32,000 nucleotides of DNA from the NCBI RefSeq assembly GCF_018336915.1, contig NZ_CP064927.1:178326-210325 (forward strand). The letters are read 5' to 3'. Positions 1-32,000 of the stretch are shown piece by piece. A program made the translations under genes and the position numbers. The stretch is from Acaryochloris marina S15. GTDB taxonomy: Bacteria > Cyanobacteriota > Cyanobacteriia > Thermosynechococcales > Thermosynechococcaceae. A model generated the notes under the pieces. It saw only the letters and a program-made list of their open reading frames with translations. It made no database searches and was not told the origin of the DNA. Within the stretch, counting starts at the first letter, position 1, and each line of letters starts with the position of its first letter.

Positions 1-143
1 GCTGCATCTAGTTTTATAATCGTATTTCTATTCAGGCCATATTCCTGAATATCATCATCACCAGGAGCAGCCATAATATTCAGATCAACCTCAATTTCAC
101 TAATTTCTTCTTTATGCTGGAATGTAAGTTTTGCTTTAGACAT
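1..143 (-). CDS. hypothetical protein, N-terminal 47 codons (gene runs off the left edge)
   Basis: ATG at 143..141 on the minus strand opens MSKAKLTFQHKEEISEIEVDLNIMAAPGDDDIQEYGLNRNTIIKLDA with no stop before position 1. It diverges from the caspase-STAND gene. It is absent from the ORF track because no stop lies in the window. Confidence 0.4.
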   Translation of the reverse strand, partial: MSKAKLTFQHKEEISEIEVDLNIMAAPGDDDIQEYGLNRNTIIKLDA

Positions 144-263
144 ATTGGCTATCACTAATTAATTTAACTAACATGATCCATTAAAAATTGAATCTTGCAT
201 TCATTATAAAAGTTATATTATGCTTTGATTACTATTTTCGCTCAATTCAGAAGATAACGCTCA

Positions 264-2297
264 ATGGAAAGGGAAGCACTCGTAATTGGAATTCCTGAAT
301 ATGACAACTTCAGTTCTCTACCAAAAACTACAATAGATGCTGAGGCTGTGGCAACACTGCTCGAAAAATATGGAGGCTTTAGAGTTGAGCGTTTACCCAA
401 AAAATTAAATCCTGATAAAACTGGTCAAACCACTAAAGCAGATAAAGTTACTTATAAGCAGCTAGCAACTGCTCTCAAAGCTTTTATCCAAAGAGCTAAT
501 AACAAATACGCACTTATTTATTTCACTGGCCATGGATTTACAGAGCAGAGCTTATTAGGAAGGACACGGGGGTTTCTATGTCCATCTGATTGCTCTATCA
601 AACATAATGATGAAGGCATTATTTCTAGTCAAGTGAATGGTTTAGATTTTGAAGAATTAAACCATTCACTTGAGCAAGCACAATTCAGCCAACTGGTATT
701 GCTACTGGATTGTTGTCATAGTGGATATTTTATTGAAAGATATCAAGTTGAGAATGGCTTAAAAACATTCTTAGGATCAAAAGATTTTTATCTGATCACT
801 GCTTGTTTAAGTAGTGAAACTGCAAAAGCGATCATAAGCAAAGAGAACAGCGTTTTTTCTGGAGCAGTTATCCGTGGTCTCTCACAAGAGAATCAAGATC
901 ATGATGGAAAGATCAGTGCCAGTCGTCTATTCGATTTTATTCAAAGAGAGTTGAAGAGCCGACTCCAAGAACCTCTACACCTAGGTTCTGGTAGTTCAAT
1001 TAATCTATTAACATACGGAAATATTGAATCAAGCACACCCGTAATTCTCGATGGCAACGGTGAACCACAATGTCCCTATCGAGGTTTATCTCCTTTTGAA
1101 GTTGAACACGAAAAATTTTATTTTGGACGAAGAGCTGAAGTACAAGAAATCATCCAAAAACTGTATTGCTTCTCGTTCGTATCCATTATTGGAGCATCAG
1201 GGAGTGGTAAGTCTTCGTTAGTAAAGGCTGGGTTAATTCCCCATCTTGAAGATGAATGGCATATTTTGAATTCTATTAAACCAGATGCTCGACCTATAGT
1301 TAATTTAGGTCAAGCAATTGGCAGTCTGTTCGAACTATCCTGTGATCGTAAACAGATCATAGAACTGCTTGAAAAAGATGGTATTTCACCAGTTTTAGAG
1401 ATGTTATCAAAGACTACTTTAATGAATTCAGGGAAGCAGAAAATATTGCTAGTGATTGATCAGTTTGAAGAGGTTTTTACTATCTGTGTTTCTGGTAAAG
1501 AAAGATCGCAATTTATTGAGTGTATGGCTGCGGTAAAAGCTCATGATAATTCTCCTTTATCTATTGTAATGACGATAAGATCTGAGTTTACACATGATCT
1601 TTTTCAAGTCTACAACAATCTTTTTCAGAGGAATAAAGATTCAATACTTTGGTTGGGTCAACTACAAGGAGAGGACTTGCGGGAGGCTATTAAACTACCA
1701 GCAATGAATCAAGGTTATACCCTGGAGGCAGGGTTAATGGAATTGCTTGTGAATGATGTTCAGGCTGAAATGAACTTTCTGCCCTTGCTAGAATTTGCAT
1801 TAACTGAATTATGGGATAGACGAGAAAAAGCTAGAAAAGAGCTTCCGCTTCGTACTTATATGGATATGAATCGCTTGTCAGGAGCATTAGATAAGCGTGC
1901 GGAAGATGTATATAACGATGCTTTAAGAACAGAAGATGAACGTTCCTGGATTAAGCGCATTTTTTTGGAGTTAGTTCGTTTTGGTATACAAGGTATAGAT
2001 ACAAGAGAGCGCAAAACTCGTAAAAGTCTAATAGCAATGGGACCAACCCCAACAGAACAAAGTGTAATTGACAAGGTAATTGAAGTCCTCATACAAGGCC
2101 GGCTATTAGCATCAACCAATGAGCATGAAATTGACTTGGTCCATGAAACCTTAATGTCTGGCTGGAAACGCTTCTCTAAGTGGCGGAAAGAGAATCGTGA
2201 GGACAAACTATTAGTTCAGCAACTTGGGGATGCCGTGACAGAATGGCAACGTGAAGGAGACTCTTTTCTATTACAAGGGGGGGCTAGCAAAGGTTAG
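264..2297 (+). CDS. orthocaspase (peptidase C14-like) + STAND P-loop NTPase; 5' segment of a frame-split caspase-NTPase-WD40 gene
   Basis: Caspase His/Cys dyad motifs YFTGHGF and LLLDCCHSGY. Then CPYRGLSPFEVEHEKFYFGRR followed by Walker A GASGSGKSSLVKAG and Walker B LLVIDQFEEVF. A helical/wHTH-like tail ends HETLMSGWKRFSKWRKENRE...LLQGG, then stops 5 codons after a G7 run. Confidence 0.85.
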   Translation: MEREALVIGIPEYDNFSSLPKTTIDAEAVATLLEKYGGFRVERLPKKLNPDKTGQTTKADKVTYKQLATALKAFIQRANNKYALIYFTGHGFTEQSLLGRTRGFLCPSDCSIKHNDEGIISSQVNGLDFEELNHSLEQAQFSQLVLLLDCCHSGYFIERYQVENGLKTFLGSKDFYLITACLSSETAKAIISKENSVFSGAVIRGLSQENQDHDGKISASRLFDFIQRELKSRLQEPLHLGSGSSINLLTYGNIESSTPVILDGNGEPQCPYRGLSPFEVEHEKFYFGRRAEVQEIIQKLYCFSFVSIIGASGSGKSSLVKAGLIPHLEDEWHILNSIKPDARPIVNLGQAIGSLFELSCDRKQIIELLEKDGISPVLEMLSKTTLMNSGKQKILLVIDQFEEVFTICVSGKERSQFIECMAAVKAHDNSPLSIVMTIRSEFTHDLFQVYNNLFQRNKDSILWLGQLQGEDLREAIKLPAMNQGYTLEAGLMELLVNDVQAEMNFLPLLEFALTELWDRREKARKELPLRTYMDMNRLSGALDKRAEDVYNDALRTEDERSWIKRIFLELVRFGIQGIDTRERKTRKSLIAMGPTPTEQSVIDKVIEVLIQGRLLASTNEHEIDLVHETLMSGWKRFSKWRKENREDKLLVQQLGDAVTEWQREGDSFLLQGGASKG

Positions 2298-4455
2298 AGA
2301 AAGGTGGTCAACTCTCCATAAGATAGTCACACCTCTAGTTCGAGATTTTTATCAATGCAGCATTGATAAAGAAGTAGAGAAAATTGAAATTCTAGAGAAG
2401 GCTTTGAGGGAAGCGGAGTTACGAGAACAAGCCTGGAAAGTTATGTGTCTCATTCCTACTAACCTCCATGAGGCTGCAGCCTTGGCAATACAAAATACAC
2501 AAAAGAGCGACGAACTTATCTATGGAGAAGTGCTTGCTCCTGTACAGGGGAATTTAAGAACTATTAGCGACAAGATTGTAGAACTATACTGCTATCAAGA
2601 CCACGGAGTTCCTTGTCTATCTGTAGCCTTTAGTCCCAATGGCCAGCAAATTGTGGGTGGTGATGATGATGGGAACCTATGGTTATGGAATACATTTGAA
2701 ACTTCCAGTGGCGTACCTTTCCATGGTCATACTGCTTCTGTGGGGTCCGTTGCCTTTAGCCCTGATGGTCAGAAGATTATTAGTGGTAGTGATGATAAAA
2801 CACTTCGACTATGGGATTCGCATGGTAATCAAATTGGCGATCTTTTTCGTGGTCATAAGTCTTCTGTTTGGACTGTAGCCTTTAACCCAAACAGTCGGAC
2901 AATTGTTAGTGGAAGTGCTGACGGAACTCTAAGGCTATGGGATCTACAAGGAAATACTATTGGTAAACCTTTTGACTGCCACGGGATTACAGTACTTTCC
3001 GTAGCTTTTAGTCCTAATGGCCAATACATTGTCAGTGGTAGTAAAGATAAAACTTTAAGGCTATGGGATTTACAAGGAAATACTATTGGTAAACCTTTTT
3101 ATGGTCATGATGATTTTGTTTTTTCAGTGGCCTTTAATCCTAATGGTCAGCAAATTGTTAGTGGTAGTGCTGATGGAACTCTAAGGCTATGGGATCTACA
3201 AGGAGATACTATTGGTAAACCTTTCCATGGTCATACTGCTTCTGTGGGGTCCGTTGCCTTTAGCCCTGATGGTCAGAAGATTATTAGTGGTAGTGATGAT
3301 GGGACCGTACGGATATGGGATATATTCGGACACCCCATTTGTAAACCTCTTCATGGTCATGCTAATTCTGTTCTGTCTGTTGCCTTTTGCTATGATTGCC
3401 AGACAGTGGTCAGTAGTGGAGATGATAAAACAGTTCGACTATGGGATATAAAAAACCATACTATTTCTACTCTCCAAGGCCATATTGGTATGGCTTGGTC
3501 CGTAGCCTTTAGTCCTAATGGCCAACAAATTGTCAGTGGTAGTAATGACAAAACAGTTCGACTATGGGATACACAAGGCAATTCTATTAGAGACCCTTTT
3601 CATGGTCATACTGATTCTGTTTTGTCCGTAGCCTTTAGTCCTAATGGCCAACAAATTGTCAGTGGTAGTAATGATGGAACTTTGAGATTATGGGATACGC
3701 TGGGCAATCCTATTGGTAAACCTCTTCGAAGTCTTACTGATTCTGTTTTGTCCGTAGCCTTTAGTCCTAATGGCCAACAAATTGTCAGTGGTGGTAATGA
3801 TAGGACTTTGAGATTATGGGATTTACAAGGAAATCCTATTGGTGAACCTTTTGATGATCATACTGATTCTATTTTGTCCGTAGCCTTTAGTCCTAATGGC
3901 AAACAAATTGTCAGTGGTAGTAATGATAGAACTTTGAGATTATGGGATTTACAAGGAAATCCTATTGGTGAACCTTTTTATGGTCATACTGCTTCTGTTT
4001 TGTCCGTAGCCTTTAGTCCTAATGGCAAACAAATTGTCAGTGGTAGTAATGATAGAACTTTGAGATTATGGGATTTACAAGGAAATCCTATTGGTGAACC
4101 TTTTTATGGTCATACTGATTCTGTTAGAGCTGTAGCCTTCAGCCCAGATGGTCAGATGATCATTAGTGGTAGCTCTGATCAGACCCTACAATTGTGGGAT
4201 GTGAAAGGTAATCCTATTGGTGAACCTCTTCGAGGTCATACTGCTTCTGTTTTGTCAGTAGCTTTTAGCCCAGATGGTCAGATTATTATTAGTAGTAGTT
4301 CTGACTTTACCCTGCGAATATGGCGAGGTGGAGTTTGGCGTGACTGGTTAGCTATCTGTTGCAATCGATTTCGAAATCATTCTCATTTCAAACATCCTAC
4401 AAGAGAGCCTTTTCTCTCGGCTCGTCAGATCTGCCAGGACCGTGTTGGTAGTTAG
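2251..4455 (+). CDS. WD40-repeat sensor segment (14 repeats, i.e. two 7-bladed propellers); 3' part of the split caspase-STAND-WD40 gene
   Basis: Fourteen 42-aa units of the form GHxxxVxSVAFSPxGQxIVSGSxDxTLRLWD. The N-terminal ..GGLAKVRERW.. continues the linker of the upstream ORF in the +1 frame. The GTG at 2251 is probably not a real start. Confidence 0.85.
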   Translation: MKETLFYYKGGLAKVRERWSTLHKIVTPLVRDFYQCSIDKEVEKIEILEKALREAELREQAWKVMCLIPTNLHEAAALAIQNTQKSDELIYGEVLAPVQGNLRTISDKIVELYCYQDHGVPCLSVAFSPNGQQIVGGDDDGNLWLWNTFETSSGVPFHGHTASVGSVAFSPDGQKIISGSDDKTLRLWDSHGNQIGDLFRGHKSSVWTVAFNPNSRTIVSGSADGTLRLWDLQGNTIGKPFDCHGITVLSVAFSPNGQYIVSGSKDKTLRLWDLQGNTIGKPFYGHDDFVFSVAFNPNGQQIVSGSADGTLRLWDLQGDTIGKPFHGHTASVGSVAFSPDGQKIISGSDDGTVRIWDIFGHPICKPLHGHANSVLSVAFCYDCQTVVSSGDDKTVRLWDIKNHTISTLQGHIGMAWSVAFSPNGQQIVSGSNDKTVRLWDTQGNSIRDPFHGHTDSVLSVAFSPNGQQIVSGSNDGTLRLWDTLGNPIGKPLRSLTDSVLSVAFSPNGQQIVSGGNDRTLRLWDLQGNPIGEPFDDHTDSILSVAFSPNGKQIVSGSNDRTLRLWDLQGNPIGEPFYGHTASVLSVAFSPNGKQIVSGSNDRTLRLWDLQGNPIGEPFYGHTDSVRAVAFSPDGQMIISGSSDQTLQLWDVKGNPIGEPLRGHTASVLSVAFSPDGQIIISSSSDFTLRIWRGGVWRDWLAICCNRFRNHSHFKHPTREPFLSARQICQDRVGS
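2277..2283 (+). other. G7 homopolymer at the junction of the two reading frames of the caspase-STAND-WD40 gene
   Basis: Counted directly: g at 2277-2283. Frame 0 reads caa ggg ggg gct agc aaa ggt tag. The +1 frame reads aag ggg ggg cta gca aag gtt and stays open to 4455. Confidence 0.95.
2596..4333 (+). repeat. tandem array of 126-bp (42-codon) WD40 units with long identical stretches
   Basis: Period 126 bp. 3872-3991 is identical by eye to 3998-4117 (120 bp). 2716-2796 is identical to 3220-3300 (81 bp, 504 bp = 4 units apart). Confidence 0.9.
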
Positions 4456-4506
4456 CGTTCAAAAGGTCTGGGCTTAAGGGGGTCAAGCCGAGGTACATGT
4501 ACAACT

Positions 4507-4743
4507 GTAAGCGTAAATATTGCGTATTAGAAAGCCAATTCTTAAGCAGCTTTTTCTTCCTCAGGGAGAACCAAATCAAGCCACTTTTCTTCCCATTCAT
4601 TACTAATCATACTGGCTCTAATTTGCAAGACATTATGGGCCAACTCATTTCGGGTTTTATTTCATGACTCAAATCATCTGAAACCTTTTCACTGAAATGC
4701 TTTCCATCGATACAGACTAAAATGACGCCAGTCATTTAGTTTA
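4507..4743 (-). pseudogene. decayed remnant (right end) of a related IS, inverted relative to the intact copy
   Basis: The minus strand of 4542-~4650 translates AHNVLQIRASMISNEWEEKWLDLVLPEEEKAA*. This parallels the C-terminus of the intact transposase (AHNILQIRGMITSNEWDENW...AA*). Upstream similarity is broken by frame changes. The terminal sequence gtaagcgtaaatatt (4507-4521) resembles IRL of the intact IS. Confidence 0.7.
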
Positions 4744-6207
4744 GGAAGCGTAATATATTTACAATTTATATGTATTCATGCTACGTTCTTTTGAGTGAGG
4801 TAGATGGCATGGAGTTTTGAGATGGATTACGAATTACGGGTAGTCGTTGAGAAAGTATCCGTCAGTTCTCAAGAGGTCTTAAAACGTGACACTCTTAAAG
4901 TTTATGACATTAAGTCACCAGAATCCATTTTAGAGTTAGGTCTGCGTCATGAAGAGCAAATCTCACTGTTAGAAAAGATTCAGAACTCTGTTTTAGCCGT
5001 GCAATCAACCTTGATTAAAACAGGCTATGATGTTTGCCCAAGATGTGGGGATAAGCTCAAAAAGATGGGATTTACGCCCTCTAAATTTCATGCTGTTTTC
5101 AGTGATCATAAAGTCCGCATCCAAAAACACAAATGTCTTAATCCAGACTGTAAATGGCAAAGTACCCCTTCAACGGCCTCTGTCTTTGGCACTTGTATTC
5201 ACCCAGATTTAGCGAAACTGCAATGTGAGCAAGGTGCTTTATACAGCTTCCGACAAGCCGAGACTAATTTGGAGCAGTTGACGGTTCATCGCCGTCCGGT
5301 CAATAACCATAACAAAATCAAGCTGCTCACCAATGAAGTGGGGGCAACCTTAGCCCAAGAGAATCTCAAACCATTGGCAACACCCAAAGGTACTGCCATT
5401 GCACAAGAGATTACCCTCCAAGTAGATGGGGGGCATATCCCTGACAAAGATAAGGATAAACGTAGCTTTGAAGCGCTCTCTGCTGTTGTTTACCGGCCAG
5501 AGAATATCATCGAAGTGGATAGTCATCATCGTCAGATCAAGGATAAAAGCTGTGCCCTCTCAGCCCAAGATGACGAACTAGCGACCATGAAGCTCTTTAC
5601 GCTCAATGCAGCCCGAAAGCAGGGTATGACGAAAAAGACTAAGGTCACGGCTTTAGCCGATGGTGCTCAAAATTGTTGGTCAGTGATTTTAAGCTTGGCT
5701 CCACACTGCAAAAATCTTCTGTGTATATTGGATTGGTTTCATCTTGCCATGCGATTTCAGAATGTCAGAGGGGCGGTAGATGACACCTTCGAAAAAACCT
5801 TAGAGGGAGTGAAGTGGAAATTGTGGCATGGCAAGTCGGATGAGGCGTTGCAGAAATTAGAACTGCTGATGAACAATATTACTGATTCAAAGAAGCGCTC
5901 AAAACTGAAGAAGTTATATAACTATCTAGAGAACAATCAAGCCTATCTAGTAAATTATGAAGAGCGCGATAAACAGGGCCTAAGTTACACCAGTCAAGTG
6001 GCAGAATCTCATATCGATACGATTATCAATGACCGCTTTAAACGAACTAAGAAAATGCAGTGGACTCATGATGGTGCTCATAATATCTTGCAGATTAGAG
6101 GGATGATCACCAGTAATGAATGGGATGAAAACTGGCAAGTACCTGTAATCTCAGCCTTGACAGTAGCTGCATAACGAGCCTATAGCCTGTAGATATATTA
6201 CGCTTTC
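4744..6207 (+). mobile_element. insertion sequence, single DDE transposase, ~17-bp imperfect terminal inverted repeats
   Basis: IRL is ggaagcgtaatatattt (4744-4760). The reverse complement of IRR (6191-6207) is gaaagcgtaatatatct, matching 15/17. I found no clear target-site duplication. Confidence 0.75.
4804..6174 (+). CDS. IS transposase, Zn-finger + DDE type (ISKra4/ISL3-like by recollection; family uncertain)
   Basis: 456-aa ORF. N-terminal CPRCG...CLNPDC zinc-finger-like pairs. Candidate acidic triad contexts are QVDGGHIP, ALADGAQNCW and VAESHIDTIINDRFKR, plus an LDWFHL motif. It is bracketed by inverted repeats. Confidence 0.8.
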   Translation: MAWSFEMDYELRVVVEKVSVSSQEVLKRDTLKVYDIKSPESILELGLRHEEQISLLEKIQNSVLAVQSTLIKTGYDVCPRCGDKLKKMGFTPSKFHAVFSDHKVRIQKHKCLNPDCKWQSTPSTASVFGTCIHPDLAKLQCEQGALYSFRQAETNLEQLTVHRRPVNNHNKIKLLTNEVGATLAQENLKPLATPKGTAIAQEITLQVDGGHIPDKDKDKRSFEALSAVVYRPENIIEVDSHHRQIKDKSCALSAQDDELATMKLFTLNAARKQGMTKKTKVTALADGAQNCWSVILSLAPHCKNLLCILDWFHLAMRFQNVRGAVDDTFEKTLEGVKWKLWHGKSDEALQKLELLMNNITDSKKRSKLKKLYNYLENNQAYLVNYEERDKQGLSYTSQVAESHIDTIINDRFKRTKKMQWTHDGAHNILQIRGMITSNEWDENWQVPVISALTVAA

Positions 6208-6644
6208 ATCCGCTGTTTGAGTTGGTCTGGTGACAAACTTGCGATGGTCGAAGACCGCCCTTCGGGCATCGCAATCAAAAAACCCTTCGCAAAAGTCGAA
6301 TTATAGCCAGCCTCCAAAGTACAAGGACGATGAGCATTCATCTTGAAACGGAGTTTATATGAGTTCTCTCCTCTGAATTCCTTGGGAACGAACTCGATAC
6401 TGATCAGGTAACCCGTTAAAGCTGGTTGCTTTAGTTCTTCTGGCTGAGAGTCTTTATCGAGGATGTACCAAGTGCTTGTATTGGCTCGATTACAGAAAAT
6501 GGCTAGGGCAGATGGACTGTCACCGAACCCCAGTGCTCTTTCATGATCGGGATCTTGGGATGGGATTTGATGTTTCTGTGATGCGGGTTGCAATATAGCT
6601 TGGGGCTGCGTTGCGGGGATTACTGTGTTTGTGGTTGCGTTCAT
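6198..6644 (-). CDS. hypothetical protein; 3' end altered by a hairpin repeat and the IS end
   Basis: The ATG overlaps the upstream stop (ATGA). The last ~25 codons translate the hairpin repeat (IAMPEGRSSTIAS). The stop codon (6198-6200) lies inside the IS IRR. Confidence 0.5.
   Translation of the reverse strand: MNATTNTVIPATQPQAILQPASQKHQIPSQDPDHERALGFGDSPSALAIFCNRANTSTWYILDKDSQPEELKQPALTGYLISIEFVPKEFRGENSYKLRFKMNAHRPCTLEAGYNSTFAKGFLIAMPEGRSSTIASLSPDQLKQRMKA
6239..6276. repeat. hairpin repeat, family TTGCGATGG...CCTTCGG...CATCGCAA (copy 1 of 5)
   Basis: ttgcgatggtcgaagaccgcccttcgggcatcgcaatc. The outer stem is gcgatgg/ccatcgc-like, with an inner gccc-ttcg-gggc element. Confidence 0.7.
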
Positions 6645-6901
6645 GTTTCAGTTTCCATCGGGATTTCAATAACTGTGTGCATTTGTTCAGCGAGACCCCA
6701 GCAGTCATCACAGATTTCAGGGTAGTCATCGGCTGCGCCTTTGCACCAGGGCTGGAGATAGCCACAGGCTTGACATTCGTAGTACTGTTCAGGTTCACAT
6801 CCAGAACAAAAGGACGTGCTGTGATTGCTCAGGCATCCCAGTGGTTTCAGTTGTAAGGCACCTCGACCTCTTTGAAGGAGGTTCCACATCGATCTATCCA
6901 T
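6641..6901 (-). CDS. small Cys-rich (zinc-ribbon-like) protein
   Basis: 86 aa with CSGCEPEQYYECQACG...WCKG...CDDCWG. GGAGG lies 9 nt upstream of the ATG. It overlaps the upstream gene by 8 nt and the downstream gene by 4 nt. Confidence 0.6.
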   Translation of the reverse strand: MDRSMWNLLQRGRGALQLKPLGCLSNHSTSFCSGCEPEQYYECQACGYLQPWCKGAADDYPEICDDCWGLAEQMHTVIEIPMETET

Positions 6902-7322
6902 TGTTCAAATCCTCCAAATTTAACTGTCCAAACCATTCCTGCTTGGTATAAGCGTTGGCTTGCCGAAATGGCGCATCAAACTTCAAATGACAAGGGGCAC
7001 AGAGAGCCTTGAGATTGTCTGGAGCGTTATTCTGCGGATTCTGATCCAGGTGCGCCACCGTGAGGGTGAATCGTTGGGGCTTCTGCTTCTCTCCCTCTGA
7101 TGTGAACGGGAACCATTTGGGGTGAGTAATCATTAGCCAAAAGGCGAAGTGCAACCACTTAACCCCAGGCTTGCGACAGGGTTTGCCGCACTCAGTACAA
7201 CACCACTTGGCTTCATCTTTAACCCGTGTTGCAATGTCGTCCCAGTTGTCGGGGTATCGTTCCTTGATTATTGGCATTGCGGCACCAGTAAAGATTGTTG
7301 CTCTGGGGCTGGATACTTCCAT
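6894..7322 (-). CDS. HNH endonuclease
   Basis: CCTECGKPC ... TVAHLDQNPQNNAPDNLKALCAPCHLKFD, which is an HNH core (H, N, H) flanked by CxxC pairs. The start is either 7322 (AAGGA upstream) or 7277 (MPIIKERY). Confidence 0.75.
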   Translation of the reverse strand: MEVSSPRATIFTGAAMPIIKERYPDNWDDIATRVKDEAKWCCTECGKPCRKPGVKWLHFAFWLMITHPKWFPFTSEGEKQKPQRFTLTVAHLDQNPQNNAPDNLKALCAPCHLKFDAPFRQANAYTKQEWFGQLNLEDLNNG

Positions 7323-7726
7323 TCGAGATAGTCCTTAAGACCGTGTTCAGAGCCAAGGTCACGATTTGAGATGAGGCTTAATCCGCTGGTTGTTTGTGCT
7401 ATTTGCGCTAGGTTTTGAACTTCGCGTTTAACTTCATCCCCAGTAACAGGCTTCCATCGAAGCGAAATCTTCAGATTATTCTTTTGAGCCAAGGTATTAG
7501 CGATGTCGGCAGGATCTAGCCCTTTATCAATAACTTGATATAGATAGGCTTTGTAAGCTTGATAGGCTTTGTCGCTTTCCATCTCTGGGTTCCACACATG
7601 GAAGGGGGAGAACAAGACGGATTGGTCATCGATTTGGATGCCTTTCTCTTTCTTTGCACGAGTTGATTTAGCGATAGTGATTTTCATAGCGATTCCTCCA
7701 AATCTGTAACGGTTGGGGATTAGCAA
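7268..7726 (-). CDS. hypothetical protein
   Basis: ORF in the minus-strand operon. The likely start is ATG 7687 (MKITIAKS). I recognise no motif. Confidence 0.55.
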   Translation of the reverse strand: MLIPNRYRFGGIAMKITIAKSTRAKKEKGIQIDDQSVLFSPFHVWNPEMESDKAYQAYKAYLYQVIDKGLDPADIANTLAQKNNLKISLRWKPVTGDEVKREVQNLAQIAQTTSGLSLISNRDLGSEHGLKDYLEWKYPAPEQQSLLVPQCQ

Positions 7727-8082
7727 GCAATGACAGTCATGTTCTCGGCGATCTCATGAGCAAGAGCGACCCTCAAACGTTGTTCATCTGTCAGTCCTGC
7801 ATTGAAAGCTTCTAAGACCGCTTCGGCAGCTTCCATCCTGCGGGAGTAGGGGCCGAAAGACTGGTGATTGAGGGTAGAACCGACATAGTTGGATTGCCTC
7901 TCGACAAAGTTGATGTGCACATACCCGATCAGCCGAGAGCCATAGAAGACGTTGAGTTTTCGGTCGTTGTCAGTGGTGGGTCTGGTGTGCAGTTTGTAGG
8001 AAGGCAGTTCAATGCTGTCGAGTAGTTGTTGGGGAAGAGTTGTATGATTCATTTGAATAACCTCGTTGAATGGTTCGTTCAA
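7720..8082 (-). CDS. hypothetical protein
   Basis: Operon member. The likely start is ATG 8052 (MNHTTLPQQ), with GAGG ~11 nt upstream. The track start 8082 is TTG. Confidence 0.55.
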   Translation of the reverse strand: MNEPFNEVIQMNHTTLPQQLLDSIELPSYKLHTRPTTDNDRKLNVFYGSRLIGYVHINFVERQSNYVGSTLNHQSFGPYSRRMEAAEAVLEAFNAGLTDEQRLRVALAHEIAENMTVIAC

Positions 8083-8297
8083 TGAAAGGCATCGTTTGAT
8101 TCAGCAAAAACTTGGCGATGCCCTTTACTCTTGAGTAGGGATAAGACGACATCCTCTTGAATCTCCGCAATCTCTACGGTTATGGCTGGATCGGGCTTAG
8201 GAATAAATCGGAAGACCAGCCAAGCTCCCAGAGGCACCCCGATCAGAAGCCCTAGGGCCGCAGCAATGATTTGCCTAGACATCGGTATAACCGTCAT
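8079..8297 (-). CDS. small single-pass membrane protein
   Basis: 72 aa with a hydrophobic helix IIAAALGLLIGVPLGAWLVFRFI. It overlaps both neighbouring genes. Confidence 0.5.
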   Translation of the reverse strand: MTVIPMSRQIIAAALGLLIGVPLGAWLVFRFIPKPDPAITVEIAEIQEDVVLSLLKSKGHRQVFAESNDAFH

Positions 8298-8556
8298 GCA
8301 GTAGAGCTTCTAGCATCAACGCCGCGTCGATTCGCTTGAGTGCATCAGTATGTCGATGCTCGGATCTCAATCTCGTGGCTTCGCTCATCAGATAAGCCAC
8401 ACAATCTTTGAAGCACTGATCTTTGTGTTGATTGAAGGGGATTCGTTGGACCCCCAACTGTGGCAAGACTGGAGAGGTTTTACTGATATTGAGGAAGGGC
8501 AGACTCAACGGACGTTCGGGGAAGTTTGGATGATGGGCTTGCATGGTTTTCTCCAA
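8275..8556 (-). CDS. hypothetical protein
   Basis: Operon member. The likely start is ATG 8544 (MQAHHPNF), preceded by GGAGAAAACC. Confidence 0.5.
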   Translation of the reverse strand: MEKTMQAHHPNFPERPLSLPFLNISKTSPVLPQLGVQRIPFNQHKDQCFKDCVAYLMSEATRLRSEHRHTDALKRIDAALMLEALLHDGYTDV

Positions 8557-8637
8557 AAAAAGTGGCTAGGAAAGGTCAGCCCCGATTACTGGGGGGTATT
8601 GCCACAGGGCTGACCCAAGATGAAATATTGAGAGGAG

Positions 8638-9276
8638 CTAGGCTGCTTTACCAACGTTTTCCAGTAGCTTTGTATTGGCCCACTCCCACCAAGAGCGATT
8701 ACTCCAATCAATTGAGGTGATATCTTCACTCTGGGCATCGTTGTAGAGAGGCACAATCACAGCGTCGAGGTCTTCAACTTCACCAGGAGAAACCCCCGAG
8801 AGTTCATAGACCGTATCGGCGATAGATTCCAGTTCAGATCGCTTAATTGAAAGCTGCTTAAAGAACGTCTCCCAGCTATTAATACGAGTAACCGTAAGTT
8901 GATCCATCAGTTCATTCAGGGCAACGATCATCAAAATGTCCTGACCTGCAACCTGTTTAAGCACTTTGAACACTGCCTCTTTCAGGGGAGAGACTTTGGC
9001 CTTATTGGTCTTGCGCTGTTCTAACCCCGTTGCTTCCAGGGTTAACAGTCCGAAGAGTTCGAGGACATGATCGCGGTTCCGCATATTGCGGTTGCCGTGA
9101 TGCAACTCCCAGGCAAACTTAGCTAGCTTGTCTTGTCCTGTGGGGTCTTCAGGCTTGTACTGTTTGATGATGTATTTCTTGATATTGACCTTCTGGGGAT
9201 TAGTGGGATCGATATGCTCCTTGATGGCCTTGGTCAGAGCATTGCGAGTAGCGTTGTTGTCTAAAGCGGTAGTCAT
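8638..9276 (-). CDS. hypothetical protein (212 aa)
   Basis: ATG preceded by GGAGAAAGTTC. It is the largest ORF of the minus-strand operon. I recognise no motif. Confidence 0.6.
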   Translation of the reverse strand: MTTALDNNATRNALTKAIKEHIDPTNPQKVNIKKYIIKQYKPEDPTGQDKLAKFAWELHHGNRNMRNRDHVLELFGLLTLEATGLEQRKTNKAKVSPLKEAVFKVLKQVAGQDILMIVALNELMDQLTVTRINSWETFFKQLSIKRSELESIADTVYELSGVSPGEVEDLDAVIVPLYNDAQSEDITSIDWSNRSWWEWANTKLLENVGKAA

Positions 9277-9342
9277 CGAACTTTCTCCAAAAATGAATAG
9301 ATGTTTGAACGGTTATAGGAAACATAGGCAGATTGACTCTCA

Positions 9343-9750
9343 TCAGCAAATGAAGTCCTGACCATCGGTTTCAATGTCACAGCGCACGGAGTTCAAAAGT
9401 TCGACAGGATAAGAGGGCTTGGGTGCGGGCTTGGCTGGTAGAGCGGCTAGAGCTGCATATCTGAGAGAAGAAAAGATATCTCTGGGGCTGGCATGATCGC
9501 AGACTTGGATATAAGGGTTAAGGGATAACCAGAGGTCTAGAGCTTTGTCATCAGACAAATCTTTGCTACCCAGCACCAGGCGATTGAGGATTGCCGTCTG
9601 CTGGTCATGGAGTTCAATTGTGGTGGTGAACTGAACTTGTGGAATGAGCTTGAATCGTGTCGTTGGTTTCATTGTTTTTCCTCTGTGGTGAATGGGATGA
9701 ACAAATAGAGAAAGAGCGAGAAGTAGATGGATTGCCAGAGCAAGAACCAA
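9343..9750 (-). CDS. hypothetical protein
   Basis: The likely start is ATG 9672 (MKPTTRFKLIP), preceded by GAGGAAAAACA. The upstream extension in the track is hydrophobic and probably not coding. Confidence 0.55.
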   Translation of the reverse strand: MVLALAIHLLLALSLFVHPIHHRGKTMKPTTRFKLIPQVQFTTTIELHDQQTAILNRLVLGSKDLSDDKALDLWLSLNPYIQVCDHASPRDIFSSLRYAALAALPAKPAPKPSYPVELLNSVRCDIETDGQDFIC

Positions 9751-9854
9751 ATGAGGGTGTAGCCGTCCATCGTTGCCCCCTGAATTGTCAAAATCTCGGT
9801 AGAAAACGAAATGTGTTGAACAAGTAGATCAGGCACTACCCAAGCCAGTAGAAA

Positions 9855-10286
9855 TCAAGCAACGGGGATTGCTCTGGGTTGCAGTGAAGCTTTGCTGATA
9901 TCTAGCTCGATGTATTCAGCCAAAGTCACCAGCTTTGCAAAATACTGATGGTTGGTTTCAATCACCCCCAAGTAAAGAGGCTTACCTTCTGGGGTATGGG
10001 TGTATAGCTCAGGATTTACATACCCTTTAGAGTCTTGATAGAGAGGTGGCAAGCACTCTAGAAACCACCAATACTCATCAGTCCCAATCTCGATCCAAGG
10101 GGCACAGTAGCCTGACTCTTGTTGTTCTCTGGTTAGGTTTTGTACGATCTGGGGATACGGCCACAGAGAATCCGTCTGTAGTTCAGCGAGTTGCATGATT
10201 GACTCCAGTTGAGAATGTAGCGGAGGGTGGTTAGGCACCACCCAAGCCAGGGGATTAGTGTTCAGAAGGCAGCAGCAATACGCCAT
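9855..10286 (-). CDS. hypothetical protein
   Basis: The likely start is ATG 10196 (MQLAELQTD), with GGAG upstream. It contains DEYWWFLECLPPLY. Confidence 0.55.
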   Translation of the reverse strand: MAYCCCLLNTNPLAWVVPNHPPLHSQLESIMQLAELQTDSLWPYPQIVQNLTREQQESGYCAPWIEIGTDEYWWFLECLPPLYQDSKGYVNPELYTHTPEGKPLYLGVIETNHQYFAKLVTLAEYIELDISKASLQPRAIPVA

Positions 10287-10641
10287 ATTCCACGTAGAGC
10301 TTGATTTCGGACAGTGGGAAATCAGTGGAAGGGATGTCTTGGGTAATGACGGGAGCGCAAGTGCTGGGGCTGTCCTCGTAGCAGGCTAAGACTGCACTAT
10401 GGTCATCATTGACAGTCAGCATCCAGAGTTGGAAGTCTTGGAGGTTGGGGTTACTCTTGATAGCTTTGCCAGGTTGATGACTAGCTACAGCATCTAAGAG
10501 CCAGTAGCATTCCCCCTTCATAGCAAGGGTTCTAATGCCTTCTGTGTAAAGGATTCCTAGCCAGTGCTTATAGTGGGTTTCACTGCAATGACAATGGGCG
10601 AGTTCGATCTGAAGATTTTCAGCGGTAATCATGATATTCAT
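10255..10641 (-). CDS. hypothetical protein (possibly a plasmid leading-region family; recollection only)
   Basis: 128 aa. The pattern CSETHYKHWLGILYTEGIRTLAMKGECYWLLDAV resembles (H-x-L...YTxG...yWLlD) small proteins I recall from plasmid anti-restriction neighbourhoods. This is unverified. Confidence 0.5.
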   Translation of the reverse strand: MNIMITAENLQIELAHCHCSETHYKHWLGILYTEGIRTLAMKGECYWLLDAVASHQPGKAIKSNPNLQDFQLWMLTVNDDHSAVLACYEDSPSTCAPVITQDIPSTDFPLSEIKLYVEYGVLLLPSEH

Positions 10642-10700
10642 TCCCTTGAAGCGATTGGGTGTAAATGAAGCGGGAGGGGCAAGGGTGCCCCAGGAGATTT

Positions 10701-11078
10701 CTAGATTTCGTCTTTGTAATCGTTCTCAGCTCGAACCGTCTGATCGGGTTGCACAGTGAACCAGTCACTGAGAATGCCCTTAAGTTCGGGGTGATTGAGA
10801 ACCCAGTTTTCGATCCGTGTCTGGGTGGTGCGCTCTTCAGCGGAAGGCTTGCGGGTTACCATCAGCACCCAATACTCATCAAAATCGATATCAGCATCGA
10901 AAGGGCCACAATCCTTTGTCTGAATACAAGCCAGAGTATAGGGAGGGCAAAGGGGGTTTTCAGTATGTTCGTTAATGAAGGCTATCCCATCAGCTTCAGT
11001 CTGAACCATCCACATGTCAGGCTGGGTTTGTTGCTCAGCACCTAAGCGAAGAATTGGTGTTTCGAGTAGAGTTGTCAT
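10701..11078 (-). CDS. hypothetical protein, first gene of the minus-strand operon
   Basis: ATG preceded by AAGGAAATTAACT. 125 aa and acidic. Confidence 0.6.
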   Translation of the reverse strand: MTTLLETPILRLGAEQQTQPDMWMVQTEADGIAFINEHTENPLCPPYTLACIQTKDCGPFDADIDFDEYWVLMVTRKPSAEERTTQTRIENWVLNHPELKGILSDWFTVQPDQTVRAENDYKDEI

Positions 11079-11247
11079 AGTTAATTTCCTTTGTTGGGTT
11101 TTAACTAGGGCACCGCATGACTTACCAGGTTCGGCGGTGCCTTTGTTGTTTCTATAACTATTATACCAGTTAACTAGTACCTGTCAATTGCCTAATCCAT
11201 TTAATTAGTACTAAATAACTGTGCTAGGATACGAGTATCATATTGGT
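11079..11247. promoter_or_regulatory. divergent control region between the 12-gene operon and the XRE gene
   Basis: Direct repeats ttaactagtac (11170-11180) and ttaattagtac (11201-11211), plus ttaactaggg (11101-11110). A GC hairpin gggcaccgc(11108-11116)/gcggtgcc(11134-11141) is followed by tttgttgttt. Confidence 0.5.
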
Positions 11248-11487
11248 ATGAATATGAAGCAACTTAGAAAGAGATCCAGTAAGCGACCCGAAGATATAGC
11301 TTCAGAACTTGGTGTAGCTATTTCTACCGTCAGGAATTGGGAGCAACTAAAAAATGCCCCTAGGATGACACCAAAGGGCTTGCAGCATTTAATGCTTGTA
11401 TATGATTGCTCCTTTGAGGAACTGCTTGAAGCTGAGAAGGAAATGGAGGCTGCACAAGTTGAGAAGGAAATGGAGGCAGCGCAATGA
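11221..11487 (+). CDS. XRE-family helix-turn-helix transcriptional regulator
   Basis: MKQLRKRSSKRPEDIASELGVAISTVRNWEQ is a classic HTH_XRE pattern. The likely start is ATG 11248. The C-terminus carries a duplicated EKEMEAAQ(V). Confidence 0.8.
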   Translation: MLGYEYHIGMNMKQLRKRSSKRPEDIASELGVAISTVRNWEQLKNAPRMTPKGLQHLMLVYDCSFEELLEAEKEMEAAQVEKEMEAAQ

Positions 11488-11789
11488 CCCAAGATACTAC
11501 CCCAACCCGTTTCTCTTCTTTGGTGGACTTGTCTAAAGACTTGTTGCCCATTTTGGCTGTGATCGGGCTTCTGGTAGGTGGTTTATTCTTCCTGATTAAC
11601 ACCAGCGTTGCCGCTATTGTCCCCACTAGCGAAAGTAGGTTGCTCGATAAGATTGCTGATAACAGAATCCAGATTGAGCTATTGCGAAAAGACGTGAACA
11701 CTCAATTTGAGAAAGTTGATCAGCAGTTTGATGGAATCAATCAACGGCTGGATCGGATTGAGCAACTATTGCAGCAGGATAAACCATGA
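11484..11789 (+). CDS. small membrane-anchored coiled-coil protein
   Basis: ATGA overlap with the XRE stop. TM helix LLPILAVIGLLVGGLFFLI, then the heptad-like IQIELLRKDVNTQFEKVDQQFDGINQRLDRIEQLLQQ. Confidence 0.6.
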   Translation: MTQDTTPTRFSSLVDLSKDLLPILAVIGLLVGGLFFLINTSVAAIVPTSESRLLDKIADNRIQIELLRKDVNTQFEKVDQQFDGINQRLDRIEQLLQQDKP

Positions 11790-11980
11790 ACAGTAGTAGC
11801 CCTCAACGATGGACTGACAAATGGCTTGATGCCCTTGCAGCCTCTACCCAGAGATTGCTTGATGCAACCCAGGCCAATACTGAAACAATCAGTCAAGTCT
11901 TGGAGCAGCAAAAAACTACAGACAAGAACATCGATTTATTGATTGAAGGTCAACTAGCGATGCAAACTCTACACGGTTAG
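11786..11980 (+). CDS. hypothetical small protein (frame stays open 24 more codons after its TAG)
   Basis: ATGA overlap with the upstream gene. The TAG is at 11978-11980. The same frame continues VAEQTLQLKRAVDYLLSKDGGQS* to 12052, 3 nt before the next ATG. Confidence 0.5.
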   Translation: MNSSSPQRWTDKWLDALAASTQRLLDATQANTETISQVLEQQKTTDKNIDLLIEGQLAMQTLHG

Positions 11981-12055
11981 GTTGCAGAGCAGACTTTACA
12001 GCTCAAGCGGGCTGTTGATTACTTATTGAGCAAAGATGGTGGGCAATCATGACTA

Positions 12056-12274
12056 ATGGGATCTGAAGAAATTATCATTCGCTACTACCGCAAACCTCTT
12101 CCTGTAATGGTTGATCCTGGTAAGAATCATCCACAACATGAGCCTGATTTATTACTAGGTTGGATTTGTCAGGGTAAGGATAGAAGCCCCGTACTCAAGA
12201 GCTTCCCCAATGCGGTAATAGTGGCTAAAACTAAAGCTAGGACTAAGCCTTATCTAACCCTAGTAAAGCAATAG
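12056..12274 (+). CDS. possible small protein (72 aa)
   Basis: ATG lies 3 nt after the TGA of the extended upstream frame. It overlaps the 3' end of the convergent gene by 32 nt. No motif recognised. Confidence 0.3.
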   Translation: MGSEEIIIRYYRKPLPVMVDPGKNHPQHEPDLLLGWICQGKDRSPVLKSFPNAVIVAKTKARTKPYLTLVKQ

Positions 12275-12674
12275 CCTTCTTTATCCTGTCTTTCCCCGGT
12301 GCCCAATTATCCCCCTCAGTCATCCTCACCACCTCCCCCCAAGCCTTAAGCTGATTAGCCCTCGACAGCTTTACCAATGGCCGAGCAGCACTCTCAGACT
12401 GAGGAAGCACATCAAAATGCTCCTGCAAGAACAATACGAGTTCAGCCGCTTGAATACAGCGAAAAGCATGGATGTAGGTAACCCCAAGATTTTCTTCCAC
12501 ATAGACCTTAAAGCCCTTAGAGCCTGGTAAATACAACTTGTTGTCTTGAATAACTTTCAAAGCCAACCCAGAAGACAACAGAGCATTCGTTCCAGTTTCA
12601 GTCGGTTCCAAAAATATTTCTTCCAGCTCCGTTAAGCCTTTAGATTTAAATTCCTGCAAGTCCATATCACTCAA
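12243..12674 (-). CDS. putative DNA-binding protein (ParB/KorB-like HTH pattern; weak)
   Basis: 143 aa. FKVYVEENLGVTYIHAFRCIQAAELV...LPQSESAARPLVKLSRANQLKAW resembles the HTH/'PxSE..R.L' pattern of plasmid ParB-type proteins. It diverges from the AAA-vWA operon. Confidence 0.4.
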   Translation of the reverse strand: MSDMDLQEFKSKGLTELEEIFLEPTETGTNALLSSGLALKVIQDNKLYLPGSKGFKVYVEENLGVTYIHAFRCIQAAELVLFLQEHFDVLPQSESAARPLVKLSRANQLKAWGEVVRMTEGDNWAPGKDRIKKAIALLGLDKA

Positions 12675-12771
12675 GGCTAGAAGTCAGAGCCAGATGAATT
12701 ATAGCAAGCCATCCTTTATCCGAAATCTCTACTAGGCAATATACAATCCGTACAGAAAGTGAGTTAATCTC

Positions 12772-14100
12772 ATGCCAAACTTAATCAGCAAATTAATCAC
12801 AGCCAAGACCGCAGACCCCAAAGGCGACTCATCGGCTAAGGCCAAAATTGATACCGCTCCCCAACTTTCCGTAGAAGATATCTGGGATACCCTAGCAGAT
12901 CGTGACCTCTATCGGCTCTCCATCGAGATTGACTCAGGGCTGCGCCTCTCGACCCGATTAGATGCCGTAGACCTGGGACTAGATCCCTATGTTGTCGATG
13001 AGCTAGCGGGAGGCTACCGCAAAGCCTTCTCAGACGCCTTCACGAAAGCTAGAAATCAACTCTCTGGCCTACAGAAGAAGTTCAACAAACAATTCACTAT
13101 CTACGTCAAGCCCTTCAGATTTATTGATGGCAGTGTGATCAATGATGCCGTTGACTTCACTCAACAAATCAAACTAGAGGCTGCATCCTTACGCCAAGAC
13201 TTAGTGGACACCTACGCCGATCAGCTCAAAACATTTTTAGTAGAGCTAGACCGGAAGCTCAATGAAACGATTCCAGGGGAAAAGAAGCAGATTGAACAAG
13301 CCCTGATCCACTATGCCCAGGAATTCCCCAGCATTGATGATTTCTCTGGTTCTCTCCAGGTGATCATCGATGGCCCAGTCCAGCTCACTTCCTTGAAGAA
13401 TAAGCTCAAGGCCGATGCTGACTTACAGGCTGAGCTAGCCAAAAAGAAGAGACTGACAGCGAAGCAAAAGCAGGAAGCTCAGGCCATCCAAGAGCGCATT
13501 AAAACCAGTCAATTGATGCTCAACGGCATCGCTCAGGCAGTGCAGCAGTCCCGTGTGGCTTGCCTTGATGAAGGCTGGGAACTGATGGCCGATCTGATTG
13601 ACCGTTTTGGAGCCAGCCCTGATGGGAAGCTCACCAGCAAAGACCAGTCTGCGATCAGCTCAACATTCTCTAGGCTGGAATTGCTAGAGAAGCATAACCC
13701 CGAGATATCACAGCACCTCATAGAGGCTAAGAAGCTGCATGAGGTAATGCAGGGCACCCCCACTCCAGAACAAGCCCAAGAAGCCTATGAGAAGTTCTCT
13801 GAATTCCTCGCCAAGCAATCCCAGTCAGCGAGTGGTGACGGAGCCGAGAAGCTTCAGAAATCTCTCAGATTTGCCAACGACTATAAAGAGATAGTCGCCA
13901 AGCTAGAGAAGTTAATTGAGACACCCGACTCAGACACATTAGCTGAACTGGAAGCAGGGCAACTCGCCAATATTGAAACGACGCTTACCCGCCGAGTTGC
14001 CAATCTCAGACGACTCACCAAGCAAGCTCAACAATCAGCACAATACAACAAGGAAAAAGCAGCAGCCCAAGGTGGAGTTGATCCAGTTGCTGGCTTCTGA
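12772..14100 (+). CDS. 442-aa coiled-coil protein, first gene of the AAA+/vWA operon (possibly DUF3150-like; recollection)
   Basis: Long ORF with Lys/Glu/Gln-rich helical stretches (LKADADLQAELAKKKRLTAKQKQEAQAIQERIK). No enzymatic motif seen. Confidence 0.65.
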   Translation: MPNLISKLITAKTADPKGDSSAKAKIDTAPQLSVEDIWDTLADRDLYRLSIEIDSGLRLSTRLDAVDLGLDPYVVDELAGGYRKAFSDAFTKARNQLSGLQKKFNKQFTIYVKPFRFIDGSVINDAVDFTQQIKLEAASLRQDLVDTYADQLKTFLVELDRKLNETIPGEKKQIEQALIHYAQEFPSIDDFSGSLQVIIDGPVQLTSLKNKLKADADLQAELAKKKRLTAKQKQEAQAIQERIKTSQLMLNGIAQAVQQSRVACLDEGWELMADLIDRFGASPDGKLTSKDQSAISSTFSRLELLEKHNPEISQHLIEAKKLHEVMQGTPTPEQAQEAYEKFSEFLAKQSQSASGDGAEKLQKSLRFANDYKEIVAKLEKLIETPDSDTLAELEAGQLANIETTLTRRVANLRRLTKQAQQSAQYNKEKAAAQGGVDPVAGF

Positions 14101-14184
14101 TCCTAGAAATATTTTCAATAACTGTAGGGAATTTATATTGCCTAGGCTACTTAGATTCTGTAGAGAAAACAAAAATTTAAGCTC

Positions 14185-15342
14185 ATGACTGCACTTCAAA
14201 CCAAGCTTCAAACGCTACGAAAAGAACTCAACGCCGCTCACCTGGAGCGTAAATCTGTGATTGATGGATTGCTGGCTACATTGCTGGCGAACCAGAACGC
14301 TTTGCTGTATGGGCCTCCAGGGACTGGGAAAAGCTTGATATTAAGAGAGATCTGCTTTGCGATCGCAGATGCGAATTTCTTCCAAAGATTGCTTCATAAA
14401 GCTATGTCTCCCGATGAAGTCTTAGGGCAAATCAGCCTCAAGGCACTGGAGAATGACGTTATGAAGCGGAATACTAGCGGCAGGCTTCAGGAGGCTCACT
14501 TGGCCTTTTTGGATGAAGTCTTTAGAGGTAATGGGGTATTGCTCAATAGCTTGCTGGAGCTGATGAATGAGCGCACCTACGACAACCCAGACAAGCAACA
14601 AAGCCCTCTGCGCTCAATTGTCGGGGCAACTAACTCCATTGACTCAGGGAGCGATTTGGAAGCGTTTGCCGACCGCTTTGTCTACCGCCCCTGGCTCTTC
14701 GATCTTAAGACTCCCAGCTCTACTAAGAAACTGTTGGGCTGGACAATCAAAGGAAATCGCCCCCAGGTGAGTCAAGGTCTGATTTCATTGGCCGAACTCG
14801 ATCAGATGTGTGCTGAAGTTCAACAGGTCAAAATCAGCGATGCGATGGTGGATGCTTTCACTGAGATTATCCACACCCTGATTCGCGATGGCTTTGTGGT
14901 CAGTGCCCGACGACGAGTGAAATTGCTGCAATTGGTTCGGTGCTTTGCGTATGTCCAAGGAGACGATCAGGTATATCTAGAGCATATCCACGAGCTGTTA
15001 CCCCAGTGCTGTTGGAAGTCCAAGATTGAGGAAATCCGAGAGATTAAGAGACTGATTGAAACAGCCGCACCCATCGCGAAAAAGGAGTTATCGAGCATTA
15101 CCCAAGCCGCTCAAAGTGAAGTCTTAAGACTAGAACAAAAGTTGAATAACTCAAGTCTGGGTCATACCGATCATGTGAATGCCGCAGACTTCGCTAGAAC
15201 TCAGCTCACCAATCTTAGTCAGAGTATGGCTAAAGTCAAAGCTGATTTATGCAGGAATGGTGCTAGCCAAAAAACGAGAGCAGAGGCCGACCTACAGGCG
15301 AAATCACAGCGAGTCAGTGAACTAGTTGAAGGCTTGTATTGA
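14185..15342 (+). CDS. MoxR-family AAA+ ATPase, RavA-like (lacks the RavA C-terminal LARA region)
   Basis: Walker A LLYGPPGTGKSL, Walker B/box AFLDEVFRGNGVLLNSLLELMNERTY, sensor IVGATN, and VSARRRVKLLQLVRCFAYVQG...CCW. Each block parallels E. coli RavA as I remember it ([44 protein letters not shown]...CLW). Confidence 0.85.
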   Translation: MTALQTKLQTLRKELNAAHLERKSVIDGLLATLLANQNALLYGPPGTGKSLILREICFAIADANFFQRLLHKAMSPDEVLGQISLKALENDVMKRNTSGRLQEAHLAFLDEVFRGNGVLLNSLLELMNERTYDNPDKQQSPLRSIVGATNSIDSGSDLEAFADRFVYRPWLFDLKTPSSTKKLLGWTIKGNRPQVSQGLISLAELDQMCAEVQQVKISDAMVDAFTEIIHTLIRDGFVVSARRRVKLLQLVRCFAYVQGDDQVYLEHIHELLPQCCWKSKIEEIREIKRLIETAAPIAKKELSSITQAAQSEVLRLEQKLNNSSLGHTDHVNAADFARTQLTNLSQSMAKVKADLCRNGASQKTRAEADLQAKSQRVSELVEGLY

Positions 15343-16015
15343 TATGTACACCCAGCTCAAGACAGAATTAAACCCGATCACAGCCGAAGTCAGCGCAACC
15401 TCAAAGCTGTTTTGGCAAGACTATCTCAAGTCCAATCAAGCGATGGTCGAGATAACCTCAGAAACCAACATCAGAACCCTAAACAGCTTTGCCCTTGAAG
15501 TTTTCCATCGACTCTATTACTCTCCCGATCCTGAGTGGTTACCGGAAAAACCCGAGCATCAATGGGCTAGAGTGTTGCACAACCAGCTTTCTGAGTCAGA
15601 AGAGTTCCAGAATCTAACCCTGACCTGTGCGGGTGATCCATTAGGGGCAGCAATCGCCGCACAATCCATGATCACCAATCTGCACAGGCAGCTTAAGGTT
15701 GCCAGTGGTGATCAGGAAATTGACGAACTGGATACCCTGAGAGCTAAGGCCAAGCAAGCGAAGAGGGAGGGTGACGAGGAATTATTTCAGAAGCTCCAAG
15801 CCCAAGGGCAGGCCATGTCTGAAGCTGCCCAAGCCTTTGCTCAAAGACTAGAAGACCAGGAAGGGGAAGGCATTGGCGAAAGTGCTGAAGATGCTGAGGG
15901 GGAAGTACAGGAAAAAAAGACGAGTTGGAAGCTCTGGGGATTAGTTGGGGGAATGAATCGGGTGATCGCAATCCCACACCTACCGGGAGAAGCTAAAGCT
16001 TGCGGCTTTGATTGA
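15326..16015 (+). CDS. N-terminal part of a ViaA-like protein (acidic/coiled-coil)
   Basis: The likely ATG is 15344, 1 nt after the RavA-like stop. The tail ..SWKLWGLVGGMNRV.. resembles the ViaA segment GRLWDMSAGQLKR. It ends 8 nt inside the vWA ORF. Confidence 0.6.
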   Translation: MKACIDMYTQLKTELNPITAEVSATSKLFWQDYLKSNQAMVEITSETNIRTLNSFALEVFHRLYYSPDPEWLPEKPEHQWARVLHNQLSESEEFQNLTLTCAGDPLGAAIAAQSMITNLHRQLKVASGDQEIDELDTLRAKAKQAKREGDEELFQKLQAQGQAMSEAAQAFAQRLEDQEGEGIGESAEDAEGEVQEKKTSWKLWGLVGGMNRVIAIPHLPGEAKACGFD

Positions 16016-16793
16016 GGAGAATCCCCAGCTTAAAAAGATTCTAGACCTCGCTGGTAATGCCTTAGAGACTGCCAACCGTAAACGCCGACAGCATCAAGCC
16101 GAGACGGGATACGGTGAACTGGTGGGGATTACCACGGGCAATGATGTCTCACAGATTTTGCCTCAAGAGTTGGGAAGGCTGTCAGATTCCAGGCAGAAAC
16201 TGAGTTTTTATCGAGACTTTCTAGAAGGGCAGTTGTTCCAGAATGACTTGCAAGCCCCCGAGGAGAAGGGTAAAGGCCCGATGGTGATCTGCTTGGATTG
16301 CTCTGGATCGATGAAAGAGCGAGTAAGCCGAGATTTATGGTCAAAAGCTCTGATCGTGGCCTTGGTGAAATTGGCGAATGAACAGGATCGGGTGGTGTCA
16401 GTGGTTCGCTTTGAGTCTGTCTGCTTTGAGCCTATCGAGATTCATCCCAAAGAAGATATTGATCAGCTGATCCGATTACTGGTGACAAGTCCCACCAATG
16501 GCGGGACAGAGTTTCAAGCTCCACTGGAGAGAGCCAGGGAGATCATTGAGCAGGATGCTGATTACAGTGAGGCCGATATTGTTTTCATCACGGATGGGAT
16601 TGCGCCCCTGAGTTCTGTGTTTCTAAAAGAGTACTCAGATTCCCTAGAGAAAATGAAAACTAATTTCTTCTTGTTGGAGATTGAACCAGAGTGGGGATGG
16701 TCAAACGCTCTCAAAGATTTGGCGAGTCAAGCTTGGGTAATTGACGTGGAGGGGAATTTTGATGAGCTGGGGGCTGTGTTTACGGCTTGTTAG
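16008..16793 (+). CDS. von Willebrand factor A (vWA) domain protein, ViaA-like C-terminal part
   Basis: MIDAS motif VICLDCSGSM, plus GGTEF and VFITDG. The only start in this frame is TTG 16008. The frame is open from 15966 (..YREKLKLAALIEENPQLKKILDLAGN, cf. ViaA ..EQPELKRLAEQLGR). Confidence 0.8.
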   Translation: MIEENPQLKKILDLAGNALETANRKRRQHQAETGYGELVGITTGNDVSQILPQELGRLSDSRQKLSFYRDFLEGQLFQNDLQAPEEKGKGPMVICLDCSGSMKERVSRDLWSKALIVALVKLANEQDRVVSVVRFESVCFEPIEIHPKEDIDQLIRLLVTSPTNGGTEFQAPLERAREIIEQDADYSEADIVFITDGIAPLSSVFLKEYSDSLEKMKTNFFLLEIEPEWGWSNALKDLASQAWVIDVEGNFDELGAVFTAC

Positions 16794-16824
16794 TTAGTCA
16801 CTAAAAAATACGGAGAAGAAATCT

Positions 16825-17199
16825 ATGTCCTTTAAACTTCAACAAACCAAACAATGCAAAAATTGCCCATGGCGCGTAGACTCCGATCCCTACGCTATCA
16901 ATGGATATAGCCTGCAAATGCATCAGGATCTAACGAGTACGATTGCCGATCCAGGGGTAATCACTTTTAGCAAAGAAATAAGGGCAATGGCTTGCCATAA
17001 TTCTACAGATGAGCAGCAATTTCACTGTATCGGCTGGCTGGTTCATCAGCTCGGCGTGGGCAATAACATTGGCCTTAGAATGTACCTGCGGAATTGCGAA
17101 AATGCCAGTGAGATTGAAGTGTTTGGAGAACAGCATCAAAGATTAGAAGATACCTTGCCAAATGAAGAATGTGAGACTGAAATTGACTGGGATGATTAA
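16825..17199 (+). CDS. Cys-rich protein (CxxCPW...ACH...C.GW), acidic tail
   Basis: 124 aa: QCKNCPWRVDS...AMACHNSTDEQQFHCIGWLVHQLG. It follows the vWA gene after 31 nt. Confidence 0.6.
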   Translation: MSFKLQQTKQCKNCPWRVDSDPYAINGYSLQMHQDLTSTIADPGVITFSKEIRAMACHNSTDEQQFHCIGWLVHQLGVGNNIGLRMYLRNCENASEIEVFGEQHQRLEDTLPNEECETEIDWDD

Positions 17200-17202
17200 G
17201 GG

Positions 17203-17445
17203 ATGTCCAAAGAGCAAGATATAGATGCAAGAGCCGCACAAGTGGAAGCAATCATGCTGAAACTTGAGGAAGTTTTAGATCTAGATGATCCACGCCAAAA
17301 TCGTCTCCACCAATGCATGGATGCGATCGCAAATCAATACATCGGTGGATCGATTGATAAATGCTGGGAAGTTCTTCAGCCATTGGATCAACAGATTGAT
17401 ATCGAACTTCTAGAGCATCAGTTAAAGCTTGATCAAAATCAGTAA
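17203..17445 (+). CDS. small acidic helical protein
   Basis: 80 aa. It starts 3 nt after the previous stop and is the last gene of the operon. Confidence 0.5.
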   Translation: MSKEQDIDARAAQVEAIMLKLEEVLDLDDPRQNRLHQCMDAIANQYIGGSIDKCWEVLQPLDQQIDIELLEHQLKLDQNQ

Positions 17446-17677
17446 CGCACACTAGTAAAAACTTATCAATGAGACGATATTGATAAGAAATTGCTAGTAT
17501 GCAACCCTTATAATCTAATATTAGTGGATTTATACTGATTACCTCGAAAAGGTTCCTAATAACCCTTGAAATTAGCGAGAAGGCATCTCGGTAAACGCCC
17601 GACCCCGTGATCGTTAGATCGGGCCGAAAAGCGGAAATTCCCGCAACGCCACAAAGCCAAACTGGAGAATTTTAACA

Positions 17678-18100
17678 ATGAAATTAACTCAAATTAAGCA
17701 AGCTGTTATTGCTAACTTTGCACAACAGCACAATGTATCAGTGACCAACATAGCAGAGCTGAAGCAAGCTGCTAAACAGCTCTGGCCTGAGCAAACTTAC
17801 AATTTCCGTAAAGCTCAGATCTGGCTAAACTTTGCCAAAGATCTGCAAGTTGATATCGTTGATTATATTGCCCCAACATCTAAGGATGAGCAAAAGTTGA
17901 GCGATCTTAAAGCTGAGGTTTGCCAGCATTACGAGGTCAAGGATACCAAGACACTCAAGGCCAAGCTGAAAAGCTGGGGAATTTCTCATGGCAAACTCAG
18001 CACTCGAAAGGCTTGGGAGGAGTTGCTAGAGGGATGCAAGGCCAGTCCGAAAGGGCAGGTTATTGAACTGCCAGCGGATCCGTTGGGTGTGGCAGCTTAG
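17678..18100 (+). CDS. hypothetical protein (140 aa, Lys-rich)
   Basis: ATG preceded by GGAG ~11 nt upstream. It follows a ~230-nt structured non-coding leader and is followed by a strong terminator. Confidence 0.6.
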   Translation: MKLTQIKQAVIANFAQQHNVSVTNIAELKQAAKQLWPEQTYNFRKAQIWLNFAKDLQVDIVDYIAPTSKDEQKLSDLKAEVCQHYEVKDTKTLKAKLKSWGISHGKLSTRKAWEELLEGCKASPKGQVIELPADPLGVAA

Positions 18101-18106
18101 CCCTTG

Positions 18107-18155
18107 TCCGGTGCTGGTACCCTCCAAAAGTAACAGCACCGGACTTTTCTCTTGT
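18107..18155 (+). terminator. rho-independent terminator
   Basis: 10-bp stem tccggtgctg (18107-18116) / cagcaccgga (18134-18143), followed by cttttctcttgtt. Confidence 0.7.
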
Positions 18156-18469
18156 TCATATTTTTTGGAGTTCACACCATGTCAAACAAGACTATCAGCG
18201 AAGTCAAAAGAGAGGGATTTTTCAGTATCTCCGAAGATCTGCAATACAGCCCCGGCGAAGGGGATCTCTTTTTGGAATATCAAGGCCCCGGTGGCTTCTG
18301 TCTCGGAAGCATCAGCAAAACCCTTCTTACTGGTGAGTGGACGGCCACTATTAACCTCGCTCTTGTGGAAGACGACGACATAAAAGCCCACGTCCACTCA
18401 GGCATAAGGTCTGACTGCATAGATAGGCTCTGGGCCATCAAAGATGCTGTTAGTTGGGTGTGCCAATGA
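18152..18469 (+). CDS. hypothetical protein
   Basis: The likely start is ATG 18179 (MSNKTISEVK), preceded by GGAG. 96 aa. Confidence 0.55.
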   Translation: MFIFFGVHTMSNKTISEVKREGFFSISEDLQYSPGEGDLFLEYQGPGGFCLGSISKTLLTGEWTATINLALVEDDDIKAHVHSGIRSDCIDRLWAIKDAVSWVCQ

Positions 18470-18479
18470 ATGCTCAAAA

Positions 18480-18506
18480 GACTGGGTGAATTAATAGGTG
18501 TGATGT
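18480..18506. repeat. 27-mer gactgggtgaattaataggtgtgatgt (copy 1 of 3)
   Basis: Identical 27-mer at 28991-29017 and 30410-30436. Each copy is followed by a hairpin repeat. Confidence 0.9.
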
Positions 18507-18524
18507 TGTGGAGTTGGTATTGTT

Positions 18525-18564
18525 TTGCGATCGCACTGAGCGGCCTTCAGCCATCGCATTTCCC
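18525..18564. repeat. hairpin repeat (copy 2 of 5), contains HIP1
   Basis: ttgcgatcgcactgagcggccttcagccatcgcatttccc, flanked by ggtattg/caatacc arms. Confidence 0.65.
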
Positions 18565-18647
18565 AATACCAGCCCTAAACCCCGTGTTATGTCGAGGTGT
18601 CGGTATCGAGATTTGAGATCGCATCCCTGCAGTACGACCCCCAATAC

Positions 18648-18995
18648 TCAAAACGGCACATCATCAATAGTTAGCTCTGGAACTGAAGTACCACCGTCCT
18701 GACTCTTAAATTCTCGGCATTGCTCGGTTGGGTTACCCGTGCCACAACCGAAAGGGACAACCTCACAACAGTCTTAATGTTTGCCAATGTACTTTAATTG
18801 GGAACAGCATTGAAAAAGATGGAAGGCCGTTTGTTCAACTGCTTTTTCAATCTCTAGTGTTTCCTCTGGTGGATCATGATCAGGATTCAGATTCCACATG
18901 ATTCCGTTATTTCGGATGGTGGCCCATACCTCTCCCTCGTTGCAAAATCTCGCAGTGTCTATATGGGCTGTTACTGTCTTTGATTCATAAATATT
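18648..18995 (-). pseudogene. 5'-truncated, stop-containing paralogue of the C-terminal third of the 301-aa gene at 29116-30021
   Basis: The minus strand translates ..TAHIDTARFCNEGEVWATIRNNGIMWNLNPDHDPPEE...CCSQLKYIGKH*DCCEVVPFGCGTGNPTEQCREF...ELTIDDVPF*. This parallels VHIDTQRLYNEGKIWPTIRDHHIVWSLDPDYDPPDE...CCSRCKYIGKYYDCCAVVPFGCGTGNPSEQCREF...ELTIDDVPF*. There is an in-frame TAA and no start codon. Confidence 0.8.
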
Positions 18996-19005
18996 TCATG
19001 AGTGT

Positions 19006-19362
19006 GTGTCAATGACCCAAAAACTAGCAGAACTTTCAATCAGCTATATTCAATCGTTTAGTTTTGAGGATATGGGCTATACATTATGGATGACAGTAAG
19101 TACACCTCTTGTACAGAAAAAAATATGTTTTAAAGGTATTATTAATATCAATATTTCTAGAGATATATTAGATCTAGAGCCTGATGATATCAGTGTTTTT
19201 GAAGTTAATCATGAATTTAGAAAACCAACAATTGATGATTTCAAAGACTATCAGTTTCTAGCTGATAAAGACTTGAATTTCCCTAAACTCCATCTAGTCA
19301 CTTTTCACGCCAGCATGATTATCACAATTCTTTGTAAGGAGGTAGAAGTAGGTCACCAATAG
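19006..19362 (+). CDS. hypothetical protein (AT-rich ORF)
   Basis: 118 aa, likely ATG at 19012 (MTQKLAEL). Composition is lower in GC than the flanks. No motif recognised. Confidence 0.45.
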   Translation: MSMTQKLAELSISYIQSFSFEDMGYTLWMTVSTPLVQKKICFKGIININISRDILDLEPDDISVFEVNHEFRKPTIDDFKDYQFLADKDLNFPKLHLVTFHASMIITILCKEVEVGHQ

Positions 19363-19610
19363 CAACGGCTCCAGTCTGGAGAAATCAGGGGATTGGCACA
19401 GGAATGATCCGATACTTGTTTAAGGATTTGCGAGAATCCGATCAGGTAAGACCGATTTGGTCAAACGCTAGGGTTAGCTCTGCAAGATTTTACCGGGAGC
19501 TAGGCTGGTGGGAAGCCTCCGAACAGTTTGAGAATGGGAACGCTGGGCTATCGGTGCAAATGTTAAGAAAAGACGCTCGCCGTTTGGCAGGTTTCGGGGG
19601 CTGGTGTTGA
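19359..19610 (+). pseudogene. 5'-truncated GNAT acetyltransferase fragment
   Basis: The frame reads ..ATAPVWRNQGIGTGMIRYLF...ARVSSARFYRELGW...MLRK. This is the GNAT motif A (R/Q-x-x-G-x-G) plus the C-terminal FY.k.GF pattern. There is no N-terminal half or start. The 3' end runs into the 117-bp repeat. Confidence 0.55.
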
Positions 19611-19682
19611 GTCGAAAATTGGTCTGTGATGATGCGAAAGTGGGCATCCCCGAAACGAGCAAGAGCTTAGCGAACCTCAGAT
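19565..19682. repeat. ~117-bp direct repeat, left copy (flanks the NB-ARC-TPR gene)
   Basis: aagaaaagacgct...ggtgttgagtcgaaaattggtctgtgatgatgcga.agtgggca.ccccgaaacgagcaagagcttagcgaacctcagat. About 8 mismatches to 23076-23192 by eye. Internal stem gtttcggggg / ccccgaaac. Confidence 0.9.
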
Positions 19683-19964
19683 GTCCATTAATTCTTTATA
19701 CGCACAAGAATGAGCAATTTATAGAATTAGCTGCACAACTTTGAATCGCTACAAACTGAATTCAGAGAGTGATCTACTGATTTATAGGCAATGATACCCA
19801 AGAATGAGTTTTCAAGAGATGAATGCACTATTTCTGAGAGAAAAATAAATTCTTTAAGGAATTAGTTGCACTATTTTTGATAGTAGCTTCCTATCAATCA
19901 ATCTACTGAATCTCAAATCAAGCTGAAGAACCACGTAAATTTGTAGTTTTTCCCAGATAATTTA

Positions 19965-20417
19965 GTGATATCTGCCGTAAATAAAGCCATGACTGAACCC
20001 CTTACCCTGACAGCCGCAGTAATTGCCAATCTCGCCTTTCAAGAGTTCCTAAAATCCAGCGCTGGTGAAGCAGCAAAACAGTTCACTGCTGAAGCAATAG
20101 CTAAGATGAGCGAGCTTCGTCAGAAGATTTGGGATAGGCTGCGGGGTAAACATGATGCGGCAGAACAAGCATTAACCCAAGCAAAGTCAGGTGATCAGAA
20201 AGCAATCGAAACCATTGCTACTCTGCTAGGTGTGGAAATGCTAGATGAAGCCTTTGCTGGAGAACTTCGACAGATAGCCCAAGAAATCAATATTCACATC
20301 AGCAAGGACACCAACACCCAAGTTCAAAATAACTACGGTGGAACCAACTTCCAAAACAGTATTTCAGGTGGAGAGGTTTTTCAAGGCGAGAACATCACCA
20401 TCAATAAGACCACTTGA
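19965..20417 (+). CDS. helical N-terminal module of the NB-ARC-TPR gene, terminated by an in-frame TGA
   Basis: The likely ATG is 19989 (MTEPLTLTAAVIANLAF...). It ends ..GGTNFQNSISGGEVFQGENITINKTT then TGA (20415-20417). The same frame continues into the NB-ARC domain. Confidence 0.65.
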   Translation: MISAVNKAMTEPLTLTAAVIANLAFQEFLKSSAGEAAKQFTAEAIAKMSELRQKIWDRLRGKHDAAEQALTQAKSGDQKAIETIATLLGVEMLDEAFAGELRQIAQEINIHISKDTNTQVQNNYGGTNFQNSISGGEVFQGENITINKTT

Positions 20418-23066
20418 CTAGAGTCGTCCGACTGGGACCGGACAAAGTTACATTCCCCTACCGATATACTCAACAATCTACCTCCAAGTGGCGCTGTTGC
20501 CTTCGTCGGTCGAGACTCCCAGATCAACCAACTGCATGAGCAACTGCAAAGTAACCAGCGAATCGCTATCACTGCACTTGAAGGGATGGGAGGGATTGGT
20601 AAAACTGAACTCGCTTGGGAATATGCTCAACGGTCCTTAATCCAAAATCTCTATTCGGGTGGAGTGTGTTGGTTGCGGTCGCGAGATCAAGAAATCACCA
20701 CTCAGATTATTGATTTTTCTAAAAGCAATTTGGGAATGAAACCCCCAGATGATCTGGAAGTAGAGGCCCAGGTCAGTTTCATTTGGCAACGATGGCCCCA
20801 AGGGGAGGTTTTAATCGTTGTTGACGATGTGGTTGAGTATGAGCTTGTTGCCTCCTGTCTTCCTCTATCGAACCCACGGTTCAAAGTCCTGATCACCACT
20901 CGACTTGATTTTGGTGGATCTGTTCGCTCTCTTTGCCTGGAAGAACTCGATAATGAGAGCGCACTAACACTACTAGAAAAGCTGATTGGACAAAAACGGG
21001 TTCAGTCTCAATTAGAAGATGCAAAAACTTTGTGTGGTTGGGTCGGTAACCTGCCCCTTGGACTAGAGCTGCTAGGACGGTCATTAGCTAAAAAGCCAGA
21101 TTGGTCTTTTCAAAAACTAATTGAGCGACTTGAATCCAAGCGACTTGAGGCTAAAGCCCTAACAGCAAGAGAATCAGGAATGACGGCTCAGTTAGGAGTA
21201 GCTGCTGCACTGGAGTTGAGCTGGGTAGAGCTAAGTGAGGTAGAGCAGGAACTCGCTTGTTTATTAGGGATGTTTGCAATTGCCCCTATTCCTTGGCATT
21301 TGGTTGAAGGATGTCTATCAGATCAGGATAAGGACGACTTAGAAGACATCAGAGATGAAGGTTTAATTGCTAGAAACTTACTCAAACGAGTAGAACAGAG
21401 TACCTACCAACTCCATCAAATTGTGCAGGAGTTCTTTCGGATTAAGTTGAATGAGCACACTGACAAAGGGGAATCCCTTAAAGCCGCTTATTGCACAGCA
21501 ATGGTTGGTGTTGCTCAGAGTATTAATGACAGTCCAACACTTGATGTGATTGCAGGGATGAGAGCCAGCATTCCCCATCTGGAGGAACTAACCAGACAGT
21601 GGATTGACCAACTCAGTGATGATGATTTGACATGGCCCTATATCGGTATTGGTCGATTTTATGGAGGGCAAGGAAACTATGGCTTAGCTTTACCTTGGTA
21701 TCAAAAATGCCTGGAACAGACTCAACAAAGATTAGGCAACGAACACCCTGATGTCGCTCTTAGCCTCAATAACCTGGCAGAACTCTACAGAAACCAAGGA
21801 CGGCACACCGAAGCCGAACCCCTCCATGTCCAAGTCCTACAAATGTACCAGAAGCTCTTGGGCAACGAACACCCCTCTGTCGCGACTAGCCTCAATAACC
21901 TGGCAGGACTCTACGACAACCAAGGACGGTATACCGAAGCCGAACCCCTCCATGTCCAAGCCCTACAGATGTACCAGAAGCTCTTGGGCAACGAACACCC
22001 CTCTGTCGCGACTAGCCTCAATAACCTGGCAGCACTCTACTACAACCAAGGACGGTACACCGAAGCCGAACCCCTCTTGGTCCAAGTCCTACAAATGACA
22101 CAGAAGCTCTTAAGCAACGAACACCCCGATGTCGCGAGTAGCCTCAATAACCTGGCCTTACTCTACGACAACCAAGGACGGTACACCGAAGCCGAACCCC
22201 TCTATGTCCAAGCCCTACAGATGTACCAGAAGCTCTTGGGCACCGAACACCCCTCTGTCGCGACTATCCTCAATAACCTGGCAGAACTCTACAGAAACCA
22301 AGGACGGTATACCGAAGCCGAACCCCTCTTGGTCCAAGCCCTACAGATGTACCAGAAGCTCTTGGGCAACGAACACCCCTCTGTCGCGAGTAGCCTCAAT
22401 AACCTGGCAGGACTCTACGACAACCAAGGACGGTATACCGAAGCCGAACCCCTCTTGGTCCAAGCCCTACAGATGAGACAGAAGCTCTTGGGCAACGAAC
22501 ACCCCTCTGTCGCGAGTAGCCTCAATGACCTGGCCTTACTCTACGACAACCAAGGACGGTACACCGAAGCCGAATCCCTCTTGGTCCAAGCCCTAGAGAT
22601 GACACAGAAGCTCTTGGGCAACGAACACCCCTCTGTCGCGAGTAGCCTCAATAACCTGGCAGGACTCTACTACAACCAAGGACGGTACACCGAAGCCGAA
22701 CCCCTCTTGGTCCAAGCTCTACAGATGAGACAGAAGCTCTTGGGCAACGAACACCCCTCTGTCGCGAGTAGCCTCAATGACCTGGCCTTACTCTACAAAA
22801 ACCAAGGACGGTACACCGAAGCCGAATCCCTCTTGGTCCAAGCCCTACAGATGACACAGAAGCTCTTGGGCAACGAACACCCCTCTGTCGCGACTAGCCT
22901 CAATAACCTGGCAGCACTCTACTACAACCAAGGACGGTACACCGAAGCCGAACCCCTCTTGGTCCAAGCCCTACAGATGAGACAGAAGCTCTTGGGCAAC
23001 GAACACCCCAATACAGTCACATTGAAGCAAAATTTAGATACTTTGCGTCAACAAATGAAAGATTAA
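20418..23066 (+). CDS. NB-ARC (STAND) ATPase + ~10.5 KLC-type TPR repeats (track ORF starts at 20586)
   Basis: P-loop GMGGIGKTELA, Walker B VLIVVDDV, KVLITTR, GNLPLGLELLG. The conserved pre-P-loop segment NLPPSGAVAFVGRDSQINQLHEQL lies upstream of the first Met, with no in-frame start between 20418 and 20585. Confidence 0.85.
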   Translation, partial: LESSDWDRTKLHSPTDILNNLPPSGAVAFVGRDSQINQLHEQLQSNQRIAITALEGMGGIGKTELAWEYAQRSLIQNLYSGGVCWLRSRDQEITTQIIDFSKSNLGMKPPDDLEVEAQVSFIWQRWPQGEVLIVVDDVVEYELVASCLPLSNPRFKVLITTRLDFGGSVRSLCLEELDNESALTLLEKLIGQKRVQSQLEDAKTLCGWVGNLPLGLELLGRSLAKKPDWSFQKLIERLESKRLEAKALTARESGMTAQLGVAAALELSWVELSEVEQELACLLGMFAIAPIPWHLVEGCLSDQDKDDLEDIRDEGLIARNLLKRVEQSTYQLHQIVQEFFRIKLNEHTDKGESLKAAYCTAMVGVAQSINDSPTLDVIAGMRASIPHLEELTRQWIDQLSDDDLTWPYIGIGRFYGGQGNYGLALPWYQKCLEQTQQRLGNEHPDVALSLNNLAELYRNQGRHTEAEPLHVQVLQMYQKLLGNEHPSVATSLNNLAGLYDNQGRYTEAEPLHVQALQMYQKLLGNEHPSVATSLNNLAALYYNQGRYTEAEPLLVQVLQMTQKLLSNEHPDVASSLNNLALLYDNQGRYTEAEPLYVQALQMYQKLLGTEHPSVATILNNLAELYRNQGRYTEAEPLLVQALQMYQKLLGNEHPSVASSLNNLAGLYDNQGRYTEAEPLLVQALQMRQKLLGNEHPSVASSLNDLALLYDNQGRYTEAESLLVQALEMTQKLLGNEHPSVASSLNNLAGLYYNQGRYTEAEPLLVQALQMRQKLLGNEHPSVASSLNDLALLYKNQGRYTEAESLLVQALQMTQKLLGNEHPSVATSLNNLAALYYNQGRYTEAEPLLVQALQMRQKLLGNEHPNTVTLKQNLDTLRQQMKD
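21731..23010 (+). repeat. tandem 126-bp (42-codon) TPR units with a 252-bp higher-order duplication
   Basis: Unit LGNEHPSVATSLNNLAGLYDNQGRYTEAEPLLVQALQMxQKL. 22476-22727 is almost identical to 22728-22979. Confidence 0.9.
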
Positions 23067-23075
23067 ATTAAAAAA

Positions 23076-23192
23076 AGAAAAGACGCTAGCCACTGGGCAT
23101 GTTCCGGGGGCTGGTGTTGAGTCGAAAATTGGTCTGTGATGATGCGAGAGTGGGCACCCCCGAAACGAGCAAGAGCTTAGCGAACCTCAGAT
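23076..23192. repeat. ~117-bp direct repeat, right copy
   Basis: It starts 10 nt after the TPR gene stop and aligns end to end with 19565-19682. Confidence 0.9.
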
Positions 23193-23306
23193 CGGCAATG
23201 TCGCCATCCCAAAGCCATGCCTTTGCTCTGCTCCCTGCCTTTATTTGGGGATGCTGCATTATTGGAGTTTTTGGGATGGGTGCGATTTTTGGGGATGGTA
23301 TCAGGG

Positions 23307-23347
23307 TTGCGATGGTCTCCGACCGGCCTTCGGCCATCGCAATCCCT
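23307..23347. repeat. hairpin repeat (copy 3 of 5)
   Basis: ttgcgatggtctccgaccggccttcggccatcgcaatcc. It overlaps the RHH ORF by 2 nt (23346-23347), i.e. its stop codon. Confidence 0.7.
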
Positions 23348-23564
23348 AACTCAGCAGCCCTTCTTTTTCTGCGGCCTCTCGCGTGACCTTCCTTAGCCAC
23401 GCTCTAAGTTCTCCTCTTTCAGAATACTTCTCTTCTAAGGCTTTATATACTTCTTCTTCCAGACGAATACTAATTGACTTGGAAAGCTTACCCGTTGAAT
23501 CATCAGCTCTGGGCAACGGCTTCAAGTGGTCAAATGTGGGGTTCGGATTTCTAGGCATATCCAA
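23346..23564 (-). CDS. putative ribbon-helix-helix DNA-binding protein (candidate repressor of the GCTTGAACTCAAGC operators)
   Basis: KLSKSISIRLEEEVYKALEEKY fits the beta-strand plus helix of RHH/CopG proteins. The likely ATG is 23558 (MPRNPNP). It diverges from the ardC operon and has an operator copy in its own upstream region. Confidence 0.5.
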   Translation of the reverse strand: MDMPRNPNPTFDHLKPLPRADDSTGKLSKSISIRLEEEVYKALEEKYSERGELRAWLRKVTREAAEKEGLLS

Positions 23565-23610
23565 TTCATAAAATACACAGAATCAGATTAGCATAAATAA
23601 GAAAAAATAA

Positions 23611-23624
23611 GCTTGAGTTCAAGC
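23611..23624 (-). promoter_or_regulatory. operator palindrome, copy 1 (reads GCTTGAACTCAAGC on the minus strand)
   Basis: gcttgagttcaagc on the plus strand. It lies ~50 nt upstream of the RHH start. Confidence 0.6.
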
Positions 23625-23656
23625 ATATTTGATTCTAAAAGAGAATATGGGGAAAA

Positions 23657-23682
23657 GTTAGGTAATACAGAATCCATAGAGA
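23657..23682 (-). promoter_or_regulatory. 26-nt conserved upstream motif, copy A
   Basis: Plus strand gttaggtaatacagaatccatagaga, minus strand TCTCTATGGATTCTGTATTACCTAAC. Related copies are at 28949, 30287 and 30360, with a partial copy at 25035. Confidence 0.6.
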
Positions 23683-23721
23683 TTTCAATAGTGTAAACTA
23701 GTGTAAATACTAAGCTTATAC

Positions 23722-23751
23722 GCTTGAACTCAAGCATATAGATGATACAAT
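23722..23751 (+). promoter_or_regulatory. promoter with embedded operator: GCTTGAACTCAAGC (-35 TTGAAC inside) + TACAAT
   Basis: Palindrome at 23722-23735 and -10 tacaat at 23746-23751, with 10 nt between them. The geometry is identical at 25095-25124. Preceded by tagtgtaaactagtgtaaata. Confidence 0.65.
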
Positions 23752-24056
23752 GGTTACATACAAACAAAGGCACCGCCCCCGACTGCGAATCTGAAGCGAT
23801 GCCCGAGTTAAAACCACAATCAGAGGCAATAACTATGCTTACTTTAGCCGAAACATCGATTTTTACGCTTCATCTTCAGTTCAACAATCCCAACCTGTTC
23901 GCCGCAATGGAAGATTGCGAAGATTCACAGGATCTAGTCGAAGAAGTTGCTAGCGATGGCGAGGCCCCTTCCTGCACTCTTCTAGGCCGCATGGGCCGCA
24001 TTGATGGGGTGGCTGTGGGTTATCTCTCAGATGGCACCCCGTTAAGAATCGAATAG
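23742..24056 (+). CDS. hypothetical small acidic protein (likely 73 aa from ATG 23835)
   Basis: The track start overlaps the predicted -10 box. ATG 23835 (MLTLAETS) has GAGG 8 nt upstream. Confidence 0.5.
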   Translation: MIQWLHTNKGTAPDCESEAMPELKPQSEAITMLTLAETSIFTLHLQFNNPNLFAAMEDCEDSQDLVEEVASDGEAPSCTLLGRMGRIDGVAVGYLSDGTPLRIE

Positions 24057-24119
24057 TCTCTCTGGGGCATCTCTGCCCCGCTCCTTTCGCTCCATCTAAA
24101 CCCACTCGCTACACAGGGA

Positions 24120-24998
24120 ATGAATATTATGACCACTCAAGCCAAACGTGAAAAGGCCCAAGCCAAACAACAAGCAGCACTCGAAAAACTAGAGCAAGGA
24201 ATTCTGAATATTGCAACTGAGGCCGATTGGCGACAATATCTAGACTTTCATTCCAAGTTTTACAACTACTCCGCTAAAAATACGATGCTGATTTACGGCC
24301 AATGCCCAGACGCTAGCCATGTGGCAGGCTACAAAGCTTGGCAGAAGCACGGGAGACAAGTTCGCAAAGGGGAGAAAGGGATCGTAATCCTCGCTCCCTG
24401 CAAGAAGAAAGTCGAGGATGAAAAAACAGGGGATAAAGCTTGGCAAATCTTTGGCTTTAAGACTGCAAGCGTTTTTGATGTTAGCCAAACCGATGGCGAA
24501 GAATTACAGGAAACAGATGTCAAGGCTCAGACCACTGAGGCCGAGCTATACCGGAACCTCAAAGCCTTCGGGGAAGCTCAAGGGTTTACGGTGCTTGAGC
24601 AAGCCTATCCTGGGGCTTACGGGGTCTGTATCTACAAGCCCAGTGGCATAGAGATTCAGGTTGACCCACTGCTCAGTGTAGAGCTGAGAGCTAGCATTCT
24701 TGCCCATGAGCTAGGCCATGCCCTCATGCATAATGCGGCTGAGTATTGCGACCACACCCCCACATCCACTAAGGAGCTAGAAGCTGAGTCAGTCGCCTAC
24801 TGCGTGACGCAATACTTTGGAGTTGCTGAGGATCAGAAGCGTTCCTTTGCTTACATCAACTGTTGGAACCGGGAAAGCGATCAGGCACTTGAGCAGTTCA
24901 AAGCGTCAATGAGTGTGATCGCAAAAACCGTTAAGGCGATTATTGAGGGAGTTGAAAGCGCTACCTCGAATGAATCCAAAGCTTTAGCAATTACCTAA
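24120..24998 (+). CDS. ardC: ArdC-like antirestriction protein (ssDNA-binding N-domain + HExxH metalloprotease domain)
   Basis: N-domain FHSKFYNYSAKNTMLIYGQCPDASHVAGYKAWQKHGRQVRKGEKGIVI. C-domain ILAHELGHALMH and ELEAESVAYCV. Confidence 0.85.
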   Translation: MNIMTTQAKREKAQAKQQAALEKLEQGILNIATEADWRQYLDFHSKFYNYSAKNTMLIYGQCPDASHVAGYKAWQKHGRQVRKGEKGIVILAPCKKKVEDEKTGDKAWQIFGFKTASVFDVSQTDGEELQETDVKAQTTEAELYRNLKAFGEAQGFTVLEQAYPGAYGVCIYKPSGIEIQVDPLLSVELRASILAHELGHALMHNAAEYCDHTPTSTKELEAESVAYCVTQYFGVAEDQKRSFAYINCWNRESDQALEQFKASMSVIAKTVKAIIEGVESATSNESKALAIT

Positions 24999-25092
24999 TC
25001 TGCTGGCCTGGGTGAGCCATTAATCACCCATAAAAAAACACAGATTCTAGAGAGAATTTAAGATTGTAAATCAGTGTAAATAGTGAGTCTAT

Positions 25093-25623
25093 ATGCTTGA
25101 ACTCAAGCATATAAATGTTATAATACTTATATTGAAACGCAAAGACAAACCGATGACTTACTTCCCCGCAGCCACTACCCTCACCACTGTTAAAGTCGCC
25201 AAATATCGGGAAGCCTTGAGATTCGCTGAGTATGTTGCAAACCGCATTGAACATCCGTCTTGCCGTTGGGATGAAGTAATCCGTGAACGCAGCTCAAGCC
25301 TTCTATCTCTGTTTCGCGCCATGCGTGAACTACAGTCCATGAAGTGCCCCCGATCCTCACAGGATGATAAGAACCGCTACGCTTCCGTAATGGCTAAAGC
25401 CAATCGAATGATGGAGCAACACGGTGCAGAATATTTCGAGAGCCTTCATGGGCTTTCAACCACCCAAACTGACGAGGAAATCAATTGGAATTGGTTAGGG
25501 TCTTCTATGGCCGATGAGCTGACATACCTCAAAAGCCCCGCAGAATACCCCGCGCAATACGCCCGAGTAGTTGCTTCACTCAAGCCCAAGGCCAAGAAAC
25601 AGCGACATTTACACGTTGTTTAG
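25093..25623 (+). CDS. hypothetical protein (likely 156 aa from ATG 25153)
   Basis: The track start lies within the promoter. MTYFPAATTLTT begins at 25153. No motif recognised. Confidence 0.55.
   Translation: MLELKHINVIILILKRKDKPMTYFPAATTLTTVKVAKYREALRFAEYVANRIEHPSCRWDEVIRERSSSLLSLFRAMRELQSMKCPRSSQDDKNRYASVMAKANRMMEQHGAEYFESLHGLSTTQTDEEINWNWLGSSMADELTYLKSPAEYPAQYARVVASLKPKAKKQRHLHVV
25095..25124 (+). promoter_or_regulatory. second promoter/operator cassette: GCTTGAACTCAAGC + TATAAT
   Basis: Palindrome at 25095-25108 (extended tatgcttgaactcaagcata) and tataat at 25119-25124. Preceded by ttgtaaatcagtgtaaata and a partial 26-nt motif (25035-25056). Confidence 0.7.
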
Positions 25624-25633
25624 TGCGTGAATA

Positions 25634-25942
25634 TTGCACATTGTACAATATACATATTATGATAGTGACATGATTAAAAGCTTTCGCCACAAAGGACTTA
25701 AGCGTTTTTTCGAGACTGGCTCAACTGCGGGCATCCAAGCAAAACACCAGGCGCGATTGAGGTTACAGCTACAAGTGTTAAATAGCATCTCGAATGTGCT
25801 AGAGCTTGATATTCCTGGGTTCTATCTCCATAAGTTAAAGCCAAGCTCTCGATGGTCGATTCGCGTTAGTGGCAACTGGAGACTCACCTTTGAATTCACT
25901 GATGGCGACGTTATTGTGCTTGATTACGAGGACTACCATTGA
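25634..25942 (+). CDS. higB: HigB toxin (RelE/ParE superfamily, plasmid maintenance killer)
   Basis: MIKSFRHKGLKRFFETGS...IQAKHQARLRLQL..L...WSIRVSGNWRLTFEFTDGDVIVLDYEDYH is a textbook HigB pattern. The likely ATG is 25670. Confidence 0.9.
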   Translation: MHIVQYTYYDSDMIKSFRHKGLKRFFETGSTAGIQAKHQARLRLQLQVLNSISNVLELDIPGFYLHKLKPSSRWSIRVSGNWRLTFEFTDGDVIVLDYEDYH

Positions 25943-26232
25943 TGTTGATGCATAACCCACCCCATCCCGGCGAGGTCATTCAGGGATTGTTTCTTGAACC
26001 GAATGAATGGACCCTGACCGATGTTGCTAATGCACTAGAGGTCAGCCCCGGTAATTTCTCAAGGCTGGTCAATGGCAAAATCGACCTTAGCTCTGACATG
26101 GCCGTGAGGCTGTCTAGGGTTTTGGGCCTGGAGCCGCTAACCTGGATGCGAATGCAGGCCGATCATGATGTTTGGAATGCACAACAAGATAATGACCATG
26201 CTGAGTTAAAGCGGTTGGCGGTTAAGGTTTAA
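25939..26232 (+). CDS. higA: HigA antitoxin (XRE HTH)
   Basis: HNPPHPGEVI...LTDVANALEVSPGNFSRLVNGKIDLSSDMAVRLSRVLG...WMRMQADHDVW. ATG 25942 overlaps the higB TGA. Confidence 0.9.
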   Translation: MMLMHNPPHPGEVIQGLFLEPNEWTLTDVANALEVSPGNFSRLVNGKIDLSSDMAVRLSRVLGLEPLTWMRMQADHDVWNAQQDNDHAELKRLAVKV

Positions 26233-26395
26233 TGAACCAATGGAGACAGATTCAGCGACGCCCAACGAAAATGACGAAACAGAGAGCTAGGTAAATAATT
26301 CTATTGAATTTCATCATTAAAATAGATGTTTGCGGTAGTGCATATAACGCTATACGTATTAGGAGTTAAGGTAAATATTACCTGGGAGATATAGT

Positions 26396-26794
26396 ATGGC
26401 TGAAGACTTATCCATCATAATTGAGGCCACTTCGGAGCAAGCATTTTTGGAAAAGTATAGTAATTTAACTTCTTTACTAAAAGATGAAAATATAAAGTTT
26501 GATTTAGTTGAAGATAATGTCGAATTCGGGCTTGAGAAAGAAGAATTATTGCTAATAGCTTTCAACTTTATAATTACTTCGGCTGCATCAGGACTAATAT
26601 GGGATTTAGTAAAATCTCTCTCTTTTAAAATATTAGATAATATGCCCTACACACAAAGAAGAAATACAGAAATAAGATATAAAATCAATGATTCTGAAGG
26701 AGAGATTAAAATTATAAACAGATCAAAAGATTCTTTTACGATAAAATTTCCAGACGGCACCAAAATCACCTCTGAAAATGACACAACACATTAG
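26396..26794 (+). CDS. hypothetical protein with one central hydrophobic helix (AT-rich cassette gene 1)
   Basis: GGGAG upstream of the ATG. Acidic N-terminus, LLLIAFNFIITSAASGLIWDLV, then a beta-looking tail. Confidence 0.55.
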   Translation: MAEDLSIIIEATSEQAFLEKYSNLTSLLKDENIKFDLVEDNVEFGLEKEELLLIAFNFIITSAASGLIWDLVKSLSFKILDNMPYTQRRNTEIRYKINDSEGEIKIINRSKDSFTIKFPDGTKITSENDTTH

Positions 26795-27410
26795 ATATCG
26801 AAGTCTAAGTTGGTGGTTCAAAGCGCTGACTTTTCAGGCTTATCGTATATTTGGTGTTAGACATTTTTTCAAGATGCTAGGACTTGTCCAGAAATATACT
26901 CCTGCTGATATTTTGATGCAATATGTATTGCAGGATGCAGAACTTTGCTATCATCAGCTGATCAAAAAATACCCTGAATATACTTGGACAAACAAATATG
27001 TCAAGAGAGGATTGAGTTACGTCATCCCAGAATTTAGTTTACTCACTTGTTATAATCATTTCAACTTATTTGCTTTTTGGTGTGATGATGCCATTATAAG
27101 TGACTGCAAAAAAATACTAAAACTTGGCCTCCCGATAAACACCTCAATTAGGCTTAAAAGTGGCGAAAGGCATACTATACTCTTAATTGGATACGATGAA
27201 GAGAGAAAACTATTTTATGCGCATGATCCATTAGGAGACTATTTTAGTAACTATAAAATCATGTACGGTGCGAACATTGAATTCCCTTTTTATAAAATCC
27301 TGAAAATCTCTACTGGTAACCCTTTAAGAATTCAACTTAGTTGTAATTCATATCAGTCAGAACTTGTAAGTGAAATATTGCACCTTAGAAAGTTATATAG
27401 TTGGCCTTAA
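26778..27410 (+). CDS. putative papain-fold (C39-like) cysteine peptidase (AT-rich cassette gene 2); weak
   Basis: It overlaps gene 1 by 17 nt. The pattern RHTILLIGYDEERKLFYAHDP (H...GYD...DP) is typical of C39-like/BtrH-like peptidases. Candidate Cys residues lie in LLTCYNHFNLFAFWCDD. Confidence 0.4.
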   Translation: MTQHIRYRSLSWWFKALTFQAYRIFGVRHFFKMLGLVQKYTPADILMQYVLQDAELCYHQLIKKYPEYTWTNKYVKRGLSYVIPEFSLLTCYNHFNLFAFWCDDAIISDCKKILKLGLPINTSIRLKSGERHTILLIGYDEERKLFYAHDPLGDYFSNYKIMYGANIEFPFYKILKISTGNPLRIQLSCNSYQSELVSEILHLRKLYSWP

Positions 27411-27496
27411 GCCTTAGTTTTAGAAATGTTATTTATTTTACGGAGAATTGAATCAGGAAAAGGTGTATTCTCTACTATTTGTGATAAGAAAATAAG

Positions 27497-27527
27497 ATCA
27501 CTTCCAAACCTATAGCTTGGAAGTGAT
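27497..27527 (+). terminator. stem-loop after cassette gene 2 (possible terminator)
   Basis: 11-bp stem atcacttccaa / ttggaagtgat with a 9-nt loop. The trailing T-tract is weak. Confidence 0.4.
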
Positions 27528-27633
27528 ATATCTTGGCTAATTGGTCTAAAATGAGTGGAGATCGATTAATTGATGTCATGTTTATATAAATACCTTTTAA
27601 AGTAGAATTTTATTATTTATTAAATAGTTCAAT

Positions 27634-28434
27634 GTGCTAAATATTTCGTCATTACTTCAAATTATTGTATTTTCATTTACAGTTATCGCATCCCTATGTA
27701 CGTTCTTCGGATGGCTATGGCGGGAACAGCAAAGAAGGTCAAGCGCTCAGTTTACTATTGATTTACTATGGTCATCTGGCCCTTCAGATGGCTGGATATT
27801 GACTGATACTCTAGGACAAAGCCCCACGTGTATTCCAGGAAGTTATTACCCGAGATACCGCTATAGTCCTACACGCACTCAAAAATTTGTTAAGAGTGTG
27901 CTTAGGATTAAAGCTTGGTTTTATAAACTTGCATCCCGTTCTACTCCTTTTTTACAAAGACCCAAGAAGCACTTTTGGAATCTACATTATCCTGGTTTGG
28001 ATCCAGCCTTCGATGTGTTATTTCAAAATACAACTAGAAGAGATTTAGTCATAACGAGTCTTGGTATTGAGATCTGTAGTGTTGCTCATGTAACACCATA
28101 TATGGGAAGCCCACCAGCACGTAAGATTGAATGTCAAGCAAAATATAGATTGCGTATACCAGACATTAACCAGGAGATCCGTAACAGAGGTGTTTGGAGC
28201 GATGGCCGAGTCCTTGAAACGCAGCGTGTAAAATGTAAAGTTGCAGTAAAGCCTTTTAAAGACATGTTTGTTATTGAGCGTAATGGACTCTTTCGGTATG
28301 GGCTGTGGTTAGATGGTTATGTCAAGAATGTTCCAACAAATTCAATCATTCGTTTATGGCTTCAAAATAAGGAAGGATCAGTATTTTTGTCACCACATAT
28401 TAGGCTGACTCACATTGGCTGCTTTGAAGATTAA
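27634..28434 (+). CDS. N-terminally membrane-anchored protein of unknown function (AT-rich cassette gene 3)
   Basis: GTG start. TM helix LLQIIVFSFTVIASLCTFFGWLW followed by REQQRR, then a ~230-aa domain with no motif I recognise. Confidence 0.55.
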   Translation: MLNISSLLQIIVFSFTVIASLCTFFGWLWREQQRRSSAQFTIDLLWSSGPSDGWILTDTLGQSPTCIPGSYYPRYRYSPTRTQKFVKSVLRIKAWFYKLASRSTPFLQRPKKHFWNLHYPGLDPAFDVLFQNTTRRDLVITSLGIEICSVAHVTPYMGSPPARKIECQAKYRLRIPDINQEIRNRGVWSDGRVLETQRVKCKVAVKPFKDMFVIERNGLFRYGLWLDGYVKNVPTNSIIRLWLQNKEGSVFLSPHIRLTHIGCFED

Positions 28435-28561
28435 AATCACCAAGCTGGTCTAATACCTATTCATCCTTACTTTAATCCTGGATTATTAGAATTACCTAGT
28501 CATTATTTCGGTTTTAATGGACAACACACCCCAAACAAATAGCTTTTAAAAACAAAATTAC

Positions 28562-28933
28562 CTAGTTAATATAAATCCCCTGTAGAATCTGAGATTTCAC
28601 AGCTTCAAAATCAGTCAATGGTATTTCATAGGAAGGATTGCAGAGCTTCTTTAGTAGCATGTCAAGCATTGGGTTATCGCTGTTATATTCCACCTCTGCC
28701 AGGGGATTAGGAGCCGAAAAATCATAAAGAAGCACCCTTGTTCTTTCGGGCCATTCTTTGATCAGAAAGCCCATGCCCTTTGCTTGATTGCTAAATAGCG
28801 ACTCATTGAGAGGGCCATTGATTTCGCTTAGCACATCAGAGTAAGAGGCCAGCTCAAACCCGGAGAAATCACCGTTGATGATGGTGTTAGCGAGATTGAG
28901 CGATCCAAAAAGTCGATCCAGATTTACTGTCAT
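28562..28933 (-). CDS. hypothetical protein (123 aa)
   Basis: ATG with GAGG upstream. It is preceded at a fixed 15 nt by the 26-nt conserved motif. Confidence 0.6.
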   Translation of the reverse strand: MTVNLDRLFGSLNLANTIINGDFSGFELASYSDVLSEINGPLNESLFSNQAKGMGFLIKEWPERTRVLLYDFSAPNPLAEVEYNSDNPMLDMLLKKLCNPSYEIPLTDFEAVKSQILQGIYIN

Positions 28934-28948
28934 GATTGTGCCTCAGTA

Positions 28949-28974
28949 GCTAAGTAATACAAAATCCATAGAGA
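28949..28974 (-). promoter_or_regulatory. 26-nt conserved upstream motif, copy B
   Basis: Plus strand gctaagtaatacaaaatccatagaga. It lies 15 nt from ATG 28933 and is followed upstream by the 27-mer (28991-29017). Confidence 0.6.
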
Positions 28975-28990
28975 ATCTGAAAAATTGAAA

Positions 28991-29017
28991 GACTGGGTGA
29001 ATTAATAGGTGTGATGT
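28991..29017. repeat. 27-mer gactgggtgaattaataggtgtgatgt (copy 2 of 3)
   Basis: Exact match to 18480-18506 and 30410-30436. Confidence 0.9.
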
Positions 29018-29035
29018 CGAGGGTTTGGTATTGAG

Positions 29036-29095
29036 TTGCGATGGTCTCCGACCGACCTAAGTCCTACGGACAGCAAGCAACGGCTATCGCATCCC
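29036..29095. repeat. hairpin repeat (copy 4 of 5, expanded loop)
   Basis: ttgcgatggtctccgaccgacctaagtcctacggacagcaagcaacggctatcgcatccc. It lies directly 3' of the 301-aa gene. Confidence 0.6.
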
Positions 29096-29115
29096 TGCAG
29101 TACGAACCACAATAC

Positions 29116-30021
29116 TCAAAACGGCACATCATCAATCGTTAGCTCTAGAACTGGAGTACCACCGTCCTCACGCTCAAATTCCCGGCATTGCTCAGATGGG
29201 TTACCCGTGCCACAGCCGAAGGGCACAACCGCGCAGCAGTCGTAATACTTGCCAATATATTTGCACCGGGAGCAGCAACGAAAGGGACGGAAAGGCGTTT
29301 GCTTATTTTCATCTGTCTCATCTGGTGGATCATAATCAGGGTCAAGACTCCAAACGATATGATGGTCTCGAATAGTGGGCCAGATCTTCCCCTCGTTGTA
29401 AAGCCGCTGCGTGTCAATGTGGACCGTTGCAGCCCTTGCTGGATGCTCCCACAGCCGAGTATCGGAGCAAATCTGGATAGCCCCCTGCAAAGCATCTATG
29501 GGGCTAGTCTCCGTACCCAAATCACTCAGCCTTGCAATTAGTGCGTATCTAGCTTGCTGTTCTTTTTCCCTTACTGTTGTAGCTTTAGTCTGTAATGGCC
29601 TGACCCGCTTTACTAGAGCCATATCCAGCGCTCCCACTCGTTGAGCGATTTCAGCTACATCTTTGGTGACGATGGCAAGCTTTTCATCAAACGAGGTATC
29701 CAGAATGGCATGGGTATGAACCTGCGGATCGTCAGCTCTGGCCTCTCGTCTGGCTTCAGAATTGCCAGTTGCACTGTTGGGCTTTTTATCTTCCAGGGGA
29801 CAACCTTCGCGAGGGTCCAACAACCAGCACCCAACCACAGAAAAAGATATCGTAAATGGAATTGTAAGTGCCCAAAAGGACAAAGAAAGGTTTTCTCCTT
29901 CTTTTTTAGGTAAAGCGATGAGTCCTACCAAGGTTGAGAGTGCAATTACAACAAAACATGCAATTGCAAAACTCTCCCACTCCCAACCCGGAGATTCATC
30001 GTGGTTTTGAGTATTTGTCAT
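29116..30021 (-). CDS. two-TM membrane protein with Cys-rich C-terminal domain, unknown function
   Basis: GGAGAAAACTG upstream of the ATG. TM helices FAIACFVVIALSTLVGLIALP and LSFWALTIPFTISFSVVGCWLL. C-terminus FRCCSRCKYIGKYYDCCAVVPFGCGTGNPSEQC. Confidence 0.7.
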   Translation of the reverse strand: MTNTQNHDESPGWEWESFAIACFVVIALSTLVGLIALPKKEGENLSLSFWALTIPFTISFSVVGCWLLDPREGCPLEDKKPNSATGNSEARREARADDPQVHTHAILDTSFDEKLAIVTKDVAEIAQRVGALDMALVKRVRPLQTKATTVREKEQQARYALIARLSDLGTETSPIDALQGAIQICSDTRLWEHPARAATVHIDTQRLYNEGKIWPTIRDHHIVWSLDPDYDPPDETDENKQTPFRPFRCCSRCKYIGKYYDCCAVVPFGCGTGNPSEQCREFEREDGGTPVLELTIDDVPF

Positions 30022-30074
30022 CAGTTTTCTCCGATTGCACGGGTATTTAGAGAAAAATCAACAAGTCTAGTACC

Positions 30075-30185
30075 TCACTTGAGGAGCAAAATCCAGGCGA
30101 TTATCCCTAAGACCCAACCAATGGGGCCTGCAAGGAGCAATAAGGGGGTAATCAGGATCAGAAGAACAATCAGACAACCTTTCAT
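30075..30185 (-). CDS. 36-aa highly hydrophobic peptide (not in ORF track)
   Basis: MKGCLIVLLILITPLLLLAGPIGWVLGIIAWILLLK*. Its ATG overlaps the stop of the upstream 28-aa ORF (TAATG). Confidence 0.5.
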   Translation of the reverse strand: MKGCLIVLLILITPLLLLAGPIGWVLGIIAWILLLK

Positions 30186-30271
30186 TAGTTTTTCTCCACA
30201 AAGTAGTTTTCTTCCAGCATTCGGGCAATGGTTTCAAGTTCTTGTTCTGGTTGGTCTAGAGTTACGCTCAT
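30185..30271 (-). CDS. 28-aa acidic peptide (not in ORF track)
   Basis: MSVTLDQPEQELETIARMLEENYFVEKN*. GGAGG lies 7 nt upstream, and the conserved motif lies 15 nt upstream of the ATG, the same spacing as at 28933. Confidence 0.45.
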   Translation of the reverse strand: MSVTLDQPEQELETIARMLEENYFVEKN

Positions 30272-30286
30272 AACTGAGCCTCCATA

Positions 30287-30386
30287 GTTAGGCAATACAG
30301 AATCCATATAGAAAATAAAAATTTAGAGCATTGGTATTGAGTAGATAGTTGGGGATTAAGTTAGGTAATACAGAACCCCTATAGAA
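30287..30386 (-). promoter_or_regulatory. two tandem copies of the 26-nt upstream motif (C1 30287-30313, C2 30360-30386)
   Basis: gttaggcaatacagaatccatatagaa and gttaggtaatacagaacccctatagaa. Followed by three copies of (a/g)tttgaaa (30386-30409) and the 27-mer. Confidence 0.6.
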
Positions 30387-30409
30387 TTTGAAAGTTTGAA
30401 AGTTTGAAA

Positions 30410-30436
30410 GACTGGGTGAATTAATAGGTGTGATGT
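30410..30436. repeat. 27-mer gactgggtgaattaataggtgtgatgt (copy 3 of 3)
   Basis: Exact match to the other two copies. Confidence 0.9.
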
Positions 30437-30452
30437 TGGGGATTGGTATCAA

Positions 30453-30480
30453 GTTGCGATCGCAAATCTCGCAATCCCCA
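30453..30480. repeat. hairpin repeat (copy 5 of 5, short form with HIP1)
   Basis: gttgcgatcgcaaatctcgcaatcccc, flanked by ggggattggtat / ccccaatacca. Confidence 0.55.
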
Positions 30481-30495
30481 ATACCACCCCCGCAA

Positions 30496-30765
30496 TCACT
30501 TCCCCGAAACCTGCTCAATGGGCGAAGTCACAGCCGCATTCTGCCCAACGCTCAGGTGATAGAGTAAGCCCCCAGCAGGTATGCCGATCACTAGACCAAT
30601 TCCAATAAGCGCGATTTTGAACCATGTTCCTTCTCGTTTAATTTCCCTCTCAGTCCGCTTAATTCGCTGGAGCTTTTCAAGCTGACTGATTTCCTTGTCT
30701 TTGAGCTTTAAATCAACAATGCGCTGTTTGATGGCCTTCTCGTTTTCCGCAAGCAGGCCATCCAT
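30496..30765 (-). CDS. coiled-coil protein with C-terminal TM helix
   Basis: 89 aa. KLKDKEISQLEKLQRIKRTEREIKRE, then WFKIALIGIGLVIGIPAGGLLY. Confidence 0.55.
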   Translation of the reverse strand: MDGLLAENEKAIKQRIVDLKLKDKEISQLEKLQRIKRTEREIKREGTWFKIALIGIGLVIGIPAGGLLYHLSVGQNAAVTSPIEQVSGK

Positions 30766-30773
30766 CCGGGCCG

Positions 30774-31601
30774 TTAGTTGCTGCTGGACAACAATGGCGT
30801 AGGGTTCTGTACTCCAGTGAGTTCTCCCTGCTTTTTTTCTGCTCCCTTGCCCTCCAAGCTTGCGGTCATCCGTGCCATAAATTCAGCCTTGAAATCGTCG
30901 GAAAGGAGTTCCTTAGCTAAGCCCTGGCGATACTTGGTCATAAACAGATTCTTCAGCCGTTCCTGTTCCTCATAGGCCAGGTCTGCAAACCCTTTGATTT
31001 GAGAGATGGTGACAACTATCGCAGCTTTGGCCTGCTCATCAATGAACCTCTCCATCTGGATCGACTCAGGATCTGACCCAGCCTCAATGACTGGGGGTGT
31101 ATCCTCGACCACGGGCTGAGGAGGGATGATCGCCTCAGCGGGAGACACACAATCATTGACCTGTTCGCAAATCTCCTCAAACCGATCCCGGTAGTCAATC
31201 AGAAACCCATTCTCGGCTTGTATAGCGGCATAAATTTCATTGAATAGATTGTCATTCACTTGTAGTCTCTGGCCGATGCTGCGAAGGTAGGCATCAATAT
31301 AGTCATACCCCTTCTCATCATGGAGAGTCTTCATCACGAGCAATGTTTCAGATTGCTCATCTGTGAACTCAGTCTGGTCTGTCCAGTTACAAGCTTCAAG
31401 AATCTCTTCTAGCTCAGCATCATCAACTTTCAGTAGGTCTAAGATTTCACTAGTAATCATCGTCAAATACTCCAATGGGTTTGCTGTAGTCAAACTCTTC
31501 ATCTTCAACGGGTGGGGAAGAGTCTTCTTGTTGGGAGGATAGGCAAGATGCCTCTGGATCAGCAAATGATTCTGTGACTTTTTCTGGAATCTCATCACCA
31601 C
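30774..31601 (-). CDS. acidic hypothetical protein (likely 228 aa from ATG 31460)
   Basis: MITSEILDLLKVDDAELEE begins at 31460 and overlaps the upstream stop by 11 nt. The upstream extension in the track overlaps the preceding gene. Confidence 0.55.
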   Translation of the reverse strand: MVMRFQKKSQNHLLIQRHLAYPPNKKTLPHPLKMKSLTTANPLEYLTMITSEILDLLKVDDAELEEILEACNWTDQTEFTDEQSETLLVMKTLHDEKGYDYIDAYLRSIGQRLQVNDNLFNEIYAAIQAENGFLIDYRDRFEEICEQVNDCVSPAEAIIPPQPVVEDTPPVIEAGSDPESIQMERFIDEQAKAAIVVTISQIKGFADLAYEEQERLKNLFMTKYRQGLAKELLSDDFKAEFMARMTASLEGKGAEKKQGELTGVQNPTPLLSSSN

Positions 31602-31851
31602 TCACATAAATTCGCGCTGATTCAAGATGCAATCTCGCCCGAGCCAAGGATTTCTCAATCAAGGTGTCAACCTCGCTTCTGGACGCACCCGATAGAGCCG
31701 CAGTCATAGGGGCCATCATGTATTCCAGCAAGTTAGCGGTTGCTGCTTTGATGTCCGTGCCATACAGCTCTTTCATCGTGTCAATCGTGGCTGCGAGTCG
31801 AGTGGTCGGCCTGGTGCTGAAATTGAGGTTCAAGGTTTTGCGATTACTCAT
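31450..31851 (-). CDS. hypothetical protein (133 aa), acidic tail
   Basis: The ATG overlaps the TGA of the upstream partial ORF (ATGA). No motif recognised. Confidence 0.55.
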   Translation of the reverse strand: MSNRKTLNLNFSTRPTTRLAATIDTMKELYGTDIKAATANLLEYMMAPMTAALSGASRSEVDTLIEKSLARARLHLESARIYVSGDEIPEKVTESFADPEASCLSSQQEDSSPPVEDEEFDYSKPIGVFDDDY

Positions 31852-32000
31852 ACGGCCACCATTCCTTTAATCGTCAGATAAGCATCGGCCATTCTCAGGA
31901 TCATGGGGTCTTTGTCCAACTGAGGGAATGTCTCAGCAATTTCTCTAGCGATTCCATCTAGGCAATTCAGTCGCCGACCATAGACCCCTTTGAGTTGTTT
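31848..32000 (-). CDS. C-terminal 50 codons of a gene entering from the right edge
   Basis: The minus frame KQLKGVYGRRLNCLDGIAREIAETFPQLDKDPMILRMADAYLTIKGMVAV* is open from position 32000. Absent from the track because it has no start in the window. Confidence 0.45.
   Translation of the reverse strand, partial: KQLKGVYGRRLNCLDGIAREIAETFPQLDKDPMILRMADAYLTIKGMVAV

Follow-up and report, generated by a model that had tools for sequence, protein, structure and literature searches.

The window analysed here (32,000 nt of Acaryochloris marina S15, NZ_CP064927.1 positions 178,326 to 210,325, forward strand) contains a conserved unit of three genes, 12772-16793, which is carried by cyanobacterial plasmids, mostly conjugative ones. 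The first gene of the ORF list in this unit encodes a DUF3150-like partner protein of 442 aa (12772..14100, + strand), the second a RavA-clade MoxR AAA+ ATPase of 385 aa (14185..15342, +), and the third a ViaA-like vWA protein (15344..16793, +) with 483 codons once its reading frame is repaired. As these three are the only co-conserved genes, the trio corresponds, with components of RavA/ViaA type, to the CobS-type AAA / DUF3150 / vWA triad of plasmid pCAR1. We give an even chance to the proposal that the three proteins form a remodelling machine with a tail-docked DUF3150-like client, serving the mobile element.

The vWA gene is present as an N-terminal piece (15326/15344-16015, +; 229 aa counted from TTG) and a C-terminal ORF of 261 aa (16008-16793, +). 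It is followed by a DUF6283 gene of 124 aa with a CxxCPW... motif (16825..17199, +) and a gene for an acidic protein of 80 aa without family match (17203..17445, +), and a divergent gene of 143 aa, also without family match, lies upstream (12243..12674, - strand). The sequence-only reading had packed the six ORFs from 12772 to 17445 on one strand, and all were recovered at those positions on the + strand. The spacing agrees as well, being 84 nt between the partner and ATPase genes, +1 (ATG 15344) or -17 nt (TTG 15326) between the ATPase and vWA genes, -8 nt between the vWA pieces, and then 31 and 3 nt. In relatives the vWA start is the homologous ATG, one base past the ATPase stop. None of the ORFs matched a nuclease, protease, TIR or pore domain in family and profile searches, in line with the earlier impression that such motifs are missing.

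The extent of the operon had been overestimated, in that the five or six genes with three unknown partners proposed earlier shrink to a trio in which the 442-aa protein is the one co-conserved partner. The 442-aa, ATPase and vWA genes are the sole gene set common to the compared loci, and their order is constant in Acaryochloris, Chroococcidiopsis, Chlorogloeopsis, Nostoc and an uncultured cyanobacterium, with ATPase identity down to about 40%. Nucleotide synteny among Acaryochloris ends exactly at the vWA stop codon in four of five relatives; the fifth, pMB04, is truncated within the 442-aa gene. The expectation that flanking ORFs would be conserved together with the ATPase/vWA pair thus held for the 442-aa gene and failed for the DUF6283 and 80-aa genes, both of which lie outside the conserved unit. 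The DUF6283 gene (Pfam DUF6283, 7.6e-9; phrog_18928, 2e-22) is not beside the trio in any other locus compared. In L108, the closest relative, an unrelated gene of 122 aa fills its slot, and its own closest plasmid relatives are proteobacterial and found in unrelated neighbourhoods. For these reasons it was rejected as a trio partner; it is a swappable adjacent cassette. The 80-aa gene has 94% nucleotide identity to L108 11829-12299, has no counterpart on pREB5, pREC1 or any other compared locus, and was likewise rejected because it recurs in the closest relative only. The 143-aa gene adjoins the trio in every Acaryochloris copy retrieved together with its upstream flank, plasmid and metagenome alike, and loci of Chroococcidiopsis, Nostoc and Chlorogloeopsis do not have it; as a neighbour specific to this lineage it falls outside the core.

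The trio was not found as a conserved chromosomal housekeeping cluster across cyanobacteria. Every complete record bearing it is a plasmid, as are 10/10 PLSDB records with the partner, 8 of them typed conjugative, so that the placement of the pair on accessory DNA is upheld. The surroundings previously described as STAND NTPase, ArdC, XRE and higBA genes were also found: the window carries caspase-nSTAND1, NB-ARC-TPR, ArdC-N, XRE-type HTH and DUF6876 genes, and a RelE/HigA pair is indicated by 97% nucleotide identity to an annotated pair of pMB06. Related modules elsewhere adjoin genes for SSB, RecT, exonuclease, DnaN, RecQ, DNA ligase and primase; with the ArdC, DUF6876 and TA genes of the window, these neighbours favour a link to the mobile element. 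On the contrary side, the module of pREB5 faces mobF from a distance of about 20 kb, whereas early leading-region genes should have the other orientation if, as assumed, oriT is just upstream of mobF, and the Nature 2024 paper on leading regions does not mention a MoxR or vWA system.

The ATPase, described as RavA-like from its sequence, is placed in the RavA clade by Pfam (bpMoxR 6e-40, AAA_5, AAA_lid_8), by the NCBIfam RavA profile (1e-37), by E. coli RavA as its top PDB sequence match (4e-31), and by BLASTP (30% identity to E. coli RavA across 280 aa). The bpMoxR match does not discriminate, since the score that E. coli RavA reaches with this profile is higher. Walker A GPPGTGKS (14311-14334, +), Walker B DE (14512-14517, +), sensor-1 N150, R164 and R242 are invariant in the ATPase alignment, and all are present in the window. 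In contrast to E. coli RavA, which matches both, the window ATPase has no Pfam match to LARA_dom or ATPase_RavA_C. It is a RavA-clade MoxR AAA+ protein without LARA, as had been noticed before, and without the RavA C-terminal domain; no LdcI docking is therefore expected. The ViaA-like assignment of the vWA protein stands on VWA_2 (1e-10), on NCBIfam ViaA as its best match (5e-22), and on 27% identity to E. coli ViaA across 255 aa. The MIDAS motif DCSGS (DxSxS; 16296..16310, +) of its vWA domain is followed downstream by the GGT (Thr) and ITDG (Asp) elements, and D319, S321, S323 and T389 are invariant in an alignment that includes E. coli ViaA. As in E. coli, the vWA gene lies immediately downstream of the ATPase gene and carries its MIDAS vWA domain at the C-terminus of 483 aa. 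The window scores, however, fall far under the NCBIfam equivalog cut-offs (130 vs 681; about 80 vs 500), and the trio differs from RavA-ViaA in being plasmid-borne with a co-conserved DUF3150-like gene that is absent in E. coli.

The 442-aa protein, initially seen as a coiled-coil protein, is a remote DUF3150 homologue. It does not reach the Pfam DUF3150 threshold; its family aligns with bona fide DUF3150 in hhalign with 96.3% probability (E 1.4e-9, 229 columns), and the top Foldseek BFVD match of its AF2 model (pLDDT 84) is a viral DUF3150 protein (E 1.4e-6). This backs the earlier suggestion of a variant DUF3150/AAA/vWA triad, the classical form of which is carried by pCAR1. The model consists of an N-terminal alpha/beta domain (about residues 45-205), a long helical region and a disordered C-terminal tail. 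The partner gene is upstream of the ATPase gene in every cyanobacterial relative possessing it, and no Asp, Glu, His or Lys is found among the invariant columns of the partner-family alignment. The extreme C-terminus, VDPVAGF (14077..14097, +), is an instance of D-x(1-3)-G-F-COOH, with G441 and F442 invariant and D437 nearly so in the same alignment. This tail segment is of low confidence in the AF2 model and probably disordered. It is present in 13/28 sequences of the wider partner-family alignment, including all representatives found at E 2.8e-21 or better.

The classical triad was confirmed on pCAR1 and three further loci; it has been reported (pCAR1 ORF100-103) as conserved in R478, Rts1, SXT and R391 (PMC2642839), and published work names plasmids of the IncH and IncT groups and SXT/R391 elements as its carriers. 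Both kinds of trio are found on mobile elements and combine a MoxR-family AAA+ protein and a vWA/MIDAS protein with a member of the DUF3150 superfamily, in which a disordered linker and a C-terminal Phe, itself conserved, recur. They differ in that the window ATPase is of the RavA clade rather than CobS/CbbQ-type, with similarity confined to the P-loop (the best match of the pCAR1 AAA is CobS), in the vWA protein (annotated NorD-like, 604-670 aa, vs ViaA-like, 483 aa here), and in gene order (AAA-partner-vWA vs partner-AAA-vWA here). The window partner, below the Pfam threshold, has a long extra helical region in its 442 aa and ends in D-x-x-G-F rather than [W/S/L/F]-F. Large phages carry MoxR/vWA pairs of the same families and gene order (Bacillus phage 0305phi8-36 gp66/gp63 and Aphanizomenon phage CL131 gp147/gp146; phrog_19600, 2e-74, and phrog_24053, 2e-31; tblastn 30-35% identity), also on mobile genomes, but a DUF3150-like gene was not detected at either phage locus, and in CL131 a gene with an LPD29 polyvalent-protein domain is upstream of the pair instead. 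The DUF6744 trios of Pseudanabaena plasmids and Firmicutes share the ATPase and vWA families and the partner-AAA-vWA order; their partner belongs to another Pfam family, and hhalign detects no similarity between it and the 442-aa family (probability 1.6%). The vWA-MoxR-VMAP and MoxR-vWA-beta-propeller systems (PMC7159879) also join a MoxR ATPase and a vWA protein to a third component, in hosts rich in STAND-type conflict systems. Domain searches found no VMAP domain and no effector domain on the vWA protein in the trio, and no adjacent beta-propeller, so this identity was rejected, in agreement with the earlier view of a related but non-matching system.

By analogy with RavA-ViaA, the ATPase would assemble into a hexameric motor and the vWA protein would be its MIDAS-bearing adaptor and stimulator. 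The DUF3150-like protein could be a dedicated client or specificity subunit that docks via its flexible conserved tail (aromatic/hydrophobic-D-x-x-G-F-COOH); known MIDAS chemistry makes either the tail Asp or the carboxylate at the chain end a plausible MIDAS ligand, while the Phe may serve as a hydrophobic anchor. Since the partner has no conserved catalytic residues, the module probably uses ATP to assemble, disassemble or remodel a protein or nucleoprotein complex rather than releasing a toxic effector. Such a machine may act in the mobile element's own establishment, DNA processing or post-entry counter-defence, and not in host housekeeping. A precedent is a phage MoxR ATPase that is required for getting past a predicted defence system (bioRxiv 10.1101/2025.11.20.689424).

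The trio might instead be a chaperone that the plasmid carries for one specific complex of its own, such as the conjugation or replication machinery; like RavA-ViaA, NorQ/NorD or CobS/CobT it would then assist maturation or insert a cofactor, with no part in conflict. Its kinship to RavA/ViaA, which has been described as chaperone-like (PMC3893208, PMC10585395), the annotation of the 0305phi8-36 pair as metalloprotein chaperonin and the CobS match of the pCAR1 AAA are consistent with this, yet the DUF3150-like gene is the only conserved client candidate with the trio and a CobN- or NorB-type partner is absent. Moreover, deletion of the SXT core genes s067, s068 and s070, whose identity with the triad is putative, altered transfer at most 10-fold (PMC2791158), a result that also weighs against the remodelling proposal, and several Acaryochloris plasmids keep mobF and T4SS while dispensing with the module. 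We consider this unlikely. Slightly less likely still is a plasmid-carried anti-phage or anti-plasmid defence in which the DUF3150-like coiled-coil protein senses the invader and the MoxR/vWA pair triggers an unrecognised effector or works by sequestration. In its favour are the setting with STAND NTPases and TA modules, which resembles a defence island, the inclusion of MoxR/vWA pairs among proposed conflict systems (PMC7159879), and a patchy distribution with frequent decay, as is typical of defence genes. Against this, no PADLOC defence model matched beyond P-loop noise, leaving the defence or counter-defence role suggested earlier without support from that search; no effector domain was found in the three proteins and no acidic, His or Lys residue is invariant in the partner; the same kind of module is found in lytic jumbo phages next to replication genes; and canonical DUF3150 triads occupy plasmid DNA-metabolism backbones, not defence islands.

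A separate question is whether the module works in this plasmid at all. The two vWA pieces, whose sum had been noted to approach the length of ViaA, are one ViaA-like gene with its reading frame disrupted in this sequence; relatives encode a single protein of 482-484 aa. Nucleotide alignments with intact relatives locate two 1-nt deletions, 73 nt apart. The first is in an A7 run (15912..15918, +), where relatives carry GAGAAAAAAGAC, GAAAAGAAAGAC or GAGAAGAAAGAC; the second, also seen by three-frame translation, is in a G3 run (15985..15987, +), after which the third-frame reading ends at TAA 15994-15996. A full-length product could not be made here unless both homopolymer lesions are assembly errors. 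If the gene is a true pseudogene, the module cannot function in this plasmid, regardless of what it did ancestrally, and is a relic, a reading to which we assign slightly less than an even chance. Neither deletion is present in five relatives with an intact gene, and the C-terminal piece has neither an ATG nor an evident Shine-Dalgarno sequence. The NB-ARC-TPR gene of the same window is interrupted by an in-frame stop, so real pseudogenes exist in the window. Sister plasmids are clearly decayed: on pMB06 the partner is split and the ATPase reduced to a stub, and on NC_009927 the ATPase is in two pieces. With the truncation in pMB04 and the frameshifts in the window, such frequent decay implies that selection on the module is weak or episodic. 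On the other hand, both vWA lesions shorten homopolymers, in keeping with a change from A8 to A7 and another from G4 to G3, and the halves of a third split gene in the window meet at its only G7 run (2277-2283), a pattern characteristic of consensus errors in long-read data. Between the lesions, 25 codons remain readable in the third frame, all downstream sequence is otherwise undamaged, and after repair the protein shares 83-86% identity with its intact pREB5 and pREC1 counterparts.

The remodelling proposal draws its most specific feature from the tail of the partner. The fetched loci together hold 6771 ORFs that are 80 aa or longer. D-x(1-3)-G-F-COOH ends 20 of them, of which 18 lie upstream of a RavA-type ATPase gene on the same strand, as its partners. 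These 18 span three sequence-unrelated families: the DUF3150-like proteins, the Pseudanabaena DUF6744 proteins (with C-terminal LFD[LI]GF) and one Brevibacillus DEAD/DEAH helicase. Canonical DUF3150 proteins beside CobS-type ATPases terminate in [W/S/L/F]-F, and the subfamily linked to a classical AAA ATPase in GH[RK]ALAxW.., so that the type of tail changes with the type of ATPase. The Firmicute DUF6744 partners, which have no such tail, and the helicase, a single example, count against the docking proposal. The tail is probably a docking peptide, and its sharing among partners of RavA-type ATPases provides a new lead.

The six ORFs packed on the + strand at 12772-17445 have the positions and spacing given in the sequence-only reading, which took them for an operon of five or six genes with three unknown partners. 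The conserved unit is smaller. Synteny with the Acaryochloris plasmids pREB5 and pREC1 and with L108, the closest relative, stops exactly at the vWA stop codon (16793/16794) and leaves three genes, encoding a 442-aa partner protein (12772-14100), a RavA-type ATPase (14185-15342) and a ViaA-like vWA protein (15344-16793). The only gene families common to nine cyanobacterial loci are the partner (8/9), the ATPase (9/9) and the vWA protein (8/9), the sole locus without vWA ending at a contig edge. The proposed co-occurrence with the ATPase/vWA pair holds for the 442-aa partner and not for the 124-aa DUF6283 protein (16825-17199, + strand): an unrelated 122-aa gene occupies this slot in L108, followed by the gene for the 80-aa acidic protein (17203-17445, + strand, in the window) at 94% identity, and both downstream genes are absent from pREB5 and pREC1. 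From 11900 to 18600 the + strand has no intrinsic-terminator-like site, which together with the ORF layout makes the six-ORF arrangement compatible with co-transcription. Promoter-like matches occur at no higher rate than in shuffled sequence.

The DUF6283 protein has four conserved Cys/His positions, and no papers on the family were found. Its nearest plasmid relatives (about 45-54% identity) are proteobacterial, in Variovorax, Rhizobium, Sinorhizobium, Alteromonas and Paracoccus (including loci L007-L009), next to unrelated neighbours that include a RING-finger protein, an N6 methylase and recombinases, and the gene behaves as a promiscuous small cassette crossing phyla. On the other side of the module, a divergent 143-aa gene (12243-12674, - strand) is kept beside the trio in Acaryochloris. 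Its product matches no family and is weakly similar (E 3e-8) to a 272-aa protein on a metagenome contig (L013, 4905-5723), encoded inside a DUF3150-like / DUF1257 / DUF2997 / AAA cluster.

The identification of the ATPase as RavA-like without the LARA module is borne out. The protein matches bpMoxR (6e-40), AAA_5 (1e-20) and AAA_lid_8 (4e-5) in Pfam, its best PDB sequence match is E. coli RavA (4e-31), to which it is 30% identical over 280 aa by BLASTP, and its Walker A, Walker B, sensor 1 and arginines are all intact. Since E. coli RavA itself matches bpMoxR, with a higher score than the window ATPase, this label denotes the RavA clade and not the beta-propeller system. Neither LARA_dom nor ATPase_RavA_C of Pfam is matched by the window ATPase at E up to 1, the protein stopping at 385 aa. 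The absence of LARA is real, because the E. coli RavA control matches both (1e-39 and 2e-23). The vWA protein is encoded directly downstream of the ATPase, has invariant MIDAS residues and, like every one of its mobile-element relatives, finds its best match in the NCBIfam ViaA model; BLASTP aligns the orthologue from pREB5 with E. coli ViaA over 255 aa at 27% identity (E 3e-17). A RavA-clade AAA+ module followed directly by a ViaA-like vWA/MIDAS protein is thus common to the window and to RavA-ViaA of E. coli. However, the window ATPase lacks the LARA and RavA C-terminal domains that serve LdcI docking, and the NCBIfam scores lie well below the equivalog cut-offs for both RavA (1e-37, 130 bits vs 681) and ViaA (79-81 bits vs 500). 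By these comparisons the window module falls outside RavA-ViaA proper, failing at least one tested defining feature.

The 442-aa partner belongs to a rare family, with 35 representatives at E <=1e-3 among 1.84 billion in an exhaustive search, as against Acaryochloris copies only in a word-indexed search. Among its homologues is a protein encoded upstream of the ATPase on Chroococcidiopsis plasmids (27% identity, E 1e-34). Nothing usable was returned for the 442-aa protein by Pfam, NCBIfam, PHROGs or PADLOC, and PDB sequence and fold searches gave coiled-coil noise and no resembling structure. The confident AF2 model (pLDDT 84) starts with an alpha/beta domain at the N-terminus, continues in long helices and closes with a disordered tail, and its best BFVD match by Foldseek is a viral DUF3150 protein (E 1.4e-6). 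Pfam DUF3150 (PF11348) gives sub-threshold matches in three distant family members and none in the window protein itself. In profile-profile comparison, the family aligns with 26 bona fide DUF3150 proteins over 229 columns with 96.3% probability and E 1.4e-9. Taken together, the profile-profile result, the BFVD match and the sub-threshold Pfam matches identify the 442-aa protein as a remote DUF3150 homologue, related at the level of the superfamily and not as a member of the Pfam family. Acidic residues, His and Lys are nowhere invariant in the family alignment, a pattern that speaks for a structural or adaptor role and against an enzyme. A literature search for DUF3150 by name found nothing useful.

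This relationship raises the comparison with the classical triad of plasmid pCAR1, in which the order is AAA (CobS-like) - DUF3150 - vWA, between traN and ssb/recT/exo/mobH. The same order, beside DNA-metabolism genes, is found in three further DUF3150 loci (L102-L104). The pCAR1 cluster has been reported in R478, Rts1, SXT and R391, the triad being placed on IncP-7, IncH and IncT plasmids and SXT/R391 elements (PMC2642839). Carriage on mobile elements is common to the window trio and the classical triad. In contrast, the window order is partner - AAA - vWA where the classical one is AAA - DUF3150 - large vWA, and the RavA-clade ATPase of the window differs from the CobS/CbbQ-type AAA_5 ATPase of the triad. 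The pCAR1 AAA matches CobS at 2.8e-36 and the L102 ATPase carries CbbQ_C, neither of which is matched by the window ATPase in Pfam or NCBIfam. The earlier suggestion of a DUF3150-triad variant is supported at the superfamily level. Similarity of the window ATPase to the pCAR1 AAA is limited to the P-loop, which indicates that two MoxR lineages are coupled to DUF3150-superfamily proteins. The pairing with a second, unrelated MoxR lineage (RavA/ViaA) makes the DUF3150-like protein likely to be the constant functional partner.

The mismatch to the vWA-MoxR ternary systems noted earlier is likewise upheld. As far as Pfam matches show, no VMAP protein accompanies the pair and no effector domain is fused to the window vWA protein: that protein has vWA-family matches only, the 442-aa and 80-aa proteins have none, and the 124-aa protein has DUF6283 alone. 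The beta-propeller system has a propeller as third component, and none lies beside the window pair (11786-17445), the WD40 ORF (2251-4455) being 8 kb from the trio and abutting a caspase-nSTAND1 ORF. The window trio departs in at least one tested defining feature from each of three systems: the classical triad, the VMAP ternary system and the beta-propeller ternary system. It is a variant of a gene kind seen before.

Related arrangements were found outside the trio. A shorter branch (346-420 aa) of the same DUF3150-like family as the 442-aa partner, on Nostoc and Leptolyngbya plasmids and metagenome contigs, lies upstream of DUF1257 - DUF2997 - a ~530-560-aa AAA family ATPase (L013, 2339-3379; L014, 2218-3261, with the contig ending ahead of any ATPase; L015, 6848-8035; L016, 6842-8098). 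For L013 the ATPase was shown to be of the classical PF00004 type, and the DUF3150 superfamily thus seems to have a third type of motor as partner. In Firmicutes and Pseudanabaena, DUF6744 occupies the partner position. It was tested as a hidden DUF3150 relative and rejected, being unrelated in sequence to the 442-aa family. Gp148 of Aphanizomenon phage CL131 (L005, 758-1600), directly upstream of a MoxR/vWA pair, was rejected in the same test; it carries LPD29, the large polyvalent protein associated domain 29 (E 7e-22). A stop-to-stop ORF of a Lyngbya MAG (L020, 3211-5133) combines a RavA-type ATPase with N-terminal CBM96 and disaggregatase-repeat matches, with no DUF3150-like gene detected upstream, and may be a fusion or an ORF-call artefact. 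The related-locus search with a narrower ATPase alignment returned mostly Binatia chromosomal ATPases of the RavA type. These lie beside housekeeping genes, in many cases with no vWA gene detected nearby, a setting different from that of the plasmid trio.

The C-terminal tails of the partners differ by ATPase type, and so the tail tracks the motor type. All members of the 442-type subfamily terminate in [Y/F/V]-D-x-x-[A/V]-G-F. The three Pseudanabaena DUF6744 partners, of unrelated sequence, end in LFD[LI]GF, and a DEAD/DEAH helicase on a Brevibacillus plasmid (L018, 1-2929), 3 kb upstream of a RavA-type ATPase, ends in AFDFGF and is a candidate for another client of the motor. Among the 6771 ORFs of 80 aa or more in all fetched loci, 20 carry the pattern D-x(1-3)-G-[FWY]-COOH; 18 of these are DUF3150-like, DUF6744 and helicase partners, and the remaining 2 are a single shadow ORF on the antisense strand that was counted twice. 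In canonical DUF3150 proteins the tail is [W/S/L/F]-F. In the subfamily linked to DUF1257, DUF2997 and the classical AAA it is GH[RK]ALAxW.. for L013, L014 and related representatives, being divergent in L015 and missing in L016. The pattern fits a putative docking peptide for the motor.

The two vWA pieces of the window, suspected earlier to be one ViaA-like gene, are indeed one: pREC1, pREB5 and three metagenome/SRA contigs encode a single protein of 482-484 aa, starting one base past the ATPase stop. Compared to all five relatives, the window gene has two single-base deletions, in A7 (15912-15918) and G3 (15985-15987), both homopolymer contractions. Between them 25 codons are readable in the third frame, with the downstream sequence readable in the ORF4 frame, and the 483-aa protein, once repaired, shares 83-86% identity with those of pREB5 and pREC1. 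The first lesion creates a zero-frame A_AAA_AAG (15913-15919), a slippery heptamer (-1) of the dnaX type. Slipping back by one base there, or transcriptional slippage on the A7 run, would restore the conserved reading for 25 codons, up to the second lesion. At the second lesion there is no slippery site, so a full-length protein is out of reach by recoding, and programmed frameshifting was rejected.

Two other genes of the window also seem to be interrupted. The caspase-nSTAND1 ORF (264-2297) and the WD40 ORF (2251-4455) overlap by 47 nt, with a frame change at G7 (2277-2283); a homopolymer indel, whether genuine or introduced in assembly, has probably split what is a single caspase-STAND-WD40 gene. 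The NB-ARC-TPR gene (19965-23066) has its apparent start upstream of ATG 20586: a 150-aa ORF (19965-20417) precedes it in frame, ending at an in-frame stop (~20415-20417), and the NB-ARC match begins at profile position 26. It is probably a nonsense-mutated STAND gene; its TPR region (21732-23012) has repeats of ~126 nt. Between the caspase-STAND gene and the small-ORF island, a 456-aa ORF (4804-6174) weakly matches UPF0236 (E 1.7e-7), a transposase-like family.

The window copy of the module may be broken, and the reading of the trio as a dead relic in this copy comes close to an even call. As both vWA lesions are homopolymeric and a third split gene, caspase-nSTAND1 / WD40, has its junction at the sole G7 run of the window, a consensus error is about as likely as true decay. 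Counterweights to consensus error are the in-frame stop of the NB-ARC-TPR gene and clear decay of the module in sister plasmids. The pMB06 copy has a split partner gene and an ATPase reduced to a 93-aa stub, and on pMB04 a truncated partner adjoins a tyrosine recombinase. The ATPase match of NC_009927.1 falls into two pieces, and pREC1 has a ~1.3 kb insertion between partner and ATPase.

The setting of the module is accessory DNA, as the sequence-only reading had it: all complete records holding the 442-aa family are plasmids, and the PLSDB records with the partner are 10/10 plasmids, of which 8 are typed conjugative. ArdC, DUF6876 and TA genes surround the trio in the window, and the neighbours of related modules include SSB, RecT, DnaN, RecQ, ligase and primase. 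In a phage, a MoxR ATPase is reported to be required to overcome a predicted defence system (preprint, bioRxiv 10.1101/2025.11.20.689424). That the trio is itself a defence system seems improbable to us; component models of PADLOC-DB 2.0 gave weak P-loop-level matches only (best E 1e-4). A plain chaperone for plasmid machinery is also unlikely in our judgement. A specific leading-region role is disfavoured: on pREB5 mobF lies ~20 kb from the module, which points towards it (with the oriT position assumed), a leading-region survey (Nature 2024) does not mention MoxR or vWA systems, and module decay is frequent.

RavA-ViaA serves as one model for a mechanism, and MIDAS domains, which bind an acidic ligand residue in integrin I-domains and Rea1-Rsa4/Ytm1, as another. 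On these models, the hexameric ATPase and its vWA adaptor would engage the DUF3150-like protein through its C-terminal tail, and the three might jointly remodel a target complex to the benefit of the mobile element. We propose, as a speculation to which we give a low probability, that plasmid and phage MoxR/vWA pairs are a general tail-addressed remodelling machine. Proteins of unrelated folds (DUF3150-like, DUF6744, helicase), as clients or adaptors, would carry at the C-terminus a short acidic-aromatic peptide through which the motor recruits them. RavA-type motors would recognise D-x(1-3)-G-F, and CobS-type and classical AAA motors would use different tails. The time of action of the machine would be when the element becomes established in a new host, where it might, for instance, take apart defence or nucleoid complexes of that host.

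By itself the find is modest, the gene kind having been seen already and the window copy possibly being broken. Important conjugative elements carry DUF3150 / AAA / vWA triads in their backbone, and MoxR/vWA pairs recur in large phages; to our knowledge, neither the triads nor the phage pairs have a known function. The tail-addressed machine, if true, would give the widespread DUF3150 triads a first function and a recognition code, and a tail shared by unrelated partners of one motor type offers a concrete, cheap test. Should the module work in establishment or counter-defence, the small inhibitor proteins that dominate this field would be joined by a class of ATP-driven remodellers.
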